64,000 nucleotides of DNA, taken from a virus (lineage: Duplodnaviria > Heunggongvirae > Uroviricota > Caudoviricetes). A program made the translations under genes and the position numbers. Below are positions 1-64,000 of the stretch, piece after piece. How positions within the stretch are numbered: position 1 is the first letter of the stretch; each line of letters opens with the position of its first letter. The notes below the pieces were generated by a model. It saw nothing but the letters and a program-made list of their open reading frames with translations. It searched no databases and had not been told where the DNA came from. The stretch is from positions 46,918 through 110,917 of the IMG/VR virus record IMGVR_UViG_2974695582_000001. One strand, given 5' to 3'.

Positions 1-1
1 C

Positions 2-382
2 CAGCACAAGCCGGACCTGGTAATCTGTGATTACCACCAGCTATTCCAGTGCAATAGTAAGTCTAATAGCCCTACCGAGCGTGGTATGGCGGTTTCGCGA
101 GAGTTTAAGATGCTCGCTGTTACCAATAATATCCCGCTGATTGATATTACGGCGGCTACTCAGTCTGACCTTTCCGACCGTGACTCTCCTCCGATGATGA
201 GTCAGGTTGCTTGGTCCAAGGCTATCGAATATGATGCCGATATGGCTTTCGCTGTCCACCGTCATGAGGAATCTGACCTGGTGGAGATTGTATGCCGAAA
301 GAATCGTCACGGTAGCATGTTCGACTTCTATCTTGACTGGGATATTGACCGTGGTGTCGTGAACGAGAAGTTTAATCTTTGA
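2..382 (+). CDS. replicative DNA helicase (DnaB-like), C-terminal part; 5' end lies upstream of the window
   Basis: The open frame runs from the window edge. The C-terminal motifs ...EIVCRKNRHGSMFDFYLDWDIDRG... are typical of the DnaB C-terminus. A primase gene lies immediately downstream. Confidence 0.65.
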   Translation, partial: QHKPDLVICDYHQLFQCNSKSNSPTERGMAVSREFKMLAVTNNIPLIDITAATQSDLSDRDSPPMMSQVAWSKAIEYDADMAFAVHRHEESDLVEIVCRKNRHGSMFDFYLDWDIDRGVVNEKFNL

Positions 383-385
383 GAC

Positions 386-706
386 ATGCACAAGACGATT
401 AAGAGATTCGGGCTTGAGGGCAAAATTGGCGACGATGCTGATTTTGCCCGGCTCCGTTCTCAATACGAGAGTATGATTGTTAAAGAAATGAGGGAGCTTG
501 GTTATGTACCTGTACTAGACCTTGGTCCCTATTGGTCAACATCCTATATTCGAGAGGAATCTAGTTACGACTTTATCCTGTCGGTATATGGAATTTACGT
601 CGGAAGGAGGCGTTCATGGGAGGTAGAGGGGATTTCGAATGGGACAGAACTAGGGAGACCTACACCCCCAACCAAGTCGAAGCCACAATCCGGGCCTGCG
701 GAGTAG
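386..706 (+). CDS. hypothetical protein (overlaps the primase start in another frame; uncertain)
   Basis: 106-aa ORF with no strong SD. Its 3' 90 nt overlap the primase ORF. Confidence 0.25.
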   Translation: MHKTIKRFGLEGKIGDDADFARLRSQYESMIVKEMRELGYVPVLDLGPYWSTSYIREESSYDFILSVYGIYVGRRRSWEVEGISNGTELGRPTPPTKSKPQSGPAE

Positions 707-1713
707 ATGTTGAGGGCGAAACACATAACGACTTCCTGTGCTTCTGCCCCTTTCACGGAAATCGATTCAGTCCATCATTTAGTGTTTCCAAGACAAGTGG
801 TGCTTATATCTGCTTCAACCACTCTTGTGGAATGAGCGGAACTCTAATTGACCTAGTCAAGAAGATTCCAAAGAGAGATGGTACATTCAGAAATGAATTT
901 GCTGCTCGTAGGCTTATACTTAAGAAGGGTAGCGAAACGGAACAGGCTTTTGTAGACCAGATTGAAAAGTTGCTTGAGCCTGTTGTGGAGTTTCCTGAAT
1001 TTCCTCAAAAGACGTTGGACCGAATGTATGATGACTTCTGGCAAAATCCGGAGGCGGTTCGGTACATGGTTGAAGAAAGAGGATTTGAAGAGGAGACTCT
1101 AGAATATTTTCGCATCGGATTCTCTGCAAAGAAGGATATTATTGCGGTTCCTATGCATTCTCCTAAGGGAATTCCGGTGGGTGTTATTGGCAGACCAGCC
1201 GACAAAGAGAACAAGTTCTTCAAGAACTCTCAAGGTCTCCCAACAAGTAAGACTCTCTGGAATATCCATAGGGCTAAGAAGCATGGAGAAGTTGTTGTTG
1301 TATGCGAAGCGTCTTTTGATGCAATGAGAATTCATCAGGCGGGCTTTCCGAATGTCGTTGCCTGTCTTGGTGGTAACTTTAGTCCATATCACTTTGAGCA
1401 ATTGAATCGTCACTTTAGTCGAATCATCATCATGACCGACTTTGATAAGAAGGAAAAGCACATCTACAGAAATTGTAGAAAGTGTAAGAGAAAGGGTTTG
1501 AACCTTTGCGTGGGACACAATCCAGGCCGTGACCTTGGTGCTACAATTGCGGCGGGTCTTCACAGAAAAGATGTCCTTTGGGCTTCTTACGAAGAGGGAA
1601 TGGTATACCCTGGTATGGCTAAGGATGCAGGAGATATGACGGATGCAGAAATCCGGCAATGCCTCAAGAATGCAGTCCAGAACTTTGTTTACGAAGGCTG
1701 GCAACTGTACTGA
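616..1713 (+). CDS. DNA primase (DnaG-like, CHC2 zinc finger + TOPRIM)
   Basis: Strong SD (GGAAGGAGG) 7 nt upstream. CHC2 zinc finger C-x-x-H...C motif (FLCFCPFHGNRFSPSFSVSKTSGAYICFNHSCG). TOPRIM-like EASFDAMRIHQAG, and DxD in MTDFD. Confidence 0.85.
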   Translation: MGGRGDFEWDRTRETYTPNQVEATIRACGVDVEGETHNDFLCFCPFHGNRFSPSFSVSKTSGAYICFNHSCGMSGTLIDLVKKIPKRDGTFRNEFAARRLILKKGSETEQAFVDQIEKLLEPVVEFPEFPQKTLDRMYDDFWQNPEAVRYMVEERGFEEETLEYFRIGFSAKKDIIAVPMHSPKGIPVGVIGRPADKENKFFKNSQGLPTSKTLWNIHRAKKHGEVVVVCEASFDAMRIHQAGFPNVVACLGGNFSPYHFEQLNRHFSRIIIMTDFDKKEKHIYRNCRKCKRKGLNLCVGHNPGRDLGATIAAGLHRKDVLWASYEEGMVYPGMAKDAGDMTDAEIRQCLKNAVQNFVYEGWQLY

Positions 1714-1823
1714 GGTATGGGAGGAACCTTCCTCCCAAGCTTGCCTTTGCGGAAGCGAAGGTGGTACAATAGTAAGTAGAAGCCTCGGTAGTAGGCTCAA
1801 ATATATAGGAGATTATAAAACAA

Positions 1824-2531
1824 ATGGCAAAGACGATTAAGGGACTTGCGTCCATTCAGGCAAACCAGAAGGCACAGCAGGAGCGTGCTGAGGCAGGTAA
1901 CCGCCCCAAGGCGGATTGGTTCAAGTTTCCAAAGGGACAGCCGAATGTAGTTGTTCGATTCCTTCAGGAGCTTGACCCTGGTATGGAGAATTACCGTGAG
2001 GACCGTGGTATTGGCTTCATTGCAACCGAGCACAATGCGCCTGGCCCTGATGGCTGGAAGCGTCGTGGACTCTGCACTGTTGATGATGGTGCGTGCTACG
2101 CTTGTGAGCGTCACAAGTTGGATTACAAGGCCGGTTGGAGGCAGAAGCAGAACCTTTACATCAACGTTCTTGCTGACCTAGGCGATGGCCCAAAGGTTTA
2201 CATTCTTACTCGTAATGCGAATTCCGTTTTCGCTCAGAACCTTATTCAGGAGGCTCTTGATGAGGGAAGCATTACGAATGCAAATTACCGTCTGACCAAG
2301 ACTGGTGAGGGAACTCAGACTCAGTGGTCGTTGAAGCGTCTTAAGGACGAGCCTTTCAATGACGAGAAGGCTGAGGTTTGGGACCTTGACCAGGCTGCCG
2401 TCCGTGAGGTAGAGTACGAGAAGCAGCCCGAGTATTACGGTGCTGTTGCGTCTGAGGACGATGCACCTGCTTCGGCTTCTTCTTCACCTTCTATGGCGAA
2501 GCCACAGTCTAACGCTGACGACGAGTGGTGA
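1824..2531 (+). CDS. putative ssDNA-binding protein with acidic C-terminal tail
   Basis: Sits between primase and polymerase. Ends ...SEDDAPASASSSPSMAKPQSNADDEW, an SSB/gp2.5-like acidic tail with terminal aromatic. Has an internal Cys/His cluster CTVDDGACYACERH. Confidence 0.45.
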   Translation: MAKTIKGLASIQANQKAQQERAEAGNRPKADWFKFPKGQPNVVVRFLQELDPGMENYREDRGIGFIATEHNAPGPDGWKRRGLCTVDDGACYACERHKLDYKAGWRQKQNLYINVLADLGDGPKVYILTRNANSVFAQNLIQEALDEGSITNANYRLTKTGEGTQTQWSLKRLKDEPFNDEKAEVWDLDQAAVREVEYEKQPEYYGAVASEDDAPASASSSPSMAKPQSNADDEW

Positions 2532-2532
2532 T

Positions 2533-2578
2533 GTGATTTAGCTGGAACCCCCGCTGTTGATTCGGCGGGGGTTCTTTG
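2533..2578 (+). terminator. Rho-independent terminator hairpin overlapping a promoter
   Basis: aaCCCCCGCtgttgattcGGCGGGGGttctttg: GC stem plus T-rich tail. Confidence 0.55.
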
Positions 2579-2585
2579 CTATGAT
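2557..2585 (+). promoter_or_regulatory. sigma70/HrdB-like promoter (TTGATT-N17-TATGAT), leaderless onto the HNH gene
   Basis: -35 TTGATT at 2557-2562. -10 TATGAT at 2580-2585. The ATG at 2591 is 6 nt downstream. Confidence 0.5.
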
Positions 2586-2590
2586 AGAAC

Positions 2591-2887
2591 ATGTTCGAAT
2601 TTACACCAGAGTACAAGAGGTACATTGAGAGTGACAGATGGAAGCTGGTCTGTGCTCGGTATTGGGCTGTGTACGGCAAAAAGTGCCAGGCATGTGGCTC
2701 ACGTAAAAACCTGCACGTTCATCATAATACGTATGAGCGGTTTGGTCGGGAAGTATTGAAAGACCTCACAGGAGTTTGCCAGGCATGTCACAGAGAGATT
2801 CATAGACTTCATCGGCGGGATAGACGAAAGAGCCTGAGGTCTGTTACACTAAGCTTCGTAAACGCAAAGAAAATTAGACGTCTGTGA
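2591..2887 (+). CDS. HNH endonuclease
   Basis: HNH/zinc motif CQACGSRKNLHVHHNTYERFG...CQACHREIH. Confidence 0.8.
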   Translation: MFEFTPEYKRYIESDRWKLVCARYWAVYGKKCQACGSRKNLHVHHNTYERFGREVLKDLTGVCQACHREIHRLHRRDRRKSLRSVTLSFVNAKKIRRL

Positions 2888-2915
2888 CCCATTAGCCTAG
2901 AAGTGTCACAGCAGA

Positions 2916-5900
2916 TTGTTAGGAGAAAAGGCTTTGGCTTATACAGAACTGCATTTGCACGATTACTATTCAACTCTGGACGGATTGAATTCTCCAGACG
3001 AGTACATGATTCGTGCCAAGGAGTTGGGAATGACCCATCTCGCACAGACAAATCACGGTACCCTGCTTGGTCACCGTGAATTCCAGAAGTCTGCAAAGAA
3101 CGCTGGAATTGTTCCGATTCTCGGTGTTGAGGCGTACATTTCGCCTACCGACCGATTCGACCGACGCGCAAAGAATAAGCGTACTGACGGAACGAACGTG
3201 TACAATCACCTTATCATTCTTGCTCAGGGTGAGACGGGAATGAAGACTCTTCAGACTCTCAATGAGAAGGCGTGGACTGAGGGATTCTATAACAAGCCAC
3301 GTATTGATATGGAGCTTCTTGAAGAGCACAATGATGGCCTTATCATTCTTTCTGGCTGTCTTAACTCGATGCTGTGCAAGGCAATTGAGGCGGGTAACGT
3401 TGAAGAGGCTCACAGGATTGCCCTTGAATTTCGGCGGATTCTTGGTGACAGGTTTTACATTGAAGTTCAGGCTCACAACCCTGTGTATATGAACCAGGCT
3501 CTATTCGAGATTGCTGACAAGAATGGAATCAAGCCTGTTGTTACTTCTGACTGTCACTATGCTCGTAAGGAAGACCTTTGGATTGAAGAGGCTATGCTCA
3601 TTCTGTCTACGAATCCAAAGTTCAGTCGAGACTTTGACTTTACCAAGTCTCAGAAGATGGACATGCTTGAGCGGTTCAATTATCTGTATCCAGACAGGGT
3701 CATGACCTTTGAGGAAATCCAGATTTACCTAAAGTCTGCTGAGGAGCAGCTTACGGATTTCTCAAGGAATGGTTTCGAGCGAGAGGATATTGTCAAGAAT
3801 ACAGAGGAAATTGCTTCTCGAATTGAGGAATACGCTTTCCATCAGAACCTTGACCTTCTTCCTAAGCCTAAGAATGGTAATCCAGACGAGTTGCTAGAAA
3901 AGAAGGCTCGGGCGGGTTTGCGTAATCGTGGTCTGGATAAGGACCCGGTATATGTAGAAAGGCTTGAGGAAGAGCTTGAAATCATCAAGTCAAAGGATTT
4001 CTCGACGTACTTCCTTGTTGTGGCTAATACGATTAAGTGGGCAAAGGACAATGAGATTCTTGTTGGTCCCGGCCGTGGTTCTGGTGCTGGCTCTCTTGTG
4101 AACTATGCTCTTGGAATTACAGAAGTTGACCCGATTAAGTGGGGTCTTCTGTTCTTCCGATTCATTAACCCAGAGCGAAATGACTTCCCTGACATTGATA
4201 CCGACTTTGAGGACCGTAGGCGTAACGAAATCAAGGACTATCTTACGAGAAAGTTCAAGCACGTTGCCTCTATTGCCACGGTTGGTTATTTCAAGGATAA
4301 GGGTGTTGTTCGAGACGCAGCACGAGTGTTCCGAATTGACCCGGCTGAAACAGATGAGGCGTTGAAGACCATCGCCACTTTTGAGGAGTATCAGACTTCA
4401 AAGGCTACTGAGGGGTATCGTAAGAAGTATCCTGAGGTAGAGAAGTTGGCGAATGAGCTTCGTGGTCGTATTCGTCAGACTGGTATGCACGCTGCTGGTA
4501 TTGTTATCTCTAAGGAGCCGATTGCTAACTTTGCTCCGATTGAGACTGCTGCTGACCCAAAGGATAAGACGGCTCCCCGTAGGGCTCTTGTGGCTCTGGA
4601 TATGAATGAGGCTGCTGACCTTGGTCTGATTAAGTTGGATGCACTTGGGCTTAAGACCCTTTCCGTGATGGGTGATGCGGTGAAGATGATTGAGCAGCGT
4701 ACTGGTCGAAAGATTGTCCTGACTGACATTCCTCTTGAGGATAAGAAGGTTTATGACATGATTTCGGCGGGTCACACAAAGGGTATCTTCCAGTGTGAGG
4801 CTGGTCCGTATACAGGACTCATCATGAATATGGGTGGTATCTCCTCCTTCGCTGAACTTGCAGCCTCTAACGCTCTTGTTCGTCCGGGTGCGATGAATAC
4901 CATTGGTGCTGAGTATATCGCTCGAAAGAATGGTGAATCTCCGGTTACGTATCCTCACGAGGATATGAAGTGGTTTACTGAAGAGACTTATGGTGAGATT
5001 CTTTATCAGGAGCAGGTTATGCTTACGATGACCGAACTTGCCGGAATGTCTATGGCAACCGCTGATAAGGTTCGTAAGATTATTGGTAAGAAGAAGGATG
5101 TCAGTGAATTTGAGCAGTACAAGGCTGAATTCGTTGAGGGTGCTTCAAAGAAGGTTTCTAAGGCTGTGGCTGAAAAGCTGTGGCACGACTTTGAGGCTCA
5201 CGCTGGTTACTCCTTTAACAAGAGTCACGCCGTGGCTTATTCCATGATTTCTTACTGGACTGCATGGCTCAAGACGTACTACCCAATTGAGTTCGTTTAC
5301 GCTATGATGAAGAACGAGAACGATAAGGATGTCCGTACCACTTACCTCATTGAGGCTAAGCGAATGGGTGTGAAGGTCAAGTTGCCTCACGTTAACCATT
5401 CCGACCTTGACTTCTCTGTGGAAGAGGATGGTATTCGATTCGGTCTTGCCAACATCAAGTTCATTTCGACCAATCTTGGTACCAAGTTGATTGAGGCTCG
5501 TCCTTATGAAAACTATGCTGCGCTTGAGGCGAAGGTTACTGAGAAGGGCAATGGGCTTAACATCAGGGTTCTCAAGGCTCTGAATGCAATTGGTGCAGCC
5601 ACGTTTGCTGATAATCCTAAGCGAGGAGATGAGCGACACTTCTTCTATGAGTATCTGAGTATTCCCGCTTTCGAAATTCCTGACATGCCTGAGGGTGTTC
5701 GTAATCAGTTCACTCCATTGAGCGCTTTCCGTGAAGATGAAACCAGTATCATTATGGGAATGGTCAAGAATGTGAAGCGTGGAAAGGGATGGTCTCGTAT
5801 TGAAGTTGTTGATGAAACTGGTGAGGCTTCATTCTTCCATAAGGAAGATACTCTGATTGCACCAGGTAATATGTACGCAATGCTGATTGCCAATAAGCGA

Positions 5901-6224
5901 TTGGCTCGGTATGTTGAAATCAGTGATTTCGTGCGGGGTTCTTCGAATACATTCGTAAGATATGTATATTCAAAGAATCTGTCCCATGTGACAGAAGGCT
6001 TCTACTATGTAGTTTCCAATCAGACTCGTAAGACGAGGGCTGGAAAGAACATGGCCGACCTAGTCCTTGCGGATGGGGAAAAGAACCTGTATCCTGTACT
6101 AGTGTTCCCACAGATGTTCCACAAGGCTTATGGCTTCTGCAAGGAAGGTGGAGTTATTGAGGCAACTCTAAAGGAGACTCAGGACGGAGACAGTTACTTC
6201 CTTGACGAAGTAATTCCGCGCTAA
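2916..6224 (+). CDS. dnaE: DNA polymerase III alpha subunit (DnaE-type, PHP + pol domains)
   Basis: 1102 aa. N-terminal PHP motif ELHLHDYYSTLDG. GxGSGAGS finger region. Pol III alpha-like length. TTG start inferred. Confidence 0.9.
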   Translation: MLGEKALAYTELHLHDYYSTLDGLNSPDEYMIRAKELGMTHLAQTNHGTLLGHREFQKSAKNAGIVPILGVEAYISPTDRFDRRAKNKRTDGTNVYNHLIILAQGETGMKTLQTLNEKAWTEGFYNKPRIDMELLEEHNDGLIILSGCLNSMLCKAIEAGNVEEAHRIALEFRRILGDRFYIEVQAHNPVYMNQALFEIADKNGIKPVVTSDCHYARKEDLWIEEAMLILSTNPKFSRDFDFTKSQKMDMLERFNYLYPDRVMTFEEIQIYLKSAEEQLTDFSRNGFEREDIVKNTEEIASRIEEYAFHQNLDLLPKPKNGNPDELLEKKARAGLRNRGLDKDPVYVERLEEELEIIKSKDFSTYFLVVANTIKWAKDNEILVGPGRGSGAGSLVNYALGITEVDPIKWGLLFFRFINPERNDFPDIDTDFEDRRRNEIKDYLTRKFKHVASIATVGYFKDKGVVRDAARVFRIDPAETDEALKTIATFEEYQTSKATEGYRKKYPEVEKLANELRGRIRQTGMHAAGIVISKEPIANFAPIETAADPKDKTAPRRALVALDMNEAADLGLIKLDALGLKTLSVMGDAVKMIEQRTGRKIVLTDIPLEDKKVYDMISAGHTKGIFQCEAGPYTGLIMNMGGISSFAELAASNALVRPGAMNTIGAEYIARKNGESPVTYPHEDMKWFTEETYGEILYQEQVMLTMTELAGMSMATADKVRKIIGKKKDVSEFEQYKAEFVEGASKKVSKAVAEKLWHDFEAHAGYSFNKSHAVAYSMISYWTAWLKTYYPIEFVYAMMKNENDKDVRTTYLIEAKRMGVKVKLPHVNHSDLDFSVEEDGIRFGLANIKFISTNLGTKLIEARPYENYAALEAKVTEKGNGLNIRVLKALNAIGAATFADNPKRGDERHFFYEYLSIPAFEIPDMPEGVRNQFTPLSAFREDETSIIMGMVKNVKRGKGWSRIEVVDETGEASFFHKEDTLIAPGNMYAMLIANKRLARYVEISDFVRGSSNTFVRYVYSKNLSHVTEGFYYVVSNQTRKTRAGKNMADLVLADGEKNLYPVLVFPQMFHKAYGFCKEGGVIEATLKETQDGDSYFLDEVIPR

Positions 6225-6263
6225 AATGGCGGCCCTTCGGGGCCGCAAGCTTTAAGGAGGAAA

Positions 6264-6443
6264 ATGGAAGAAACATTTGAGGTTGACCTTTCTCAATTCC
6301 TGGCTGCTATTATTGAGTCTATGGGTGGAGAAGTCAGGATTCCTTATGACACCCTGCAAAGTGATGCGAAGGGTATTGCCATCGATTTTGAAGAAGATGG
6401 CGCAATTCTTGTTCTAAGTCTAGTTGAGGAGATTCCATCATGA
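6264..6443 (+). CDS. hypothetical small acidic protein
   Basis: 59-aa ORF with AAGGAGG SD 4-10 nt upstream. Its stop overlaps the dut start (ATGA). Confidence 0.45.
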   Translation: MEETFEVDLSQFLAAIIESMGGEVRIPYDTLQSDAKGIAIDFEEDGAILVLSLVEEIPS

Positions 6444-6877
6444 TGGTCGAGTATAAGTTGCTGAGTGAAAAGGCTCAGGCTCCCGTTTTTATGCGGGATG
6501 GGGATGCAGGTGCAGATATCTGTACGACGGAGGCATTTGTTCTAGCCCCTGGTGAGCGCAAGATGGTTCATACTGGGGTGGCTATTGCTGTCCCCGATGG
6601 GTATGCTGCTTTCGTACATCCACGCTCCAGTCTTGCAGCTATACATGGTATCTCTGTTGTAAATGCGCCTGGCACAATTGACGCCGGGTATCGTGGTGAG
6701 GTTTGTGTAATTCTCATCAATCACGGAGATGTTTCTATGGAATTCTCTGAGGGTCAGCGTATTGCCCAGCTTGTATTTCAGCGTGTTGAGCATCCAAGTT
6801 TTGTATTTGTTCGTGAATTTACTGATGACCGAACAGAGCGTGGAACTGGCGGATTTGGCTCGACGGGCACGGTCTGA
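6440..6877 (+). CDS. dut: dUTP diphosphatase (dUTPase)
   Basis: Conserved dUTPase motifs: AGADI, HPRSSLA, VVNAPGTIDAGYRGEV, RIAQLV, GGFGSTG. Confidence 0.9.
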   Translation: MMVEYKLLSEKAQAPVFMRDGDAGADICTTEAFVLAPGERKMVHTGVAIAVPDGYAAFVHPRSSLAAIHGISVVNAPGTIDAGYRGEVCVILINHGDVSMEFSEGQRIAQLVFQRVEHPSFVFVREFTDDRTERGTGGFGSTGTV

Positions 6878-6894
6878 CGTAGTACAATAGAAGT

Positions 6895-7095
6895 ATGATG
6901 AACGGCTACTTCCTCAGGGGAATCACAGAAGACAATATTCTTGTTTTCAGAAGTGATGACCCTGAGGAGCTTCTACGTATTATCAAGCGACTATGCGCCA
7001 GCCGCGATAAACAAATTAGAGCGCTAGCAGAACAACTAGAAATTGACTGGAACAGTCGAGAAAATACAAGAAAAGGTAATAATAAAACTAGATGA
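6895..7095 (+). CDS. hypothetical protein
   Basis: 66-aa ORF in operon context. Confidence 0.4.
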   Translation: MMNGYFLRGITEDNILVFRSDDPEELLRIIKRLCASRDKQIRALAEQLEIDWNSRENTRKGNNKTR

Positions 7096-8117
7096 GTTTC
7101 GAAGATTTTGTTTCCAAACTGGACCCCAAGACAGCTAAGCGTCTTCAGGTTGCTCAGGAGATTGAGACTACTCAGCTCCCATTGGCAAGTATTGGTCTAA
7201 CTCATGCTCTGAATGGAGGAATTGGCCAAGGTCGCGTTTCGACATTCTACGGCAATCAGAGTAGTGGTAAGTCCCTTGTTCTTATGCAGACGATTGGTCA
7301 GCTACAGAAGCAAGGATTTGTATGTGCCTATGGAGACGCAGAGGGCACCTATACAAAGGAATTTGGAAAGCGTCTCGGAATCAACAATGATGAGTTGATT
7401 TACGTTCGTAAGAAGTCTACTGGTGCAATGACGGATAAGATTATTCCGCTAATTGAGGCTGGTGTAGACTTCCTTGTGGTCGATAGTATCAGTGACTTGC
7501 TTCCAGAAGTATTTGTTGGAACTGATGGTAATGTCAAGGAATTTGCTGATATGAAGCAGATTGGTGCTCACGCAAAGTCTATTACAGCAATGTTGAATGC
7601 TATTCACTATGCTAACGAAAAGACGGCGGTGGCCCTTATCAGTCAGACCACAACAAAGATTGAGAACACCTACGTTCAGCAGGTTCCTCACGGAGGCCAG
7701 AAGGTTTTGTTTGGCTCTTCCCAGATTGTTAAGTTGACATCTAGTAATACGGATGCCAAGCAGATTAAGGGAATGGTCCAGCAGGGTGATAGGCTTGTTG
7801 AGAAGCCAATTGGTCGAAAGGTTGATTTGCTTGTAGAGAAGAACAAGTTGGGTCCTCAGCATCGTCGTTGTTCATACGACATGTATTACGACGGCCCGGC
7901 TGTAGGTGTTGACCTTGCTGGTGAGGTCTTTGATATGGCTGTAGACTTTGGTGTTGTAAACAAGTCTGGAGCATGGTACGATTACCAGGATAAGACAATT
8001 TACACTCAGGGTCGTCCAGCGTTCCTTGAGGAGATTAAGAAGGATGATGAGCTGTACTCTCAGTTGAAGAAGGAGGTTAACATCGCTCTAAATGGTGGTG
8101 TTATTGACGACGAGTGA
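7092..8117 (+). CDS. RecA/UvsX-like recombinase
   Basis: Walker A GNQSSGKS in a RecA-like context (GGIGQGRVSTFYGNQSSGKSLV). 341 aa. Confidence 0.75.
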   Translation: MSFEDFVSKLDPKTAKRLQVAQEIETTQLPLASIGLTHALNGGIGQGRVSTFYGNQSSGKSLVLMQTIGQLQKQGFVCAYGDAEGTYTKEFGKRLGINNDELIYVRKKSTGAMTDKIIPLIEAGVDFLVVDSISDLLPEVFVGTDGNVKEFADMKQIGAHAKSITAMLNAIHYANEKTAVALISQTTTKIENTYVQQVPHGGQKVLFGSSQIVKLTSSNTDAKQIKGMVQQGDRLVEKPIGRKVDLLVEKNKLGPQHRRCSYDMYYDGPAVGVDLAGEVFDMAVDFGVVNKSGAWYDYQDKTIYTQGRPAFLEEIKKDDELYSQLKKEVNIALNGGVIDDE

Positions 8118-8305
8118 AGTTTAGTGATTTCGTTGCTCAGGAACAAGAGGCAGAGGCTCCGAAGGGAATTCCTGTTGATGGTGGCTTTAGCTGTCAGACA
8201 TGTTATGAGCAATGCGACGAGGCGGAGTATTTCCGCATTGAAAAGATTTTGAAGTGGAAGTGTTCGGAGGGACACATTTCCTATGTTGAGGACTTTATTC
8301 TCTGA
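8114..8305 (+). CDS. hypothetical Cys-rich protein
   Basis: 63-aa ORF with C-x2-C...C motifs. Confidence 0.4.
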   Translation: MKFSDFVAQEQEAEAPKGIPVDGGFSCQTCYEQCDEAEYFRIEKILKWKCSEGHISYVEDFIL

Positions 8306-8416
8306 GATAGTGGAGAATGTCAGTTTGTTTCTCAGCGGTATGCTTTTGGGGGTGGCTTTGGGAATCATTGCCACCCTCATTGGTGTTACGGCATATATGA
8401 ATAGAGATAAAGAATA

Positions 8417-8644
8417 ATGTGGTGGTCGTGGGTTTTGACCGCAGTAGGTGTCACAGGTCTATATTTTGCTGGCAAGAACAATAAGCTCGGATGGGCTATT
8501 GGAATCTTTGCCCAGACCTTGTGGACAGCATATGCTCTGACTACAGAGCAGTATGGTTTCCTAGTATCAGCCTTTGCGTATGGCTGGGTGTATGTGAAGA
8601 ACTATCTAGCTTGGAGGAAAATTGAGCGAAGCGGAAGAGATTAA
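8417..8644 (+). CDS. hypothetical membrane protein
   Basis: 75 aa with two hydrophobic helices. Confidence 0.45.
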   Translation: MWWSWVLTAVGVTGLYFAGKNNKLGWAIGIFAQTLWTAYALTTEQYGFLVSAFAYGWVYVKNYLAWRKIERSGRD

Positions 8645-8930
8645 GCGAGATGGCGCTATCCCGGTAAAGAATTCCGGCCGGGGTATTCAAAAGGGCGATG
8701 CCATCCTTGAGCCATTTCTGGTAGACTATAAGGAATACAGCAAGTCCTTTGGTGTAACTCAGGAAATGTGGGCAAAGGTTTCTACAGATTCAATCAAGAA
8801 TGGTCGTAGGCAGCCAGCCCTTAAGTTGGTCATCGGTAAGGAAGGCGAAGTTAGAACCCGCCTTTGGGTTATTGGTGACAAGATGTTTCATGAGATGCTT
8901 GAGGCATGGAGGGAAAAGTATGACGTGTGA
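8622..8930 (+). CDS. hypothetical protein
   Basis: 102-aa ORF. Confidence 0.45.
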   Translation: MSEAEEIKRDGAIPVKNSGRGIQKGDAILEPFLVDYKEYSKSFGVTQEMWAKVSTDSIKNGRRQPALKLVIGKEGEVRTRLWVIGDKMFHEMLEAWREKYDV

Positions 8931-9135
8931 GTATGAAGATGGTTGCTGTGATACTTGCGACGGAAAGGGAACATCATATGATGAGCAAACAGGGGGCAAG
9001 TGTTGGGATTGCTATGGCACTGGCCACGTTCATGAGATTGAGGTAACCTTTAAGCAGAGTGGAGTAATTACAGCAGAGCAAATTAACCGAGCAATCGGAC
9101 GTAGTATTCAGCAGAGTCGGAGGTTCCAGGGTTGA
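8920..9135 (+). CDS. DnaJ-type zinc-finger mini-protein
   Basis: ATG after GGAGGG SD. Repeated CxxCxGxG motifs (CCDTCDGKGTSY...CWDCYGTGHV). Confidence 0.45.
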   Translation: MTCEYEDGCCDTCDGKGTSYDEQTGGKCWDCYGTGHVHEIEVTFKQSGVITAEQINRAIGRSIQQSRRFQG

Positions 9136-9461
9136 GTGACGAAAACCCCCTAGAGACTGTGTCGGTCATTACTGAATTCAATGACCTGACTGAGTTTATG
9201 CAGGATGACCAGCTAGATAGAGCACTAGAGCTAGCCATTCGATGCATTGCGCAACCAGATGTTGCAGCGGTAAAGGCTCCGAAGTTGATTGTTGAACTAC
9301 AGGCAATCTCTTTCAAGTTTGCGGTAAAGGCTGTTGAGTATGCGACCATTAAGAAGGACCGGGCTGGTACTGATAACAACCATCGAAAGAACGTTTATTA
9401 TTCAACCAAGGAAGCGCTAGACCGATTGGTTGATGCGCTGAAGTACGCGGCTAGAGCTTAA
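9132..9461 (+). CDS. hypothetical protein
   Basis: 109-aa ORF. Confidence 0.45.
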   Translation: MSDENPLETVSVITEFNDLTEFMQDDQLDRALELAIRCIAQPDVAAVKAPKLIVELQAISFKFAVKAVEYATIKKDRAGTDNNHRKNVYYSTKEALDRLVDALKYAARA

Positions 9462-9524
9462 ACTAGTCAACCAGGATTATGCGTGTTATAATGGTTGTAC
9501 AATAAATAACATTAAGGAAACAAA

Positions 9525-10307
9525 TTGAAGCGAGAGATTGTACAGGGTCTCAAGTTTCGTAAGCAGCCTAAGGGATTTGACGCCAATGAGTTGGCCGATA
9601 TCCTTGAGGCTGCTTATCTGAAGCAGCGACGCCCTGATAAGCATACACAAAAGAAGACCTTTTCCCCGAGTACAATTGGTTATGGGCATGGAACATGTCC
9701 TCGATATTGGTTCTTGGCATTTACTGGCGGGATGTTCATTGATTCCGTTGATGCTCTAGGGATTGCCAATATGTCCAATGGTACTCAGGCTCACGAACGT
9801 ATTGAGAAGTTGTTCGATGATTCAGGTATCCGCCTTGGTAATGAAATTGAAGTCACGATGTCTGACCCGCCTATTCGTGGGTTTGCTGATGTTGAAATCA
9901 ATTGGAAGGGCGAAGAGATTATTGGTGAAATCAAGACAACAAGGCAGGAAGCGTTCCTTGTTCGTCAGGCTACAATGAAGCCTACACCGAATCACCTGTT
10001 TCAGATTCTCATTTACATGAAGGCCCGTGAGCGTAGAATGGGATTCCTTTTGTATGAGAATAAAAATTCTCAGGAATTCCTTATTCTCCCAATTGAGATG
10101 AATGAAGCCAATTCAAAGATTATTGATAATGCACTGAATTGGATGCGAGAAACTTATAAGGCATACACAGAGGGAACGGTTCCTAATCGGCCGTTGCAGA
10201 AGCGCAGCAAGATTTGTAAGGCGTGCCCCTTCTATGAGTGGTGCTGGAGTGACGATTCTCCTGAGGGAACTATTGATATTCCTGTAATGGAGGTTCCAAA
10301 GATTTGA
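9525..10307 (+). CDS. PD-(D/E)xK nuclease, Cas4/RecB-like exonuclease with C-terminal Cys cluster
   Basis: TTG start after AAGGAAA. Motifs GFADVEI / EIKTT / QILIYMKA. C-terminal CKACPFYEWC cluster (Fe-S type). Confidence 0.6.
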   Translation: MKREIVQGLKFRKQPKGFDANELADILEAAYLKQRRPDKHTQKKTFSPSTIGYGHGTCPRYWFLAFTGGMFIDSVDALGIANMSNGTQAHERIEKLFDDSGIRLGNEIEVTMSDPPIRGFADVEINWKGEEIIGEIKTTRQEAFLVRQATMKPTPNHLFQILIYMKARERRMGFLLYENKNSQEFLILPIEMNEANSKIIDNALNWMRETYKAYTEGTVPNRPLQKRSKICKACPFYEWCWSDDSPEGTIDIPVMEVPKI

Positions 10308-10585
10308 GACCGTGTGCATATGCTGAGTGTGGTCGTTTGTTTGAGGCAAAGACGCATAATCAGCGATATTGTTCAGACGAATGCTGCCGCAAGGCAACCA
10401 ATGCTCGCTTGATGGAGCAGTATTATGAAAAGAAGGCTCGAAGGCAGGGCCACATTCGTGTATGCAAGAACGTTGGCTGCGAAACGAGACTGTCTAGATA
10501 TAACGATGACAGTGAATGTCAACGTTGTGCTGCGGCTAAGGAAACAGAGCGCCGTAAGCAGTTGCTGAATCTTGTAGGAATTTAA
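10304..10585 (+). CDS. hypothetical zinc-ribbon protein
   Basis: 93 aa with multiple CxxC pairs. Confidence 0.45.
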   Translation: MRPCAYAECGRLFEAKTHNQRYCSDECCRKATNARLMEQYYEKKARRQGHIRVCKNVGCETRLSRYNDDSECQRCAAAKETERRKQLLNLVGI

Positions 10586-10586
10586 T

Positions 10587-11174
10587 ATGTCACTTTTGGA
10601 TTTGAAGAAAACCAAGGCGAGTAAGGTTATGGGCATCGACTGCTCAACCCACTCGCTGGCTTTTACAATCTTCTTTAATAGGAGACCTGTGAAGTGGGGC
10701 AAGATTAATTTTGAGGGCTCCGACGTTTTTGAGAGGCTGGAGGATGCAGCAAATAAGCTGCGGGCTGTGAAGGACGAGTTTGATGTGGACTACATCGCGT
10801 TCGAGAGCGCCATCCTAGCCAGAACCAAAAATGCTGACGTGACAATCAAACTAGCGATGGTGTATGGTGCTTGTATCGCTGAGCTGATGAGAAAGAACGT
10901 TAAGGTGGTTACGGTGAAGCCGCTAACGTGGCAGTCGTACATTGGTAATCCAAACTTCAAGCCTGCTGAGAAGCTAGCTTTGAAGAAGGAGTTCCCGGAC
11001 AAGTCTGCTTCATGGTATTCTACGAAGATTAGAGAGATGCGTAAGCAGCGTACGATGGACTACTTCAATAAGAAGTGGCCTCACATGGAGCTAACGGATA
11101 ATGATGTTGGTGACAGTGCGGGAATTGCTTACTACGCCTACTACTCCTTGACCACTCGTGGTAGAGTAGATTAA
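10587..11174 (+). CDS. RuvC-like Holliday junction resolvase
   Basis: N-terminal MGIDCSTHSLAFTIF (RuvC motif I-like) and DYIAFE. Lies in the recombination cluster. Confidence 0.55.
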   Translation: MSLLDLKKTKASKVMGIDCSTHSLAFTIFFNRRPVKWGKINFEGSDVFERLEDAANKLRAVKDEFDVDYIAFESAILARTKNADVTIKLAMVYGACIAELMRKNVKVVTVKPLTWQSYIGNPNFKPAEKLALKKEFPDKSASWYSTKIREMRKQRTMDYFNKKWPHMELTDNDVGDSAGIAYYAYYSLTTRGRVD

Positions 11175-11211
11175 AGGTGCTGGGGCTCGTCCCCAAGCTT
11201 TAGGAGGAGAA

Positions 11212-11421
11212 ATGTCAGATTACATGGATTGTGATGCCTGTGACTGGGTTGACATTGAGGTAGGGATGCAAATGGTTCGTCCCGACCATTTTTGCCGGGT
11301 TAAGGCTCATAGAATCGATGCTTATGCATATTATGATAATCTTAGGGGCCAAGAGCTGATTGATGCCGTTGAAGAAAATTGGCCACCGTTTTGGGATGAG
11401 TCATTGGAGAGTATCGAATGA
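11212..11421 (+). CDS. hypothetical protein
   Basis: 69-aa ORF after AGGAGGAG SD. Confidence 0.45.
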   Translation: MSDYMDCDACDWVDIEVGMQMVRPDHFCRVKAHRIDAYAYYDNLRGQELIDAVEENWPPFWDESLESIE

Positions 11422-11927
11422 TTATTGTGGGAACGGGTCATCGGCCCGAAAAGATTACCGATAGAGATTGGCTTCTGGAGCAGATTACCTATGTGTACAT
11501 GCTTGCCGGGGCTGAAAAGGTAATTCAAGGTTGTGCTGCTGGTGCAGACCTTCTTTTGGCCAGGGTTGCATATGTTATGGGAATCCCTTACGTCGCAGCT
11601 AAGCCTTGGGAGAATCATAAGGCCAGAATGGGCGGGTCTTCTGGATTCAAGAATGAAGATGCTGTCGTTTATGACAAGATGATTAAGTATGCTTCTGAGG
11701 TTGTTAATGTGACTGGGGAAATTGACTATCCCGGTCCGTGGGCGTACTTCCGTCGAAATGAATGGATGGTTGACCAAATTACTCCAGAGACGGGAATCGT
11801 TTTGGCTGTATGGGATGGAACCCCTAGTGGTACGTCTCATTGTCTTGAGTATGCTAAGAAAAAGGGGATTCGAGTCTTCCAACTTGACCCCAAAAACAAT
11901 AAGGTGATTGGATGGCTAAAGCAGTAA
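11418..11927 (+). CDS. Rossmann-like DprA/SLOG (DUF2493-type) family protein
   Basis: GTGHRP...GCAAGADLLLARVA...AVWDGTPSGTSH: SLOG/DprA-like nucleotide-binding fold. Confidence 0.4.
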   Translation: MIIVGTGHRPEKITDRDWLLEQITYVYMLAGAEKVIQGCAAGADLLLARVAYVMGIPYVAAKPWENHKARMGGSSGFKNEDAVVYDKMIKYASEVVNVTGEIDYPGPWAYFRRNEWMVDQITPETGIVLAVWDGTPSGTSHCLEYAKKKGIRVFQLDPKNNKVIGWLKQ

Positions 11928-12063
11928 AGAAGTACCTTTCCGAAAAGTGGCTCTATAGACAGCATGTCGTTTTGCGCAGAAGCCCAGAGTCCATTGCGGA
12001 AGAGTGCAGAGTTGCGGTAAGAACTATTTACCGCAAGCTCGAAGACCTAGAGAGAAAGAATAA

Positions 12064-12690
12064 ATGAGATATACAATTTTTAGTGTAGACAATTCACGTC
12101 AACACTATATTGAAAAGATGAGACATCAACTTCGTAACGAGGAATATGTTGAAACGGAAGTTGTTGATGGTCGTGACCCTGACCAATTGAGGCGGGCGAT
12201 GAAGAAGTATCCTTATGAAATTAACTACGATGCCAAGGTAGGTCATCTAGGTATTTGGTACACAGTTCTCAATGCTATGGAACATGCACCAATTGTAACC
12301 TTTGAAGATGATGCTATTCTGAATGATGAGTTTATGACTCATTTTAATTGGCGGATTGGTGAGCTTCCCGGAGACACAGATTTCTTCTCGCTGTTTCTTC
12401 CTAGAGACAGTGACCATCTGTACACTGAAGACAAGTCTAGAGGCAATTTCATTTGTGAGACATATCAGAGATATGGTGGAGTTTCTATGCTTCACACAAT
12501 GCATGGTCGAGATATGATTAAGGAATTGCTCAAGAGGGATGGCATTACGGGACAGTATGATGACACTCTCTATATGTACGCCAAGAAGGGCGAATTGCGC
12601 GGGTATTGTTCAAAGCCTAAATATCCGGACCTAGTTTACATCTCAGGCTTTGAAGAAAGCATTGTTCAGGAAACGGAGAATTATAGATGA
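12064..12690 (+). CDS. putative glycosyltransferase (GT25-like)
   Basis: 208 aa with weak GT25-type N-terminus. Adjacent to a second GT-like gene and a cytidylyltransferase. Confidence 0.3.
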   Translation: MRYTIFSVDNSRQHYIEKMRHQLRNEEYVETEVVDGRDPDQLRRAMKKYPYEINYDAKVGHLGIWYTVLNAMEHAPIVTFEDDAILNDEFMTHFNWRIGELPGDTDFFSLFLPRDSDHLYTEDKSRGNFICETYQRYGGVSMLHTMHGRDMIKELLKRDGITGQYDDTLYMYAKKGELRGYCSKPKYPDLVYISGFEESIVQETENYR

Positions 12691-13343
12691 GAATGCTTGT
12701 AATTGTTCCTACACGTGGTAGGCCAGAGAACATTGTTCGTTTGGACAAGGCCATGCTTGACACAGAGGTCGATGTTGAGGTAATGTACTGTGTTGATGAA
12801 GACGACCCGCGACTGGCAGATTATGTCAGGACCGGAATTCCTCTAGTGGTTGGACCCAGAAAGCGACTCGTTGGAACACTGAATGATGTTGCCACACAGT
12901 TTGCTGACGATTATGATATTGTTGCCTTCCTTGGTGATGATGTTCTTCCTAAGACTCATCGTTGGGACAACATCCTTCGTGACAACTTCAAGCCAAACAT
13001 GGTAGCCTACGGAAACGATGGTCACCAGGGAGAGGGTCTTCCTACGGGAGTGTTTTTGGATGCTCGCATCGTAACTGGACTTGGCTACATGGTTCCGCCA
13101 ACATTTATTCACCTCTTCGCAGATAATTACTGGAAGACGTTGGGTGAGGCTCTTGGAACCTTGACGTATCTTCCGGGGGTTGACATGGAGCATCTGCACC
13201 CTTACGCTGGTAAGGCAGAGCACGACGAAACTTATGCACAGGCGAATGCTGGTCCTGTGTGGGAGAATGATGAGCGTGCATTTAATGAATACGTCAAGAA
13301 TGAATTGGCGTTCGATGTGGAGATTCTACAGCTTAATGAGTAA
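12687..13343 (+). CDS. putative nucleotide-diphospho-sugar glycosyltransferase
   Basis: N-terminal LVIVPTRGRPENI (GT-A-like), with a DD-containing segment. Confidence 0.35.
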   Translation: MRMLVIVPTRGRPENIVRLDKAMLDTEVDVEVMYCVDEDDPRLADYVRTGIPLVVGPRKRLVGTLNDVATQFADDYDIVAFLGDDVLPKTHRWDNILRDNFKPNMVAYGNDGHQGEGLPTGVFLDARIVTGLGYMVPPTFIHLFADNYWKTLGEALGTLTYLPGVDMEHLHPYAGKAEHDETYAQANAGPVWENDERAFNEYVKNELAFDVEILQLNE

Positions 13344-13782
13344 CATTGTTTATACAGGTGGAACATTTGATTTGTTCCATGAAGGACATATTGAGCTTCT
13401 TCGCTCTTGTCATCGAATTGCGGCGGGTGGAGAAGTTATCGTTGGTTTGAATACCGACGAATTTATTGCAGCATTCAAGAACAATCCGCCAATTCAGTCA
13501 TATCGGGAAAGAGCGCTTATGCTTGAATCTTGCCGATATGTTGATAGGGTTGTTCCCAACATCGGAAATGGTAGTTCGACTGTGACTATTCAGGACCAGA
13601 TTGATAATGGTTCTGTAATTGACATTGTGGCTATTGGTTCTGATTGGGCTGGTCGTGATTATTATGGCCAAATGGGGTTTACAAAGAAATGGCTTGATGA
13701 TAGAGATATCATCTTGATTTACATTGACAGAAGGACAGGAATGTCCACAACCAAGATTAAGGATAAGTTGAAGAATGCCTGA
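13336..13782 (+). CDS. cytidylyltransferase (HxGH nucleotidyltransferase, TagD/RfaE-domain-II-like)
   Basis: YTGGTFDLFHEGHIELL is the canonical (T/H)xGH motif. Start chosen at ATG 13336, overlapping the upstream stop. Confidence 0.7.
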   Translation: MSNIVYTGGTFDLFHEGHIELLRSCHRIAAGGEVIVGLNTDEFIAAFKNNPPIQSYRERALMLESCRYVDRVVPNIGNGSSTVTIQDQIDNGSVIDIVAIGSDWAGRDYYGQMGFTKKWLDDRDIILIYIDRRTGMSTTKIKDKLKNA

Positions 13783-13939
13783 AAAGGGACAACACTACGC
13801 TCCCTGGCCTGAGGATGATAACTGGACGTATCGCGGAATTCCAGTTCCGGGTCGTCTAAAGGCTACATGGAATAACGTTTCTGGCCGGTGGTGGAGACAA
13901 GGCGTTGATGACGCTCTTGATAGGGAGGATTCAGAATGA
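13775..13939 (+). CDS. hypothetical small protein
   Basis: 54 aa. ATGA overlaps at both ends. Confidence 0.3.
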   Translation: MPEKGQHYAPWPEDDNWTYRGIPVPGRLKATWNNVSGRWWRQGVDDALDREDSE

Positions 13940-14424
13940 AAGAACTTGTATTTGTTGACACTGAGACTACGGGTCTTGATGCATCGTCTGATAAGTTGGT
14001 AGAGCTTTCTTATGCCACGCTTAACAGTGACATTAAGACTCTGTACTTTGGTGTAACTGAGGTTCCGAGTTTTATTGATGACCTCACTCAATTCTTTAAG
14101 CGTGGTGTTGATAAGATGCCTCGCGCAACGAATGGAGAATTGCTTGAGTTTTCGATGGTTTTGGGAAATAACACAATGGTTGCGGCTAATCCAGCATTCG
14201 ACCAGAGTTTCTTGAAGGTAAATGGGCTTTGGAATGCCCACTACCGAATGCTTGACATTGAGTCTTATGCTATGTCAAAGTTGGACCTGGACCAAATTCC
14301 CTCAATGTTCCAGATTGTTCAGGAACTTGAGAAGCGCGGTTACAGCTTGACACAGCCCGACCATTCGTCATACAATGACGTTAAGGCCCTACGTGAGGCG
14401 TACAACATTTTGAGGTATATGTAA
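13936..14424 (+). CDS. DnaQ-like 3'-5' exonuclease (DEDD family)
   Basis: Exo I motif FVDTETTGLD. Confidence 0.75.
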   Translation: MKELVFVDTETTGLDASSDKLVELSYATLNSDIKTLYFGVTEVPSFIDDLTQFFKRGVDKMPRATNGELLEFSMVLGNNTMVAANPAFDQSFLKVNGLWNAHYRMLDIESYAMSKLDLDQIPSMFQIVQELEKRGYSLTQPDHSSYNDVKALREAYNILRYM

Positions 14425-14973
14425 ATGATTATTGGCTTGGCTGGATATGCTAGGTCAGGTAAGGATTCGGCTGCCGATGCTCTAGAGAGCATCGGCTTTC
14501 GCCGTATTGCCTTCGCTGACAAGTTGAGAGAATTCATGTACGAGATGAATCCCCCACTGAATTGCAATGGAATGATTGTAAGTTTGCGGGATGTCATTGA
14601 TAAGCATGGATGGAATGGATACAAGGAGACCATTTGGGCTCAGGATATTAGAAGGTGGATGCAGATAGTTGGTACTAACTGTGTTCGTGGTATTCTCGGA
14701 AATGAAATTTGGGCGGATGCTACATTTAATTCCATGTATATGGATAAGAATTATGTGGTGACAGATGTTCGTTTCATTAACGAAGCCAATGGTATTAGGC
14801 AGCGTGGTGGAAGAATGTATAGGATTGTTCGAGAAGGCATTGGTCCTGCGAATAATCACGTTTCCGAAACTGCCCTCGACAATTACGATTACGATGGATT
14901 CATTCATAATGATGGAACTCTTGAGGAGTTTCACGATAGTGTAAGGAGAAGGATTCTTGAGGGTAGGAGTTGA
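14425..14973 (+). CDS. P-loop kinase, putative deoxynucleoside monophosphate kinase
   Basis: GLAGYARSGKDS P-loop. Lies in a nucleotide-metabolism cluster. Confidence 0.45.
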   Translation: MIIGLAGYARSGKDSAADALESIGFRRIAFADKLREFMYEMNPPLNCNGMIVSLRDVIDKHGWNGYKETIWAQDIRRWMQIVGTNCVRGILGNEIWADATFNSMYMDKNYVVTDVRFINEANGIRQRGGRMYRIVREGIGPANNHVSETALDNYDYDGFIHNDGTLEEFHDSVRRRILEGRS

Positions 14974-15526
14974 CCTAGATGGAGTGTGCTACGACTTTGC
15001 ACACTCTTTTCGCCGGGCTCTATTTGAGCTAGGCGTATACAATGACTATAAGGTAGTAGAAGGAGAGCCTGACAATTGGCACTTCTACCTTGACTGGGGA
15101 CTGACGCAAGACGAATTTGTACAGTTTTGCCATCAGGGTGTAGACCGTGGTACAGTCTTTGGGTATGGCGGACCAAGGGATGATGCTCCAGCAGCTCTCA
15201 GCTTTTTGAGGGCGATGGGACATTCTATCCATATCGTTACCGACCGCTCTTTTGGTACGGTCCCTGAGAATTCCCACGATGTCACTAGAAAGTGGCTCTC
15301 CCACTTTGGGTTTGAGTATGATACACTTACCTTCTCAGCAGACAAGACGTGTGTTCCTACTGATGTCTTCATTGAGGATAAGTTGGAAAACTATGATGCG
15401 CTTGTTGCTGCGGGTGTTGACTGCTATCTTGTTGACCGACCCTGGAATCAAGATGGTGATGATGGTCGTAAGAGGATTAAGAGCATTCAGCAGTTTGCCA
15501 CTATTGTGGGAAACATGACTGTTTGA
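14957..15526 (+). CDS. 5'(3')-deoxyribonucleotidase (HAD superfamily)
   Basis: VDLDGV HAD motif I at the N-terminus. About 189 aa. Confidence 0.6.
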   Translation: MRVGVDLDGVCYDFAHSFRRALFELGVYNDYKVVEGEPDNWHFYLDWGLTQDEFVQFCHQGVDRGTVFGYGGPRDDAPAALSFLRAMGHSIHIVTDRSFGTVPENSHDVTRKWLSHFGFEYDTLTFSADKTCVPTDVFIEDKLENYDALVAAGVDCYLVDRPWNQDGDDGRKRIKSIQQFATIVGNMTV

Positions 15527-15569
15527 CTTTTCAGTCAACTAAGATTACAATTGTATCAGAAAGGATAAT

Positions 15570-15746
15570 ATGCCAATTTATACATACTGGTGTCAGTGTT
15601 GTGATGATGACCAAGAAAAGATTGTCAGCATTGATGACCGTGATAATCAGAAGTGCGAGGCTTGTGGCAATCGGCTTGTTCGAGCCATTGATAAGCCAGG
15701 CGCAGTTTGGGCACCGACTAGCACAGGCGGAGGTTTGAGGGTATAA
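15570..15746 (+). CDS. FmdB-family zinc-ribbon protein
   Basis: MPIYTYWCQCCD...CEACGN is a classic FmdB CxxC...CxxC ribbon. 58 aa. Confidence 0.55.
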   Translation: MPIYTYWCQCCDDDQEKIVSIDDRDNQKCEACGNRLVRAIDKPGAVWAPTSTGGGLRV

Positions 15747-16054
15747 TGGCACCTAGAGCAAAGCAGCTTGCCAATCCGAATGCGTGGTGGGAGCAAGCAT
15801 ACAAGAATCATCCTGACATTGAGGCTTCATTCGAATACGATTTCAATGGTGATGTGATGGTTCCTGGCACAAAGTTTAAGGTCAAATACCACAGAGGAGA
15901 GTTTAAGTTTCGTTGTTTGGCAACCAATAAGAGGACTGGTAAGGTCTGGATTGATTGTATGGAGATTGGCTCTGCATTCAGGAGCTTCTATCCCGAATCA
16001 ATCAAGGGAGTTGTAAAGCCTAAGGTTAGGCGACGACGAACAAAGAAGGCATGA
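15746..16054 (+). CDS. hypothetical protein
   Basis: 102-aa ORF. Confidence 0.45.
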   Translation: MAPRAKQLANPNAWWEQAYKNHPDIEASFEYDFNGDVMVPGTKFKVKYHRGEFKFRCLATNKRTGKVWIDCMEIGSAFRSFYPESIKGVVKPKVRRRRTKKA

Positions 16055-16269
16055 GGCGTTTTAACCTAGTAAGAAATGAAGATGAGTCCGGTGTCTCAGG
16101 CACCGGAACCGTCGCACAGGGAGTCCAGTTTGGTGATGGAACTTGTGCGATGCGGTGGCTAACCGAAACTGCTTCTACGGCAGTTTATGATAGCATCAGT
16201 GACCTTGAGAAGATTCATGGTCATGGCGGTAAGACCGTCGTAGAATGGATTGATACTGTAAATGTCTAA
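16051..16269 (+). CDS. hypothetical protein
   Basis: 72-aa ORF. Confidence 0.4.
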   Translation: MRRFNLVRNEDESGVSGTGTVAQGVQFGDGTCAMRWLTETASTAVYDSISDLEKIHGHGGKTVVEWIDTVNV

Positions 16270-16804
16270 TGAAATCGAATTGCTCGATAGATACGAGCAA
16301 ATCAACAAGGTAGCCCAGATGTATATCAAGGGCACGACGAACCCAACTACTATTTCTAAGGAGTTGGGTATTAAGCGTGCTCAGGCAATTGAACTCATTG
16401 AAGAGTGGCGTGAAATTGCCAAGAGTAATGATGATATTAAGGACCAGGCTGCGGAAGCGTTGCAGGCTGGTATTCAGCATTACGCCATGATTACAGAGAA
16501 GTTGTGGGAAACCGTTGAGCAGGCTGATGCCGCATTCGATTACAAGACAAAGAATGCTGTGCTTAAGAATGTAGCAGACATTGAGGCTAAGAAGATTGAT
16601 ATGCTTCAAAAGGCCGGGCTTTATGATGATGCTGCCATTGGTGATGAGCTTGCAGAGATGGAAGAAAAGCAGGCTATCCTTATTTCCATTCTTAAGGAAG
16701 TTACCAGTGATTGTGAGCACTGCAAGTATGAAGTAGCCAGACGCCTAGCAAAGGTAACTGGTAAGACTGAACCAGTGAACATTCCTGGGGAGGTGATTAG
16801 CTAA
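16262..16804 (+). CDS. putative terminase small subunit
   Basis: 180 aa with HTH-like N-terminus and coiled coil. Immediately upstream of the terminase large subunit. Confidence 0.4.
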   Translation: MSNEIELLDRYEQINKVAQMYIKGTTNPTTISKELGIKRAQAIELIEEWREIAKSNDDIKDQAAEALQAGIQHYAMITEKLWETVEQADAAFDYKTKNAVLKNVADIEAKKIDMLQKAGLYDDAAIGDELAEMEEKQAILISILKEVTSDCEHCKYEVARRLAKVTGKTEPVNIPGEVIS

Positions 16805-16844
16805 TACCCTGCCACCGAAAGGTGGTGGGGATATTGGCGTTTCT

Positions 16845-18659
16845 ATGTCGAACTTTGATTTTAATGAGCTTCTGAATATGCTGGACGGAGAGGACTTCGA
16901 ACAGCGTCCAGTCTCCATTGAGGAATTTGTACAGAGCGAGGATTACCTTAATCTACCTCCGCTTTCAGAAAATCAGTACAAGCTTATCAAGGCAAGCAGT
17001 CAAATTTACAAGAAGTCAACTTTGGCGGCTTTGTATGGTGAAGAGGCAGCCGAGAAAAGATTTGCCGAAACGATGAATGAGGTCATTTTCCAGCTCGGTA
17101 AGGGAAGTGGTAAGGGATACACGTCCTCTATTGCTTGTGCATATATTGTGTATCTTTTGCTGTGTCTAAAGGACCCGGCCAAGTATTATGGCAAGCCACC
17201 TGGTGACCACATTGCTATTCTGAACATCGCTATTAATGCTGCGCAGGCTCAGAACGTCTTCTTTAAGTATTTCAAGCAGCGTATTACCTCAAGCCCCTGG
17301 TTTGTAGGAAAGTATACTGAGAAGTCTGGAGAGTTCCAGTTCGATAAGAATATCTTTGTTTATTCTGGTCACTCTGAGCGTGAGGCTTGGGAGGGTTATA
17401 ACGTAATCTTCGTAATTCTTGATGAGATTTCCGGTTTTGCTCTTGATTCAACTTCTGGAAATGAGCAAGCCAAGACGGCTTCCGCAGTTTACAAGATGTA
17501 CAAGCAGTCTGTCACTTCACGATTCCCTGAGTTTGGTAAGGTAGTCTTGCTTTCCTTCCCACGATTCAAGAACGACTTTATCCAGCAAAGGTACGCTGAT
17601 GTTATTGCGGAGAAGGAAGTAATTATCAGAAGCCACCGTTTCAAGGTTGACCCTGCACTTCCGGATGGAACTGAGGGCAATGAGTTTGAAATTGAGTGGG
17701 AAGAAGACCAGATTATTTCTTACCGAATTCCTAAGATTTTTGCTCTGAAGCGACCAACTTGGGAAATCAATCCTCTCATCAAGCTTGACGATTTGATGGC
17801 GGCGTTCTACGATGACCCCATTGACTCACTCTCTCGTTTCGCATGTATGCCACCTGACGCGATTGACGCGTTCTTCAAGGACCGTGCGAAGATTGAGCTA
17901 GCTTTTTCTAAGCAGTCCACTCTAAATGAGGACAACAGTTTCCGCCCGAACTTTATTCCGGACCCTGAGAAAAGGTACTACGTCCACGTAGACCTTGCTC
18001 GTGTCCATGACCATGCGGCGGTTGCTCTGGCTCACGTAGAAAAGTGGGAGCAGAGAAATATCGGTGGTAAGATGACGGAACCGGCTCCGGTTGTTGTGGT
18101 GGACCAGGTTCGTTACTGGACGCCTAGCAAGACGAAGAACGTAGACTTTACTGAGATTCGTGAATATATCCTGAGCCTGAAGAGACGCGGGTTCAATATC
18201 CGTCTCGTTACATTTGACCGATGGGAGTCTGCTGACACCATGCAGTACCTTAACGACCGGGGTTTGAAGGCTGAGCGTCTATCTGTAGCAAAGAAGCACT
18301 ATGAAGACTTTGCGATGGTTATTGCTGAGCAAAGAGTAGTCGGTCCTAGTATTGAATTGCTTATCGATGAGCTTCTTCAGCTTAGGATTATGAAGAATGA
18401 CAGAGTTGACCACCCAAGAAAGGGAAGTAAGGACCTTTCTGACGCGGTTTGTGGAGCAATCTATAACGCAATTGCCCATACACCTAGAAACCTAGATGAA
18501 ACAGTTGAAGTGAAGACTCTTGAATCTGTCAGAAAGGAAATCAGAAGAAATTCTATCGAAGAGTATGAGCAGATGAAGAATGATGGAGTCATCCGACCAC
18601 CAAAGAGGAAAATGCCTCAGGAGCTTGAAGAATTTCTTGCCAGAATCTCTACCGTCTAG
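16845..18659 (+). CDS. terminase large subunit
   Basis: ATPase Walker A (LGKGSGKGYTS) and Walker B (VIFVILDEIS). C-terminal RNaseH-like nuclease motifs (YVHVDLARVHDHAA, DLSDAVCGAIY). Confidence 0.8.
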   Translation: MSNFDFNELLNMLDGEDFEQRPVSIEEFVQSEDYLNLPPLSENQYKLIKASSQIYKKSTLAALYGEEAAEKRFAETMNEVIFQLGKGSGKGYTSSIACAYIVYLLLCLKDPAKYYGKPPGDHIAILNIAINAAQAQNVFFKYFKQRITSSPWFVGKYTEKSGEFQFDKNIFVYSGHSEREAWEGYNVIFVILDEISGFALDSTSGNEQAKTASAVYKMYKQSVTSRFPEFGKVVLLSFPRFKNDFIQQRYADVIAEKEVIIRSHRFKVDPALPDGTEGNEFEIEWEEDQIISYRIPKIFALKRPTWEINPLIKLDDLMAAFYDDPIDSLSRFACMPPDAIDAFFKDRAKIELAFSKQSTLNEDNSFRPNFIPDPEKRYYVHVDLARVHDHAAVALAHVEKWEQRNIGGKMTEPAPVVVVDQVRYWTPSKTKNVDFTEIREYILSLKRRGFNIRLVTFDRWESADTMQYLNDRGLKAERLSVAKKHYEDFAMVIAEQRVVGPSIELLIDELLQLRIMKNDRVDHPRKGSKDLSDAVCGAIYNAIAHTPRNLDETVEVKTLESVRKEIRRNSIEEYEQMKNDGVIRPPKRKMPQELEEFLARISTV

Positions 18660-18662
18660 GGG

Positions 18663-18691
18663 TTGACACAATCTGTGAGAGGAGTTAAACT
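18663..18691 (+). promoter_or_regulatory. sigma70/HrdB-like promoter TTGACA-N17-TAAACT
   Basis: -35 at 18663-18668. -10 at 18686-18691. Confidence 0.45.
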
Positions 18692-18723
18692 AGAAACTAA
18701 TTAACCAAATTAGTTGCAAAGAG

Positions 18724-18963
18724 ATGAAGATTACTCTAATTAATACTAATGAAGTATGTGAGTGCGTGAGCAAGCACATCCCGAAGCCCAATAAGATGTA
18801 CAGGGTTGACTACAGCGATGGATACGTGTACGTTTGTCCTACTGCCTACTACAACCTGGTGGCTTTGGAAGAGGAGTACGTCAAGTATGGTGGACTTCCG
18901 CCCGGCTCTGTTCGTAAGCACTTCTCTGAGTTCACACATGACCTATACAGACTCTTGACATGA
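18724..18963 (+). CDS. hypothetical protein
   Basis: 79-aa ORF. Confidence 0.45.
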   Translation: MKITLINTNEVCECVSKHIPKPNKMYRVDYSDGYVYVCPTAYYNLVALEEEYVKYGGLPPGSVRKHFSEFTHDLYRLLT

Positions 18964-19017
18964 GACCCCGTCCGGGGTTAAGCTTCTAGCAAGTCAAACA
19001 ACGGAAGGAATCAAGAA

Positions 19018-19308
19018 ATGTCTAGTGTGGAAGAACGATTCGAGCTTGCACGCAATGCTGTTGAGGCTGTATCTCAGGTTACGAAGGACATGCACGCTAT
19101 TGGTGTGTATGATGAGCCTGAGTATCGAGCGGCTGCGGTATTGCTCATCACCTTGAGTCGTGCTATGGTTGTTCTTGACCCCGAGAAGACGCGGGATTAC
19201 AGCAAGCAGGCTCTTGAAGAGGCTAAGTCTGATATCCTGAAGACTCGTCCTGACCTTGCCGGTTTGCTTGATGGTAAGAAGGACGTTGGGCTTGGTCAGT
19301 ACCTCTGA
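19018..19308 (+). CDS. hypothetical protein
   Basis: 96-aa ORF with GGAAGGAA SD. Confidence 0.45.
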   Translation: MSSVEERFELARNAVEAVSQVTKDMHAIGVYDEPEYRAAAVLLITLSRAMVVLDPEKTRDYSKQALEEAKSDILKTRPDLAGLLDGKKDVGLGQYL

Positions 19309-19371
19309 TTGCGCAAAGCGCGGGGTTGTGGTAGACTAAAAACATGAGAAGGCCACTCAACAAAGGCCACT

Positions 19372-19442
19372 GTGGATATAGTGAAGTGGTATAACGGGTG
19401 TTTTGGGAACATCTGACGTCGGTTCGATTCCGGCTATCCGCA
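19372..19442 (+). tRNA. tRNA-Pro (anticodon TGG)
   Basis: Manual cloverleaf. Acceptor gtggata/tatccgc. Anticodon stem ggtgt/acatc with loop tttggga. T-arm gtcgg-ttcgatt-ccggc. Confidence 0.5.
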
Positions 19443-19569
19443 CGATGGGGGATGTAGAAGACCTCCAGGAGTATCGAAGGCCCCTAAATTAATGGGGAGC
19501 GCACCTGAGGATACGAAAACGATACACAGGGGACGCCCATCGCAGTATTGTGTCTCTTCTACAAGCTTC

Positions 19570-19644
19570 CGGGATGTAGCTCAGCTTGGTCAGAGCGCGC
19601 CGTTTGGGGCGGTGAAGTCGAAGGTTCGAATCCTTTCATCCCGA
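19570..19644 (+). tRNA. tRNA-Pro (anticodon TGG), second copy or variant
   Basis: Acceptor cgggatg/catcccg. D tagctcagcttggtcagagc. Anticodon loop tttgggg. T-loop ttcgaat. AAGCTT lies immediately 5' of the gene. Confidence 0.45.
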
Positions 19645-19679
19645 CTTCCTGAAATAAATGCCATGCAAAGGAAAGAGAA

Positions 19680-20183
19680 ATGAATGACATAATGACACGC
19701 GAGGACCTAATCCTTGCGATTGAGGCTAGAGACGGTTTAGACTGTTTCTTGTGTAAGAAGCCTTTTCTTGAAGGTGAAGAGGTTACTATTGACCACTGGT
19801 ACCCACAGTCTGTAGCATATGCAGAGGGTTGGACGTATGAGCAGGTTAATGACCTTTCTAACCTTAGGAAGGCTCACAGACTCTGCAACACTCAAAAGAG
19901 TGACCTTGTTCCAAATCCTGATGGTACGCTTCCTGAGCGTCCACGCAAGGATAGAACAATCAGGGTGCCTCGTCCAATGTCATGTGATACCTGCATGAAT
20001 GGTAGGATTCTTCTTCTTGGAGAATTCTGTCCGGATTGTAATTCTGGACCACAGCCAGCAAAGTTTCCTAAGACTTTGCAGAAGAGACCAAAGGAGTGTG
20101 ACCACTCAAGGTTCCACTGCTGGATGTGTGTAATTGGACATATCCCTCGCAAGTCTGCAATAGAAGCGATAATTACTGGTTGA
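19680..20183 (+). CDS. HNH endonuclease
   Basis: HNH motif TIDHWYPQS...NLRKAHRLCNTQK, with C-terminal CxxC pairs. Confidence 0.7.
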   Translation: MNDIMTREDLILAIEARDGLDCFLCKKPFLEGEEVTIDHWYPQSVAYAEGWTYEQVNDLSNLRKAHRLCNTQKSDLVPNPDGTLPERPRKDRTIRVPRPMSCDTCMNGRILLLGEFCPDCNSGPQPAKFPKTLQKRPKECDHSRFHCWMCVIGHIPRKSAIEAIITG

Positions 20184-20185
20184 GC

Positions 20186-20213
20186 TTGACACCCCAGTCG
20201 TCAAGTGATAAGG
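20186..20213 (+). promoter_or_regulatory. promoter TTGACAC-N-TGaTAAGGT (extended -10)
   Basis: -35 at 20186-20191. Extended -10 TGATAAGGT. Precedes tRNA-Gln. A near-identical promoter sits at 21168. Confidence 0.45.
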
Positions 20214-20286
20214 TAGTAACACGCCTTAAGGAACCGGCGATAATGTTCCTCGCAGTTACATCTCTGCGACAGCAAAAGATGGCAAT

Positions 20287-20359
20287 GCTCGCTAGCACAA
20301 TTGGCAGTTGCACTCCGCTCTGGACGGAGAGGTTCCAGGTTCGAATCCTGGGCGGGCAG
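20287..20359 (+). tRNA. tRNA-Gln (anticodon CTG)
   Basis: Acceptor tgctcgc/gcgggca. Anticodon stem ctccg/cggag with loop ctctgga. T-arm ccagg-ttcgaat-cctgg. Confidence 0.5.
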
Positions 20360-20387
20360 CAAGGTTGGTGAACCTTAAAATCACTTA

Positions 20388-20458
20388 TGCGTCCGTAGTG
20401 TAGTGGTAGCACACGAGCTTCCAAACCTCTTAGTCCGGGTTCGATTCCTGGCGGGCGT
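20388..20458 (+). tRNA. tRNA-Trp-like (anticodon CCA, weak anticodon stem)
   Basis: Acceptor gcgtccg/cgggcgt. D gtgt-agtggta-gcac. Loop ttccaaa. T-arm ccggg-ttcgatt-cctgg. Confidence 0.4.
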
Positions 20459-20589
20459 GCTTGTAAGGAGGTGTTACGATGAGGCGTATCAAAGCGCTAA
20501 TCAAGACACTAGTTGCTTCTAAGTTGTTCAAGGTAGCCCTTGACAAGTGGAAGCAAAGGAAGTATCGTAGTAATAAGTAAGAACAACGT

Positions 20590-20713
20590 TTTCGGGTCGG
20601 CAGGATGAGGGTTATCTAACCTACTATAAATTACACGCAATGGTAATTCCTGGTGGATTCCAGGGAGTGTGGTGACTATAACACTATCTCCCTCGCCAAT
20701 CACATATCCGAAT
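20590..20713 (+). ncRNA. Y RNA-like ncRNA (Ro60-binding type), locus 1
   Basis: 5' ttCGGGTCGGcaGGATGAGGGTTATCTAACc resembles the hY RNA GGUCCGAUGGUAGUGGGUUAUC motif. 3' cCCTCgccaatcaCATATCCGaat can pair with the 5' end. A TTGACA-N-TAGTAA promoter sits at 20550-20578. Confidence 0.5.
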
Positions 20714-20717
20714 ACAT

Positions 20718-20792
20718 TGGGGTATAGCTCGGTCTGGTGAGAGCACTCCGCTGATAACGGAGCGGTCGTGGGTTCAAATCCCACTGCCCCAA
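20718..20792 (+). tRNA. tRNA-Ile (anticodon GAT)
   Basis: Acceptor tggggta/tgcccca. Anticodon stem ctccg/cggag with loop ctgataa. T-arm gtggg-ttcaaat-cccac. Confidence 0.6.
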
Positions 20793-20793
20793 C

Positions 20794-20897
20794 TTTATGG
20801 GTCGGATGGAAACCTTTATCATAAGTTCAACTCTTATTATTCCCGCTCATGGGAATAGGGCGTGGTGCCCACTGGTTTACTGCAACATACCCATTAT
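20794..20897 (+). ncRNA. Y RNA-like ncRNA, locus 2
   Basis: 5' tttATGGGTCGGATGGaaacctttatca. 3' cATACCCATtat is complementary to the 5' end. Lies between tRNA-Ile and tRNA-Ser. Confidence 0.4.
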
Positions 20898-20984
20898 GGA
20901 AGGTCAATCCGATTGGCGACGGAACTTGTCTTGAAAACAAGCGAGGTGTGAAAGCCCTTAGGAGTTCGACTCTCCTACCTTCCG
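20898..20984 (+). tRNA. tRNA-Ser (anticodon TGA), type II
   Basis: Acceptor ggaaggt/accttcc (perfect). Anticodon stem cttgt/acaag with loop cttgaaa. Long variable arm. T-arm aggag-ttcgact-ctcct. Confidence 0.6.
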
Positions 20985-21167
20985 CTTTACCCTAAGGAGT
21001 AAAATTGACTGAGACAGAAAATGTCGGTCCTTCTTCCTATCAGCTAGCAATCATCCTTGCGCTTCAGAGCAAGCATGTGTATGCTAATACGGTAGATGAG
21101 AATGAGATTGCAAGACGACGTAAGGCAAGCAAGAGGGCGCGACTACAGCGCAGAGTAAATAGAAGGC

Positions 21168-21196
21168 TTGACACGACACGTCGCTCATGATAAGGT
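21168..21196 (+). promoter_or_regulatory. promoter TTGACAC-N17-TGaTAAGGT
   Basis: Same architecture as the 20186 promoter. Precedes tRNA-Asp. Confidence 0.45.
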
Positions 21197-21274
21197 TTTA
21201 ACAGTGCTGAGGGACCGGATGATTTCAGGTAGCACGCTGGTTGGGTATTTCCAGTCCTCACAAAATTCCCACAT

Positions 21275-21351
21275 GCCTCGTGGGGTTGCTAGGTTGTGGC
21301 CACTCCCCTGTCAAGGGAGACATCAGGCGGGTTCGATTCCCGTACGGGGCG
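21275..21351 (+). tRNA. tRNA-Asp (anticodon GTC), atypical D and variable regions
   Basis: Acceptor gcctcgt/acggggc. Anticodon stem ctccc/gggag with loop ctgtcaa. T-arm gcggg-ttcgatt-cccgt. Confidence 0.45.
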
Positions 21352-21376
21352 CTTTCGTAAATGAACAAAAGGAGTT

Positions 21377-21586
21377 ATGCTGATGGCAGCACGAGTTAAG
21401 AAGTTTGACCTTGTTGAGCTTGACAAGGACGGCTGGTTCTCTGCTAAGGTTAGTGGAAAGTTCCGGGGTCTGGTCGAGAAGACTGGACGAAGCAATTACA
21501 CACTTCATCTTGGCAAGGATGATGTAACTAACTTCAAGACTAAGAAGGCTCTTGAGACTTGGCTCACCGAGAAGTGGGCAGTTTAA
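21377..21586 (+). CDS. hypothetical protein
   Basis: 69-aa ORF after AAGGAG SD. Confidence 0.45.
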   Translation: MLMAARVKKFDLVELDKDGWFSAKVSGKFRGLVEKTGRSNYTLHLGKDDVTNFKTKKALETWLTEKWAV

Positions 21587-21610
21587 GTAAAACAACAAAA
21601 TATTGAAAGC

Positions 21611-21683
21611 GTTCGGGTCGGATGCATTCGTTTATCACTCATTGGCGACTAAATAACGATTGCTCTAACATATCCGTGCACAA
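21611..21683 (+). ncRNA. Y RNA-like ncRNA, locus 3 (compact, about 70 nt)
   Basis: 5' gTTCGGGTCGGATGcattcGTTTATCACTCATTGg resembles hY1 GUUAUCUCAAUUG. 3' aaCATATCCGtgcac pairs with the 5' CGGAT. Confidence 0.5.
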
Positions 21684-21687
21684 CTTC

Positions 21688-21849
21688 TAGCCCCTAAAGA
21701 TTTCGGGTCGGATGTTCTTTGGTTAACTCAATTGGAATGAAAAGTTCTGGGTTCGAATCCCAGCGGGTCCACTCTTGGGCCTGTAGTTTAACTGGCAAAA
21801 CTAAAACCCGAGGAACGCTTATATATCCGTGATTATCTTTAGGGGCTAA
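21688..21849 (+). ncRNA. YrlA-like Y RNA with embedded tRNA-like module, locus 4
   Basis: 13-bp terminal stem TAGCCCCTAAAGA/TCTTTAGGGGCTA. Inner TTCGGGTCGGATG...GGTTAACTCAATTGGAATG Y motif. tRNA-like T-arm ctgggttcgaatcccag followed by cgggtcc. 3' partner tATATATCCGtga. Followed by AAGCTT. Confidence 0.55.
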
Positions 21850-21874
21850 GCTTTTGTCTAGAAAAGGAGAGACA

Positions 21875-22060
21875 ATGCCTCGCTACGAAAAGAAGCCCAA
21901 GATTAATGCCAACCTGGTTAAGCGCTATGACGAGGAGTATTACCGAGTGCTTGACGACAACGAAATGATGCTGCTAAAGTGTAAGGGCAATGTTCGGCCT
22001 GAGGGTCGGATGCAGGAAACCAAGACGCATATCATCAGCTATTACATTGAGGTGGATTAA
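21875..22060 (+). CDS. hypothetical protein
   Basis: ATG after AAAAGGAGAG SD. 61 aa. Confidence 0.45.
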   Translation: MPRYEKKPKINANLVKRYDEEYYRVLDDNEMMLLKCKGNVRPEGRMQETKTHIISYYIEVD

Positions 22061-22426
22061 ATGTTGAACTGGCTAGGCCAGGATGTTAAGGTTGGCTCTG
22101 TAGTTTTTCGCGGGGCTCGACAAGGAAACTCTTCCAGTCACAAGATTGGTGTGGTAGAGTCTATTAACGAGAAGACGCGAAAGGCTCGGGTTGCCTGGAA
22201 GTACGAATGTGGTGGTCAGTGGATTCGACCTGATGGGGAAAAGCCCTACTTTGTTGAAGGCCCTTACAAGTTGAGTGACAAGTCAAAGGGGAGTCCTGAC
22301 GTTGGTCCTCTTGTGGTTGTACCTCATGGCCTGCTAGCATCAGCAGAGAACATGATTCAGGGAGTCGAAATGGCCAAGGCACAGAATGTTCCCGCTTCCG
22401 AGTTTGACAACTTTGTTCAAATCTAA
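22061..22426 (+). CDS. hypothetical protein
   Basis: 121-aa ORF. Confidence 0.45.
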   Translation: MLNWLGQDVKVGSVVFRGARQGNSSSHKIGVVESINEKTRKARVAWKYECGGQWIRPDGEKPYFVEGPYKLSDKSKGSPDVGPLVVVPHGLLASAENMIQGVEMAKAQNVPASEFDNFVQI

Positions 22427-22498
22427 TTGAATAGCCGGATGGTCTCCGGCAAGCTTCTAACAACAATATGCCCAGTTTGGGCCGAAAGGATATATAAA

Positions 22499-24115
22499 AT
22501 GTCTAATGCACTTGGTAAGTACGCCGGTAGCCAGAAGGCTGCAAAGGTTGCGACTCCTCAGACAAAGCGGACTCCGGGCCGTACGGATGAGGTAAAGAAC
22601 AACGCGGGCGGGTTTGTGTTTAAGGTTGACGACAAGTCTCGACTTGAGCGTTTCCTTATCCTTGGTACTGATAAGGGTACCTACTACGTTGGTGAGCAGA
22701 AGTTGACGGCTCAGAACGTTTCTTTCCTGAAGAACCTGGTTCAGAAGGATGAGCGTCTGGTTGTGGACACGCTTGTTGACGTTTCTGTAAATGGTCGTGC
22801 GCTTAAGAATTCTCCTGCGCTGTTCGCTCTGGCCACGGTTATGACGGAGGGCAAGGATAAGGCTTACGCTCGTGAGGCCGTTCAGAAGGTTGCTCGTACT
22901 TCTACCCACCTTTTCGAGTACGCACAGTACATCGATGACCTGGGTGGTTGGGGTCGTGCAAAGCGTCGTTCTGTCGCTGAGTGGTACGAGAACAAGTCTC
23001 TGGATACGCTTGCGTATCAGGCTGTTAAGTACCGTCAGAGGAATGGTTGGACGCACCGTGACCTGTTCCGTCTGTCTCACCCTCAGGGTGTGGACCAGGG
23101 TGTTGGTAACTTCATCCTTGGTAAGGACGCAGAGTCTGAGGTGGAAATTCTTAAGGGCTTCGCTGAGATGCAGTCTGCGACTTCGGTCAAGGACGTTATC
23201 AAGACGCTGGAGACTTTTAAGAACCTTCCGTGGGAGACCATCCCTACTCAGTTCCTCAAGGACGTGAAGGTGTGGAAGACTCTCTTCTACAATGGTCAGC
23301 TTCGTGGCCAGGCTCTCATTCGCAACATCACTCGACTCGCTCGAATTGGTGCGTTTGATGACATGGTTTTCGCAACTGACTACGCGAATGCAATTGCTAA
23401 CCAGGAAATGATTCAGAAGACTCGTCTTCACCCAATCAACTTCCTGAATGCGGTTGTTGTTCATGAGTACGGTCAGATTGACCGTAACGGCTACAGCATG
23501 TGGAGTGCCGGACGTAAGAAGGATTGGAAGTCTAATGGAAAGATTGTGGATGCTCTCAATGAGGGATTCCACATGGCGTTCAAGGCTGTCGAGCCTTCTG
23601 GCAAGAGGACTCTTGTTGCGACTGACGTTTCTGGCTCAATGAGTCAGAGCGCTATCGGACTCGACCTTTCTTGTGCTCAGGTTTCTGCGGCTGTTGCTAT
23701 GACGGTTGCTCGCACCGAGCCTTACAGTGACATTGTTGGCTTCTCTAGCAGCATTGTTGACTTGGGTATTACCGCAAAGAGTTCTTTTGCCGACGCAATG
23801 CGTAAGGTGAGTAACAGGAACTTCGGTGGTACGGATGCGGCTGCTGCAATTAAGTACGCTGACCAGAAGGGAATTCAGGTTGACACCTTCGTCGTTATCA
23901 CTGATAACGAGACGTGGGGCGGAAGCCAGAAGCCTTTCCAGGCACTTAAGCAGTACCGTCAGAAGACCGGAATCGATGCGCGTCTAGCGGTTCTTGGTGT
24001 TGCGTCTACGGACTTCAGCATCGCTGACCCAACTGACCGTGGTATGATGGACTTCGTTGGTTTCGATGCCAATGCGCCAAGGGCTCTTGCAGACTTCAGC
24101 GCTGGTCGTATCTGA
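22499..24115 (+). CDS. rsr: Ro60/TROVE-domain ribonucleoprotein (Rsr ortholog) with C-terminal vWA/MIDAS
   Basis: Direct similarity to the Ro60 TROVE core: RLERFLILGTDKGTYYVGEQKL versus human [22 protein letters not shown], plus PALFALA. vWA MIDAS motif VATDVSGSMS. About 538 aa from ATG 22499. Confidence 0.9.
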   Translation: MSNALGKYAGSQKAAKVATPQTKRTPGRTDEVKNNAGGFVFKVDDKSRLERFLILGTDKGTYYVGEQKLTAQNVSFLKNLVQKDERLVVDTLVDVSVNGRALKNSPALFALATVMTEGKDKAYAREAVQKVARTSTHLFEYAQYIDDLGGWGRAKRRSVAEWYENKSLDTLAYQAVKYRQRNGWTHRDLFRLSHPQGVDQGVGNFILGKDAESEVEILKGFAEMQSATSVKDVIKTLETFKNLPWETIPTQFLKDVKVWKTLFYNGQLRGQALIRNITRLARIGAFDDMVFATDYANAIANQEMIQKTRLHPINFLNAVVVHEYGQIDRNGYSMWSAGRKKDWKSNGKIVDALNEGFHMAFKAVEPSGKRTLVATDVSGSMSQSAIGLDLSCAQVSAAVAMTVARTEPYSDIVGFSSSIVDLGITAKSSFADAMRKVSNRNFGGTDAAAAIKYADQKGIQVDTFVVITDNETWGGSQKPFQALKQYRQKTGIDARLAVLGVASTDFSIADPTDRGMMDFVGFDANAPRALADFSAGRI

Positions 24116-24167
24116 AACACTGCCCCCTCTTCGGAGGGGGCAAGCTTGTTTAAGGAGAAACATTTGA

Positions 24168-25118
24168 ATGTTTATGTACAATGATGTAATGGTAAATTAT
24201 CAGCAAAGAGTTGAGCATGATTATATGGACTTCTATGGAGATAGCTTTATGTCTCCAATGAAGTTGAATACGATGTCTCGTGTGGTCCACATCCTTGAAG
24301 TGAGAAGCTTGGATGTTGAGGTTACAGTCAACTGTGAGACTGGTTACGGCTTTTCTACGGCGGTGGTAATTTCAACGCTACTGGCAGCCCTGAAAAATAT
24401 TGATGATGGCTTCATTTACAATCTAGCTCGTAAGAAGATGGAATCTCAGATGGGGTTTCAGGTTGACGATTTGATTCCTGGCTATGTTGCTAAGCCAACT
24501 GACGTAAGTTACAGTATGGACGGTGGAACGAGTTGGGATTTCACCATTGTTGCTTCTGTATGTCGTGGCCCCATTCAAAAGCCCAATCTGGTTTTGATTA
24601 AGCAAGAGGACAAGTTCGGTGGCCTTGTTTTGAGACTCGAATATTATTCCGGGGTTCACAAGGGATACATCGAAATGGATGTAGATGAAGACATTATGAT
24701 TAATGGAAGTCAAGCCATGCTTCAGCAGGCTCAAGAGCTTCTATGGATTAGGGCATATGAGAAGATGCCTATGCTTGCACCAGACCTTTCCTATATGAGA
24801 TACACTGAAGGTTTGCTAAATGGAGGAAAGTATCATACTGGAAAGTATCAGGCTCCGAAGGCTGACCCTTATTTCTCAGGTCCACTTGCACAACCGGCCA
24901 AAAAGGCGTATGGTGGTAAGGACAAGAGGGTTGATGAATTGCCGGGTGTCAAGGAAATGGTAAAGCATCCTGTAACTGGTAGTCGTGATACCCTGGAGAG
25001 AGTCATCATTAGTTTGAATGACTCATATGATTGGTCAAGAGAAGAAATCGCGGATTGGCTTGAGACTCTTGACATTGATATTACCTTTAAGACTAAGGAG
25101 ATAAATGAACAAGATTGA
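24168..25118 (+). CDS. hypothetical protein
   Basis: 316-aa ORF with AAGGAGAAA SD. Confidence 0.5.
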   Translation: MFMYNDVMVNYQQRVEHDYMDFYGDSFMSPMKLNTMSRVVHILEVRSLDVEVTVNCETGYGFSTAVVISTLLAALKNIDDGFIYNLARKKMESQMGFQVDDLIPGYVAKPTDVSYSMDGGTSWDFTIVASVCRGPIQKPNLVLIKQEDKFGGLVLRLEYYSGVHKGYIEMDVDEDIMINGSQAMLQQAQELLWIRAYEKMPMLAPDLSYMRYTEGLLNGGKYHTGKYQAPKADPYFSGPLAQPAKKAYGGKDKRVDELPGVKEMVKHPVTGSRDTLERVIISLNDSYDWSREEIADWLETLDIDITFKTKEINEQD

Positions 25119-25311
25119 CGAGAAGGCTGAGGAGCTTAAGAAGACCATTGACGAGATTGGTATGTCGGTATACACTGGCTACACTCTTGCTGATGCTATT
25201 CGTGAAGGTTCTTCTGTTTCCGAGAAGGAACGTGGTTGGGGAGATGGCGCAACTGCATGTGCTCTGACCGCCGCTGTGATTGGTGCTAAGTCTCGTGGCT
25301 ATGTCGATTGA
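25105..25311 (+). CDS. hypothetical protein
   Basis: 68-aa ORF after AAGGAG. Confidence 0.45.
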   Translation: MNKIDEKAEELKKTIDEIGMSVYTGYTLADAIREGSSVSEKERGWGDGATACALTAAVIGAKSRGYVD

Positions 25312-25405
25312 CATTAGCTGGGTCAGATGATAGTATGTAGTTAGTTGGTCGGGTAGCAGTGGTACTGCTCATAAAGTAGTCCCCTTTGGGACATGCCTGA
25401 CTTAT

Positions 25406-25478
25406 GGTCCCGTAGCTCAGTGGATAGAGCAACGGCTTGCGGAGCCGTGTGTCGGAGGTTCGAATCCTCTCGGGACTA
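25406..25478 (+). tRNA. tRNA-Arg (anticodon GCG)
   Basis: Acceptor ggtcccg/cgggact. D tagctcagtggatagagc. Anticodon stem acggc/gccgt with loop ttgcgga. T-arm ggagg-ttcgaat-cctct. Confidence 0.5.
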
Positions 25479-25482
25479 CTTT

Positions 25483-25556
25483 GCCCCTGTATTGGCCCGG
25501 TCTTCTAAACCAGAGGTGCATAACGGATGATGCTGGTTCGAATCCAGTCGGGGGTG
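25483..25556 (+). ncRNA. tRNA-like element (acceptor + T-arm, non-canonical D/anticodon region)
   Basis: Acceptor gcccctg/cgggggt. T-arm gctgg-ttcgaat-ccagt. No canonical anticodon arm could be folded. Confidence 0.3.
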
Positions 25557-25667
25557 CGCTATGAAAATGCTGCGAAAGAACTCTTCTTGGCAAAATTGGT
25601 CCAAGACATATGGCAGTCCTAGAAAAAGAAACGATAGGGCTTTTGAAAAGAGGCAGTGGGTGAGAGA

Positions 25668-25835
25668 ATGCCAGAGCGAAAGCTGACGGTATATTATGAA
25701 CTGAGTGATTCGGTAGATGAAGATGCTTTCTTTGAGCATGTTCATCAATTTTTTTGTAAAAATCCGAATGACCCTGAGGTGGAAGATTGTCCACTTTACG
25801 CAATGACAGCGCAGGACGTAGTTGAGGAAGAATAA
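25668..25835 (+). CDS. hypothetical small acidic protein
   Basis: 55 aa after GGTGAGAG. Confidence 0.3.
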   Translation: MPERKLTVYYELSDSVDEDAFFEHVHQFFCKNPNDPEVEDCPLYAMTAQDVVEEE

Positions 25836-25848
25836 TAGGCGTGCTATC

Positions 25849-26442
25849 ATGAGACTAAGAAAGTTTCATGGAGGTTGGATGCCAAAGAGAAAGTTTTTCT
25901 ACGATACTGAATTTCATGAAGACGGAAATACCATTGACCTAATTTCAATTGGTATTGTTCGTGGAGATGGAAAAGAATATTATGCAGTATCGTCAGAGGC
26001 AAATTATAAGCGGGTTTATGAGAACAGTTGGCTCATGAATCATGTAATGAATACTATCCCATACATCGTGGTAGAAATTCCAAATGATGGTGGATATACA
26101 ATTATTCCAACTGGTCCTAATGTGAAGACTCGTGCTCAGATTAGGGATGAGATTCTTGACTTCATCGGTGAAAGCCGAGGAGAATTTAATGACCCACATG
26201 GAGAACCGAAGGCAGAGCTTTGGGCGTGGTATGCTGATTATGACCACGTTGCTTTGTGTCAGTTGTTTGGTAAGATGATTGACCTTCCCGAAACCTTGCC
26301 GATGTTCACCAGAGATTTGCGTCAACATTGGGAGTACAAGGGGTATCCTGAGCTTCCAAGACAGCCTGAAGGAGAGCACAATGCTCTTGACGATGCTAGA
26401 CACAATCTGGTAATGTGGAAGTATCTGGAAGGGCTTGATTGA
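25849..26442 (+). CDS. DEDDh 3'-5' exonuclease (RNase T/oligoribonuclease-like)
   Basis: Exo I motif FFYDTEFHEDG. Exo III motif HNALDDARHN (H-x4-D). Confidence 0.7.
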   Translation: MRLRKFHGGWMPKRKFFYDTEFHEDGNTIDLISIGIVRGDGKEYYAVSSEANYKRVYENSWLMNHVMNTIPYIVVEIPNDGGYTIIPTGPNVKTRAQIRDEILDFIGESRGEFNDPHGEPKAELWAWYADYDHVALCQLFGKMIDLPETLPMFTRDLRQHWEYKGYPELPRQPEGEHNALDDARHNLVMWKYLEGLD

Positions 26443-26570
26443 TGTGGAAGAGTACACGCTGACTTTGCAGTTGACTGTTAAGGTCGAAGCACCTAGTCTA
26501 GGAGATGCGCTAGACGCTGTGATGGACACTTTTGGTCCGGGTAGCACATGTGGCGCAGATGTGGTAGAGT

Positions 26571-26795
26571 ATGAGGTACTTAAGCATGTTGAATCTAAGT
26601 GACCTTGAGAAGTCTGGACTGACTGTAAAGAAGTTCTGTGGACTAGACATTCAAGAAAATGTGGGTTGCACGGGAGAGGCTGTTGGTGATATGATTATTG
26701 AGATGGAAGACGAGAAACAAGTATCCATCCCAGTATGTCAGCAACACCTAGACCTGATTCAATCCGAGTTTGACGTCGAGAACCTAAGTATTTGA
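26571..26795 (+). CDS. hypothetical protein
   Basis: 74-aa ORF. Confidence 0.4.
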   Translation: MRYLSMLNLSDLEKSGLTVKKFCGLDIQENVGCTGEAVGDMIIEMEDEKQVSIPVCQQHLDLIQSEFDVENLSI

Positions 26796-26821
26796 CAAGA
26801 CGTACGGACTCTTGCTATGAT
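26792..26821 (+). promoter_or_regulatory. promoter TTGACA-N18-TATGAT
   Basis: -35 at 26792-26797. -10 at 26816-26821. Precedes tRNA-Ala. Confidence 0.45.
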
Positions 26822-26833
26822 AGAAGAGTTCCT

Positions 26834-26908
26834 GGGGGTTTAGCTCATCGTAGGTAGAGCATCTGATTTGCAATCAGAAGGTGGCCGGTTCGAGCCCGGC
26901 AATCTCCA
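26834..26908 (+). tRNA. tRNA-Ala (anticodon TGC)
   Basis: Acceptor gggggtt/aatctcc with G3:U70. Anticodon stem tctga/tcaga with loop tttgcaa. T-arm gccgg-ttcgagc-ccggc. Confidence 0.6.
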
Positions 26909-27012
26909 CTGACCATATTTGGTCTACAAAGGGGGTGTACAGAATGTTGTACACACTACTAGTAATCTTGGTAATCATCGTTATCTTGATGCTTATCTTC
27001 TAAGGAGGTAAG

Positions 27013-27102
27013 ATGAGAGGCAGCGATGTAGTATGGACAATTGCAGGTGTGCTGTTCGCAATTGCTTTGATTGTATGGCTTGCGGACAACGTAAGCTTCT
27101 GA
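27013..27102 (+). CDS. hypothetical 29-aa membrane peptide
   Basis: ATG 6 nt after AAGGAGG. A single hydrophobic helix. Confidence 0.3.
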   Translation: MRGSDVVWTIAGVLFAIALIVWLADNVSF

Positions 27103-27181
27103 TACAGCGAAGCTTGGCTGGACCGATACGAACCCCATCGTATCCTACGAAAGTAGCCCGAGGGTTAGGGACCAGCATTTT

Positions 27182-27254
27182 GCTCCGGTAGCTCAGTTGG
27201 CAGAGCAGGCGGCTCTTAACCGTCGTGTCGGGAGTTCAAGTCTCCCTCGGAGTA
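27182..27254 (+). tRNA. tRNA-Lys (anticodon CTT)
   Basis: Acceptor gctccgg/tcggagt. D tagctcagttggcagagc. Anticodon stem ggcgg/ccgtc with loop ctcttaa. T-arm gggag-ttcaagt-ctccc. Confidence 0.55.
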
Positions 27255-27270
27255 CGTATAATATAATATG

Positions 27271-27302
27271 CCCCCGTTAGAATAATCTGGCGGGGGTTTT
27301 CT
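27271..27302 (+). terminator. Rho-independent terminator
   Basis: CCCCCGttagaataatctggCGGGGGttttctttt. Confidence 0.6.
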
Positions 27303-27324
27303 TTTAACCAAAGGAGAAGTAAAC

Positions 27325-28131
27325 ATGTTTGGTCGTCGTAACAAGCCTGCCTTCGTTGCTGATAACACTAAGCGAGTTCTGAAGACTGTCAAGGTTATTA
27401 AGCGTGACCCTTCTACGGCTGCTGCGCCTGTTGACATGATTAAGAAGGTTGGCGTTTCCTTCGAGAAGAAGGTTGAGTCTGCTGTCAATCTGAATAAGAA
27501 TGTCAGTGGTCCTTCTCGCGGTGTTGTTTGGAATGTAATTGGTCTGCTTGATGAGTCTTACTCTATGGACCCGTTTTTCTATGATGGCACTGTTCAGGAA
27601 ATTGTTGACCGCGTCCTTGCTTGGTCTGCATCCGTTGATGCTGATGGTCTGGTGCCTTTCGGCGGGTTTGCTAACAGTCACGTTTGGCATGGTGACGTTG
27701 ACCTGACGAACGTTAATAACGTCGTTGCTACAAATGGCTGGTCCCCGTGGGGTGGTACCAACCTTGCTGACTCTCTGAAGGCTATCCTTGACATGGTTAA
27801 GGACATGGGAGATGCTTGGCAGGAGAACCCCATCCTTCTGTTCATTGTGACGGATGGTATGCCTCAGAACCAGGCTCTTGTGAAGCAGTACATTCAGGAG
27901 CTTTCTCAGTATCCTGTGTTCATCAAGATTCTGCGGGTTGGAAATGACCCTGGCGCTAAGGCTTTTGTTGAGGACCTTGACAACATGAACACTGGTCGTC
28001 TGGTTGACAATGTTGAGGCTCCGGATGATGGTCTGCACAAGGGTATGTCTGATGACAAGTTCAATGCTGCTATGATTCACGACATGGACAAGTACGTCAA
28101 TGAGGCTACTGCGGCGGGGCTGCTTAGCTGA
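27325..28131 (+). CDS. von Willebrand factor A (vWA) domain protein (TerY-like)
   Basis: MIDAS motif LLDESYSM. Also GGTNLADSL and FIVTDG. Confidence 0.7.
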   Translation: MFGRRNKPAFVADNTKRVLKTVKVIKRDPSTAAAPVDMIKKVGVSFEKKVESAVNLNKNVSGPSRGVVWNVIGLLDESYSMDPFFYDGTVQEIVDRVLAWSASVDADGLVPFGGFANSHVWHGDVDLTNVNNVVATNGWSPWGGTNLADSLKAILDMVKDMGDAWQENPILLFIVTDGMPQNQALVKQYIQELSQYPVFIKILRVGNDPGAKAFVEDLDNMNTGRLVDNVEAPDDGLHKGMSDDKFNAAMIHDMDKYVNEATAAGLLS

Positions 28132-28301
28132 TGACAAACGAGCGACTTGATGATATGGTAGAAGCATGGCATACATCAGGTGATGAAGAAACTCGTAGTC
28201 TCCAGGAGTATCTTGGGATGAACGACTACGAGTTTCGCATCTGGGTTGTCACTGCAAAGATTCCACAGTCTTACCTTGACAGACATCCTGAGATGATGTA
28301 A
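28131..28301 (+). CDS. hypothetical small protein
   Basis: 56 aa. ATGA overlap with the vWA stop. Confidence 0.3.
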   Translation: MTNERLDDMVEAWHTSGDEETRSLQEYLGMNDYEFRIWVVTAKIPQSYLDRHPEMM

Positions 28302-28332
28302 GATATAAGAACAAGGCGTCGAAAGACGCTAT

Positions 28333-28406
28333 GGCGGCTTAGCTCATCTGGTTAGAGCGTTCCCCTCATAAGGGAAAGGCAACTGGTTCGAATCCAGTAG
28401 CCGCTA
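28333..28406 (+). tRNA. tRNA-Met (anticodon CAT; elongator or Ile-lysidine type)
   Basis: Acceptor ggcggct/agccgct. D tagctcatctggttagagc. Anticodon stem ttccc/gggaa with loop ctcataa. T-arm actgg-ttcgaat-ccagt. Confidence 0.6.
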
Positions 28407-28407
28407 C

Positions 28408-28480
28408 TGCGCGGTAGTGGAGTTCGGTTCCACGCAGGGCTCATAATCCTGAAACACCGGTTCGAATCCGGTCTGCGCCA
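28408..28480 (+). tRNA. tRNA-fMet-like initiator (anticodon CAT)
   Basis: 1:72 mismatch (T·C). GGG/CCU-type anticodon stem caggg/tcctg with loop ctcataa. T-arm accgg-ttcgaat-ccggt. Confidence 0.45.
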
Positions 28481-28481
28481 C

Positions 28482-28553
28482 GGTCCTTTAGCTTAGTTGG
28501 TAAAGCGCGGGTGTGAAGTACCTGAGTCTGCGGTTCGATTCCGTGATGGACCA
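28482..28553 (+). tRNA. tRNA-Phe (anticodon GAA)
   Basis: Acceptor ggtcctt/atggacc. D tagcttagttggtaaagc. Anticodon stem cgggt/acctg with loop gtgaagt. T-loop ttcgatt. Confidence 0.55.
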
Positions 28554-28704
28554 CGTGGTAAATACAAAGAAGAATCCATTGCACAAGGCTCAATCAAGAA
28601 TTGAAGCCGAAGCATGGATTGACAGCACTGGTAAGAGTAAGTATCCTGGTGAGAAGCTAATTATTCATCGTCAGGGTTCCGAGTGGCACGTATATAAGGG
28701 GTAA
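28513..28704 (+). CDS. hypothetical protein (5' end overlaps tRNA-Phe; true start may be internal)
   Basis: 63-aa ORF. Confidence 0.3.
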   Translation: MKYLSLRFDSVMDHVVNTKKNPLHKAQSRIEAEAWIDSTGKSKYPGEKLIIHRQGSEWHVYKG

Positions 28705-28840
28705 AGATGGGAATCTTCAGCAAGAGTCCGAAGCCTGTTTCTTCAGGTGATGATTCAACTGAGGAGGAGAAGGCAGACCAGAAGTTGAAGTTTGCTACGG
28801 CATCTGTTAGGTTTGGTCCTGTTGGTAAGAGGGAGAAGAC

Positions 28841-29056
28841 ATGGAAGACATCAGAACAGTAAGTGATGAGCGTCTTAATCGTCCTGGTCCGGGTTCTCTG
28901 ACAGACGAGCGAGCGGCTGAAGCCCTTGGTCTTGACATGGATGAACTTATCCGTATCATGGATGTATGGATGGAGTTCGCTGGTGAGAACGCCAAGGAAC
29001 GAATGAGGCGTCGCAACGAACGACTTGCAAACGCTCAGCGAACTGTGGTAAGGTAA
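28841..29056 (+). CDS. hypothetical protein
   Basis: 71-aa ORF. Confidence 0.4.
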   Translation: MEDIRTVSDERLNRPGPGSLTDERAAEALGLDMDELIRIMDVWMEFAGENAKERMRRRNERLANAQRTVVR

Positions 29057-29060
29057 TCAC

Positions 29061-29222
29061 ATGAGTTGCTTCAAGGTCAGTCAAGAGAAGTTGAAGGAAA
29101 AGATTCCGGCCATCAAGGATATCTTTCTATACATGAAGAGTGAAGAGTTTCAGCGAGAGATGGAAGAAACTCTGAAACATCCGTCAACAAGAGTCAATTA
29201 TCTTGAGTTGATGAAGCGATAA
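29061..29222 (+). CDS. hypothetical small protein
   Basis: 53-aa ORF. Confidence 0.35.
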   Translation: MSCFKVSQEKLKEKIPAIKDIFLYMKSEEFQREMEETLKHPSTRVNYLELMKR

Positions 29223-29244
29223 GTAAGACGCCCGAAAGGGCAAT

Positions 29245-29330
29245 GGATGTATAACACGTAATTGGTAGCGTCGCGGCCTGTAAAGCCGTTGTCCGAAAGG
29301 GCTCTGGGGGTTCAAGTCCCTCTGCATCCA
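29245..29330 (+). tRNA. tRNA-Tyr (anticodon GTA), type II
   Basis: Acceptor ggatgta/tgcatcc. Anticodon stem gcggc/gccgt with loop ctgtaaa. Long variable arm. T-arm ggggg-ttcaagt-ccctc. Confidence 0.55.
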
Positions 29331-29332
29331 CT

Positions 29333-29406
29333 GTGACTGTAGCATAACTGGCTAATGCACTACGTTGTGGTCGTAGCAAATGCGGGTTCAAATCCCGTCA
29401 GTCACC
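29333..29406 (+). tRNA. tRNA-His (anticodon GTG)
   Basis: Acceptor gtgactg/cagtcac. D tagcataactggctaatgc. Anticodon stem ctacg/cgtag with loop ttgtggt. T-arm gcggg-ttcaaat-cccgt. Confidence 0.6.
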
Positions 29407-29408
29407 CC

Positions 29409-29480
29409 GGTCCTTTGTTGCGAGTGGTTAGCAATCGGTCTGCAAAACCGAATACGTCGGTTCGAATCCGACAAGGGCCT
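29409..29480 (+). tRNA. tRNA-Cys (anticodon GCA)
   Basis: Acceptor ggtcctt/aagggcc. Anticodon stem tcggt/accga with loop ctgcaaa. T-arm gtcgg-ttcgaat-ccgac. Confidence 0.5.
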
Positions 29481-29859
29481 CTATACATTCCCCACCTGAA
29501 TGTAGAGGGTAACCGAAAGTGTAAAAGTCAGCTAACTGACTGCCTGTGTAAGTGGAACGGGACGCTTCTAGCAGAGCGATTTGTCTAAAGGGATAGCCCG
29601 TAAAATCCTTTAGTGCCAGAGACTACAATGTGCTAGCATTGCTGGTAGTTCCGGGGAAGAGCCTAGTCAGCTTCAGCCGGTTTTGTTATAGTAGCAATAA
29701 AAGTAATAAGGTGTTTCACCAGTCGTCACCTTGTAAATCTAGGCTGGAGTAGCTAATCAAAGTTAGGGGCGTGGAGCCCAAACCTTTGAGAATGGCCGGG
29801 GATGGTTCTCCCTGCTGCGAATGAACCCTAGAGCGTAAGCTAGTTAATCTTACGCACAT

Positions 29860-29931
29860 TCCCTCGTAGCTCAACGGCAGAGCAGAGAGCTGTTAACTCT
29901 AAGGTTGTTGGTTCGAGTCCAGCCGGGGGAG
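29860..29931 (+). tRNA. tRNA-Asn (anticodon GTT)
   Basis: Acceptor tccctcg/cggggga. D tagctcaacggcagagc. Loop ctgttaa. T-arm gttgg-ttcgagt-ccagc. Confidence 0.5.
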
Positions 29932-30040
29932 CTTGGTGGTATCGGTTGAATACCCACAAAGGATAATCCGTATATCCTGGTAGACGCGCTTTCGCGGCGG
30001 GTTATCTGAATGTAAAGGAGTCACGTCCAATCAACCACTT

Positions 30041-30111
30041 GCCTCTATGGTGTAAAGGATGCACAATAGTCTTCGGAACTATTAGTCCGGGTTCGAATCC
30101 TGGTGGGGGTA
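30041..30111 (+). tRNA. tRNA-Arg (anticodon TCG)
   Basis: Acceptor gcctcta/tgggggt (G·U rich). D gtgt...gcac. Anticodon stem atagt/actat with loop cttcgga. T-arm ccggg-ttcgaat-cctgg. Confidence 0.5.
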
Positions 30112-30131
30112 CTTTAATAGAAGGAGATGAG

Positions 30132-30308
30132 ATGCCGACTGTAAGAGTTGGAGAAATCGTCAAGATTACTGGTGGACAGCGTTCAGGCAACAAGGCTAAG
30201 GTCTTGGCTAACCTGAACGCTTTTGCAATTAAGGCGCAAGTTATCGGTGGTAAGCATGATGGTCAGATTTTAGAAAACGTCAGATTCAACCATTACGAGA
30301 AGGCTTGA
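30132..30308 (+). CDS. hypothetical small protein
   Basis: ATG after AGGAGATGAG. 58 aa. Confidence 0.4.
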   Translation: MPTVRVGEIVKITGGQRSGNKAKVLANLNAFAIKAQVIGGKHDGQILENVRFNHYEKA

Positions 30309-30333
30309 CACCAATCTTGGGCTGAGTTACACT
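30305..30333 (+). promoter_or_regulatory. promoter TTGACA-N17-TACACT
   Basis: Upstream of tRNA-Arg(CCT). Confidence 0.4.
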
Positions 30334-30343
30334 TGGCTCATGA

Positions 30344-30415
30344 GCTTCTGAAGTTCAACGGATGAACAACTCCCTCCTAAGGAGTAGGCTGCTGGTTCGA
30401 ATCCAGTCAGGAGCA
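30344..30415 (+). tRNA. tRNA-Arg (anticodon CCT)
   Basis: Acceptor gcttctg/caggagc. D aagttcaacggatgaac. Anticodon stem actcc/ggagt with loop ctcctaa. T-arm gctgg-ttcgaat-ccagt. Confidence 0.55.
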
Positions 30416-30720
30416 CTTCAGTTCTGGTAAAAATCCAGTCTGAGTTTATACAGAGTTTGGAAGGTAAGCCGGTTCGATTCCGGCAGACTGATGGGTCAGG
30501 GCGCGGTTCGAGTCCGCTATATAAATATGGGTGCAAATAGGGTAGCTCCCGCCGAGTCAGGTTCGAATCCTGGCACTCTGTATAAAGCTTACAAGACACG
30601 GGGGCTTGGCCCGTCCTCCAATCATGAGTCTTGGGTCTCAGTCCAATCGAGATTTAGAGTTAACGGGCTTGCCAGGGGTAGCTTGGTTTCGACTTTGCTG
30701 GATGACATATGAACGCAACC
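30416..30720 (+). other. cluster of degenerate tRNA fragments / T-arm-like hairpins (no intact cloverleaf)
   Basis: Four GGTTCGA(A/T/G)TCC T-arm hairpins, at 30470, 30497, 30560 and about 30690. One has a perfect 7-bp acceptor-like pairing (cagtctg/cagactg) but only about 25 nt between acceptor and T-arm. Confidence 0.4.
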
Positions 30721-30883
30721 CTTCTTGGTCAAAGAAGTAAAACGGGCCAAAACAATAAATGCAAACTCTAAGAATGCATCTGCATACGCCCTTGCGGCGT
30801 AAGAGCCGGGTTTGTCGTTGACCTAGGAACAGAACAACGACTAGACAAAATGTGTAGATAATGTGTAAGACCCTTCAGTGTGA

Positions 30884-30912
30884 TTGACATGGTTGTGTAA
30901 CGGTTATATGCT
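30884..30912 (+). promoter_or_regulatory. promoter TTGACA-N17-TATGCT
   Basis: Drives the downstream small ORF. The 5'UTR contains a T-arm-like hairpin gcgggttcgactcccgc. Confidence 0.45.
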
Positions 30913-30968
30913 AGATAGTAAAGGACGCGGGTTCGACTCCCGCCTACTCCACACAGAAAGATAAGGTA

Positions 30969-31148
30969 ATGAAAGTAAGCAATCTCTACATCTACGGTTC
31001 CAGTGAGTTCCTAAGTAGACTGGAAGAAGAGTACGTATTCATGGGTAGACAAGTGAGGCTTGAGGATGGTAGGCTTATCGTATTCGCTCTTCCAAAGAAG
31101 CGAAAGAAGCGTAATGGTCCTCAGAAGGGTCGTCAGCGGAGACGTTGA
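30969..31148 (+). CDS. hypothetical small basic protein
   Basis: 59 aa. C-terminus is KKRKKRNGPQKGRQRRR. Confidence 0.35.
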   Translation: MKVSNLYIYGSSEFLSRLEEEYVFMGRQVRLEDGRLIVFALPKKRKKRNGPQKGRQRRR

Positions 31149-31595
31149 CAGGCAGGGTCGAAACCTGCTAAGGTATAATCAAGAGGTCAGGCAGTCGGAC
31201 AAGGCTTAGGCGGGTGAGAGTAGTTCAAGCGGTGGTAACTTAAATGCCCACTTAATGATGCTCAACAAACCGGTGGGATGCGAGTGGACTAGTCCTGACC
31301 TCTTAAGCTTCAATCTGTGGATAACGAAAGGGGTCCGGCGTTCTGTGAACTGGCAGTCGGGTAGCCTGGCATGATACAATAAGCCTCTAGCGGGGCTAGT
31401 CACCCAAGAGTAAAGTTCATTGAGGGTGAGCAGATTGAAACCTCGGTTGCGAGAGGGCCAACGGGTATGCTAAGGTGGTGTACAACACCAAAGCACAAAG
31501 GAGATAGGAGCACCAATTAAATGGGTGCTGTGTATCGCAACCAAGCTTCCTTCGTAAGCTGTAATGTAGTAAACAAAAACACGAAGGGTATTAAA

Positions 31596-32483
31596 ATGGG
31601 TTACATTGTTTTCGCTAGCATCTTTATCCTTATTGGACTGATTGCTTTTGGAGTCAGCTTCGCTGCACGAAATGAGCCGGGGGTTCGTAAGGGTGCATAT
31701 GGTGTAGTTGCGGGAATGTTTGTACTGCTTCTGGTTACAACTGCTTTCAATTCTGTTACTAGTGTCGGTGCTCGTAGTGTTGGTATTCAGACCGCTTTTG
31801 GTCGATACCAGGGAACGCTTGACAATGGTCTTCAGATTGTTGCTCCGTGGTCCGAGCATGAGGATTTCTCTACTCGAATGCAGTACCTTGACCTTGACGG
31901 AGAAAAGTGGAGTGATGGTGCTCCGGTAACTTTTAGCGACGGTGGTTCTGGTGTTGTGTTCGCTACTCCTCGTTGGGAGATTAGCGAGAATGGTGCTGGT
32001 GACCTCTGGAAGAAGTACAAGAACTTTGATGCTGTTCGTGACCAGCTCGTTAAGTCTTCCGCTAAGGATTCTTTCCGTGCAGTCATGACTGACTACAGCC
32101 CGAATGAGGCTCGTGCGAAGGTGCGTGAGGTTACTGCTAAGGTGAAGGATGACCTTCAGAGTACCCTTGGCAAGTACGGTATCAAGGTTGACTCCATTAG
32201 CATTCGTGACATCGGTCTGAACAAGCGTGCTCAGGATTCTCTTGACAAGGTCGTAGAGGCTAAGAACAAGATTGAGCGTGCAAAGGCAGAGCAGGAGCAG
32301 GCCAAGATTGAGGCTGAGACTGTGAAGATTCGCGAGAAGAGTGGTCAGCTTACTCCTGAGGCTCTTGCTAACAGGTGTCTTGACATCATGGACAAGTGGA
32401 GTAAGAACAACAACGGTACTGCTCCCGCTGCTGGCTTCGGCTGTGGTAGTGTGGGTGTTCCGTTCACTGTCACCAACAAGTGA
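31596..32483 (+). CDS. SPFH/Band-7 (prohibitin/HflK-like) domain membrane protein
   Basis: N-terminal TM helix. SPFH core VGIQTAFGRYQGTLDNGLQIVAPW. Ala/Glu-rich coiled coil. Confidence 0.7.
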   Translation: MGYIVFASIFILIGLIAFGVSFAARNEPGVRKGAYGVVAGMFVLLLVTTAFNSVTSVGARSVGIQTAFGRYQGTLDNGLQIVAPWSEHEDFSTRMQYLDLDGEKWSDGAPVTFSDGGSGVVFATPRWEISENGAGDLWKKYKNFDAVRDQLVKSSAKDSFRAVMTDYSPNEARAKVREVTAKVKDDLQSTLGKYGIKVDSISIRDIGLNKRAQDSLDKVVEAKNKIERAKAEQEQAKIEAETVKIREKSGQLTPEALANRCLDIMDKWSKNNNGTAPAAGFGCGSVGVPFTVTNK

Positions 32484-32531
32484 CGGGTGCGGGCTTCGGC
32501 CCGCAAGCTTATTACTAACGAGGGAGTTGAA

Positions 32532-32825
32532 ATGGCTACCGGTAAGGAACGCGGCTTTAAGGACTGGCACGGAAGTAAGGGTTTCCGTCGTAGCGCTCGT
32601 AATTACACTGAGCCTGACGAAATTACTCGCTCTCCTTCTAAGCCCAAGAACACTAAGAAGTGGTGTAAGGGTGTTGTAGGACGTAAGCACACGCTTGCTC
32701 TTTACAACAAGTACACCTTTACTCACAACTACAAGTGCCTGAAGTGCGGAAAGGAATTCTGGGGTAAGCTTAACCTGGACAATTTCGATATGGTTGAAAT
32801 GACCTGGGAACAGGTCAATGGCTGA
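32532..32825 (+). CDS. hypothetical zinc-ribbon protein
   Basis: ATG after GAGGGAG. Contains CKG...CLKCG. Confidence 0.45.
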   Translation: MATGKERGFKDWHGSKGFRRSARNYTEPDEITRSPSKPKNTKKWCKGVVGRKHTLALYNKYTFTHNYKCLKCGKEFWGKLNLDNFDMVEMTWEQVNG

Positions 32826-32904
32826 TTTCCTAGTTGACTAGTTGGACATGGATTTCCTCCCAAGATATAATGGTTATACAATCCATCAAAGTTGGGAGGA
32901 AATT

Positions 32905-33321
32905 ATGAGCGATACTTTCCTAGAACAAATGGGATTTAAGTTCATCTCCGACCTTTTGACGGAAATCCGAGATGGCCAAAAGAGATTGGAGGATAAAATG
33001 GCAGACCTACAGACTGAAGTTGTAGAACTTCGTGAAGCAGTTTCAGGCGTTTCAGCACGTGTTGACGCTCTCGTTGGTCCACTCACGGACGCCGTTAGAG
33101 AGGCACAGGATGCTCTAGCAGCCGAAAGAGAGGCAGCAGCTAATCTTGCAGCAGCGGAGGACCAGGAGGACGTTGAGCAGAACCAGGCTCTTGCAGACGC
33201 CAAGGCAGCGACAGACGCAGCCCTAGCAAATGCTCAGCAGGCCGCTGATGAAATCAGTGCCGAGACTGACCGCCTTAATGCAGTTGCTCAGCCAACAACC
33301 CCAGAAGAGCCTCAGGCTTGA
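32905..33321 (+). CDS. hypothetical coiled-coil protein (Ala/Gln/Glu-rich)
   Basis: ATG after GGAGGAAA. Low-complexity coiled coil. Confidence 0.45.
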   Translation: MSDTFLEQMGFKFISDLLTEIRDGQKRLEDKMADLQTEVVELREAVSGVSARVDALVGPLTDAVREAQDALAAEREAAANLAAAEDQEDVEQNQALADAKAATDAALANAQQAADEISAETDRLNAVAQPTTPEEPQA

Positions 33322-33348
33322 TTCTGATACGATAACTAAATAGCTTGG

Positions 33349-33372
33349 GAACCCCGCTTCGGCGGGGTTTTC
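33349..33372 (+). terminator. Rho-independent terminator
   Basis: CCCCGCttcgGCGGGGtttt. Confidence 0.6.
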
Positions 33373-33390
33373 CTGTTCTAAGGAGAATTT

Positions 33391-33648
33391 ATGAAGAGTC
33401 GTAAGAAGTTTCTCTGCCTTGATTGTAAGGTGGACACGGGTAAGATTGGTGAGCACTACATGCTTGTTGATGAGACCTGGCACTTGACTGGTCTCCGAAA
33501 GTATGGGATGCTCTGTATTGAACACGTTGAGAGCCGGATTGGAAGAGAGCTTGTTCCGTCTGACTTCAACAACAGTTATTTGAACAATGCCCGAACGGGC
33601 ATCATTAGCCAGAAGCTTGCTAGCAGGATGGGCCTTCTGGTATCATAG
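33391..33648 (+). CDS. hypothetical protein
   Basis: 85-aa ORF after AAGGAGAA. Contains CLDCK. Confidence 0.45.
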   Translation: MKSRKKFLCLDCKVDTGKIGEHYMLVDETWHLTGLRKYGMLCIEHVESRIGRELVPSDFNNSYLNNARTGIISQKLASRMGLLVS

Positions 33649-33656
33649 ATTTATCG

Positions 33657-33810
33657 TCCCTGTAGCTTAAAAGGAAGAGCGCAGTAAAAACGGAGACTGG
33701 TCATGATAGGATGGTTGCAGAAGCACCGAATGGCTTTAGCGGGTCTGTAGGGAAGCGCGTTATCCAAGCCTATCTAACATTGGGTGTGAGTTCGAATCTC
33801 ACCAGGGACA
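33657..33810 (+). ncRNA. tRNA-like RNA with about 80-nt insertion (YrlA-like Y RNA candidate, or intron-containing tRNA)
   Basis: Perfect 7-bp acceptor gtccctg/cagggac. D-arm tagcttaaaaggaagagc. T-arm gtgag-ttcgaat-ctcac. The insert carries GATAGGATGG and CCTATCTAACATTGG, which are Y-motif-like. Confidence 0.45.
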
Positions 33811-33981
33811 CATGGGTATTTTAAGAGTTGGTGCACAGGTAATTGTATGTGAAAATCATACACACAATGGTAGAAATTGGAAGGACGTAACGGGATACGT
33901 TTTGATGATTACCCGCAAGACAGTGACAATTTCAACTTCTCATGGTCAGATTAACCTTCCTAGAAATAAGGTGGTTGCAGT

Positions 33982-34260
33982 ATGAGTTACATTGTTTACC
34001 GAGATGTATTTGGAATGGAACAGGAAGATACTCTTCTGGATAAGATTGATAAGCTGGATGACGAAATCATCAAGAGGTATCAGCAAGGATATGTTGATGA
34101 TGAATTCGGGCCGGGTATGAGTCTTGAAGAGGCTGAGGCTTATGTAAAGGAGAAGGGTTATCATTGCTATCCATTCCCTGAGCCTCGTAGTTTTGATACT
34201 CTTCTCATCCTGTATAAGATGATTGAGAATGGAGAGATTAATTTTGAATTTCCGAAGTAA
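33982..34260 (+). CDS. hypothetical protein
   Basis: 92-aa ORF. Confidence 0.45.
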   Translation: MSYIVYRDVFGMEQEDTLLDKIDKLDDEIIKRYQQGYVDDEFGPGMSLEEAEAYVKEKGYHCYPFPEPRSFDTLLILYKMIENGEINFEFPK

Positions 34261-34264
34261 GACA

Positions 34265-34846
34265 ATGATTGGTTTGAGTGCACTGGTTGCTGCTGTTATT
34301 CCGGCAACATTTATGGCTACTGCTGAAGGTGCAACTCCCAAGACGTTGAAGGCTTATACGACTGGGTATTCGTGGTATGATAATACTCCTGCGGGTTCTG
34401 GTGATATCAGCCACCCTGTTCTGCATAGGAAGGCTGGTGGTAAGGGAACATATACCGACCCTGTAACTATTGCGGTTGGTCATTCCATTATTAATGGAAA
34501 GGATATTCTGGATTACCCCAAGGGTACTAAGTTTTATATTCCAAATGTTCGCAAGTATTTCATTGTTGAAGATACTTGCGGGGACGGAAGGACTCCTCAA
34601 AATGGGCCATGTCACAGCTTGACCAAGGCTCCAAAGGGTGTTACAGTATGGCTAGACCTTTGGATTGGTGGTGGGTCTTCTACTCGCAAGCAGGCAGATG
34701 ACTGTATGTCCAAGGTGACAGATGGAAACGGAGCAATCCACACAGCCATCTTGAATCCTCGCAAGGACTATGTTACAGTCAGTGGAGACATTCTTCTCAA
34801 TGGCAAGTGTCGTGCTAGTTACGGAAACACAGCAAAGGTGAGGTAA
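34265..34846 (+). CDS. secreted protein, possible RlpA/3D-domain-like cell-wall binding or hydrolase
   Basis: Signal peptide MIGLSALVAAVIPATFMATAEG. Mature region YTTGYSWYDNTPAGSG...CGDG (DPBB/3D-like). Confidence 0.35.
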   Translation: MIGLSALVAAVIPATFMATAEGATPKTLKAYTTGYSWYDNTPAGSGDISHPVLHRKAGGKGTYTDPVTIAVGHSIINGKDILDYPKGTKFYIPNVRKYFIVEDTCGDGRTPQNGPCHSLTKAPKGVTVWLDLWIGGGSSTRKQADDCMSKVTDGNGAIHTAILNPRKDYVTVSGDILLNGKCRASYGNTAKVR

Positions 34847-35014
34847 TGGGACTCTTTAATCGTACTGGTTTTAGCAAGGGTCAGAAGGTTTATGTTGTAA
34901 AGAAGGCCGAATACGGCCGGATTACCGAAATCAAGCGTGATGGCATGATTAAGGTAGATGGATACAAGACTGGGGAGATGTGGGTTCGAGCAACCGACAT
35001 TGAGTCAGGTAATT
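34847..35014 (+). CDS. hypothetical small protein (KOW-like)
   Basis: 55 aa. ATG overlaps the upstream stop. Confidence 0.35.
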
Positions 35015-35034
35015 GATAAAGCCCTTCGGGGCAT

Positions 35035-35124
35035 GGAAGTGTGGCTGAGTCCGGTTTAAGGCGCTTCACTGCTAATGAAGTGGTTTCGTAAAGAGGCCCG
35101 CAGGTTCGAATCCTGTCACTTCCG
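35035..35124 (+). tRNA. tRNA-Ser (anticodon GCT), type II
   Basis: Acceptor ggaagtg/cacttcc. Anticodon stem cttca/tgaag with loop ctgctaa. Long variable arm. T-arm gcagg-ttcgaat-cctgt. Confidence 0.6.
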
Positions 35125-35143
35125 CGTATTGTATAATAGTTCC

Positions 35144-35455
35144 ATGAGTCTATTTCAAGGAACACCTAAGTATCAGCAGAGCGGGTTCATCAAGAAACAT
35201 TCCTTGAGCCTTGCTCTGCTGACTCTTTTTGTGGTACAGTCAATCATTGTCTGGTGCAGTGGCTACTCCGACTGGAGAGCTGACCAGATTACACACAAGC
35301 AGGATGTTGCAATCTGGCCGGGGTTCGTGGTTTACTATCTCTACCAGATGTCAGTCAGCATCGTAGCTGATACATACGGGGCTCTCCTTCTGGTACTATT
35401 TGCTAAATGGTTCTATGAAAAGGGAAGCCCAGAGTCAAACGACGAGGAGAAGTAA
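35144..35455 (+). CDS. hypothetical membrane protein
   Basis: 103 aa with three predicted TM helices. Confidence 0.45.
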   Translation: MSLFQGTPKYQQSGFIKKHSLSLALLTLFVVQSIIVWCSGYSDWRADQITHKQDVAIWPGFVVYYLYQMSVSIVADTYGALLLVLFAKWFYEKGSPESNDEEK

Positions 35456-35734
35456 TTGCTAACATGGCTTTTGAGCAGCGCCGTACTCGGTGTTATGCTA
35501 GCCATTCTTAGGTTGGGTTGGAAGGTTATTCGCGGATATGATAAGGCTCGAAAAGAGCTTATTCCGGCAGTTTCTTCAAATAGAGCTGGGGTAACCATTC
35601 TAAGACGCAAAAAGTTCAGAGCGGTTAAAACAGCTCTAGGCTTCAAAGAGCTTGCTGGGGGTCATATCAACTATAAAGAATATGAACCTCAACGCAATAT
35701 GAGCATTATGGAATACAACCTTACACTCAAGTGA
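35456..35734 (+). CDS. hypothetical membrane protein
   Basis: 92 aa with an N-terminal TM helix. Confidence 0.45.
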   Translation: MLTWLLSSAVLGVMLAILRLGWKVIRGYDKARKELIPAVSSNRAGVTILRRKKFRAVKTALGFKELAGGHINYKEYEPQRNMSIMEYNLTLK

Positions 35735-35770
35735 TTTGCATTTTAACTACACGGCATGTATAGTTAAAGT

Positions 35771-36232
35771 ATGACAGAGAAAAGATGTAGCTTTCCAGAT
35801 TGCGAATACCCCTTCCTAGCGAAGGGGTATTGCAACAATCACTATCAGCAATCAAGGTCTGGTAGAGAGCTTGTTCCAGTAAGGCCAAGGTCAAAAAATG
35901 GTTCTGGAACGATTAACACAGATGGCTATAGAATCGTCTATAAGCCTGGCCATCCCAATTGCCAATCAAATGGTAGGATTGCCGAACATCGTTGGGTCAT
36001 GTCGGAAAGTCTTGGAAGACCTCTTGAGGAGTATGAAGAGGTTCATCACAAGAATGGTGACAGACTTGACAATCGCCTTGAGAATCTGGAACTATGGGTT
36101 CGTAGGCAGCCGCCTGGACAACGGGCGGAAGACTTGCTAGAGTGGGCATACGAAATCATTAGACGATATGGAGATGAAAATGACTCACGTTTCAGCAATC
36201 TTTTCAGTGGACGACCTGAACAAGGCAATTGA
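35771..36232 (+). CDS. HNH homing endonuclease (HNH_3-like)
   Basis: GYRIVYKPGHP...GRIAEHRWVM...EVHHKNGDRLDNRLENLEL. Confidence 0.65.
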   Translation: MTEKRCSFPDCEYPFLAKGYCNNHYQQSRSGRELVPVRPRSKNGSGTINTDGYRIVYKPGHPNCQSNGRIAEHRWVMSESLGRPLEEYEEVHHKNGDRLDNRLENLELWVRRQPPGQRAEDLLEWAYEIIRRYGDENDSRFSNLFSGRPEQGN

Positions 36233-37247
36233 GGACGGTTGGGTCAGGGTCCAGACGAATGAGGATAATACCCTCTCTATTTACAATTATACAGAAGCGA
36301 GCCAGTATAAGCGTTACTGGAATGATGTGACGCTGAATTGTCGGGGTTTGATTCTCGACAGCTACAATCACATTGTGGCACGTCCTTGGAAGAAGTTCTT
36401 CAATTTCGGTGAGCGTCCGCTTCTGTTTTCTACGGATGACCCAGTTGAGGTAACGGATAAGAAGGATGGCTCATTGGGTATTCTTTACCAGCACCCAATG
36501 ACTGGTGATTACCGAATTGCAACTCGTGGCTCTTTTCTTTCTGACCAGGCAATTCACGCAACAAACGTCTGGGATAACAAGTACAGCCACATTGCAGACC
36601 CGTGGCACGGAGTAACCTTCTTGTTTGAGATTGTGTACCCTGAGAACCGCATTGTTTTGGATTATGGTGAGACTGATGACCTTATCCTTCTTGGTGCAGT
36701 TCAGAATCAGTACGGTTGGTACTACGGTCCCAACGAGGCTGCGGGTATGCTCAACTGGACTGGCCCGGTCACAGAGGTCTTTGAGTACCGCACCACGAAC
36801 GACTGCTTCAAGGTGCATCGCTCAAATGCTGAGGGTCTGGTAATTCGGTGCGGTAGTGAGATGGTCAAGTTGAAGCAGGAGGACTACGTAGCTTTGCACA
36901 AGCTAGTTACGGGTCTGAACGAGCGGGCTGTGTGGGAGCGCTTGATGGCAGGTGAGAGTCGTGATACTATCTGTTCATCGCTTCCGGATGAGTTCCACGG
37001 ATTTGTTGACAAGGTGGCCGATGAGCTGGAGACTCAGTTCAAGGAGATTTACCACTCTTCTCACGTGAGTTACTGCGAGATTCTTAACAAGATGCCTGGA
37101 AAGTCGGCACTTCCTAAGAATGAGTGGCGTAAGTTGTTTGCATCATATGCGGTAAAGATGCCCAACTACGACCTTATATTCAATTACTTGGACAACCGTC
37201 CGGTTGCTGAGTCAATTTGGAAGATGATTCGTCCGAAGGGTGAGTAA
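36180..37247 (+). CDS. ATP-dependent RNA ligase, Rnl1 (T4 RnlA)-like
   Basis: Nucleotidyltransferase motif I VTDKKDGSLGILY (KxDGSL as in T4 Rnl1). 355 aa. A Pnk-like kinase lies downstream. Confidence 0.6.
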   Translation: MTHVSAIFSVDDLNKAIEDGWVRVQTNEDNTLSIYNYTEASQYKRYWNDVTLNCRGLILDSYNHIVARPWKKFFNFGERPLLFSTDDPVEVTDKKDGSLGILYQHPMTGDYRIATRGSFLSDQAIHATNVWDNKYSHIADPWHGVTFLFEIVYPENRIVLDYGETDDLILLGAVQNQYGWYYGPNEAAGMLNWTGPVTEVFEYRTTNDCFKVHRSNAEGLVIRCGSEMVKLKQEDYVALHKLVTGLNERAVWERLMAGESRDTICSSLPDEFHGFVDKVADELETQFKEIYHSSHVSYCEILNKMPGKSALPKNEWRKLFASYAVKMPNYDLIFNYLDNRPVAESIWKMIRPKGE

Positions 37248-37269
37248 TTAAATGTGGTCCCTGATTCCC

Positions 37270-37310
37270 CCGGCATATCTGTTACTTGGAATTGCCGGGG
37301 GTTCTTGGGT
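37270..37310 (+). terminator. Rho-independent terminator
   Basis: CCCCCGGCAtatctgttacttggaatTGCCGGGGGttctt. Confidence 0.55.
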
Positions 37311-37406
37311 TAACTTTTCGTTCTGGTCTGGTCTACTGACACTATGTGTGGTAGGGTGGGTCAAGTTAAGTTAACCGCTGCGGGCTAGTCCCGCAAGCTT
37401 GGAGGT

Positions 37407-37679
37407 ATGATGGATTACGAAAAGATTATTGATGGATATAACGACCTTCGTGAAACATGTCTTGTAATTGCTAAGCTTAACGATGAATTGATGGGTCCAG
37501 ATAGATGGCTGAAGTTTGCCATTCAGGATTCTGACATCACGCTGATGTTTACAGAGCGAGGCATCGTGTGCTATGGTAGTGCTTACACGACACAGACTAT
37601 GGACAACGAACACTTCAGTTTCATGATTCCGTTTGAATACATAGAGGAGTTTGAGGCAAATGCTAGAGCTGGTGATTAA
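37407..37679 (+). CDS. hypothetical protein
   Basis: 90-aa ORF after GGAGG. Confidence 0.45.
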   Translation: MMDYEKIIDGYNDLRETCLVIAKLNDELMGPDRWLKFAIQDSDITLMFTERGIVCYGSAYTTQTMDNEHFSFMIPFEYIEEFEANARAGD

Positions 37680-38085
37680 CCGGGGGATTCCGGGAAGCGG
37701 TAAGTCAACGTATGCTCGCAAGTGGGTATTCGATGGAACTCCGCTCAATCGTCGTGCTAGAGTTAACCGTGATGACATCCGTAAGCAGCTTTACGGAGTT
37801 GACTTCGGGGTTCCAGTTGAGGAGACTGCTGTAACTGCTGTCGAGTACGCTATGATTCGCTCTTTGCTTGAGCGCGGAGTGTCTGTTATTGTTGACGACT
37901 GCAACATCAGTCAGCGATACATTACTGCATTTACAAAGATTGCAAAGGAGTTTGATGCTGAGGTGAGGGTAAACCTTATCGATGTTGAGCTTGATGTTGC
38001 AATCCAGCGTAATCAGGGCAGGGAGCGTTTCGTTCCTGTCCATGTAATTGAGGACATGTATAGGCGACTTCAGGAGCAACTGTGA
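37651..38085 (+). CDS. polynucleotide kinase-like P-loop kinase (Pnk/zeta-toxin fold)
   Basis: Walker A GIPGSGKST. Walker B-like IVDDCN. 144 aa. Confidence 0.55.
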   Translation: MRQMLELVINRGIPGSGKSTYARKWVFDGTPLNRRARVNRDDIRKQLYGVDFGVPVEETAVTAVEYAMIRSLLERGVSVIVDDCNISQRYITAFTKIAKEFDAEVRVNLIDVELDVAIQRNQGRERFVPVHVIEDMYRRLQEQL

Positions 38086-38276
38086 TGATTCTTGGAATTC
38101 TCGGCGGGATTCTGGTAACATGGTTTCTCGCCGGGTTTGTCCTTGCAGGAGTATGGACTATTCTTGCAAGTGAACCTGCTGACAAGTTTATCGGAGTAGT
38201 TGTAATCGTAGTTGCTTCTGTGATATGGTGGTTCCTAGTAGGAACACACATTAATTGGGATGGTCTAATTGAATAA
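38082..38276 (+). CDS. hypothetical membrane protein
   Basis: 64 aa with two TM helices. Confidence 0.4.
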   Translation: MMILGILGGILVTWFLAGFVLAGVWTILASEPADKFIGVVVIVVASVIWWFLVGTHINWDGLIE

Positions 38277-38493
38277 TATTCCAGAAGCAGATTATTTCGA
38301 TTCGATTGAGGTCCTTCCACACGAAGAAGATTTCACCATGTGGAAGGTTGTTGGAATCAGAATTGATATGGACAACATCAAGTCCACCATCTTGAAGGAT
38401 TACATCGCGAACAAGGCCCTTGCGGAAGCGTTCGTAAGATGGTACACTGATAAGTATTGGTTGGACATGTTCGGTGGGGCGCAAGACTGCTGA
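38269..38493 (+). CDS. hypothetical protein
   Basis: 74-aa ORF. Confidence 0.4.
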   Translation: MNNIPEADYFDSIEVLPHEEDFTMWKVVGIRIDMDNIKSTILKDYIANKALAEAFVRWYTDKYWLDMFGGAQDC

Positions 38494-38515
38494 ACGATGC
38501 GGCTTCGGCCGCAAG

Positions 38516-38546
38516 CTTGACAACATCTGATGTTGTCTGTTAAGAT
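38516..38546 (+). promoter_or_regulatory. promoter TTGACA-N19-TAAGAT with operator-like inverted repeat
   Basis: AAGCTTGACAACATCtgaTGTTGTC: the -35 lies within a 9-bp inverted repeat. Precedes tRNA-Leu. Confidence 0.4.
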
Positions 38547-38561
38547 AGAATACATAAGCAA

Positions 38562-38644
38562 GCCCGTGTGGTGGAATTCGGCAGACACGCTAGTCTTAGG
38601 AACTAGTCTCTTCGGGGGTGCAGGTTCAAGTCCTGTCACGGGTA
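38562..38644 (+). tRNA. tRNA-Leu (anticodon TAG), type II
   Basis: Acceptor gcccgtg/cacgggt. Anticodon stem ctagt/actag with loop cttagga. Long variable arm. T-arm gcagg-ttcaagt-cctgt. Confidence 0.6.
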
Positions 38645-38673
38645 CGTAAAGATTAACAATCAAGGAGTTAATA

Positions 38674-38868
38674 ATGGGTTACAAGTTTGGTCAGGGCGCT
38701 AAGGTTAAGTCTAAGAAGACTGGCAATGAGAGCACTGTCCGGATGCGAGACAATTCGCATCCCAAGGGAAATCGATATATTCTCGCTAATGGTGAGAATC
38801 TTTTCGAGAGTGAAGTGACTGTTCCCGACCCGCCTGCGAAGAAGAAGGGTCTTTTCCGCAGGAAGTGA
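38674..38868 (+). CDS. hypothetical protein
   Basis: 64-aa ORF after AAGGAG. Confidence 0.45.
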   Translation: MGYKFGQGAKVKSKKTGNESTVRMRDNSHPKGNRYILANGENLFESEVTVPDPPAKKKGLFRRK

Positions 38869-38906
38869 TAAATCTGGGGCTTCGGTCCCAAGCTTAGGAG
38901 GTCATA

Positions 38907-39107
38907 ATGGCTAGAAAAGTTGCTAACGAAACTCCAGTCAGAGTTCATGACCCAAGACAACTAAATGCAGCTCATAGAAATAAGCTAGGAATCATCAAGG
39001 ATAGTGAAAAGAAAATCGGTGGTGTCTGGTCATATAAGGTGAAGTTGAACAATGGTCCTGAACTTTGGTTTGATGAGGGAGAGCTAAGAGTTCTCAAGAA
39101 CACATGA
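38907..39107 (+). CDS. hypothetical protein
   Basis: 66-aa ORF after TAGGAGG. Confidence 0.45.
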   Translation: MARKVANETPVRVHDPRQLNAAHRNKLGIIKDSEKKIGGVWSYKVKLNNGPELWFDEGELRVLKNT

Positions 39108-39292
39108 AACTACCACATTATATTAGTAGGAAGTCTTGGTCTCAGGGAGACCGAGTTGTTGTAGCAGTTGGACAACACAAGGGTAAGCATGGTACAGTGA
39201 AGCTGTTCGCCACGAAGCACAATTACTTGGTGCTTCTTGATGGTGAAGATAGACCAAGACAATTTCATAAAGGTGCTCTAGACCCAGAATAG
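39104..39292 (+). CDS. hypothetical protein
   Basis: 62-aa ORF. Confidence 0.4.
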   Translation: MKLPHYISRKSWSQGDRVVVAVGQHKGKHGTVKLFATKHNYLVLLDGEDRPRQFHKGALDPE

Positions 39293-39306
39293 GGGGATAA
39301 ATTAAT

Positions 39307-39468
39307 ATGGCTAACGAAAAGAATCCAGTACCCAAGTCAGCTAAGTATTCCGTGAAGTGCGAAAAGTCTAATACGGGCAAGCACAAGCCACAGACATATG
39401 AGGGCAAGTACCAGGGTAAGGCTATTAAGTGGAAGGCTTGCACTGAGTGCGGCGGTACGCTAAAGTAA
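39307..39468 (+). CDS. hypothetical small zinc-ribbon protein
   Basis: 53 aa. Contains CEKS...CTECGG. Confidence 0.35.
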   Translation: MANEKNPVPKSAKYSVKCEKSNTGKHKPQTYEGKYQGKAIKWKACTECGGTLK

Positions 39469-39489
39469 CACCAAGCCCTTCGGGGCAAT

Positions 39490-39561
39490 GCCGGTTTAGC
39501 TCAGCGGAAGAGCGTCTGCCTTACAAGCAGAGGGCCGGGGGTTCAACTCCCTCAACCGGTA
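39490..39561 (+). tRNA. tRNA-Val (anticodon TAC)
   Basis: Acceptor gccggtt/aaccggt. D tagctcagcggaagagc. Anticodon stem tctgc/gcaga with loop cttacaa. T-arm ggggg-ttcaact-ccctc. Confidence 0.6.
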
Positions 39562-39653
39562 CGCTATGAGAAAGTTTAAGATTGAGGAATGGTGTGGCCC
39601 ATTCCTCATCATCTTTGTAGCTATAATGATTATCTATAGTGAAAACAAATAAT

Positions 39654-39727
39654 GGCGGTGTAGCCCAATGGCAGGAGGCGGCAGATTCAAAACCTGTACA
39701 GTGTGGGTTCGAATCCCACCACCGCTA
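39654..39727 (+). tRNA. tRNA, class I, apparent anticodon CAA (Leu-like, unusual)
   Basis: Acceptor ggcggtg/caccgct. T-arm gtggg-ttcgaat-cccac. Best anticodon fold gcaga/cctgt with loop ttcaaaa and a short variable arm. Confidence 0.4.
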
Positions 39728-39831
39728 CATGTCTCTTGGAAGACCACCGGGCGAAGTCCCGAATCCAAGTGGTGGTACAAAACCACGACAGCCGCGACCT
39801 TCTACAGGTCCTAAAAGATAAAAGGAGAATC

Positions 39832-40020
39832 ATGATGAAGTTTGTTAAGGTTGATGAAGACGCTTACGAGGTTACCGTTAATCTCGACACCATTCGTAGG
39901 ATTGGTGAACTTCAGGGTGATGAGCGAAATGAGGTCATTGGTACCAGTTTCCAAAATGCCCATGAGCGACTTTCGCAGCCTGAGGCAACTGAGGTTGCTG
40001 AGGAAGTAACCGCAGCATGA
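39832..40020 (+). CDS. hypothetical protein
   Basis: ATG after AAAAGGAGAA. About 62 aa. Confidence 0.45.
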   Translation: MMKFVKVDEDAYEVTVNLDTIRRIGELQGDERNEVIGTSFQNAHERLSQPEATEVAEEVTAA

Positions 40021-40067
40021 TGAACGGCCCCGGAAACGGGGCCAAGCTTTTGAGAGAAGGTGGTTAA

Positions 40068-40292
40068 ATGTCCAAGTGGATTCAGCCGGGTAACCGGATT
40101 ATGGACAAGGCGTATTTGCGCGATGGCAGCGTGACATATACTGGTGAGCAGCTAGTGCTAGCACTTTTGTTGCACACCAAGGGTCGAACTAAGCGAGGCT
40201 CTGGTGAGCTTGAGCAAGTTGCTAAGATGCTTGATGACCCAAACATCAATCGAAAGAGGACACCCCGTAGGAAGCCTAAGAAGGCAGCCTGA
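40068..40292 (+). CDS. hypothetical protein
   Basis: 74-aa ORF after GAGAAGG. Confidence 0.45.
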   Translation: MSKWIQPGNRIMDKAYLRDGSVTYTGEQLVLALLLHTKGRTKRGSGELEQVAKMLDDPNINRKRTPRRKPKKAA

Positions 40293-40327
40293 CGGGGTTT
40301 TCCCGTTTTACGATAAAGGAGAATGAA

Positions 40328-40681
40328 ATGGCACAGATAATTATTAACCGTTCTGAATCCCGCTGCGGTAATTGTGGAAGGCAAGCCTTTATGGAAGAGA
40401 CTGGCCATTATACAGTTGCTGGATATAAGGACAATGGTGAGCCTGGTTGCGGAGAGGTCTGGGATAGTGTAAGCTCTGACTATCTGAACATTCCGGCGAT
40501 GCTTGTTGCTGGTGAAGATGGATACTGGTTCGCAGAAAATTTGCGAGGGCTTCCTGTTTATGATGCTAGCAGTCCAGAACCGATTGGAGTTTATGGTGGC
40601 CCGTCAAGAAAGGATGCGGAAGTGTCAGCGCTGCGGCGTCAAGCGGATATCCCCGTTTCTTCAGACGACGATTTGCGGTGA
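40328..40681 (+). CDS. hypothetical protein
   Basis: 117-aa ORF after AAAGGAGAA. Confidence 0.45.
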   Translation: MAQIIINRSESRCGNCGRQAFMEETGHYTVAGYKDNGEPGCGEVWDSVSSDYLNIPAMLVAGEDGYWFAENLRGLPVYDASSPEPIGVYGGPSRKDAEVSALRRQADIPVSSDDDLR

Positions 40682-40716
40682 ATGCAAGGCTCTCGATATT
40701 ATTTTGGAGGTAACTA

Positions 40717-40884
40717 ATGGCAGATTGGTACAGGACACACAATGTGAGTCCGGAAGCAGTGAGTGAAGAAGAGTATCGTGATTGGCTTGCTGTGAATGTG
40801 AGTGTTGAAGAGGCAGACCGTTTCTGGTATGGTGTTGAAGACGCAGAGTTTCTAGGGGATGATGACTATGGCCGGACTTCCTAA
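40717..40884 (+). CDS. hypothetical small acidic protein
   Basis: 55 aa after GGAGG. Confidence 0.35.
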   Translation: MADWYRTHNVSPEAVSEEEYRDWLAVNVSVEEADRFWYGVEDAEFLGDDDYGRTS

Positions 40885-41095
40885 GAAACTGTACTATGTT
40901 CTTATCAAGCCTGGTGGTAAGCCTCTTGGGTATGGTAAGAAGGGTGGCGGTAAGTACACAAGTCGTTCCGCTGCTGAATCTCAGGCAGAAGATTTGAAGA
41001 AGCAAGGTGTCAATGTGACTTTGTGGGAATCTTCAGAGATTGATTGGACTGAAGTTCCAATTTCGGTTCCAGAGAACCAGGAACCTCTATGGTAA
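40859..41095 (+). CDS. hypothetical protein
   Basis: 78-aa ORF. Confidence 0.4.
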   Translation: MMTMAGLPKKLYYVLIKPGGKPLGYGKKGGGKYTSRSAAESQAEDLKKQGVNVTLWESSEIDWTEVPISVPENQEPLW

Positions 41096-41772
41096 AGGTA
41101 CTATTCGTAACTGGTGCCGGGATTTCTGCTAATGCGGGAATCCCAACATACCGTGACGGAGGTTCATCATGGAAGGATGCCGACCTTGAGAAAAAGTCTC
41201 ACGCGTCCCGTTATGGCAACCACCTAGATGAGCTGTGGGATAAGCATTGGGGGCCTGTAGCAAAGGCTATGGGGCAGGCTGAGCCGACACAGACTCATCG
41301 TGCGATTGCTGAGTTTCAGAAGGACAACCCCAGCATCGTAGCAACTCAGAACATCGATGACTTGCACGAACGGGCGGGGTCTGATAACGTAGCTCATGTG
41401 CACGGAAGTATGGTCATTAAGTGCATCCGATGTAAGCGAAGCCACCTTGAAACAAAGTGGTTTGGCAAGGGTGCACCTGTATGTCCTCACTGTGGAAAGT
41501 CTAAGACTCGTCCAGATGTGGTACTCTTTGGTGAGAAGTTGGACCTGAAGATGTTTGCTGCACTTGAGTCTTTCGCTAAGCATGATGCAGATGTTATTGT
41601 TGCTGTTGGAACCTCACTGAATGTGTTTCCTGCGGCGGGTTTGGTAATGGATAATATCGCAAAGTCTGTCATCATCAATAAGGAGAAGACACCTTTCGAC
41701 AAGTTCGCGTACAAGGTCTACAATGATGATTGTGATTCCGTAATTGATGAAGTCCTAGGAGGACTAAACTAA
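41089..41772 (+). CDS. Sir2-family NAD-dependent protein deacylase / ADP-ribosyltransferase (sirtuin)
   Basis: Sir2 family motifs: GAGISANAGIPTYR, QNIDDLHERAG, catalytic HG (AHVHGS). Zn ribbon CIRC...CPHC. Also RPDVVLFGE. Confidence 0.85.
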   Translation: MVKVLFVTGAGISANAGIPTYRDGGSSWKDADLEKKSHASRYGNHLDELWDKHWGPVAKAMGQAEPTQTHRAIAEFQKDNPSIVATQNIDDLHERAGSDNVAHVHGSMVIKCIRCKRSHLETKWFGKGAPVCPHCGKSKTRPDVVLFGEKLDLKMFAALESFAKHDADVIVAVGTSLNVFPAAGLVMDNIAKSVIINKEKTPFDKFAYKVYNDDCDSVIDEVLGGLN

Positions 41773-42249
41773 ATGGTAACGTATGTCAAGGGTGATGCGA
41801 CCAATCCTCAGGGTGATGGTCCAAAGATTATCGCTCACGTCTGCAATGATGAGGGCGGATGGGGAGCAGGATTTGTTCTGGCAGTTGATAAGTTGTCTCC
41901 GCGCCCGAAGAATTTTTACAAGAATGAGTACGCGTTCTATATGAACGCTGGTTATGCATTCATGCCTCTTGGCGTGATTGACGTTGTTCCTGTTGGTGGG
42001 GATGTTTATGTGTGCAATATGGTTGCCCAACATCGCACAATTCGTTCAGTTGAAAAGCCTATCTGTTACAAGTCTCTTGAGATTTGCCTGACTAAGTTGG
42101 CTGAGTATGCTGTTGCTGAAAACGCAACAGTTCATATGCCTCGCATTGGCTGCGGTCTTGCGGGTGGCAACTGGGATGTGGTAGAGTCAATTATCAACCG
42201 CACACTGACTCTTCGAGATGTGGATGTCACTGTGTATGACCTTCCGTAA
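41773..42249 (+). CDS. macrodomain protein (ADP-ribose binding/hydrolase)
   Basis: Macro-fold motifs: VKGDATNPQGDGPKIIAHVCNDEGGWGAGF and IGCGLAGGNW. Lies immediately after the sirtuin gene. Confidence 0.65.
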   Translation: MVTYVKGDATNPQGDGPKIIAHVCNDEGGWGAGFVLAVDKLSPRPKNFYKNEYAFYMNAGYAFMPLGVIDVVPVGGDVYVCNMVAQHRTIRSVEKPICYKSLEICLTKLAEYAVAENATVHMPRIGCGLAGGNWDVVESIINRTLTLRDVDVTVYDLP

Positions 42250-42306
42250 GGAGGGTGCGGGGAAACCCGCAAGCTTCATTGGTTCGAAAACAAAGGAGAA
42301 TAACCA

Positions 42307-44232
42307 ATGCGACCTAATGCAAATGTTGCTGAACGCCAGGGTGACCTTGGTGGACAGAAGATTGCAATGACGTTCGACCAGAATAGCCTTGCGCATCTTA
42401 TGAGGGTTATGACTGACCTGTATTCTGACCCTGAGCTTGCAGTTATTCGCGAGTATAGCACAAATGCGTGGGATTCCCACAAGGCCGCTGGTGTTACCCG
42501 CCCAATTGAGGTTACGCTTCCTAATGGTCTCTCGCCTTTCTTCAAGGTGAAGGACTTCGGTCTTGGTATGGATATCTCTGATATTGAGAATATCTATTCT
42601 CAGTATGGTGCTTCTACTAAGCGTGACACTGATGACCAGGTTGGTATGCTTGGGCTTGGTTGTAAGTCTGCTCTTTCTTACACTCAGCAGTTCAATGTTG
42701 TTGCTGTAAAGAATGGCCGGAAGTACAATGTGGCTGTAAGTCGTACCGAAGATGGTTCTGGAATGATGGAAATTGTTCTGGACACTGAAACTGATGAGCC
42801 AAATGGTGTTGAAATTATTGTTCCGGTAAAGCGTGGACATAACTTTCAGCGGAAGGCCATTGAGTTCTATCAGTTCTGGGAAAAGGGCAGTGTCCTGGTT
42901 GATGGAACTGAGCCGAATTACATTTCTGGCCGGGAGGTCAAGGATGGTATTCTGATGGTTCCTGACCTGTCCAAGGATTATCTTGTTATGGGTAATGTTG
43001 GATACCCTCTAGCTGATAATTATCAGCTTGGTAATCGTAACTACTACTCAAAGTATGGTGTTGTGGCTCGTGTGGACATTGGAGATGTGAATTTCACTCC
43101 TTCCCGTGAGTCTCTGCACTACACTAAGATGACTGAGGCAACGATTAACCGGATTCGTGAGGAATTCAAGGCTGGTTTGGACGGAATCGTTGAGCGTGAT
43201 GTTGCTGCATGTAAGTCTCAGGAAGAGGCTCTGAATACTTATCTTGAGTGGTACAATCTTCTTGGTGGTGGCTATAATCGCTATCCATTCCCTGACTGTG
43301 AGTACCAGGGTAAGAAGGTTCCTCTGAAGATTAACCATCCGTTCCTGTCTTACAAGGTGAATCACACGCGGTATGCTGTTGATTCTCATGCATGGATTGA
43401 CATTAAGACTGCCCGCGATACTCCGATTATTTATGGATTCGCTGGAGAAAAGATTAGTGGTCATCAGCGTGAGAAGATGCGTACATGGCGAACGATGAAT
43501 GGCTTTGAGTCCAACAACATTCTTATTTGCGACGAGCTTCCTGAGATTCTTGAGGAAGACTGGATTCCTGAGTCTAAGATTTATTCTTGGGAGGATGTTA
43601 AGAAGGCTAAGGCTCCGGGACAGAAGACTGGTCGTCCGAAGGCTATGTTTGATGTGTGGCTTCCGGGGGCTGTCAGAATCAAGTCGGTAACGGCTGACGA
43701 TTTTCCTGACGACGCTAGGATTGCTCTGGTGGCTCCGAGGGACGTTCCTAATAACAAGGTGGTTCTAAAGTTTATTGAAGAGCATGACGATGTCATGATT
43801 GTTCGCCTTCAGTCTTATCGTTGGGAGAAGTTCAGGAAGTCGTACCCGCAGGCATTGAATCTTGGTGACATGCTTGCTAAGATGTACAACGAGTCGGTAG
43901 AAGCACTGACCGATGATGACAAGTTCAACTTGGGCCTTGACTATCGGGTGCGAAGTCTGCTACAGTCACTTAATGAGGCAGAAATCAATGACCCTGAGCT
44001 TGTGAAGGCTATCATTGCTGCAAAGGAGGTCACTCCTAGTGCTACGCTCAAGCGATATGAGCAGATGAATGACCTGTTTTCCGGGCATTACTTTGTCCGA
44101 AGGTCTAGTCTGAACATCAATAGGATTAACCCGCTTGAGAAGTACACTCTGCTTCAGAATTCGTACTACAATTACGATGTGAAGCACGCTACTGTTTACA
44201 TTAATGCCGCTTATGAGGCTTTCGTAAAGTGA
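42307..44232 (+). CDS. GHKL-family ATPase domain protein (possibly rIIA-like)
   Basis: GHKL motifs: N-box EYSTNAWDS, G1 DFGLGMD, G2 GMLGLGCKSALSY. 641 aa. Followed by a 336-aa partner ORF. Confidence 0.6.
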   Translation: MRPNANVAERQGDLGGQKIAMTFDQNSLAHLMRVMTDLYSDPELAVIREYSTNAWDSHKAAGVTRPIEVTLPNGLSPFFKVKDFGLGMDISDIENIYSQYGASTKRDTDDQVGMLGLGCKSALSYTQQFNVVAVKNGRKYNVAVSRTEDGSGMMEIVLDTETDEPNGVEIIVPVKRGHNFQRKAIEFYQFWEKGSVLVDGTEPNYISGREVKDGILMVPDLSKDYLVMGNVGYPLADNYQLGNRNYYSKYGVVARVDIGDVNFTPSRESLHYTKMTEATINRIREEFKAGLDGIVERDVAACKSQEEALNTYLEWYNLLGGGYNRYPFPDCEYQGKKVPLKINHPFLSYKVNHTRYAVDSHAWIDIKTARDTPIIYGFAGEKISGHQREKMRTWRTMNGFESNNILICDELPEILEEDWIPESKIYSWEDVKKAKAPGQKTGRPKAMFDVWLPGAVRIKSVTADDFPDDARIALVAPRDVPNNKVVLKFIEEHDDVMIVRLQSYRWEKFRKSYPQALNLGDMLAKMYNESVEALTDDDKFNLGLDYRVRSLLQSLNEAEINDPELVKAIIAAKEVTPSATLKRYEQMNDLFSGHYFVRRSSLNINRINPLEKYTLLQNSYYNYDVKHATVYINAAYEAFVK

Positions 44233-44292
44233 GTAGTGGCCCCCGAATGGGGGCAAGCTTCTGCAAATAACTAATATTAGGAGAAAATACAG

Positions 44293-45303
44293 ATGAAGTA
44301 TAATCTCGTTCAGGTTGAGGATGGCGGAGAAGCGAACCTTACCGTCGTTCACGATGGAGAGATGTACGTCGCTACGGACAGTCACCCCAATTTTCAGCGA
44401 ATTGTTGCTGGTCTGGCTGTAGGAGATGAAAGTGTAGTCGAACTCTTTGATGTTCAGAAGACTGCACAGAGGCGATTCGACCGGCTTTCCGAGCGGGTTA
44501 CTGTCGCAAATGGCAAGGTGTACCTTGATGGTGAAGAGGCTGACAATGCTCTTACTCAGCAGGTTATTCACTTTGTAAATCAGGGTGTTGAGGATTTCAA
44601 GCCTCTTGTTGCCTTCTTTGAGAAGGTTGAGACTAACCCAAACAGTCACAGTCGAGAGCAGCTTTACACTTGGCTTCGTGACCGCAACATTACCCTTACT
44701 GAGGATGGTAACTTCATTGCTTACAAGGGTGTTCGTGTTGAGAACGATGAGTATTTCAGCATTTCTACCGGAAAGGCTATTTCGAATGGCGTAGAGTACA
44801 ATGGCGCAATTCCTAACCCTCTCGGTGCTATCGTTGAGATGCCTCGTTCTGAGGTTCAGCACAATCCTGCGGTTGGCTGTCACACTGGTCTGCACGCTGG
44901 TACGTGGGGTTACGCGTCCGGGTTTGCTCGTGGTGCTGTTCTGACCGTTGAGATTAATCCTCGCGACGTGGTTTCTGTTCCTACGGACTGTGATGCTGCT
45001 AAGTTGAGGGTCTGTCGATACATTGTCAAGGACGTTACTGAGACTGAGCTTGACGCAGCAGTCTACAGCACGTACCCTGACCTTGATGGTTACGACGACG
45101 AAGAGTATGACGACTACGGCTATGAGGACGACGACGAGCCGGATGTTGACACGGAAGAGACTCCTCAGGTACAGTCTGAGGAGAAGGAAGTAACCGAGTC
45201 AACTGGTGTCGTGACTGCTGATGTGTCTAGTGCAATTACCTGGCGTCCTGTAGAGTCCAACTGGGCTCCGGAGGACCCTGACGCACCTTGGAACCGAGTC
45301 TAA
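44293..45303 (+). CDS. hypothetical protein (putative rIIB-like partner), acidic C-terminus
   Basis: 336 aa. Acidic C-terminal region (DLDGYDDEEYDDYGYEDDDEPDVD), lying about 60 residues before the end. Adjacent to the GHKL gene. Confidence 0.3.
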   Translation: MKYNLVQVEDGGEANLTVVHDGEMYVATDSHPNFQRIVAGLAVGDESVVELFDVQKTAQRRFDRLSERVTVANGKVYLDGEEADNALTQQVIHFVNQGVEDFKPLVAFFEKVETNPNSHSREQLYTWLRDRNITLTEDGNFIAYKGVRVENDEYFSISTGKAISNGVEYNGAIPNPLGAIVEMPRSEVQHNPAVGCHTGLHAGTWGYASGFARGAVLTVEINPRDVVSVPTDCDAAKLRVCRYIVKDVTETELDAAVYSTYPDLDGYDDEEYDDYGYEDDDEPDVDTEETPQVQSEEKEVTESTGVVTADVSSAITWRPVESNWAPEDPDAPWNRV

Positions 45304-45345
45304 TCGGTTCGGCCCTTCGGGGCCAAGCTTTGAAAGGAGAATGTC

Positions 45346-45513
45346 ATGTTTGACCCTGAAGACTGGTTTCCTGAGGATGTTCTAGAGGAGCTTGAGGAAA
45401 GCGACACAAGCCTTGTTGACATTCTCCCTGAGGAACTGCTACAGTATCTGCAAGACGAAGATGATGACCGAAATCATTGGGACCGATACGACGAGATGCC
45501 TTGGAATGGGTGA
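45346..45513 (+). CDS. hypothetical small acidic protein
   Basis: 55 aa after AAAGGAGAA. Confidence 0.4.
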   Translation: MFDPEDWFPEDVLEELEESDTSLVDILPEELLQYLQDEDDDRNHWDRYDEMPWNG

Positions 45514-45518
45514 TATTA

Positions 45519-46298
45519 ATGTCTAAGATTATGATTCTTGGTGACGTTCATGGCGAGACTAAGTGGCTTGTCAACATGATTAACAAGGCAAAGCGGGCGG
45601 GTGTCAAGAAGATTGTTCAGGTTGGTGACTTCGGAATGTGGACTCACGAGGCTGAGGGTCACCGGTTCCTTGACCGCTCGAATGAGGAGCTTCGTAAGCA
45701 TGGAATTAAGCTCTATTTCGTTGGCGGTAACCATGAGAACTGGGACCACCTAAATTGGCATGAGAAGAATGGCGCAAAGGACTGGAATGGACATACGTTC
45801 ATTCGGTCTCACATCCTTTACACTGGTCGAGTTAATCGCTGGGTTTGGGGTGAGAAGGGTGAGGAGAAGGTTTTCCAGGCCGTTGGTGGCGCATGGTCAA
45901 TTGACCGTCGTCGGCGGGTTGTGGGAAAGACTCTTTGGCTTGATGAGACTATTCCAGACCAGGTTGTTTATGGACTGGAGAAGGCCAATCGTAAGTGTGA
46001 CTATCTGTTCACTCATGATGGTCCTACCTGTCTTCCCTATGCCAATCTGAAGCCTGACCCTGACTCTCATATCCATCGTCAGAAGATGGACCGAATTGGA
46101 CTTGCAACCCGGCCGAATCTGTGGTTTCATGGTCACTATCACAAGTGGATGGAGTACAGCTTTGAGCACACGCAGAGGAGCGATTTCGCCTTTGTGTATG
46201 GTCTTGACCGGGATTACCAGTTCTATTCTTATGTGATTCTGGACACAGTTTCCGATGATGTGGAGACTGCAACAGGTAAGGTTATTGAGCACAGTTAA
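45519..46298 (+). CDS. calcineurin-like metallophosphoesterase (Ser/Thr phosphatase fold)
   Basis: Motifs ILGDVHGE, VGDFG, GGNHE and HGHYH. Confidence 0.75.
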   Translation: MSKIMILGDVHGETKWLVNMINKAKRAGVKKIVQVGDFGMWTHEAEGHRFLDRSNEELRKHGIKLYFVGGNHENWDHLNWHEKNGAKDWNGHTFIRSHILYTGRVNRWVWGEKGEEKVFQAVGGAWSIDRRRRVVGKTLWLDETIPDQVVYGLEKANRKCDYLFTHDGPTCLPYANLKPDPDSHIHRQKMDRIGLATRPNLWFHGHYHKWMEYSFEHTQRSDFAFVYGLDRDYQFYSYVILDTVSDDVETATGKVIEHS

Positions 46299-46387
46299 GT
46301 CATTTGCCATTTGAAAGTATTTCCAATACAATAAAATGTATGGAGGTCAAAGCCTCCGACAGATTTTTGAGGAGGTGTACAATTCAA

Positions 46388-46825
46388 ATGGCAAATGAAG
46401 AGAAGAACGAGCCTCGTATCCTTTCTGATGACGAGCGTGCTGCTTCCCTAAAGGAGGCTGACGCAAAGGCTGCAAAGGCAGATTACAAGCCTGTTACTGC
46501 TCAGTCTGCTGTTGCGGTTCACGGACCACACGGTGTTGAGGAGGCTGCTGCTAAGCGTGCGAAGGATGCTGGGGTTACTGACCCTGCCTTCGTTAATTAC
46601 GCTGAGGCTCTGGAGAATTACCAGGCCCGTCCAGACGTTGAGCCACTAGATGAGCGTCGCGCTCGTGAGGGTGGACGTGATTTCCAGGCTGCTGCATTCC
46701 GTCGTGAAATCGGTGGAACTGACAATTCTGGAGTTACCACTTCTGAGGACGTTACTACTGGTGCGGCTGAGGATAACAAGGACAACAACAAGACTGTTGC
46801 TGCTCGTAAGCCTGCTTCCAAGTAA
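46388..46825 (+). CDS. hypothetical Ala/Lys-rich protein
   Basis: ATG after GAGGAGG. 145 aa. Confidence 0.45.
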   Translation: MANEEKNEPRILSDDERAASLKEADAKAAKADYKPVTAQSAVAVHGPHGVEEAAAKRAKDAGVTDPAFVNYAEALENYQARPDVEPLDERRAREGGRDFQAAAFRREIGGTDNSGVTTSEDVTTGAAEDNKDNNKTVAARKPASK

Positions 46826-46837
46826 GGTTAACGATTT

Positions 46838-46883
46838 TGCTAAAAACCCGGTGTTGACAAAACACCGGGTTTTTGCTTATACT
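46838..46883 (+). promoter_or_regulatory. terminator hairpin overlapping promoter TTGACA-N18-TATACT
   Basis: aaaaACCCGGTGTTgacaAAACACCGGGTttttg. -35 at 46854-46859. -10 at 46878-46883. tRNA-Lys(TTT) lies downstream. Confidence 0.55.
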
Positions 46884-46894
46884 AGGTAAACAAT

Positions 46895-46967
46895 GATTCG
46901 TTAGCTCAGTTGGCAGAGCGGGGAACTTTTAATTCCACGGTCCTCGGTTCGAGTCCGAGACGAATCA
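46895..46967 (+). tRNA. tRNA-Lys (anticodon TTT)
   Basis: Acceptor gattcgt/acgaatc. D tagctcagttggcagagc. Loop cttttaa. T-arm ctcgg-ttcgagt-ccgag. Confidence 0.6.
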
Positions 46968-47037
46968 CTATTGACACAGCAGTGTCAAGAATGTTAAGAT
47001 GTTTGTATAATGCAACTTAAGCGAAAGGTAAGGACTA

Positions 47038-47271
47038 ATGCCTAATCTCGATTACAAGGCAGCACACCGATTTGTTCGTGAGCAGCGTAGGGCTGGTAAT
47101 GATGTCAGGTGGGAGCAGTGGGACATGGTTTTCTGGAAGCCCACTCGTCATGGATTTACTAGCACTAATGGTGCTTTTCGGAATGGGCGTTGGGGCGTAG
47201 AGTCTCGAATTGCCGTCAATTCTGATGGAGTGTGGATGGTCCCTAAGAAGAATGTCAAGACTACTCGATGA
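47038..47271 (+). CDS. hypothetical protein
   Basis: 77-aa ORF. Confidence 0.45.
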   Translation: MPNLDYKAAHRFVREQRRAGNDVRWEQWDMVFWKPTRHGFTSTNGAFRNGRWGVESRIAVNSDGVWMVPKKNVKTTR

Positions 47272-47560
47272 ACTAGGTCTGGACCCTGAAGATTTTGAAT
47301 GGCAAGACTTGGCTCTGTGCTCTAATATGCCGACGAGTTTCTTTTATGACCAGTATGAGTCAGACCAAGAAACGGCAAGAGCTACAGACCAAGTCTGTCT
47401 TCATTGTCCAGTTCAGAAGCAGTGCTTTTTCGCAGGAGCCGAAGGAGAGCACGGTGTTTGGGGCGGGGTATACTGGAATGGCGCTGGTAAACCCGACAAG
47501 AACAGAAACTCACATAAGACTGAAGAAGTGTGGGAAGATATACGGAATAAGGTAGCATGA
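47252..47560 (+). CDS. WhiB-like (Wbl) Fe-S transcription factor
   Basis: C-x26-C-x2-C-x5-C (ALC...VCLHCPVQKQC) followed by a GVWGG turn. Actinobacteria/actinophage-specific family. Confidence 0.75.
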   Translation: MSRLLDELGLDPEDFEWQDLALCSNMPTSFFYDQYESDQETARATDQVCLHCPVQKQCFFAGAEGEHGVWGGVYWNGAGKPDKNRNSHKTEEVWEDIRNKVA

Positions 47561-47817
47561 GTCTATACACAAACAATGTAAGAAAGATTTTCAAGACCAT
47601 GCGAGCCCCGTATCCCAACTTTGTGGTTGACATTGTTGAATATCCTGACTACCTCTCTTTGAGAGTGTACAAGGACAATATCGAATCTTTCAGTGAGCCA
47701 CAGAAGGTGGCACTTGCTGAATATCTCTATCAAGTAAGAGATGCAATTAGGTCCGAATGTAAATGTCACATTGAAGGAGTCGAGAATGCGCCACCGTCTA
47801 GAGGAAGACAGGGATAA
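47557..47817 (+). CDS. hypothetical protein
   Basis: 86-aa ORF. Confidence 0.45.
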   Translation: MSLYTNNVRKIFKTMRAPYPNFVVDIVEYPDYLSLRVYKDNIESFSEPQKVALAEYLYQVRDAIRSECKCHIEGVENAPPSRGRQG

Positions 47818-47983
47818 CTATCCTCTGATTTACATCATTCAGGAGGGTGTTTGGGGGTTTCTCGTTCAAGAGAACGCCTTCTACTCTCAGGTGAAGTATA
47901 GCGTTGACGGATTTGAATATAATACCAGTTTGGACAATGATGAGTTCATCATTCCAAACCAGATTGGATACGAGAGAGGTTAA
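47786..47983 (+). CDS. hypothetical protein
   Basis: ATG after AAGGAG. 65 aa. Confidence 0.4.
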   Translation: MRHRLEEDRDNYPLIYIIQEGVWGFLVQENAFYSQVKYSVDGFEYNTSLDNDEFIIPNQIGYERG

Positions 47984-48222
47984 TGAGCCAAGCGGAATGC
48001 AGTTCTTGCGGGAAGCAGCACAATGACCTGAGAGCACATAAGTCGAAATTGCTAGTTGGTACTACGTTTCTTATGTGCCCTACCTGTCGCGCTGGGAAGA
48101 TGGAGCCTAGATTTGCCATCATCCTTGCTGGCAGGTCTCAGGGAGTGGATGTTGTTTCAGAGTATGTTAGGAATAGGCGATATTGTGGCGCTGATATCCT
48201 GGCTAAGGAACTAATGGTCTAA
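47983..48222 (+). CDS. hypothetical Cys-rich protein
   Basis: 79 aa. Contains CSSCG...CPTC. Confidence 0.45.
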   Translation: MSQAECSSCGKQHNDLRAHKSKLLVGTTFLMCPTCRAGKMEPRFAIILAGRSQGVDVVSEYVRNRRYCGADILAKELMV

Positions 48223-48261
48223 CAACTAAAAATGGGCGGGTTTGGAGACAAATCCCGCTGA

Positions 48262-48334
48262 CCCTGGTTAGTTTAATTGGTAAAACGGTCGATTTATAGT
48301 CGGCTATATACAGGTTCGAATCCTGTACTGGGGA
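48262..48334 (+). tRNA. tRNA-Ile (apparent anticodon TAT, AUA-reading)
   Basis: Acceptor ccctggt/actgggg. D tagtttaattggtaaaac. Anticodon stem gtcga/tcggc with loop tttatag. T-arm acagg-ttcgaat-cctgt. Confidence 0.45.
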
Positions 48335-48385
48335 CTTTCAAAAGGCAAATTGGACTTTTAAGTTCTACAGATATATACTTTAAAC

Positions 48386-48817
48386 ATGTCCAGACTAGTG
48401 AATCTAGCTAAGACTGCGGCTGAAAGACCAACGGAGACAATTGAGGGTATCATTGGTACTGCGGTTCTCTTGGTTGGTCTTTGGTTCGTAAGTCCATTTT
48501 ACAAGGCATCTACGTCCGTTTCGGCACAGGCTTGGGCAAGTGGAACTATTCCACAGTACATTGGTGCTGCTCAAGCAATTGTAGGTGCTTTGCTTCTTTA
48601 CGCACTGGTCAGAAAGAATTGGACAAGGAGGCAAGCGGTTCGTCGTCAGACAACGTTTGCCATTTTTGTTCTCTACCTCTTTTATGGATTCTCTTCTACA
48701 ATCATCCTAGGGATGGGGAGGGTGTCATGGATTGCCACATTCGCGCTTGCGCTAATTTCAGGTGTGGCACATCTGAGGTTGAAGTGGGAGGAGGGTGAAG
48801 CTAATGCCCGAAATTAG
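48386..48817 (+). CDS. hypothetical membrane protein (4 TM)
   Basis: 143 aa, hydrophobic. Confidence 0.45.
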   Translation: MSRLVNLAKTAAERPTETIEGIIGTAVLLVGLWFVSPFYKASTSVSAQAWASGTIPQYIGAAQAIVGALLLYALVRKNWTRRQAVRRQTTFAIFVLYLFYGFSSTIILGMGRVSWIATFALALISGVAHLRLKWEEGEANARN

Positions 48818-49106
48818 TCAGGCTTGGCTTGCCCTGCTAGGTGCTGTCATTGGTGGTTCGGGTCTTAAATTCGTTGAACATTGGCTAAGTCGCTCTAAGG
48901 TTAGAGAAGATGCCGCTCTACAAATGCGTACTGAACTTAGGGATGAAATTAAGGTCCTTCGTGAAGAATTGCGCACAGTAGAAGATGAGCTTGATAAGTG
49001 GCGAGGCAAGTATTACGAATTGATGGATGAGTTCATGAAGGCCAAGGGTGACCTAGCGGAAGCTTTGCGTAAAGCGCAGAGTAAAATCAATAATGAGGAT
49101 TCCTGA
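48795..49106 (+). CDS. membrane-anchored coiled-coil protein (holin/lysis-accessory-like)
   Basis: N-terminal TM helix plus a charged coiled coil. Confidence 0.4.
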   Translation: MKLMPEISQAWLALLGAVIGGSGLKFVEHWLSRSKVREDAALQMRTELRDEIKVLREELRTVEDELDKWRGKYYELMDEFMKAKGDLAEALRKAQSKINNEDS

Positions 49107-49176
49107 CCGGTACTCAATGCGAGCGGGGCGCAATATCCCCGCACCCTAAACGATTGTGTAGTACAATGGTTACGGA

Positions 49177-49467
49177 TTGGAGGTGTCGAATTTGGCATTT
49201 TTTGTTGTAAACTCATTTTACTACAATGAGGAAACTGGGAACATGTTTCTCTATCTGACTAAGCCAACAGAGGTTTCATACGAACACTCTGCTGAATATG
49301 CTGCTGAGGATATTTACGAAGCTCAGATTTTCCTAGATGGTGGAATTAGTCTTATTGGTAAGAACAGACCACCTTCTGAGGATGGTACGATTCCTGGTGG
49401 AATGTACGGTCGTACTGCTAACCCTTCCGGTACAGTCACGGCCCCTCTCGAAGAGGCTCCCGAGTAA
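49177..49467 (+). CDS. hypothetical protein
   Basis: 96-aa ORF. Confidence 0.4.
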   Translation: MEVSNLAFFVVNSFYYNEETGNMFLYLTKPTEVSYEHSAEYAAEDIYEAQIFLDGGISLIGKNRPPSEDGTIPGGMYGRTANPSGTVTAPLEEAPE

Positions 49468-49470
49468 GAC

Positions 49471-49500
49471 TTGACAGAGGCTTGACGCTTCTGGTAAGGT
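49471..49500 (+). promoter_or_regulatory. promoter TTGACA-N18-TAAGGT (tandem -35 boxes)
   Basis: Upstream of the tRNA-Glu pair. Confidence 0.4.
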
Positions 49501-49608
49501 ATTAAGTACAAGGTAAGGCAACCGCCCAAGAGTTGCCGACTGTGTTGGACTAAGGAACCAACATAGAGGGTGCGGCATCACTACTTTATCTACATGCATG
49601 GCACTCAT

Positions 49609-49684
49609 GCTCCGGTGGTCTAGTCTGGTCTAGGATACTTGACTCTCAATCAAGAGGGCACGGGTTCGAATCCCGTTCGGAGTA
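49609..49684 (+). tRNA. tRNA-Glu (anticodon CTC)
   Basis: Acceptor gctccgg/tcggagt. D gtctagtctggtctagga. Anticodon stem cttga/tcaag with loop ctctcaa. T-arm acggg-ttcgaat-cccgt. Confidence 0.55.
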
Positions 49685-49789
49685 CAAGCATTGACAATCG
49701 AGCGTACTAGCGCTAGTATTGAGAGAAACCGCAAGATTGTTAATGACTAGGTTGAGTAGCTACCATTACGAACGCTCAATAACCGACAT

Positions 49790-49864
49790 GCCCCGTTAGT
49801 CTAGTGGCCTAGGATTCCGGATTTTCACTCCGCGAGAACATCGGTTCGAATCCGATACGGGGTA
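49790..49864 (+). tRNA. tRNA-Glu (anticodon TTC)
   Basis: Acceptor gccccgt/acggggt. D gtctagtggcctagga. Loop ttttcac. T-arm atcgg-ttcgaat-ccgat. Confidence 0.55.
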
Positions 49865-49865
49865 C

Positions 49866-50054
49866 ATGGGTATTACAGGAAACACACCAAAGTATAAGCG
49901 TGGAGACAGAGTTTACTCAAAGACTTATGGCAGCAATGCTACGGTAGTCGCGGTAGACAACGACAACGCTGTACCGATTTACATTATCAGAATTGACGGC
50001 TCAAAGAAGGACAGCTACAATATTTACGAGCGTCAACTAGGTAATGCACGATAA
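49866..50054 (+). CDS. hypothetical small protein
   Basis: 62-aa ORF. Its start abuts the tRNA-Glu 3' end. Confidence 0.4.
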   Translation: MGITGNTPKYKRGDRVYSKTYGSNATVVAVDNDNAVPIYIIRIDGSKKDSYNIYERQLGNAR

Positions 50055-50258
50055 AATTATTGGGCTTCGGCCCAAGCTTTGTAAGTGGATGGAATGCGAT
50101 AGAGATAAAGGCCGTAAGTAACGTACGTATCTTCAGCGGTGGGGACTCTAACGATGCTGTTCTCCCGTCCCCAAGGGTCCAGATTGGCAGCGAAACTTAC
50201 AAATGTGAGGTTGCATCACGGCTTCGGGCCTCCAAAAATAATCATGAAACCGTGACCC

Positions 50259-50332
50259 TCCGTAGTAGTGAAATGGTATCACTTCTGCTTGCCAAGCAGA
50301 CAGCGCGAGTTCGATTCTCGTCTACGGGACCA
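50259..50332 (+). tRNA. tRNA-Gly (anticodon GCC), genomically encoded CCA
   Basis: Acceptor tccgtag/ctacggg. D gtga-aatggta-tcac. Anticodon stem tctgc/gcaga with loop ttgccaa. T-arm gcgag-ttcgatt-ctcgt. 3' ACCA. Confidence 0.6.
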
Positions 50333-50335
50333 TGA

Positions 50336-50378
50336 ACAGGCACACCGGGTAAAGCCGCACTGCCTGTCTTTTTTATCC
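50336..50378 (+). terminator. Rho-independent terminator
   Basis: ACAGGCAcaccgggtaaagccgcacTGCCTGTcttttttat. Confidence 0.55.
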
Positions 50379-50400
50379 ATAAACAAAGTTAGGATTAGCA

Positions 50401-50922
50401 ATGATTCAGATTGGTATTCGCGTCCGAGTTCTCGATAACTATTCTGGTGGTCTTGGAAATACGATTGGTCGTACTGGCAAGGTTCTTCGTGCTAGCTCGG
50501 AAGGTCTCTACCTCCTTGACATCAAGGGCAGTCGTAAGGCTTCCTGGGGTGACTACACCTACGAGCGAGACGTTATTGTGAAGGCTGACGAAATTGAGCC
50601 GGTCTCCTTCGACCTGAAGGATGCTCAGGGACGTAAGATTGAGCTTGGCGACAAGGTTGCTTACGGTCCTCTCGGTGGTGGTGTTACTATCGGTACTGTT
50701 GTTGATATCGATGAGCGCGAGGGGCGATACGGTTACAAGACTACGAAGTTCCGTCTTGAGACTAATGGTAAGGATTATTTCAACGATGGTGGTGACCGAA
50801 CGATTTCGGGCGGTCACCTTAAGACTTATCGTTGGTATGAGCACTCTGGACGATGTGTTATCATCGAAAAGAATCCGATTAATGCGGATGTGTTTGAACT
50901 GCGCTCGGTTCCTATGCCATGA
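50401..50922 (+). CDS. hypothetical protein (tandem KOW/SH3-like repeats)
   Basis: 173-aa ORF. Confidence 0.5.
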   Translation: MIQIGIRVRVLDNYSGGLGNTIGRTGKVLRASSEGLYLLDIKGSRKASWGDYTYERDVIVKADEIEPVSFDLKDAQGRKIELGDKVAYGPLGGGVTIGTVVDIDEREGRYGYKTTKFRLETNGKDYFNDGGDRTISGGHLKTYRWYEHSGRCVIIEKNPINADVFELRSVPMP

Positions 50923-51086
50923 AGAAGCCAAAGCCACTAGGAAAGGGAAACTACAGAGTTTGCCCTACTTGCGGAGGCCAAGGCGTTAAGGCTAATATGC
51001 GTAAGTATCCAAAGAGTCCAACAAATGATGCTGTCGTTTGGGAAGACTGCAAAACTTGCAAGACTGTTGGTTGGATTGAGGCTTGA
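50919..51086 (+). CDS. DnaJ-type zinc-finger mini-protein
   Basis: ATGA overlap. Contains CPTCGGQG...CKTCKTVG. Confidence 0.45.
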   Translation: MKKPKPLGKGNYRVCPTCGGQGVKANMRKYPKSPTNDAVVWEDCKTCKTVGWIEA

Positions 51087-51112
51087 CAGCCCTGGTCTGA
51101 CTGTGTTACAGT
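51084..51112 (+). promoter_or_regulatory. promoter TTGACA-N17-TACAGT driving a Y RNA plus tRNA-Gly
   Basis: -35 at 51084-51089. -10 at 51107-51112. The Y-RNA motif begins about 10 nt downstream. Confidence 0.45.
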
Positions 51113-51121
51113 AGATATATC

Positions 51122-51224
51122 GGGTCGGACGGATAGGGTTATCTAACAATCAATTGATGATGAGCCTTCGGGCAACCCTGCGGCGGGTATAGCCGCATCT
51201 CCCTTCCTCAACATATCCGATGTA
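51122..51224 (+). ncRNA. Y RNA-like ncRNA, locus 5
   Basis: atCGGGTCGGACGGATAGGGTTATCTAACAATCAATTGATGatgag resembles hY4 GGUCCGAUGGUAGUGGGUUAUC and hY1 ...AAUUGAUUG. Has an internal gcc-ttcg-ggc hairpin. 3' ACATATCCGATG pairs with the 5' TCGGA. Confidence 0.55.
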
Positions 51225-51227
51225 TTT

Positions 51228-51298
51228 GCGGGTGTAGTTTAATGGTAGAACAACAGACTTCCACTCTGTTAGCGGGGGTTCGATTCCCCCTACCCGCT
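51228..51298 (+). tRNA. tRNA-Gly (anticodon TCC)
   Basis: Acceptor gcgggtg/tacccgc. D tagtttaatggtagaac. Anticodon stem acaga/tctgt with loop cttccac. T-arm ggggg-ttcgatt-ccccc. Confidence 0.6.
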
Positions 51299-51310
51299 CG
51301 AAACGAATGT

Positions 51311-51345
51311 CCCCGCTGGTAAAAACTGGCGGGGCTTCGTTGTTT
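51311..51345 (+). terminator. Rho-independent terminator
   Basis: CCCCGCtggtaaaaactgGCGGGGcttcgttgtttc. Confidence 0.5.
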
Positions 51346-51363
51346 CTATGGTAAGATGGAGTC

Positions 51364-51561
51364 ATGGAAGAAATCGTATCCTACAGCTTTGCTGTAGACA
51401 TCTACAAGAATGATTCTGGAACCTTCACCTATGGTGTCTTCCAGGAGATTGAGTCAGATGAGGATGACGAGCTACAGTTGCTTGAGACTGGTGAAGCTGA
51501 TACACTTGCTGAAGCAGCCGAGATTGCTGGTCGTAGCATCAAGACATTGTTCGTCGTCTGA
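51364..51561 (+). CDS. hypothetical acidic protein
   Basis: 65-aa ORF. Confidence 0.4.
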   Translation: MEEIVSYSFAVDIYKNDSGTFTYGVFQEIESDEDDELQLLETGEADTLAEAAEIAGRSIKTLFVV

Positions 51562-51604
51562 ATTTTATGGCAAATTTTGACGAGGGTTCGTAAAGGGCCT
51601 TCTA

Positions 51605-51676
51605 TCCCCCTTAGTGTAATTGGCAGCACGACTGTCTTTGGAACAGTTAGTTCGAGTTCGAGTCTCGCCGGGGGAG
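51605..51676 (+). tRNA. tRNA-Gln (anticodon TTG)
   Basis: Acceptor tccccct/cggggga. D gtgt-aattggca-gcac. Anticodon stem actgt/acagt with loop ctttgga. T-loop ttcgagt. Confidence 0.5.
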
Positions 51677-51700
51677 CAACCATAACAAAAGGAGAAGTTA

Positions 51701-51937
51701 ATGGTTATCGCAGCAACTATCATTTGGATTATCGGAATGGTAATGGTTCTTGTCTTCGGATTTGCAGTTGCCCTTACTGGGGAACTTCATGAAGAGGAAC
51801 CTCTTGATGGGCTTTTCAAGAGTTGGGGCGGAACGAGGTTTTACAGTCTGTACTTCCTTATCCTGATTCTTTGTCTGCCCATTTGGCCACTCATCCTGGT
51901 TTCTATCTGGATTGTTGCCCTGGTTAGGGGATGGTAA
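51701..51937 (+). CDS. hypothetical membrane protein
   Basis: 78 aa with 2-3 TM helices. Confidence 0.45.
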   Translation: MVIAATIIWIIGMVMVLVFGFAVALTGELHEEEPLDGLFKSWGGTRFYSLYFLILILCLPIWPLILVSIWIVALVRGW

Positions 51938-51938
51938 G

Positions 51939-52154
51939 ATGATTTTCCTGTGGATTTATCTGGCCGGGTTGACGTTCTGCTTGCTCGGTGGTACAGTTAC
52001 TGCATTCATTGAGAAGCGTAGGTTCAAGGAAGACAGGGTTTCTGCTACCGCATGGGCTTCAATTGCTCTTTATTCTATCTGGTGGCCGTTCATTGTCGTT
52101 CTTAATATTATCTGTCTTCCATTCGAATTCTTCGACAGAAGGAATGGTCGATAA
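51939..52154 (+). CDS. hypothetical membrane protein
   Basis: ATG after AGGGGATGG. 71 aa with two TM helices. Confidence 0.4.
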   Translation: MIFLWIYLAGLTFCLLGGTVTAFIEKRRFKEDRVSATAWASIALYSIWWPFIVVLNIICLPFEFFDRRNGR

Positions 52155-52204
52155 GATTTCGGGGAGTTTACTCCCCAAGCTTCCATTACAAAAAGGAGAA
52201 GATA

Positions 52205-52663
52205 ATGGATATTCTGTTCTGGATTTGGGTAGTACCGGCAGGATTTTTCACCGCTCTGTTCTTGCTGATTGTACTATTCGCATCACTGATTAACATTCAG
52301 ACAGGAGCGGTGGTTGGTGGACTTGCAATTGGTGTTTTCGGTCCGCCTGTTGCTGTAGTTCTTGGCGCTCTTTGGCCAGTTACTTGGCCTCTCTTCTCTC
52401 TGTTTGGTCGTCTCGATGACAAGCGAACTGAGAAGAGGAATGCTGAATATGAGAAGCGTCTTTCTGAAGGGGAGGGTTATGGTAAGCTGATGAAGATTAC
52501 TGAAGTTTACTCTCACCTTGAGGACAAGGGTTATCTCGGTTCGGTGGTCAAGGTTATTCAGTGGAATGACCCCGCCAAGGAAAAGGCTTACGTCGAGTTT
52601 GTTGACCAGAGCATTCGTTCTGGCCGATTCTATTGGTCGCATGACATGATGGAAGAGGTCTGA
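52205..52663 (+). CDS. hypothetical membrane protein
   Basis: 152 aa. N-terminal TM helices plus a soluble C-terminus. Confidence 0.45.
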   Translation: MDILFWIWVVPAGFFTALFLLIVLFASLINIQTGAVVGGLAIGVFGPPVAVVLGALWPVTWPLFSLFGRLDDKRTEKRNAEYEKRLSEGEGYGKLMKITEVYSHLEDKGYLGSVVKVIQWNDPAKEKAYVEFVDQSIRSGRFYWSHDMMEEV

Positions 52664-52705
52664 TACAGTTGGGGCGAAAGCCCCAAGCTTTCGTAAAGGA
52701 GGACA

Positions 52706-53017
52706 TTGATGAATGTGCTGATTGGTCTTGCGATTCTGGCTGTCATCCTGTACAGTTATGAACGCAACCGAGGAGTCCAGGCGGCTCGAAAGTCTCGCGA
52801 GAGGTTGGAAGCTCTGAAGAAGGGTGAGAATTATGGCCGGTGGTTTACCATCGCTAGCTCCCTTGACTCAGACCGAGTGTACTATGGTAAGGTAATCAGG
52901 TGGGAAGTTCCTGAAGACCCTAATGATGTTGCCGAACTGTACTGCGTAGAAGGTTCTAACCCTGATGGCTGGACTCCTTCGTTTGTTTGGCCGAAGGATG
53001 ACCTTATTCTTCAGTAG
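52706..53017 (+). CDS. hypothetical membrane-anchored protein
   Basis: 103 aa after AAAGGAGG. Confidence 0.45.
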   Translation: MMNVLIGLAILAVILYSYERNRGVQAARKSRERLEALKKGENYGRWFTIASSLDSDRVYYGKVIRWEVPEDPNDVAELYCVEGSNPDGWTPSFVWPKDDLILQ

Positions 53018-53058
53018 TATCTCTGCCCGAAAGGGCAAGCTTTCAAAAAGGAGGAAGT

Positions 53059-53259
53059 ATGATTGCGCTTCTCATGACTATTTATCTCATCGGATTCCTT
53101 GGCATGGCAGGCTTTATTCTGTTCGCCTTGGGTGTTGGTGCGATGTTCGGTAGTTTTCCCACATCAGATGTTTGGAAGGCTTTCGCTTATGCTTCCGTCT
53201 GGCCAGTTCTTATTGTGTGGGGTTTTTGCAATTTCGTTATTTACAAGATTAGGAACTAA
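53059..53259 (+). CDS. hypothetical membrane protein
   Basis: 66 aa after AAAGGAGG. Confidence 0.45.
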   Translation: MIALLMTIYLIGFLGMAGFILFALGVGAMFGSFPTSDVWKAFAYASVWPVLIVWGFCNFVIYKIRN

Positions 53260-53874
53260 ATGGATTTCAATCAACTGCGTGAAATGATTCCTCTTGCAAC
53301 TGGAGAGAAACTTCACGTAATGGAAATGAAGCCATATCCAAACATTACCCTCGCTATGCCGGGTAGGCATCAGAATGATACTACTCCAATTGGCGGGGAT
53401 TTTGTTGTTATGGTGGACGATGATTCAATGGGTTGGGTCAGGCATCAGTTCACTCACGGTGACCTTTGGGATGACCTTGAAAAGAAGATGCAAACGGACC
53501 TTGAAGGTGCTACAGTGCTTATGCGGGACTACGCAAAGGTGGTTCGTGGCTCTGACCCTGTAATGCCTGGTTGGGATTTTCAGCGGGGTGGTTATGATGG
53601 AGAGGGCTCAGACCCTTGGGAAACTACCATGCATCCTCAGACTTTTCTCTACGCAGTTCAGTGTCTTGCTGTAGCTGAGCATCGTCGGTACTGGCAGCAT
53701 GAGTGTCAGGGTGGTGGAAGGTACTTGCCAGCACGGTTCTCTATGGGTATCATAGAACGCAAGTGGACAGCAGCAGACGCTAAGTCTTATCAGTATCGTG
53801 GTCGTCAAGGTCTTGAGAATCTGATTAAGGAGAAGGGTCGTCCTACGCCACTTAAGAAGTTTGCTGAGTCGTAA
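53260..53874 (+). CDS. hypothetical protein
   Basis: 204-aa ORF. Confidence 0.5.
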   Translation: MDFNQLREMIPLATGEKLHVMEMKPYPNITLAMPGRHQNDTTPIGGDFVVMVDDDSMGWVRHQFTHGDLWDDLEKKMQTDLEGATVLMRDYAKVVRGSDPVMPGWDFQRGGYDGEGSDPWETTMHPQTFLYAVQCLAVAEHRRYWQHECQGGGRYLPARFSMGIIERKWTAADAKSYQYRGRQGLENLIKEKGRPTPLKKFAES

Positions 53875-53931
53875 AACCCGGCAAAATTTGGGGGCCTTTC
53901 GTAAAGGCTCTCAAGCTTGTATACTAGACCT

Positions 53932-54195
53932 ATGAGAGAAATTTGCGAAGAACTAGCGCACTGGTTTTTGGTGCATGACTATAAATGGAAGTTTGATTAT
54001 GGCCACGGAAATCCGGATGCGGATGACATTGAGGCTGTAGTTAACCGAGCAATGCAATTGCTGAGTGTTGAAGATACTGATACCAGACTTGAAGTTGGTC
54101 GTCTTATCTTCATGAAGAATGCTGAGCTGGGTTTGGTAGACATCTTTGTCCACGCTGGAACAATTGGAGAAAATGATGAAGACAGCAACGTTTGA
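53932..54195 (+). CDS. hypothetical protein
   Basis: 87 aa. Confidence 0.4.
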   Translation: MREICEELAHWFLVHDYKWKFDYGHGNPDADDIEAVVNRAMQLLSVEDTDTRLEVGRLIFMKNAELGLVDIFVHAGTIGENDEDSNV

Positions 54196-54598
54196 TTACA
54201 CTGAGATGGCCGTAGTTGACAGCAGCTTTATTGACGCTGTTTACTACAACGACAAGACGAGTGAACTTGCGGTAAGTATGCTTAACGGAGACACGCATTT
54301 CTATGGCGCTGTCCCCGCCCGCACCTTCTACAGCCTTGTTGATGGTCCATCCGCTGGTGCTGCTTACAACCGTGAGGTTAAGGACCAGTTCACGAACCTT
54401 GGCAACGGGCCAGTTCATGAGGTACAGTTTATTTCATACGAGCCTGGCGTTAACAAGCGCTTCCAGGTTCATGCTACAGTAAAGTATCAGCAGTTCTTTG
54501 ACGCTGAGACTGCTGCGGACGCTGCCAAGCAGATGGAGAAGTACATGGCTCCAAACTATGGTAACGTATCAATCACGGAGGTAAAGGAAATTGGGTGA
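54173..54598 (+). CDS. KTSC-domain protein
   Basis: SSFIDAVYYNDKTSELAVSMLNGDTHFYGAVPARTFYSLVDGPSAGAAYN matches the KTSC (lysyl-tRNA synthetase C-terminal-like) signature. Confidence 0.55.
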   Translation: MMKTATFDYTEMAVVDSSFIDAVYYNDKTSELAVSMLNGDTHFYGAVPARTFYSLVDGPSAGAAYNREVKDQFTNLGNGPVHEVQFISYEPGVNKRFQVHATVKYQQFFDAETAADAAKQMEKYMAPNYGNVSITEVKEIG

Positions 54599-54902
54599 CG
54601 TTCGTAAGGTCCGTACACTAACGGAACTTCACGAAATTATGAACAACCATGATAAGGTTGTTCTTGACTTGGCTGCACCTTCTTGGTGTGTTCCTTGTCA
54701 GAGACTTTCCCCGCATTTTAAGAAGGCTGCGGAAAAGTCGGACGCTGCTTTTGTTGAGGTAGATATTGAGGATGCTGAAGAGGATATTCTCAACACCTAT
54801 CCAACTCAGTCGGTTCCTACGGTTCTCCTCTTGCAGAAGGGTGAACCAACGGTTACACTGAAGGGACGAACTTCGGTCGCACTGCTTAAGGAGATTGCAT
54901 AA
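54591..54902 (+). CDS. thioredoxin
   Basis: WCVPC active site in a roughly 100-aa thioredoxin-fold context. Confidence 0.8.
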   Translation: MGDVRKVRTLTELHEIMNNHDKVVLDLAAPSWCVPCQRLSPHFKKAAEKSDAAFVEVDIEDAEEDILNTYPTQSVPTVLLLQKGEPTVTLKGRTSVALLKEIA

Positions 54903-54954
54903 TCTCGGCGGGTATCGTAAGGTACCCGCAAGCTTCCAACAAAGGAGAAATGAC

Positions 54955-55134
54955 ATGACCGCTCAGGACCTTGGTGCTACTCCTCAGCAGCTCATTAATA
55001 AGGCTGAAGGAATGCTCAATCAGATTTCGGAATATCCCACAGAGCGTGATGAGCCTCGAATTATTAAGGCTCGTGCTCTTATCGAACTGGCTCAAGCTAA
55101 GATTGCTCTAAAGGAATTCCACAGGGCTCGATAA
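54955..55134 (+). CDS. hypothetical small protein
   Basis: 59 aa after AAAGGAGAAA. Confidence 0.4.
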   Translation: MTAQDLGATPQQLINKAEGMLNQISEYPTERDEPRIIKARALIELAQAKIALKEFHRAR

Positions 55135-55191
55135 AGAGCCGGGCCGAAAGGCCCAAGCTTCCTACCAACTAAACAGAAAAGGATTAGGAAA

Positions 55192-55428
55192 ATGGTTGAG
55201 ATTACCGCTGAGCAGGAGAAGCAGAGCCGGGATTTCGTTAAGGCTGCGACTCTCCTTGCCGTTCATGTTCACGCTGTGAATGAGGCAATTGCTCTTAACG
55301 ATATGGACCTTCTTAAGGGCAGTGTTGAGTTTGGCACTGAGTTCTCTCAGAAGATTCTTGCTCAGGTTCCTGAGGACATTCAGATGGAAGTTATGCTCGA
55401 AGTTCTCGCGGGTGCGATGGGTCTCTGA
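55192..55428 (+). CDS. hypothetical protein
   Basis: 78-aa ORF after AGGAAA. Confidence 0.45.
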   Translation: MVEITAEQEKQSRDFVKAATLLAVHVHAVNEAIALNDMDLLKGSVEFGTEFSQKILAQVPEDIQMEVMLEVLAGAMGL

Positions 55429-55485
55429 TGTACAATTAGGCTAGGGGAGAAATCCCCTAGCTTTTTTGTATTGGAGGAAGCTTGT

Positions 55486-55710
55486 ATGTCCATTGAATCA
55501 TGGGAGAATGAAGGAGGTTTTATCCAGATGACTCATTCATACATTGATGGAATGGGTTTTGAAGAGATGCACGAGGGTAGCCAGCAAGATTGTCTAACTA
55601 AGCAGTGTCGTAGGGAGCGACGGTATTACCGCAGCATCCCGTCAATCGACCCGTGGCCCGAGGGTTCAGGACCCTACGGAACTGACCCGTGGATGCAGGA
55701 AGGTATCTGA
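55486..55710 (+). CDS. hypothetical protein
   Basis: ATG after GGAGGAAG. 74 aa. Confidence 0.4.
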   Translation: MSIESWENEGGFIQMTHSYIDGMGFEEMHEGSQQDCLTKQCRRERRYYRSIPSIDPWPEGSGPYGTDPWMQEGI

Positions 55711-55714
55711 GAAA

Positions 55715-56209
55715 ATGCATGTCGTACCTAAATTTGAAGGTGACCATAGATTCCTCAGCAACTTTTACCACGCGCCTACACGTTTTGTTTTGGCCGATGA
55801 CATCATAGTCATGCCGACTGGCGAACACGCTTTCCAGGCTGCCAAGTGCAACGCGATGCTTGACAAGTCGGAAAAGTTGGAGTACGTTCGTCGTGTTGCA
55901 ACTGCTGAAACTCCCGGCATCGCCAAGCAGGAAGGGCAGAAGGTCAAGATTGACCTTGACCATTGGGAGTCGGTTCGTGTAGATTGTATGCGTGAAGTTG
56001 TCTTCCAAAAGTTCTTGCAGCATCCTGACTTAAGAACACAGCTTCTTAAAACAGGCGATGCTATGCTTGTGGAAGGAAATACCTGGGGTGATAAATTCTG
56101 GGGAAGAGTAGATGGCAAGGGTTTTAATAAGCTCGGTGTCATTTTGATGGAAGTGCGTGGATACTGGCTTTGGCAGACACGCAGAAATAGCCCGGAGATG
56201 GGGTCATGA
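55715..56209 (+). CDS. NADAR-domain protein (YbiA-like; putative ADP-ribose processing / DNA-ADP-ribose glycohydrolase)
   Basis: FLSNFY, EHAFQAAK, W..VR...M, LLKTGDAMLVE, DKFWGRVDGKGFNKLGVILMEVR: canonical NADAR/DUF1768 signature. Confidence 0.8.
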   Translation: MHVVPKFEGDHRFLSNFYHAPTRFVLADDIIVMPTGEHAFQAAKCNAMLDKSEKLEYVRRVATAETPGIAKQEGQKVKIDLDHWESVRVDCMREVVFQKFLQHPDLRTQLLKTGDAMLVEGNTWGDKFWGRVDGKGFNKLGVILMEVRGYWLWQTRRNSPEMGS

Positions 56210-56367
56210 GCGACAGACAACCTAATTTTGCTGTGCGAGATGAAGTAGTGTATCTGGGAATGCTTGGTATTGTAAGACGAGTTCTTCTTGGCAAGAATAT
56301 CAGATACGTTGTGGAATTTGAGCATGGCAGACAGACAATTCCCGAAGGAAAGTTGAAGAGGGCATGA
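56206..56367 (+). CDS. hypothetical small protein
   Basis: 53 aa. ATGA overlap. Confidence 0.35.
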   Translation: MSDRQPNFAVRDEVVYLGMLGIVRRVLLGKNIRYVVEFEHGRQTIPEGKLKRA

Positions 56368-56489
56368 GTCAGAGGTATCGTAAGGCTCAGCGTCTTATTG
56401 CATCCCGCCGTTATTTTCGGCGGGTTCGTAATAGATGGCGCAAATATGGATGTTCGTGTGGAAAGCACAACATGAGAGGCAATAAGTAA
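56364..56489 (+). CDS. hypothetical small basic Cys-containing peptide
   Basis: 41 aa. ATGA overlap. Confidence 0.25.
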   Translation: MSQRYRKAQRLIASRRYFRRVRNRWRKYGCSCGKHNMRGNK

Positions 56490-56491
56490 AT

Positions 56492-56650
56492 ATGGAACCG
56501 AAATACAAGGTCGGGCAAAGAGTAAAGTATGACAATCGAACAGGCATCATTCGTAAGGTCTGGACTACAGACCCCAATGAGACTAAGTATACTGTTGACT
56601 TTTTGCCTGGTAAGCACATTCTGAAGGAAACTCAGATTACAAAGGCTTAA
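56492..56650 (+). CDS. hypothetical small protein (KOW-like)
   Basis: 52-aa ORF. Confidence 0.35.
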   Translation: MEPKYKVGQRVKYDNRTGIIRKVWTTDPNETKYTVDFLPGKHILKETQITKA

Positions 56651-56668
56651 AAATCTTGTTGGGAGGGG

Positions 56669-56697
56669 TTGACAACTTCTCCCAAGCTCGTTAAACT
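56669..56697 (+). promoter_or_regulatory. promoter TTGACA-N17-TAAACT
   Basis: Lies within a gggaggGGTTGACAACTTctccc hairpin context. Confidence 0.45.
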
Positions 56698-56773
56698 AGA
56701 AAAAGAATAAATAATTAATAGCAAAGAGAAGAATATCTAATAACTAAACAATTAGGATAACTGGGGATAAATA

Positions 56774-56962
56774 ATGAGTCTATCAGTAATCGTGATTCTG
56801 GCTATTGCTCTTGTCATCTTCATCACCAAGGACGGAATGAATAAGATTCATGCGTTCATCGCTGTTCTTTTTGGTGTATATCTTGGTGGAACAGAATGGG
56901 GTGGCAACCTTAAGGGTTGGACAGACAGTTTTGCGGAAATGATTTCTCAGATTCAATTCTGA
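56774..56962 (+). CDS. hypothetical membrane protein
   Basis: 62 aa with two TM helices. Confidence 0.45.
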   Translation: MSLSVIVILAIALVIFITKDGMNKIHAFIAVLFGVYLGGTEWGGNLKGWTDSFAEMISQIQF

Positions 56963-57037
56963 GAAAATTATGGCAGATTTTCGGGAGGGTTCGTAAAGGA
57001 CCCTCCTAAGCTTTTGTACCTAACAAAGGATAATAAC

Positions 57038-57286
57038 ATGAATGAAACTGTTACTCTCGACAAGGAATTGGTTGTCGATATGTTTTCCGCTCTCCTTGCA
57101 ACTAAGTCTTTGCTTGAGTCTATCTTTGCAGGAGAAAGGCCCGGCCCTGAGCTTGGTCAGGCTGTGGTAAACACGATTCAGCAGGCTCTTGACAGCACCC
57201 CTGAGGATGTGAGAGGGTTGGTCATCGAAGCAATCGTCAAGAACATCGGTAGTGACAACCTGCTTGAAACTGTTGAGCCTGAGTGA
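57038..57286 (+). CDS. hypothetical protein
   Basis: ATG after AAAGGA. 82 aa. Confidence 0.45.
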   Translation: MNETVTLDKELVVDMFSALLATKSLLESIFAGERPGPELGQAVVNTIQQALDSTPEDVRGLVIEAIVKNIGSDNLLETVEPE

Positions 57287-57335
57287 TACAGTTGGCCTTC
57301 GGGCCAAGCTTCCAATTAGGAAAAGGAGAGATAAG

Positions 57336-57983
57336 ATGCGTGAGTATTCAAAGACCGATAACCTTTACAAGCGCAACCCGAAGAAGAAGTCTGAGCTGCT
57401 TGTTGGAGAGTACACCCGTCCTGAGTTCGCTCTTATCAATTCTTGGTGGGTTACTGAGAAGGTTGACGGTACCAACGTACGTCTTTGGTTTGACAAGGAC
57501 GAGAACACCAATTATGGTGGTCGCACAGACAATGCACAGTTCAGCCCGGTTCAGCAAGAGTTTATGTCTAACCTTGTTGATTCTATCAAGGAGGATGCGG
57601 TAAGTCTTATTCATCGTCATGGATTGAATGAGCTGCTTATCTTCGGTGAGCTTTATGGACCGAAGATTCTTTCTGGCGGGAATTATTCTGACAGTCTAGA
57701 CTTTCGAGCGTTTGACATGATGGTCAATAACCGGGTATGGTTGAATCCTGATTCGGTGAACCAGAATGCGTCAGACCTTGGTCTGAAGATGGTTCCTAAT
57801 TTTGGAATGATGACCACTGCTCAGATTTTCTTGATGGTTGCGGGTGGCTTTAAGTCCACCTTTGCGAAGAACCCTGAGTTTGATGCTGAGGGTGTAATTG
57901 CTCAACCTCCAGTTAATCTTTATGACCAGCGTGGTGAGCGTGTTAAGTTCAAGTTGAAGACAAAGGATTTGAGGCACGTCTAA
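57336..57983 (+). CDS. RNA ligase Rnl2-like nucleotidyltransferase domain protein
   Basis: N-terminal YSKTDNLY...WVTEKVDGTNVRLWF parallels T4 Rnl2 YSSLENHY...REKIHGTNFSL, with a KxDG motif I. 215 aa (no C-terminal domain). Confidence 0.5.
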   Translation: MREYSKTDNLYKRNPKKKSELLVGEYTRPEFALINSWWVTEKVDGTNVRLWFDKDENTNYGGRTDNAQFSPVQQEFMSNLVDSIKEDAVSLIHRHGLNELLIFGELYGPKILSGGNYSDSLDFRAFDMMVNNRVWLNPDSVNQNASDLGLKMVPNFGMMTTAQIFLMVAGGFKSTFAKNPEFDAEGVIAQPPVNLYDQRGERVKFKLKTKDLRHV

Positions 57984-58031
57984 GGTCTTAATGCCCCGAA
58001 AGGGGCAAGCTTCCCAACTGATGGAGAGATA

Positions 58032-58304
58032 ATGAATTACATTCAGGAAATGCTTGATGAGCTTTCCGAAACTTTGCCGGGTCTGCCTGATGAGCTTCTT
58101 GACCTCTACGCTTTGCTTGTGGCTGTCAAGGGTGATAAGGTGACTCTGAAGGATGTGCATGAGGCTTGGGCCATCTGGAAGAATCGTATTCGACCCGACC
58201 ATAAGTCACTCATTCCATTTGATGAGCTGACTTTTGAAGTGCAAGAGCTTGACCGTAAGTATGCTGATGGAATCGCAAAGGTGAGTGAGAATTACAATGG
58301 CTGA
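58032..58304 (+). CDS. hypothetical protein
   Basis: 90-aa ORF. Confidence 0.45.
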   Translation: MNYIQEMLDELSETLPGLPDELLDLYALLVAVKGDKVTLKDVHEAWAIWKNRIRPDHKSLIPFDELTFEVQELDRKYADGIAKVSENYNG

Positions 58305-58503
58305 GATGCCCGAAGAGATGAAGAATCTCGGTGTTCTTATCGCAGTATCCAAGATTATTGAGGTCTTCAGTGACCTTGTTCAGGCTGCTGACAAGGCTAG
58401 CCCTGAAATTAAGGCTTTCGTAAAGCCGTTCGAGAATGAAGTTGACAAGACTGCAAAGGCTCTTGAGTCTCTGTTTGGCAAGGATTTTCTCGAAGGTAAG
58501 TGA
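58285..58503 (+). CDS. hypothetical protein
   Basis: 72-aa ORF. Confidence 0.4.
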   Translation: MRITMAEMPEEMKNLGVLIAVSKIIEVFSDLVQAADKASPEIKAFVKPFENEVDKTAKALESLFGKDFLEGK

Positions 58504-58547
58504 AATTCTGGCGGGTTCGTAAGAGCCTGCCAAGCTTAGGAGGAATC

Positions 58548-58751
58548 ATGGAATCTAACTATAAGTATGAGATTACCGTAATGGAATCTGAAAGGGGTTG
58601 GGGTCGGAATTCTTGGACAGAAGAATTCGATACCCCAGAAAAGGCACAGGAACGCATTGATGAAATCAATGGTCGTAATAAGCCTGGTCCTGCCCCTGAC
58701 TATTACATGCAGGCGTATGCAGAGATTCGTGCCGTCCTGAAGACAGCTTGA
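58548..58751 (+). CDS. hypothetical protein
   Basis: ATG after AGGAGGAA. 67 aa. Confidence 0.45.
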   Translation: MESNYKYEITVMESERGWGRNSWTEEFDTPEKAQERIDEINGRNKPGPAPDYYMQAYAEIRAVLKTA

Positions 58752-58776
58752 CACAACCATGGAAGGTTGGTAGTAT
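58748..58776 (+). promoter_or_regulatory. promoter TTGACA-N17-TAGTAT, leaderless onto the next ORF
   Basis: The ATG at 58784 is 8 nt after the -10 element. Confidence 0.45.
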
Positions 58777-58783
58777 CTGAATC

Positions 58784-58963
58784 ATGAGATACGAAGTGAA
58801 AGAAGAGGTTACAAAGGATGGCCGAAAGGCAATAGTCAATTGGGTCATCTGGGATAACATCGAAGGACGCGTTTTTGCCCGGTTTAAGGACAAGGAGACG
58901 CCTGACAGCATCCTTGCAAAGTGGTATGCTGCTCAAGAGGCAGCCGAAGCAAAGGGAGAGTAA
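58784..58963 (+). CDS. hypothetical small protein (probably leaderless)
   Basis: 59-aa ORF. Confidence 0.4.
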   Translation: MRYEVKEEVTKDGRKAIVNWVIWDNIEGRVFARFKDKETPDSILAKWYAAQEAAEAKGE

Positions 58964-58966
58964 AGC

Positions 58967-59347
58967 ATGATTGAGTACAACACTACATGTAATGTAAACG
59001 GAACTAACATTCTTTGTGATTTGAAGTATGACAAGGCGAATCCGGCCGAAGTCAGCTTTACATTCCATGTTAACGAGAACTCTCCCGAATGGGTCTTTTC
59101 CAGGGACCTTCTTGGTGAGGTAATGTCTAGTCGTGGTAAGGCTGGTCAGGGTGACGTTCTTCTTTATGACCACGGTGACGCAGTTAGCTTGCTTTTGCGT
59201 TCACCTGAGGGAAAGGGTCTCGCTATTTTCCAGCGAGAGGTCATTAAGGAATTCGTTGATGAGATGTACAATGAAGTTCCAAAGCATGATGATGTCCTTC
59301 CTCTCGATGATGACAGCTTGCAGGAATGGCTAGAGGGTTTGGTTTAA
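58967..59347 (+). CDS. hypothetical protein
   Basis: 126-aa ORF. Confidence 0.5.
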   Translation: MIEYNTTCNVNGTNILCDLKYDKANPAEVSFTFHVNENSPEWVFSRDLLGEVMSSRGKAGQGDVLLYDHGDAVSLLLRSPEGKGLAIFQREVIKEFVDEMYNEVPKHDDVLPLDDDSLQEWLEGLV

Positions 59348-59365
59348 TAAGCTCTTGGGGGTACA

Positions 59366-59551
59366 ATGAACTCAGGAGGAAATATGTATCTGGATTTCAG
59401 CATGAACCCCGGCCTAGATGTTTGGCTAGGCATTCGTCCACCTGAGTGGGACGAAGATGATTTCGATGATTGGGAGGACGAAGAGTTCAAAGTAAACCAG
59501 AAGCGTCGAATCATTCGGATTCGGAAGTCAAATTTCCGGCGAGAATTTTAG
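59366..59551 (+). CDS. hypothetical acidic protein
   Basis: 61-aa ORF. Confidence 0.4.
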   Translation: MNSGGNMYLDFSMNPGLDVWLGIRPPEWDEDDFDDWEDEEFKVNQKRRIIRIRKSNFRREF

Positions 59552-59613
59552 AGGGTTCGTAAAGGACTCTTTTGCCCCTTCGGGGGCAAGCTTACTAGGG
59601 TTGAGGTGAAGGG

Positions 59614-59642
59614 TTGACAACAGGTCCCCGCTCCCCTAGAGT
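59614..59642 (+). promoter_or_regulatory. promoter TTGACA-N17-TAGAGT
   Basis: Streptomyces-type -10 TAGAGT. Confidence 0.45.
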
Positions 59643-59657
59643 ATGTGAGGTAGGCGC

Positions 59658-59843
59658 ATGAAGATTGAAGAGGGAGACTACCGTTTCAAGGATGGTGTGG
59701 ACATGCGCATCGTCGGGTTTGAGCGGCGGGTCTTGACAACCTACGTAAAGTTTGTTCCACTACATAACGGCAAGGTGTGCGGTCCAGTACGGGTCATCAC
59801 TCTTGAGTACGCGAGAGAGCGACTGGAGAGGTTGACAGGCTAG
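59658..59843 (+). CDS. hypothetical protein
   Basis: 61-aa ORF. Confidence 0.4.
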   Translation: MKIEEGDYRFKDGVDMRIVGFERRVLTTYVKFVPLHNGKVCGPVRVITLEYARERLERLTG

Positions 59844-59892
59844 ACAGACTCAGGTAAGGTAGTAACCACAACGACAGCCAAGGAGGCAAAAA

Positions 59893-60243
59893 ATGAAGGT
59901 TTCGACTCGCGTTTCTCGCAACGGTGGCATCTCCATTAAGAAGCTTGGCCGTGACAATCAGTCGCACAAGGCTGGTACGGTGGTCATGCGTAACGTGCGC
60001 TTCAACGGCTCCATCCTGGGTGACCTGATTGAGGAGTCCAAGAACCGCTACGTGCCTCGCGTCAAGTCCAGCGTTGGTTTCTCTTCTGATGGTGACCTGG
60101 TGGTTACTCAGGGTATCTCTGACTGGGGTCAGGCTCGTTACATCAAGTCTCTTGGTGGTTACTACAACATCAAGAACGGTCAGCGTGTCGAGTCTGCTGC
60201 TTACGTCTACATCGTTGGCTCCAAGATTTACTACACCAACTGA
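59893..60243 (+). CDS. hypothetical protein
   Basis: 116-aa ORF after AAGGAGG. Confidence 0.5.
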   Translation: MKVSTRVSRNGGISIKKLGRDNQSHKAGTVVMRNVRFNGSILGDLIEESKNRYVPRVKSSVGFSSDGDLVVTQGISDWGQARYIKSLGGYYNIKNGQRVESAAYVYIVGSKIYYTN

Positions 60244-60273
60244 TTGACAGTTCTGGCAAGCATCCTGTAGAGT
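60244..60273 (+). promoter_or_regulatory. promoter TTGACA-N18-TAGAGT
   Basis: Upstream of the Lsr2-like gene. Confidence 0.45.
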
Positions 60274-60302
60274 CTTAACTACCAACCAAGAGGGAGAACA
60301 AA

Positions 60303-60875
60303 ATGACTGAGCGTGAGTACCTGATTTCACTCGGACTGGCCAAGGCTGGTCGTGGCCGATACTCCAAGGATGCCCGTGAGGCTCTGGACAAGGCAAAGGC
60401 TGATGGTATGCAGTTTGACCTTACCCCGGCCGATGTCGCCAAGCTGGAGCGCAAGAACAAGCCTACCCGTAAGGCGGTAGCTGTTGCTCCGAAGGAGTCT
60501 CGTCCGTCTCAGGATTCGTACAACGCTAAGGCGGTTCGGGCATGGGGTGAGCAGACTGGAGCCATCGAAAAGGGCAAGCGTGGTAAGCTGCCTACGGCTC
60601 TCATCAACGCTTACCTTGCAGCGAACAAGTCTGAGCCTGCGAAGAAGGTGGTGCGGGTTTCTGGTAGTCGTCAGAAGGTCCGTGACGTGGCTGTGGGCTA
60701 CACTTACGCTCGTCGTGGCCCGAAGGACCCTGCCTTTGTTTCTGAGCCTCTGGTAGCTGTACAGAGCTGCGGCGGGTGCTCTAAGGGTATCTCGTTCTGT
60801 GGCTGCAAGTCTGGCCCGACTGCCCCGAAGTACCTTGGTGGTGAGGTTCTGCTGTTGACTCGACCGTCTGAGTGA
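60303..60875 (+). CDS. Lsr2-like nucleoid-associated DNA-binding protein (tandem RGR DNA-binding motifs)
   Basis: AKAVRAWGEQTGAIEKGKRGKLPTALINAYLAANK matches the Lsr2 C-terminal AT-hook-like domain (...IREWAR.NG..VS.RGRIP...AY). There is a second AGRGRYS motif near the N-terminus. Confidence 0.65.
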   Translation: MTEREYLISLGLAKAGRGRYSKDAREALDKAKADGMQFDLTPADVAKLERKNKPTRKAVAVAPKESRPSQDSYNAKAVRAWGEQTGAIEKGKRGKLPTALINAYLAANKSEPAKKVVRVSGSRQKVRDVAVGYTYARRGPKDPAFVSEPLVAVQSCGGCSKGISFCGCKSGPTAPKYLGGEVLLLTRPSE

Positions 60876-60884
60876 TGTACAGTA

Positions 60885-61256
60885 GTGGTCAGTGGGGGAG
60901 AGAAAAGCTCTCCCCCCAACCTAAGGAGATTTATGTACGACTCTTCAGCACGTCGTCGCGGTGAGGATACTGGCGTTCGTCTTGCCAATTCAAATCACCG
61001 GGCAGACCGACTTTATCGCGCGGTGGCCAATAAGCTGCTTGACGCTATGGAAAACTACACTTTCAATGTCCAGACGTTCGCTAATTTCCTGGTAAAGACT
61101 TCTCCTGATGTCATTAAGCACCGACTTATGCAGTTCGCACTCGCTATTGCAGATGCAAATGCTGATGAGTACATGGGCGGTAACATGACTGATGGACCTA
61201 TCAATGGTATGCGTGTGAAGGAAGCTGTAGAAGTGTACAACCTTCCCAGGGGTTGA
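60885..61256 (+). CDS. hypothetical protein
   Basis: 123-aa ORF. Confidence 0.45.
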   Translation: MVSGGEKSSPPNLRRFMYDSSARRRGEDTGVRLANSNHRADRLYRAVANKLLDAMENYTFNVQTFANFLVKTSPDVIKHRLMQFALAIADANADEYMGGNMTDGPINGMRVKEAVEVYNLPRG

Positions 61257-61282
61257 CAGAAGCTTCTCCAGCCTGCTAGTCT
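61253..61282 (+). promoter_or_regulatory. promoter TTGACA-N18-TAGTCT
   Basis: Upstream of the DUF932-like gene. Confidence 0.35.
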
Positions 61283-61323
61283 TTAGACATCGAGCAAGAC
61301 ACACCAACTAAGGAGACGTAAGA

Positions 61324-62346
61324 ATGCCCGCTGGTATCGAGACGTACAAGGAAATGGCCGCTTTCGCTTCTCTCCGTCAGCCTGCATGGCATGACCTCGG
61401 AACGGTTTTTGACAAGCCTGTTTCGACTGAGGAAATGCTTAAGCTGGCTCACATGCACAACTGGAATCTGCGATTTGAGGATGCATCCGACTGGATGCCT
61501 GGCTTCACTTTCGTGGATGAGACGCTTCACGTGGTTCGTGATAATCCGTTCATTCCCGGTCAGAAGGATGTTCTGGGAACTGTCGGTGGTCGGTATAACA
61601 TCTTCTCGAATGAGCAGATTTTCGACTTCGCTGACACTCTGACGGATGGTCGGCGTCGGTGGGAAACGGCCGGAAGCATTAAGAATGGTCAGAAGGTTTT
61701 CGCTACTCTTGTGGCAACTGATGACCTTGTCCTTGACCCGAATGGTTCTGCTGACACCATCAAGCGCTATATCATGCTGGTTTCCAGCCATGACGGTTCT
61801 ACCACCATGATTATCAAGATGGTGAATACCCGAGTGGTTTGCCAGAATACCCTTAACATTGCTCTTGGTGAGAAGGGTGCTGAGTTCAAGATTCGCCACA
61901 CTCAGGGAATGGAAACCAAGATTCAGGATGCTAAGAAGGCTCTGAGTCTGGCGACTGTTTACGACGAGGCTTTCGAAAAGGGAATGCAGGCTCTCTTTGA
62001 GGCTGAGATGACTCTTACTCAGTTTGAGAAGATTGTTATGGATATCTTCCCGGAGCCGGAAGAGGATGTTCGTGGAAGCCAGAAGAAGTGGGACACCAAG
62101 ATGGACACCATTCTGAACATCTGGCAGAATTCCACTGGTGAGGTTGAGAATCTGCCGAATTCCGCTTACAAGGGATTCAATGTTCTCACTGGATGGAACC
62201 AGTGGCACCGTGGAATCCGAAAGGACAAGAGCGGTAACCCGAACACGGAGAACTTCCTTGCGGCTGGTGCTGGATTCGATGTCAAGACGAACGAATTCCG
62301 CACTGAGGTTTTTGAGCGTATGCAGGAATTCGCTCTGACTGTCTGA
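61324..62346 (+). CDS. phage/plasmid-like protein, possibly DUF932 (TIGR03299) family
   Basis: 340 aa. The N-terminal PAWHDLG-like segment recalls the DUF932 VPWHGLG motif. Tentative. Confidence 0.3.
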   Translation: MPAGIETYKEMAAFASLRQPAWHDLGTVFDKPVSTEEMLKLAHMHNWNLRFEDASDWMPGFTFVDETLHVVRDNPFIPGQKDVLGTVGGRYNIFSNEQIFDFADTLTDGRRRWETAGSIKNGQKVFATLVATDDLVLDPNGSADTIKRYIMLVSSHDGSTTMIIKMVNTRVVCQNTLNIALGEKGAEFKIRHTQGMETKIQDAKKALSLATVYDEAFEKGMQALFEAEMTLTQFEKIVMDIFPEPEEDVRGSQKKWDTKMDTILNIWQNSTGEVENLPNSAYKGFNVLTGWNQWHRGIRKDKSGNPNTENFLAAGAGFDVKTNEFRTEVFERMQEFALTV

Positions 62347-62398
62347 GGCTTTACGGCGGCCCCTTCGGGGGCCGCAAGCTTTTATCTAAGGAGATAAC

Positions 62399-62563
62399 AT
62401 GAATGAATTCGGCTGGTCTGTTTTCGGTTCTGCTGCGATTGGCGGGATTTCGACGGCAGTTGCCAATGGAGCTTTTGACCAACACTGGAATTTCTTTGTA
62501 GTATGGATTCTGTTGTTCTTGCTGTATTGGGCTATCCGATTCGGTCTTGACTTGGATTGGTAA
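62399..62563 (+). CDS. hypothetical membrane protein
   Basis: 54 aa after AAGGAGATAA. Two TM helices. Confidence 0.4.
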   Translation: MNEFGWSVFGSAAIGGISTAVANGAFDQHWNFFVVWILLFLLYWAIRFGLDLDW

Positions 62564-62576
62564 GGAGGTAGGATAT

Positions 62577-62825
62577 ATGGAAATGATTAACCTGTCCAAG
62601 GCAATGCGGACAGAGGTGGTTGACGGTAGGATTTATTTCGACCTTGAGCAGTTGCTAGGAATCATGTACGACGTTTGCAATAAGTCGGCTGTCATGGCAA
62701 CAGACCACCAAGACCCTGTCTTGGGCACGATGACTCTAGGCGTAGCCAACATGTGTAAGGCTCTGGACGACGTTCTGACGCTCCAGAAGGAAGCACATGG
62801 GCTGACTCACCCGAAGGCTACTTGA
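62577..62825 (+). CDS. hypothetical protein
   Basis: ATG after GGAGG. 82 aa. Confidence 0.45.
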   Translation: MEMINLSKAMRTEVVDGRIYFDLEQLLGIMYDVCNKSAVMATDHQDPVLGTMTLGVANMCKALDDVLTLQKEAHGLTHPKAT

Positions 62826-63047
62826 AGCGCTCACAGAGCGATTTTCGGGGGTTGCCCTGACCAAGCAAACATGCTACACTAATTACATGTTCGTTAGGTG
62901 ATAAGGACACCTTTTCTCTTAAAGGATTCCGGTACCTCTATCAGTCAGGTCAGGCGAGAGGCTAAGTAACAGTCGGCAGTTATGCCGGAATCCCTTCACA
63001 ATTAGATAGTTGTTTACAAATGTCCAATTAACAGAAGGAGAATTAAG

Positions 63048-63152
63048 ATGCCTGAGGTTTACGATTACGATGACGAGTCGCAGGATGTTTTCGTTGAATC
63101 GGATTCTCCTGTTGACAGCGTTTACATTCCGGATGGACTGACCGATTTTTAG
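63048..63152 (+). CDS. hypothetical small acidic peptide
   Basis: 34 aa after GAAGGAGAA. Confidence 0.3.
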   Translation: MPEVYDYDDESQDVFVESDSPVDSVYIPDGLTDF

Positions 63153-63162
63153 GAGTTAACTT

Positions 63163-63432
63163 ATGCGCACCGGACTTGAGAACACTAAGCAAGAGACGCT
63201 TGAAATCTTGATTACAAACCTTAAGTCCGGTGTGCTTAAGGTTATTGATATGGGTCCGGCCGCTTTGGTTTCCGACAATCCAAAGGAATGCCCGCCCGCA
63301 GCAGCTTTTGAAACCAACATGATGATTCTTCAAGCCTTTGAGGCGGAATGCCTCAGGCGTGGAATCGATTTTGATTCCATTGGTCCAAACATTCGAGAAA
63401 TTGAGGACCGCTGGCTTGAAGCCCGACAATAA
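63163..63432 (+). CDS. hypothetical protein
   Basis: 89-aa ORF after AGGAG. Confidence 0.45.
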   Translation: MRTGLENTKQETLEILITNLKSGVLKVIDMGPAALVSDNPKECPPAAAFETNMMILQAFEAECLRRGIDFDSIGPNIREIEDRWLEARQ

Positions 63433-63448
63433 GGAATAGGTAAAGACA

Positions 63449-63658
63449 TTGGCAATTGTTCGTATCAGCACTGTACTTAAGAATGCTCCGTCCGTTGGCA
63501 TTCAGGCTTGCGTCTATGGCGTTGAGTGTGAAACCATTGAGTCTAAGGACCCGGCTGGAATTGTTTTTGAACTAATGGGAAGCCGTGAGAAGATTGCCAA
63601 CGTCGTTGGCCGCACTGGTTCCCGCATTCTGAGTATCGCTGAGCCTGTAGGTAAGTAA
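63449..63658 (+). CDS. hypothetical protein (TTG start)
   Basis: 69-aa ORF. Confidence 0.35.
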   Translation: MAIVRISTVLKNAPSVGIQACVYGVECETIESKDPAGIVFELMGSREKIANVVGRTGSRILSIAEPVGK

Positions 63659-63663
63659 GAGAT

Positions 63664-63692
63664 GCCCCGTCAGAAATGGCGGGGTTTTCTCG
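63664..63692 (+). terminator. Rho-independent terminator
   Basis: CCCCGtcagaaatggCGGGGttttctcg. Confidence 0.55.
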
Positions 63693-63762
63693 TCCCTGGT
63701 AGCTTCTTGACAGGGCTACCAAGCTTGATGTACAGTCTTAGCAGAAGGAAGGGAGAGCCAGA

Positions 63763-64000
63763 GTGGCTAAGGCAGGGTCTACCATCGAAAAGGTTTTTGT
63801 CAAGGACAGGGGAATTTGCTGGCTATGCCGCAAGCTTGTTGACAAGGAAGAGGCTACGCGTGACCATGTCATTCCGTACTCTCTTGGTGGTCCGAACAAT
63901 GAGCCTAATCTAAGGCTGGCACACAGGAAGTGTAACGAGAAGCGAGCGAATCAAATCAGGATTTCTAAGAAGGAAAGCCTGAAGATTCTTATTGAATGTC
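63763..64000 (+). CDS. HNH endonuclease (partial, continues beyond the window; GTG start inferred)
   Basis: CWLCRKLVDKEEATRDHVIPYSLGGPNNEPNLRLAHRKCNEKRANQ is an HNH motif. The overlapping 63662 ORF in another frame is judged spurious. Confidence 0.5.
   Translation, partial: MAKAGSTIEKVFVKDRGICWLCRKLVDKEEATRDHVIPYSLGGPNNEPNLRLAHRKCNEKRANQIRISKKESLKILIEC

What the first reader, a model, noticed from the sequence alone, without database searches (positions are those of the whole stretch)
33657..33810. 154-nt tRNA-like RNA with an ~80-nt insert carrying Y-like motifs
The element has a perfect 7-bp acceptor stem (GTCCCTG/CAGGGAC), a canonical D-arm and a T-arm. But the anticodon-arm position holds an ~80-nt insert containing GATAGGATGG and CCTATCTAACATTGG, which echo the Y-RNA GGATAGGGTTATCTAACAAT motif. 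It could be a YrlA-type tRNA mimic in which the anticodon arm is replaced by a Ro-binding stem. Alternatively it is an intron-containing tRNA.
Basis: seen in the sequence. Interest (0 to 1): 0.7.

Follow-up and report, generated by a model that had tools for sequence, protein, structure and literature searches.

The report
tRNA-shaped phage RNA with conserved insert
This is a real, unannotated 155-nt RNA gene in Streptomyces phage Comrade that looks like a tRNA but cannot decode, and it belongs to an apparently undescribed RNA family that often sits beside Ro60/Y-RNA genes.

Summary
The element is real. It spans window 33656-33810, one base longer at the 5' end than reported, in Streptomyces phage Comrade, where it is unannotated. 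ARAGORN and Rfam both miss it.

It has a 7-bp acceptor stem, a D arm and a T arm. The 15:48 tertiary pair co-varies. The anticodon-arm position is not replaced: it holds a 5-bp hairpin with an 8-nt loop, AAAACGGA, that lacks U33. The extra 86 nt (33700-33785) lie in the variable-arm position. The core motifs inside them, UUGC-RGAW-GCACCG and AGGGAAGCGCG, are almost invariant across members.

Their resemblance to Y RNA is chance.

I found over 30 homologues in phage tRNA arrays, plus four in Myxococcota genomes. Compensatory changes support every tRNA-like stem.

It is neither an intron-containing tRNA nor a YrlA member by model or topology. However, every cultured phage that carries it encodes a Ro60/TROVE protein. 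In one metagenomic lineage it sits within a Y-RNA array, 45-320 nt upstream of the TROVE gene.

Best reading: a new, non-decoding tRNA mimic, probably linked to phage Ro/Y-RNA biology. Its function is unproven.

The parts
33656..33662 (+). Acceptor stem, 5' strand (GTCCCTG)
   Evidence: Pairs with 33803-33809. Five of 7 pairs show compensatory changes, and 100% of cells are paired on 27 homologues.
33665..33680 (+). D arm: stem GCTT/GAGC, loop AAAAGGAA with G18 G19
   Evidence: A15 (33670) co-varies with position 48 (33785): GC 15, AU 10, GU 1.
33682..33699 (+). Hairpin A at the anticodon-arm position: 5-bp stem (the last pair is A.G in Comrade) and conserved 8-nt loop AAAACGGA. No U33 and no usable anticodon.
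   Evidence: All five stem pairs show compensatory changes. The loop is conserved in nearly all members.
33705..33710 (+). Helix H1, 5' strand (GATAGG).
   Evidence: Six of 6 pairs show compensatory changes, and 99.4% of cells are paired.
33711..33768 (+). Conserved core module: GG-UUGC AGAA GCA-CCG, hairpin H4 (33729-33748), then AGGGAAGCGCG (33749-33759) and a U-rich strand ending in CC. Pairing inside the core is unresolved.
   Evidence: The UUGC-RGAW-GCACCG and AGGGAAGCGCG motifs are almost invariant, from GC-rich actinophages to AT-rich large-phage contigs and Myxococcota. H4 and its expansions co-vary by eye. RNAalifold offers a different set of inner pairings.
33687..33692 (+). Loop bases AAAACG, proposed to form a pseudoknot with CGTTAT at 33758-33763
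   Evidence: There are 4-8 complementary bases in every member. L263b carries AAAAGCG with CGCUUUU, a matched G and C change. LuckySocke A>G gives G.U and L057 C>U gives U.G. On the 27-sequence alignment no pair changes on both sides. This pairing is a hypothesis.
33769..33774 (+). Helix H1, 3' strand (CCTATC).
33786..33802 (+). T arm: GTGAG TTCGAAT CTCAC
   Evidence: Four of 5 pairs show compensatory changes, and 100% of cells are paired.
33803..33810 (+). Acceptor stem 3' strand (CAGGGAC) plus discriminator A. No CCA is encoded.
   Evidence: Relatives L057 and L272 encode A-CCA, and L262 and L282 encode G-CCA.
22499..24115 (+). Phage Ro60-like (TROVE + vWA) gene, the candidate protein partner. 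The link is inferred.
   Evidence: Annotated as a Ro-like RNA-binding protein. Pfam vWA_Ro60 3e-56 and TROVE 3e-38.

Best explanation
The element is the gene for a stable, non-decoding, tRNA-shaped RNA.

Shown:
- It keeps the full upper architecture of a tRNA: acceptor stem, D arm, T arm and the 15:48 tertiary pair.
- Its anticodon-arm hairpin carries a conserved 8-nt loop, AAAACGGA, with no U33.
- About 86 nt are inserted at the variable-arm position. They are closed by a co-varying helix and contain nearly invariant core motifs.
- The family recurs in phage tRNA arrays and in Ro60/Y-RNA loci.

Inferred:
- It is probably cut out of the polycistronic transcript by RNase P at the 5' end and by 3' processing plus CCA addition, like the neighbouring tRNAs.
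- The anticodon-like loop probably pairs with the U-rich strand of the core. This pseudoknot would lock the lower half of the molecule into a compact module.
- The RNA probably works as an adaptor. The tRNA-like top gives stability and access to tRNA-handling enzymes, and the invariant module binds a partner.
- The most likely setting is the phage Ro60/TROVE-Y RNA system, as an extra Y-RNA-like cofactor with the opposite end closure to YrlA.
For: Structure:
- Compensatory changes occur in acceptor 5/7, hairpin A 5/5, H1 6/6 and T arm 4/5 pairs.
- The Levitt pair is GC 15, AU 10 and GU 1.
- 93.8% of cells are paired, against 38-47% for slid controls.
- RNAalifold independently recovers the same five stems.

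Family:
- A covariance model scores true members at 55-180 bits and ordinary tRNAs at 40 bits or less.
- The window holds one copy.
- More than 30 members lie in IMG/VR phage contigs of 40-450 kb, nearly always inside tRNA arrays.
- Four members are in Myxococcota genomes.
- Four relatives encode a 3' CCA.

Not decoding:
- ARAGORN makes no call.
- The Rfam tRNA model scores 19 bits against a threshold of 29.
- Comrade already has tRNAs for all 20 amino acids.

Ro link:
- All cultured phages with the element encode a TROVE protein.
- A TROVE gene lies 45-320 nt downstream in L063, L259 and L264, 3 kb away in Alone3/L261, and 4.5 kb away in L273.
- In L063 the element sits within an array of Y-RNA-like units directly upstream of TROVE.
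- Sub-threshold, full-length YrlA matches also lie in the same arrays in L278, L284 and L263.
- Precedent: M. smegmatis YrlA is cut by RNase P and receives CCA in vivo (PMC4201824).
Against: - No expression, processing or binding data exist.
- The Ro link is not obligate. BRock, Atuin and VanLee have the TROVE gene, but no element lies within 6-8 kb of it.
- BLAST with the element found no match in BE2 phages such as Jay2Jay, which do have Ro.
- In Kela the TROVE gene is 36 kb away on the other strand.
- The Myxococcota copies have no TROVE gene within 8 kb.
- TROVE genes are common in large tRNA-rich actinophages, so co-occurrence alone is weak evidence.
- The core motifs are the same whether the phage has a type-1 or a type-2 TROVE protein. 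In contrast, the canonical Y-RNA stems differ by lineage: GGGUCGGA in Comrade and GGUGCGAAG in L063. This argues that the core binds something more universal than Ro.
- The YrlA Ro-binding motif GNCGAAN0-1G is not conserved in the family.
- The pseudoknot rests on one matched change and two wobble-compatible changes.
Confidence: 0.5

Rival explanations
1. A Ro-independent tRNA decoy or sponge. The tRNA-like top and the invariant module together bind a universal host tRNA-handling factor, or a tRNA-targeting defence nuclease. This would protect or reprogram the phage's own tRNA supply.
For: - The element lies in tRNA arrays in almost all phage lineages.
- The core is invariant across very different hosts and across both TROVE types.
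- Some TROVE-encoding phages lack it.
- The Myxococcota copies have no TROVE gene nearby.
- RNA ligase and polynucleotide kinase genes lie 2.4-3.8 kb downstream in Comrade.
Against: - No specific target can be named.
- The anticodon-like loop resembles no tRNA anticodon loop.
- The immediate adjacency to TROVE and Y-RNA arrays in the L063 lineage is left unexplained.
Confidence: 0.25
2. An aminoacylated tRNA-like molecule. It would either donate an amino acid outside the ribosome or act as an odd decoder, for example an 8-nt-loop frameshift suppressor.
For: - The acceptor stem, T arm and elbow are intact.
- The discriminator is A in most members.
- CCA is encoded in some members.
Against: - The acceptor-stem sequence is not conserved, so it carries no stem identity set. 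There is no G3.U70 (Comrade has C3-G70).
- The loop lacks U33 and is probably paired.
- A variable-arm insertion of 86 nt here, and up to about 200 nt in the largest members, is unlikely to fit the ribosome. That last point is inference.
- Comrade has a full tRNA set.
Confidence: 0.08
3. A true member of the YrlA family of bacterial Y RNAs.
For: It has a tRNA-like domain and a genomic association with Ro60.
Against: - The Rfam YrlA model gives no match at E <= 10 on the element. The same model finds other candidates in the same genomes.
- The order of the arms and the position of the free ends are opposite to YrlA.
- The Ro-binding motif is not conserved.
Confidence: 0.03
4. An intron-containing tRNA gene whose ~80-nt insert is spliced out.
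For: The flanks look like tRNA halves, and a weak Rfam tRNA match covers 33741-33810.
Against: - No group I or other ribozyme match was found at E <= 10.
- The insert is far smaller than any known self-splicing intron. That point is from established knowledge.
- Removing it would leave an arm with an 8-nt AAAACGGA loop and no anticodon.
- The core motifs of the insert are the best-conserved sequence in the element.
- No amino acid lacks a tRNA in this phage.
Confidence: 0.02

Closest known systems
YrlA (bacterial and phage Y RNA with a tRNA-like domain; Rfam RF02553; Chen et al. 2014, PMC4201824)
   Same: Both are non-decoding tRNA mimics with D and T arms and an acceptor-like stem. Both are encoded near Ro60/TROVE genes, including in phages. 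M. smegmatis YrlA is cut by RNase P and receives CCA, which gives the same open acceptor end.
   Different: - In YrlA the free ends lie in the Ro-binding stem, which leaves the tRNA-like domain at the anticodon-stem position, and the T arm precedes the D arm.
- Here the ends are in the acceptor stem, an anticodon-arm hairpin is kept, and the large module leaves from the variable-arm position.
- The element has no RF02553 match and no conserved GNCGAAN0-1G motif.
tmRNA
   Same: Both combine a tRNA-like acceptor/T-arm end with a large internal functional domain containing pseudoknots. Both are encoded by large phages next to tRNA arrays; Comrade has one at 30675-30954. tmRNA exists in one-piece and permuted forms, which parallels the proposed relation to YrlA.
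   Different: The element has no reading frame and no G3.U70. It has a full D arm and an anticodon-arm hairpin. It has no Rfam tmRNA match.
Class II tRNAs, tRNA-Sec and allo-tRNAs (long variable arm)
   Same: The extra helix leaves the tRNA core at the variable-arm position, and the tertiary core, including the 15:48 pair, is canonical.
   Different: Their variable arms are simple hairpins of about 10-25 nt, and they keep a 7-nt anticodon loop. This element has an 86-nt insertion here, and up to about 200 nt in relatives, with conserved core motifs and no anticodon.
Phage T4 stable RNAs, species 1 and 2 (rnaC, rnaD). This comparison is from my own recollection and was not checked here.
   Same: They are small stable RNAs of unknown function encoded inside a phage tRNA cluster and processed with the tRNAs.
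   Different: No sequence or structural comparison was possible with these tools.

Membership tests
Canonical tRNA | Acceptor stem, D arm, T arm and tertiary 15:48 pair | tested here: met
   All stems co-vary, and 15:48 is GC 15, AU 10 and GU 1.
Canonical tRNA | 7-nt anticodon loop with U33 and a readable anticodon; detected by tRNA finders | tested here: not met
   The loop is AAAACGGA (8 nt, A at position 33). ARAGORN makes no call. Rfam tRNA scores 19.1 bits against a gathering score of 29, and only on a misaligned sub-region.
YrlA (RF02553) | Match to the family covariance model | tested here: not met
   No YrlA match at E <= 10 in 33500-33950. The same model hits 21742-21802 in the window and other loci.
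YrlA (RF02553) | 5' and 3' ends form the Ro-binding stem; arm order is T arm, acceptor hairpin, D arm | tested here: not met
   The ends lie in the acceptor stem, and the order is D arm, hairpin A, module, T arm. The YrlA description is from PMC4201824.
YrlA (RF02553) | Conserved GNCGAAN0-1G Ro-binding motif | tested here: not met
   Short-type members have ACCGAAUG. Long-type members have CACCGGGA and L057/L107 have CACCGGAC at the same place.
YrlA (RF02553) | Encoded close to a Ro60/TROVE gene | tested here: inconclusive
   It is adjacent in L063, L259 and L264, within 3-10 kb in Alone3, L273 and Comrade, 36 kb away in Kela, and absent from the flanks of many contigs and of the Myxococcota loci.
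YrlA (RF02553) | Bound by Ro60/Rsr | not testable with these tools
   This needs immunoprecipitation or a gel-shift assay.
Intron-containing tRNA (group I intron) | Group I catalytic core | tested here: not met
   No intron or ribozyme family matched at E <= 10. The inserted sequence is 86 nt.
Intron-containing tRNA (group I intron) | Removing the insert restores a normal anticodon arm | tested here: not met
   The insert lies 3' of an intact hairpin that has no anticodon.
tmRNA | Model match, G3.U70 and a tag reading frame | tested here: not met
   No tmRNA hit on the element. Position 3:70 is C-G in Comrade. The phage's real tmRNA is at 30675-30954.
Metazoan-type Y RNA / sbRNA | Conserved bulged Ro-binding stem formed by the RNA ends | tested here: not met
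   No Y_RNA or sbRNA match on the element. The element at 51116-51223 does match sbRNA family RF01656 at E = 7.5e-4.

The most novel reading that the evidence does not exclude
This is a previously undescribed, widespread class of Ro60-associated RNA. It would be a Y-RNA-like adaptor built on a complete, open-ended tRNA scaffold, in effect the opposite closure to YrlA. [quoted passage not shown] Its invariant, pseudoknotted variable-arm module would dock a universal host factor such as PNPase or another RNA-decay or tRNA-repair enzyme. Phages would use it to redirect host RNA surveillance during infection.
Probability: 0.3. Interest if true: 0.85.

Novelty: new variant of a known kind. Interest (0 to 1): 0.7.

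Why it matters
- Phage tRNA arrays are usually annotated as lists of tRNAs. This shows that they also hide a conserved, structured, non-decoding RNA that standard finders miss.
- The family spans very different phages and reaches bacterial chromosomes. Its core motifs are as conserved as a ribozyme or riboswitch core, which implies a strong and general function.
- Its recurring presence in Ro60/Y-RNA loci gives a concrete, testable candidate for a new Ro partner.
- It may also help answer what the tRNA-like modules of bacterial Y RNAs actually bind.
- The alignment and covariance model built here could seed a new Rfam family.

Tried and rejected
1. Missing tRNA-Thr with an intron. Rejected: Comrade has three tRNA-Thr genes elsewhere, and the element contains no conserved Thr anticodon.
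2. Y-RNA motif homology. Rejected by shuffles and by co-variation of the helix.
3. Single-sequence folding. The MFE structure breaks the D arm and is no better than shuffles, so it was not used.
4. Pairing of GCGC in the D-arm region with GCGC in the core, as in the MFE structure. Rejected: Kela and Quantum change one side only.
5. Resemblance of the core to the 23S rRNA L11-binding (GTPase-centre) region. This holds only for Comrade's own AGAAGC loop, which is not conserved in the family. It was recalled from memory and was dropped.
6. The loose pattern AGGGAAGCGCGTN{3,8}CC.
7. The genome scan. Forty-one of 45 hits are chance matches in GC-rich coding sequence.
8. Search for a protein shared by the flanks of many members. 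Only HNH endonucleases recur, and no conserved neighbours appear in Myxococcota.
9. A CGAA-type Ro motif in the large inserts of some members. Too short and too inconsistent to count.
10. Literature searches for this family found nothing. Two reviews could not be opened.

Full report
**Source and setting.** The window is Streptomyces phage Comrade (NC_048728.1); window position equals record position minus 46917. The window holds 31 tRNA genes and a tmRNA. The element lies between two small ORFs:
- gp135 ends at 33648, 7 nt before the element.
- gp136 starts at 33812, 2 nt after it.

It is not annotated in Comrade or its relatives. ARAGORN and Rfam at gathering scores do not report it. A permissive Rfam scan of 33500-33950 gives only a 19-bit tRNA match to a sub-region, and nothing for YrlA, Y RNA, tmRNA, introns or ribozymes.

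**Checking the observation.** The acceptor stem, D arm and T arm are as described. Three points need correction:
- The first acceptor base is 33656, so the element is 155 nt.
- The anticodon-arm position is not replaced. Bases 33682-33699 form a hairpin with loop AAAACGGA.
- The extra sequence (33700-33785) lies between that hairpin and the T arm, at the variable-arm position.

The two 'Y-like motifs' exist. The only shared word with the Y-like elements of this window is the 8-mer TATCTAAC. It occurs 3 times against 1.37 expected, which is not significant.

**Homologues.** BLAST against cultured phages finds the element in three unrelated groups of Streptomyces phages:
- the Gilsonvirus/BE group, which includes Comrade;
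- the ~115-kb Alone3, LuckySocke, GiJojo and pSt2308 group;
- the ~185-kb Kela, JustBecause, Quantum, Kradal, EhyElimayoE and Satis group.

Pattern scans of IMG/VR with the conserved core give more than 20 further members. They come from contigs of about 40 to 450 kb, both GC-rich and AT-rich, and nearly all lie inside tRNA arrays.

A genome scan returned 45 hits, of which 41 are chance matches in GC-rich coding sequence. Four are true members in Myxococcota MAGs, one of them on a 5.4-Mb contig.

A covariance model built from nine short members scores family members at 55-180 bits and ordinary tRNAs at 40 bits or less. It finds exactly one copy in the window.

**Structure.**
- *Short-member alignment (nine sequences).* 94.3% of cells are paired, against 33-48% when partners are slid.
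- *Model-guided alignment (27 sequences).* 93.8% are paired, against 38-47% for slid controls. Compensatory changes occur in:
  - 5 of 7 acceptor pairs;
  - 5 of 5 pairs of the anticodon-position hairpin;
  - 6 of 6 pairs of helix H1;
  - 4 of 5 T-arm pairs.
- *Caveat.* The model-guided alignment leans towards the structure. The MAFFT alignment and RNAalifold give the same five stems.
- *Tertiary pair.* The 15:48 pair co-varies (GC 15, AU 10, GU 1), which argues for a true L-shaped tRNA fold.
- *Core.* Inside H1 lies a core whose motifs (UUGC-RGAW-GCACCG and AGGGAAGCGCG followed by a U-rich run and CC) hardly vary. Between them is helix H4. It is a single hairpin in Comrade-type members, a three-way junction in Gilson-type members, and larger still in others. 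By eye H4 co-varies richly: CCGGG/CCCGG, UCGGG/CCCGA, UUGGG/CCCAA, CCGAG/CUCGG, ACAGGG/UUCUGU, ACAACG/CGUUGU. Some members carry a further insert of about 70-135 nt between the anticodon-position hairpin and the core.
- *Unresolved pairings.* Because the core motifs are invariant, their internal pairings cannot be settled. My model and RNAalifold differ.
- *Pseudoknot.* The loop AAAACG is complementary to the CGUUUU strand after AGGGAAGCG in every member. One member has a matched G and C change, and two have wobble-compatible changes. The formal count shows no double changes. I treat the pseudoknot as likely but unproven.

**What it is not.**
- *Not a decoding tRNA.* The loop has 8 nt and no U33. 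The phage already has tRNAs for all 20 amino acids, including three for Thr outside the window.
- *Not an intron-containing tRNA.* There is no intron core. The anticodon-position hairpin is intact. The core motifs of the insert are the most conserved sequence in the element.
- *Not a decayed pseudogene.* Conservation and co-variation span very distant phages.
- *Not a YrlA family member.* There is no model match, although the model finds a candidate at 21742-21802 just upstream of Comrade's Ro gene. The free ends and arm order are opposite to YrlA. The GNCGAAN0-1G motif is not conserved.

**Link to Ro60.** Comrade encodes a Ro60-like protein at 22499-24115. The other two cultured groups encode a divergent TROVE + vWA protein. 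It shares 24% identity with Comrade's over 241 residues and scores Pfam TROVE 6e-14. So every cultured phage found to carry the element has a TROVE gene.

In metagenomic contigs the divergent TROVE gene lies:

| Contig | Distance from the element |
|---|---|
| L259, L264 | 44-45 nt downstream |
| L063 | about 320 nt downstream |
| L261 | 3 kb |
| L273 | 4.5 kb |

In L063 the element sits in the middle of an array of Y-RNA-like units. Their stems read CUGGUGCG(C/A)AG ... CUUGAUCUCAG, and one unit gives a full-length sub-threshold YrlA match of 41.9 bits. Full-length sub-threshold YrlA matches also lie in the same arrays in L259, L278, L284 (53.5 bits) and L263.

Evidence against an obligate link:
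- BRock, Atuin and VanLee have the TROVE gene but no element near it.
- The BE2 phages that have Ro were not among the BLAST matches to the element.
- Kela's TROVE gene is 36 kb away.
- The Myxococcota copies have no TROVE gene within 8 kb.
- The core motifs are the same with both TROVE types, while the canonical Y stems differ by lineage.

**Mechanism.**
- *Shown:* a conserved tRNA-shaped RNA with a variable-arm module, and its recurrent placement in tRNA arrays and Ro/Y-RNA loci.
- *Inferred:*
  - excision by RNase P and 3' processing with CCA addition, supported by the encoded CCA in four relatives and by the M. smegmatis YrlA precedent;
  - sequestration of the anticodon-like loop in a pseudoknot;
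  - an adaptor role in which the invariant module binds a partner.

I rate the structural claims at about 0.9 and the Ro-linked adaptor role at about 0.35-0.4. The main rival is a Ro-independent decoy for a universal tRNA-binding factor.

**Novelty.** Rfam 15 has no family for it. Full-text searches found no description. It is best filed as a new variant of the known kind 'tRNA-mimicking non-coding RNA', closest in concept to YrlA and tmRNA.

Noticed in passing
window 51116-51223 and about 20590-20717: Two sister elements share UCGGGUCGG(A/C)..GGAU(G)AGGGUUAUCUAAC ... AUCUCCCU..ACAUAUCCGA. They lie directly upstream of tRNA-Gly and tRNA-Ile. The first matches the nematode Y-RNA homologue family RF01656 (28.7 bits, E = 7.5e-4). 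They are likely canonical Y RNAs for the phage Ro protein and are unannotated.
   Followed up: partly
window about 21703-21833: A YrlA-like RNA with a T arm, an acceptor-like hairpin and a D arm, flanked by GGGUCGGAUG ... AUAUCCGUGA. It lies about 670 nt upstream of the Ro-like gene. The Rfam YrlA match at 21742-21802 scores 28 bits, below threshold. It is unannotated.
   Followed up: partly
window 33803-33814: The downstream ORF gp136 starts at 33812, 2 nt after the element. Its likely ribosome-binding site (AGGGA) is inside the acceptor 3' strand, so processing of the RNA would cut the mRNA right at this gene's start.
   Followed up: no
window 36168-37247 and downstream (record 84577-85002): RNA ligase and polynucleotide kinase genes, a T4-like tRNA repair pair, sit in the same tRNA-rich region. 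A second RNA ligase lies at record 104253-104900.
   Followed up: no
L264 about 950-1055; L259 1052-1133 (minus strand): A ~105-nt tRNA-like RNA with an 11-12-bp acceptor-like stem and a T arm lies directly upstream of the family member. It gives a weak mascRNA-type match of 32.6 bits. Its identity is unknown.
   Followed up: no
L006 220-394 (Alone3); also GiJojo, pSt2308 and LuckySocke: A conserved ~170-nt stretch (…GGGAGUACCGCUA…UAGUAGGCACGAGGGAUGAGACC…) lies between tRNA-Asp and the element. It may be another structured RNA.
   Followed up: no
L263 (minus strand), reverse-complement positions 4346-4585 and 9740-9976: Two divergent copies of the family lie in one phage tRNA array.
   Followed up: partly
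L285 127-223, 297-400 and 405-546; L273 5483-5632; L282 6362-6509: These are tRNA-like hits of 97-150 nt. L285 127-223 scores 55.7 bits as tRNA. They are either tRNAs with long inserts or further unusual tRNA-like RNAs in phage arrays.
   Followed up: no
L288 11147-12733 (Alone3 gene 37) and relatives: This is a second, divergent clade of phage TROVE + vWA proteins that tblastn with Comrade's Ro does not detect. Relatives occur in Gordonia, Arthrobacter, Xanthomonas, Brevundimonas, crAss-like Bacteroides phages and Thermus phage phiLo.
   Followed up: partly

Follow-up and report, generated by a model that had tools for sequence, protein, structure and literature searches.

A T4-style RNA-repair locus in Streptomyces phage Comrade whose polynucleotide kinase lacks the 3'-phosphatase domain

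We analysed a window of 64,000 nucleotides corresponding to bases 46918-110917 of the 129-kb genome of Streptomyces phage Comrade (MH651172). ARAGORN identified 31 tRNA genes and one tmRNA in the window, matching the roughly 30 tRNA genes of the original prediction, all of whose named sequence features were recovered in place or close by. Embedded in this tRNA/tmRNA array is a conserved, syntenic ligase–kinase block, bounded by a tRNA-Ser and a tRNA-Leu gene. GenBank names are already in place for the two ligases, the kinase and the phosphoesterase considered here. Scanning 34.8-38.7 kb for promoters and terminators yielded nothing informative. The relevant features are the following.

35035..35125, plus strand: tRNA-Ser(gct), a conserved gene that bounds the syntenic block on its upstream side.
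36180..37247, plus strand: gp144, an Rnl1-family ATP-dependent RNA ligase of 355 aa.
37252..37374, plus strand: an unannotated hydrophobic ORF of 40 aa between the ligase and gp145; its counterpart in Phredrick is annotated as a membrane protein.
37410..37679, plus strand: gp145, a conserved protein of 89 aa (phrog_20718 at 6e-33).
37660..38085, plus strand: gp146, a kinase-only polynucleotide 5'-kinase of 141 aa, equivalent to the N-terminal half of a T4-type Pnkp.
38085..38276, plus strand: gp147, a small membrane protein whose start overlaps the kinase stop codon.
38562..38645, plus strand: tRNA-Leu(tag), the conserved gene bounding the block on its downstream side.
45519..46298, plus strand: gp166, a metallophosphoesterase (phrog_1649 at 1e-52), weakly linked to RNA repair.
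57336..57983, plus strand: gp204, an Rnl2-clade RNA ligase of 215 aa comprising the nucleotidyltransferase domain alone (PF09414 at 2e-17).

The gp144 open reading frame spans 36168..37247, and its start was placed at 36180 rather than at GenBank's 36207 because relatives begin with M[VT]HVS.IFS. Motif I, D-K94-K-D-G-S-L at about 36459, is the KxDGSL signature from which an Rnl1-like ligase had been proposed, and profile searches confirmed that assignment: Pfam PF09511 (RNA_lig_T4_1) matched at 4.8e-16 (59.7 bits against a cutoff of 28.3), phrog_562 at 2e-72 over profile positions 9-362 of 377, and phmmer recovered T4 Rnl1 (2c5u) at 1.5e-15. The NCBIfam equivalog TIGR02308 scored 77 bits, below its cutoff of 242, so that gp144 is a member of the family and no close equivalog of T4 RnlA. 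Motifs I (K94-K-D-G), III (E), IV (EG) and V (KxK) are intact and invariant across 40 homologues; the T4 Rnl1 residues R54, K75, F77, K99, E159, E227, G228, K240 and K242 are kept, and K119 is conservatively replaced by Arg. Foldseek with the AlphaFold model (pLDDT 92.9) placed T4 Rnl1 first over its full length (2c5u/5tt6/9do4, E to 7e-18, 380 columns, TM 0.59), followed by the fungal Trl1 ligase domain. Residues 234-349 are helical in the predicted structure, consistent with the all-helical C-terminal domain specific to Rnl1, its tRNA-specificity domain. The gene evolves at a dN/dS of 0.06-0.2.

The kinase had been described as following the ligase, an order that did not stand in that form, as the 40-aa ORF and gp145 lie between the two genes. 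The place of gp145 is kept in Gilson, Phredrick, Sham, Annadreamy and Muntaha: within the Loccivirinae it precedes Pnk(p), immediately so in Gilsonvirus and Annadreamyvirus and two genes ahead of it in Muntaha. Its family numbers only 16 clusters, all from phages of the Comrade type, with a dN/dS of 0.03-0.2. Pfam and NCBIfam searches gave no significant match for gp145, and its confident AlphaFold model (pLDDT 91) gave no PDB fold match below E = 0.1; it was accordingly set aside as a missing healing enzyme or cREC domain. A weak Acb2/Tad1 hairpin match (E = 0.021) occurred in only two of 17 family members and was treated as chance.

The Pnk-like P-loop of the predicted kinase is present in gp146 as G9-IPGSGKST-17. 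The protein matched AAA_33 at 1.9e-19 and T4 Pnkp (1ltq) at 9e-12, with K15, S16, D35, R38 and R126 all conserved; gp146 is thus no dNMP kinase and gp144 no DNA ligase, the two outcomes that would have spoken against a repair pair. The kinase was also expected to be short and devoid of a phosphatase, which proved correct: the phrog_505 profile ('polynucleotide kinase') aligned at 2e-31 over positions 1-143 of 295 only, and the alignment of gp146 to the full-length Pnkp of relatives stops at the domain boundary, in the inter-domain linker. HAD_PNKP is absent throughout the Comrade genome; a search for a hidden phosphatase domain elsewhere, in which two full-length Pnkp proteins were run by tblastn over the window and the remaining genome, returned the kinase half only, and no phosphatase remnant was found 3' of the gp146 stop codon. 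Since the C-terminal HAD (DxDxT) domain is missing, gp146 represents a kinase module derived from Pnkp and not a Pnkp. The original prediction had not recognised the short kinase as a derived deletion of a normal Pnkp.

Comparison with relatives locates this deletion. Annadreamy, Sham, Muntaha and Wofford carry an orthologous, syntenic block in the order tRNA-Ser, Rnl1, small ORFs including a gp145-like gene, Pnkp, membrane gene and tRNA-Leu, in which the ligase is 57-78% and the kinase 46-56% identical to those of Comrade. All four of these Stanwilliamsviridae have in the kinase slot a Pnkp of 290-296 aa (AAA_33 plus PF25109 HAD_PNKP, with the DxDGT motif), whereas the HAD domain is precisely deleted in Comrade and the other Gilsonviruses: the kinases of Gilson, Phredrick and Comrade, of 139-141 aa, end at the domain linker and are followed by the same membrane gene. 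The homology of gp147 to the gene 3' of the relatives' full-length Pnkp marks it as the 3' edge of the deletion, and translational coupling of gp146 to gp147 is preserved. Around a CAGG(A) common to both, the truncated gene is similar in its 3' sequence to the end of full-length pnkp. A pattern scan with Sham-specific 8-mers missed even close relatives and was discarded in favour of an alignment.

The truncated kinase gene is under purifying selection, with a dN/dS of 0.06-0.2, similar to that of the ligase. At least 13 isolated phages and three metagenomic contigs preserve its reading frame uninterrupted, and the kinase-only allele persists to 64% amino-acid identity in contig IMGVR_UViG_3300003320_000087. 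A second, independent HAD loss in that contig is unproven. The kinase tree places it as sister to Gilsonvirus, the ligase tree disagrees, and the truncation falls at the same alignment column; the shared column and the kinase tree make one old deletion plus mosaicism more parsimonious than a second loss. Among the 80 closest Rnl1 loci in IMG/VR, 53 pair the ligase with a Pnk(p) within 6 kb, comprising 46 with a fused kinase and HAD, two with these split and five with a kinase only (three of the five from the Comrade lineage), while 27 have no Pnk within this distance.

The second ligase predicted at 57336 as Rnl2-like was likewise substantiated, by its Pfam match and by a hit of the gp204 family profile, over positions 35-213, on the nucleotidyltransferase domain of T4 Rnl2 (1s68) at 8.7e-17. 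Motif I, with K42 as its lysine, and motifs III, IIIa, IV and V are common to gp204 and the nick-sealing T4 Rnl2 (gp24.1); TIGR02307 scored 30.9 bits, below its cutoff of 197. The protein ends in KFKLKTKDLRHV*, about seven residues past motif V, and has no C-terminal domain for adenylate transfer at a nick. T4 Rnl2 does possess a C-terminal domain, which it needs for ligation step 2. The short form is uniform in the gp204 family, of about 215 aa and found also in crAss-like and Lak phages, all 120 listed homologues being single-domain proteins of 205-236 aa.

Rnl1-type ligation needs a 3'-OH, so that removal of the 2',3'-cyclic or 3'-phosphate must now occur in trans. The original prediction had proposed gp166 as the source of the 2',3'-cyclic phosphodiesterase and 3'-phosphatase activities that the short kinase lacks. 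A phosphoesterase with an intact metal site is indeed encoded there: gp166 carries calcineurin-type metal-binding motifs (GDxHG, GDxxD, GNHE, H, GHxH), and D9, H11, D37, N71, H72, H166, H204 and H206 are invariant among homologues from Streptomyces, Mycobacterium and Arthrobacter phages; Pfam Metallophos_2 scored 25.6 bits, slightly under its cutoff of 27. CthPnkp-type enzymes use a phosphatase of this calcineurin type, and three of 80 IMG/VR loci of the gp166 family (two contig types) abut a kinase and Rnl1 (L370) or an Rnl2-like ligase (L324/L326). The proposed replacement nevertheless appears unlikely. In Comrade the gene sits downstream of rIIA/rIIB-like genes, 7.4 kb from the kinase; orthologues 55-75% identical occur in phages with a complete Pnkp (Muntaha, Wofford, Annadreamy, Jay2Jay and others), so that its presence does not track phosphatase loss; and a Pnk-like kinase lies within 6 kb in only one of the 80 family loci, any repair partner in three.

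The better candidate for 3' healing is gp232, an aq_1665/phrog_547-type phosphoesterase encoded 30 kb downstream of the module and outside the window. Of 80 phrog_547 loci in IMG/VR, 13 have a kinase within 6 kb and 16 any partner; the kinase count differs from that of the gp166 family at Fisher p = 0.001, a value that overstates the support because IMG/VR loci are not phylogenetically independent. Direct adjacency to a kinase or ligase was seen in ten phrog_547 loci versus the three of the gp166 family. The phosphoesterase adjoins a small AAA_33 kinase and Rnl1 in HdK5, VEcB and PAK_P4, and in Vibrio phage D479 it lies close to a gene whose annotation reads 'RNA ligase'. Most members probably do something else, as 64 of the 80 loci have no repair partner within 6 kb. 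Gilsonvirus, the second kinase-only contig and the sister genus Annadreamyvirus have gp232 orthologues, whereas none were found in Wakandavirus or the BE1/BE2 phages; given that Annadreamyviruses keep the HAD domain, the presence of gp232 is permissive for its loss and not specific to it. The aq_1665 structure (1xm7) is solved and deposited only as 'hypothetical protein aq_1665', and to our knowledge the family has no assigned function.

A third Comrade metallophosphoesterase, gp49 of the phrog_221 type, lies 39 kb from the module. Genes of this type stand two genes downstream of Rnl1 in BRock-like phages, in 12 of the 27 Rnl1 loci without Pnk; the BRock neighbours were ruled out as homologues of gp146 and gp166, the BRock phosphoesterase resembling gp49/phrog_221. 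None of the three Comrade phosphoesterases shares a polypeptide or an operon with the kinase or a ligase, such adjacency being confined to other phages. The 'phosphatase' gp83 (14957-15526) is an NT5C-type 5'-deoxynucleotidase adjoining a dNMP kinase, which assigns it to nucleotide metabolism and not to RNA-end repair. Neither a Hen1 nor a cREC partner turned up in Comrade, and the ORFs at 38-41 kb, near its Sir2 gene, yielded no cREC domain of the kind seen in HdK5.

It is conceivable, if somewhat doubtful, that no phage enzyme replaces the phosphatase, either because the host heals the 3' end or because the lineage now meets only damage for which a kinase and a ligase, or a ligase by itself, suffice. 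The genome-wide absence of the HAD domain, the separation of all three metallophosphoesterases from the module, the stability of the kinase-only state across long divergence and the Rnl1 loci without a nearby Pnk are compatible with such a state. Against it, T4 pseT alleles defective in the phosphatase alone still fail to escape restriction by prr+ hosts. Also against it, the 5'-OH ends that a kinase repairs come, when made by metal-independent ribotoxins, with a 2',3'-cyclic phosphate (PMC4411300), so that a kinase unaccompanied by 3' healing would normally serve no purpose for an Rnl1-type ligase.

Decay is far less probable: a whole catalytic domain has gone relative to the ancestral Pnkp, as expected of a remnant in a module that no longer forms a working repair pathway, but gp146 retains all five essential kinase residues, its intact frame across isolates and contigs, ligase-like constraint and its coupling to the downstream gene. 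A different role for the module also seems quite improbable, whether in processing or quality control of the phage's own tRNA, tmRNA or Y-like RNA together with a Ro60 homologue, or in non-catalytic tail-fibre attachment. The setting within the tRNA/tmRNA array and a Comrade-encoded Ro60/TROVE protein with a weak YrlA-like RNA upstream would suit the former, and the RefSeq product name 'RNA ligase and tail fiber protein attachment catalyst' the latter. Ligation, however, is not needed in normal tRNA maturation, and the pairing of Rnl1 with Pnk(p) in most related loci is the signature of end healing and sealing. The attachment role is copied from T4 gp63 in wording that matches the phrog_562 description, and the Comrade annotation includes a tape-measure protein, a major tail protein and a tail assembly chaperone and lists no long tail fibres of the T4 type.

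Healing and sealing is best known from T4, in which Pnkp (PseT) and Rnl1 (RnlA, gp63) counter the PrrC anticodon nuclease. Comrade shares with T4 the ligase family and its full-length structural match, the kinase fold with its five catalytic residues, and the encoding of both genes by a phage rich in tRNA genes. Unlike T4, it lacks the HAD 3'-phosphatase domain, carries Arg at the position of Rnl1 K119 and infects a Gram-positive actinomycete without a known cognate nuclease; its ligase and kinase genes are about 0.4 kb apart with small ORFs between, whereas those of T4 are not so closely arranged, and the two proteins are only about 23-30% identical in sequence to their T4 counterparts. Zhu et al. 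reportedly characterised similar bifunctional Pnkp enzymes from mycobacteriophages Omega and Cjw1 in 2004. The Comrade locus is an ordinary, already annotated T4-style RNA-repair pair of RNA ligase 1 and polynucleotide kinase, for which the T4 model is by now textbook knowledge, and is in keeping with what surveys in the literature describe for phage RNA-repair gene sets (PMC7824862). We found no paper on this ligase–kinase locus or on the kinase-only state.

Systems that combine a kinase, a metallophosphoesterase and a ligase offer a second comparison. Clostridium thermocellum Pnkp/Hen1, the Staphylococcus Twort-like kinase-Metallophos-Rnl1 fusion LSA2308_00159 and the phosphoesterase / mini-kinase / Rnl1 cassettes of Vequintavirus HdK5, VEcB and PAK_P4 share with Comrade a HAD-less Pnk-like kinase, stand-alone or N-terminal, together with an ATP-dependent RNA ligase. 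Their phosphoesterases belong to the calcineurin superfamily, those of the three cassettes to the same phrog_547 family as gp232, with the Twort-like fusion as a precedent for using a metallophosphoesterase instead of HAD. The phosphatase domains of Pnkp and Pnkp1 likewise belong to different superfamilies (PMC4411300). Comrade differs from the cassettes in that its candidate phosphoesterase, of inferred role, lies far from the module and in that its kinase falls in the T4-Pnkp subfamily (phrog_505) and not, like the enterobacterial and Pseudomonas mini-kinases, in phrog_2071.

Taken together, we consider it likely that Comrade carries a T4-type healing-and-sealing locus whose Pnkp phosphatase was deleted in the Gilsonvirus lineage, with 3' healing supplied in trans. 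The ancestor of the phage family had, in this slot, a bifunctional Pnkp that combined the kinase with a HAD 3'-phosphatase; an in-frame deletion then removed exactly the phosphatase domain in the Gilsonvirus lineage, and purifying selection has since kept the kinase-only allele. In the resulting pathway, gp146 would phosphorylate 5'-OH RNA ends and gp144 would seal 3'-OH/5'-PO4 ends, most plausibly anticodon-loop breaks made in tRNA by host ribotoxins, a substrate and anti-ribotoxin role suggested by analogy with T4. As the most likely supplier of 3' healing, gp232 may remove the 2',3'-cyclic or 3'-phosphate; that it took over this step after the HAD deletion, as one member of a family partnering mini-Pnk kinases in many unrelated phages, is put forward tentatively. 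Counted against this explanation are the 30-kb distance of gp232, the K119 replacement in gp144 and the alternative phosphoesterases, namely the gp49/phrog_221 type and the occasionally repair-adjacent gp166 family (L370, L324).

As a T4-type RNA-repair pair in an actinophage, so named in GenBank already, the module itself adds little; what is new is the clean loss of the kinase's 3'-phosphatase half in the Comrade lineage, a modest evolutionary twist on a known kind of system. This loss constitutes a natural, selectively maintained separation of the Pnkp kinase from its phosphatase, and Gilsonvirus versus Annadreamyvirus provides a clean genetic system for asking which activity counters which Streptomyces host ribotoxin. 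The aq_1665/phrog_547 family, repeatedly paired with mini-kinases and RNA ligases, becomes a testable candidate RNA end-healing enzyme and, if the proposal is true, would act with mini-Pnk kinases in RNA 3'-end healing across many unrelated phages.

Window positions 35700-38300 (the window being record positions 46918-110917) are 100% identical by megablast to Streptomyces phage Comrade (MH651172.1 / NC_048728.1), a 129-kb siphovirus of the genus Gilsonvirus (Stanwilliamsviridae, Loccivirinae), for which GenBank already names gp144 'RNA ligase', gp146 'polynucleotide kinase', gp166 'phosphoesterase' and gp204 'RNA ligase'. All features described in the original prediction are present, and for the approximately 30 tRNA genes that it claimed, ARAGORN counts 31 tRNAs and one tmRNA in the window. 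Its core reading, an RNA ligase and kinase acting as a repair pair, is right; its choice of gp166 as the 3'-end healer is probably wrong. An earlier survey of phage RNA-repair sets reported tRNAs, Rnl1/Rnl2, Pnk and HAD or occasionally calcineurin-type phosphatases, together with Ro/TROVE and NAD-centred enzymes (PMC7824862), so the Comrade module is an already known kind of system. The relevant genes are:

35771-36232, HNH endonuclease gp143, just upstream of the ligase (phrog_20891)
36168/36180-37247, Rnl1 ligase gp144 (Pfam RNA_lig_T4_1, phrog_562)
37660-38085, kinase gp146 (AAA_33, phrog_505)
45519-46298, metallophosphoesterase gp166 (phrog_1649 at 1e-52, invariant metal ligands)
57336-57983, ligase gp204 (PF09414)
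record positions 114781-115350, outside the window, metallophosphoesterase gp232 (phrog_547)

Profile searches and structure prediction agree that gp144 belongs to the Rnl1 family, as predicted. It scores above the RNA_lig_T4_1 cutoff (4.8e-16) and aligns with phrog_562 almost end to end (2e-72), and its sole PDB-sequence match by phmmer is T4 Rnl1 (1.5e-15). The T4 residues R54, K75, F77, K99 (motif I), E159, E227, G228, K240 and K242 are kept, and K119 is replaced by Arg in the phmmer alignment. In an AlphaFold model (pLDDT 92.9) that took 40 homologues as input, the C-terminal domain is entirely helical. Foldseek ranks the three T4 Rnl1 entries first for this model, with E values as low as 7e-18 over ~380 columns, and places the ligase domain of fungal Trl1 next. 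The predicted start at 36180 is better supported than GenBank's 36207, since the ligases of relatives begin M[VT]HVS.IFS; the GenBank start cuts off nine residues conserved among them. Only Comrade, Stigma and SparkleGoddess carry the adjoining HNH gene, an insertion. Its GenBank start (35999) looks too short: the ORF from 35771 encodes 153 aa, with a Cys-rich motif at the N-terminus and the phrog_20891 match at residues 22-135, and it runs past the point where the ligase gene begins.

The second, Rnl2-like ligase proposed at 57336 was also recovered. gp204 matches PF09414, its family profile finds the nucleotidyltransferase domain of T4 Rnl2 (8.7e-17), and it retains motifs I-V, with a stop ~7 residues past motif V. 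All 120 homologues listed are single-domain proteins of 205-236 aa. gp204 is an Rnl2-clade enzyme without the C-terminal domain.

The kinase gp146, proposed to be short and to lack a phosphatase, proved to be the kinase module of Pnkp, and not Pnkp by its defining two-domain architecture. It matches AAA_33 and only the first 143 of 295 positions of phrog_505 'polynucleotide kinase', and aligns with the T4 Pnkp kinase domain (9e-12; K15, S16, D35, R38 and R126 conserved) and with Capnocytophaga Pnkp1 (2.8e-10). A longer Pnkp, 290-296 aa, occurs in Muntaha (Wakandavirus), in Annadreamy and Sham (both Annadreamyvirus) and in Wofford (Karimacvirus), and comprises AAA_33 and PF25109 HAD_PNKP (3e-54) with a DxDGT motif. 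It occupies the same syntenic block, in which tRNA-Ser(gct) is followed by Rnl1, by small ORFs that include a gp145 homologue, by Pnk(p), by a small membrane protein and by tRNA-Leu(tag). The kinases of Comrade, Gilson and Phredrick are 139-141 aa long and end at the inter-domain linker (...RRLQEQL, then stop), and a homologous membrane-protein gene follows directly. Searching the entire Comrade genome by tblastn with the Muntaha and Wofford Pnkp returned the kinase half only, and no phosphatase remnant was found downstream of gp146. Judged from these sequence comparisons, the short kinase is a deletion derivative of full-length Pnkp. Its 3' end, CTTCAGG/AGCA...TGATG, resembles a join of the kinase end (CTTCAGG/GT) and the very 3' end of full-length pnkp (CCAGG/AGCA...TAATG) in Sham, which suggests a microhomology-mediated in-frame deletion.

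Purifying selection acts on gp146 (dN/dS 0.06-0.2), and likewise on the ligase and on gp145, the small gene that lies between ligase and kinase. gp145 is conserved upstream of Pnk(p) throughout Loccivirinae; its family is tiny (16 clusters), and it gave no informative domain match and a confident model without a structural match. Between the ligase and gp145, a 40-aa hydrophobic ORF (37252-37374) is unannotated in Comrade and called a membrane protein in the Phredrick annotation. The metagenomic contig IMGVR_UViG_3300003320_000087 also carries a kinase-only allele, 64-66% identical to the Gilsonvirus kinases and ending at the same alignment column. It is sister to Gilsonvirus in the kinase tree and groups with Annadreamyvirus in the ligase tree, a pattern that we read as one old deletion plus mosaicism rather than two independent losses.

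Of the 80 IMG/VR loci whose Rnl1 is closest (36-88% identity, ±6 kb), 46 encode a fused kinase and HAD Pnkp; a complete Pnkp thus normally accompanies Rnl1, and Comrade represents a minority variant. Kinase and HAD are separate ORFs at two loci, five are kinase-only (three of them from the lineage of Gilsonvirus and contig 3300003320_000087), and Pnk is absent at 27. At one locus (L152, contig 3300049201_000035, 6984-7828) the two halves are overlapping ORFs in different frames directly after Rnl1, an arrangement that may reflect a frameshift error in sequencing, a gene split in two or programmed frameshifting. Twelve of the 27 Pnk-less loci are BRock-like: there, and in BRock itself (L005, 3468-6908), Rnl1 is paired with a 401-aa phrog_221 metallophosphoesterase and a MazG-like pyrophosphatase, and no recognisable Pnk kinase lies near Rnl1. 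This set is a different Rnl1 neighbourhood.

Rnl1-type ligases require a 3'-OH. Where a ribotoxin cut yields a 5'-OH, it yields a 2',3'-cyclic phosphate as well (PMC4411300). RtcB, 2H, KptA, Hen1, RlaP and cREC homologues were absent from the scanned window ORFs, and Comrade encodes three metallophosphoesterases: gp49 (phrog_221), gp166 and gp232. Orthologues of gp166 occur family-wide, including in phages with an intact Pnkp, and among 80 loci for its family in IMG/VR a Pnk-like kinase turns up within 6 kb just once. Any repair partner occurs at three of the 80, always directly adjacent. At these rare loci (L370, 1829-5214; L324 and L326, 5968-7355), the phrog_1649 phosphoesterase lies beside either a Pnk-like kinase with Rnl1 or a minimal ligase of the Rnl2 type, so the family is not wholly unconnected to RNA repair.

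gp232 is a homologue of Aquifex aq_1665, whose PDB entry (1xm7) calls it a hypothetical protein. In the gp232 family, a Pnk-like kinase lies within 6 kb at 13 of 80 IMG/VR loci and some repair partner at 16, directly adjacent at 10, often with overlapping stop and start codons; repair context is missing at the majority (64/80). The difference from the gp166 family gives a Fisher p of 0.001, which overstates the support because the loci are not phylogenetically independent. The gp232-type phosphoesterase precedes the kinase in Vequintavirus HdK5, divergent from Rnl1, cREC and Sir2; precedes Rnl1 and the kinase in VEcB; lies ~1 kb upstream of Rnl1 and the kinase in Pakpunavirus PAK_P4; and in Vibrio phage D479 is separated by ~2 kb from a gene that the annotation calls 'RNA ligase'. 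Twort-like staphylococcal phages differ in encoding kinase, Metallophos and Rnl1 as one 766-aa fusion, whose phosphoesterase domain had no tblastn match to gp49, gp166 or gp232 and is of another Metallophos family. Orthologues of gp232 occur in Gilsonvirus, contig 3300003320_000087 (also kinase-only), Annadreamyvirus, Faust and Byblos, with none at E ≤ 1e-20 in Wakandavirus and the BE1/BE2 phages; the phosphoesterase is therefore older than the HAD deletion. Already present, gp232 could have made the HAD domain redundant, its distribution being permissive evidence rather than proof.

Several further window genes were recorded. An NAD-centred set (41089-42249, 55715-56209, 8417-8644, 13336-13782) includes the Sir2 protein gp161 (PF02146, 2e-36), the adjoining gp162 (phrog_335, 1.3e-29; weak Macro match), the NADAR-domain protein gp199 (annotated hypothetical), a gene that the annotation calls a PnuC-like transporter and the cytidylyltransferase-like nucleotidyltransferase gp79 (PF01467). 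Because Rnl1 is followed by cREC and Sir2 in HdK5, the Comrade Sir2 may, by analogy, be functionally linked to RNA repair. Within the unannotated gap 21586-21875, positions 21742-21802 (+) weakly match the Rfam model YrlA (Y RNA-like); they lie ~700 nt upstream of gp103 (22499-24115), the Ro60/TROVE gene. The score is 28.2 bits, where the gathering score is 69, with E = 0.021 for a search of 21 kb and 3e-4 for 341 nt. The match comprises a T-arm, GGGUUCGAAUCCC, then a D-arm-like segment, GUAGUUUAACUGGCAAAAC, and may represent a Y RNA that partners the Ro protein of the phage. tRNA-Ser(tga) (20898-20983) barely reaches the Rfam tRNA-Sec gathering score (47.1 vs 47), probably owing to its long variable arm, and at 30560-30802 a permuted-tmRNA match (49.5 vs 47) overlaps the standard tmRNA match. 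gp209 (58967-59347), annotated hypothetical, matches SsgA (PF04686, 7e-15), a Streptomyces sporulation and cell-division protein, so that the phage encodes a homologue of a regulator of host development; gp194 (54176-54598) has a KTSC domain (1e-9), and gp113 (27325-28131), amid the tRNA genes, is vWA/TerF-like (1e-25).

By analogy, the Comrade system would work like T4 Pnkp/Rnl1, from which it differs in that its kinase lacks the HAD half. What is new here is the deletion of the HAD domain, a modest observation that opens the question of 3'-end healing to experiment.
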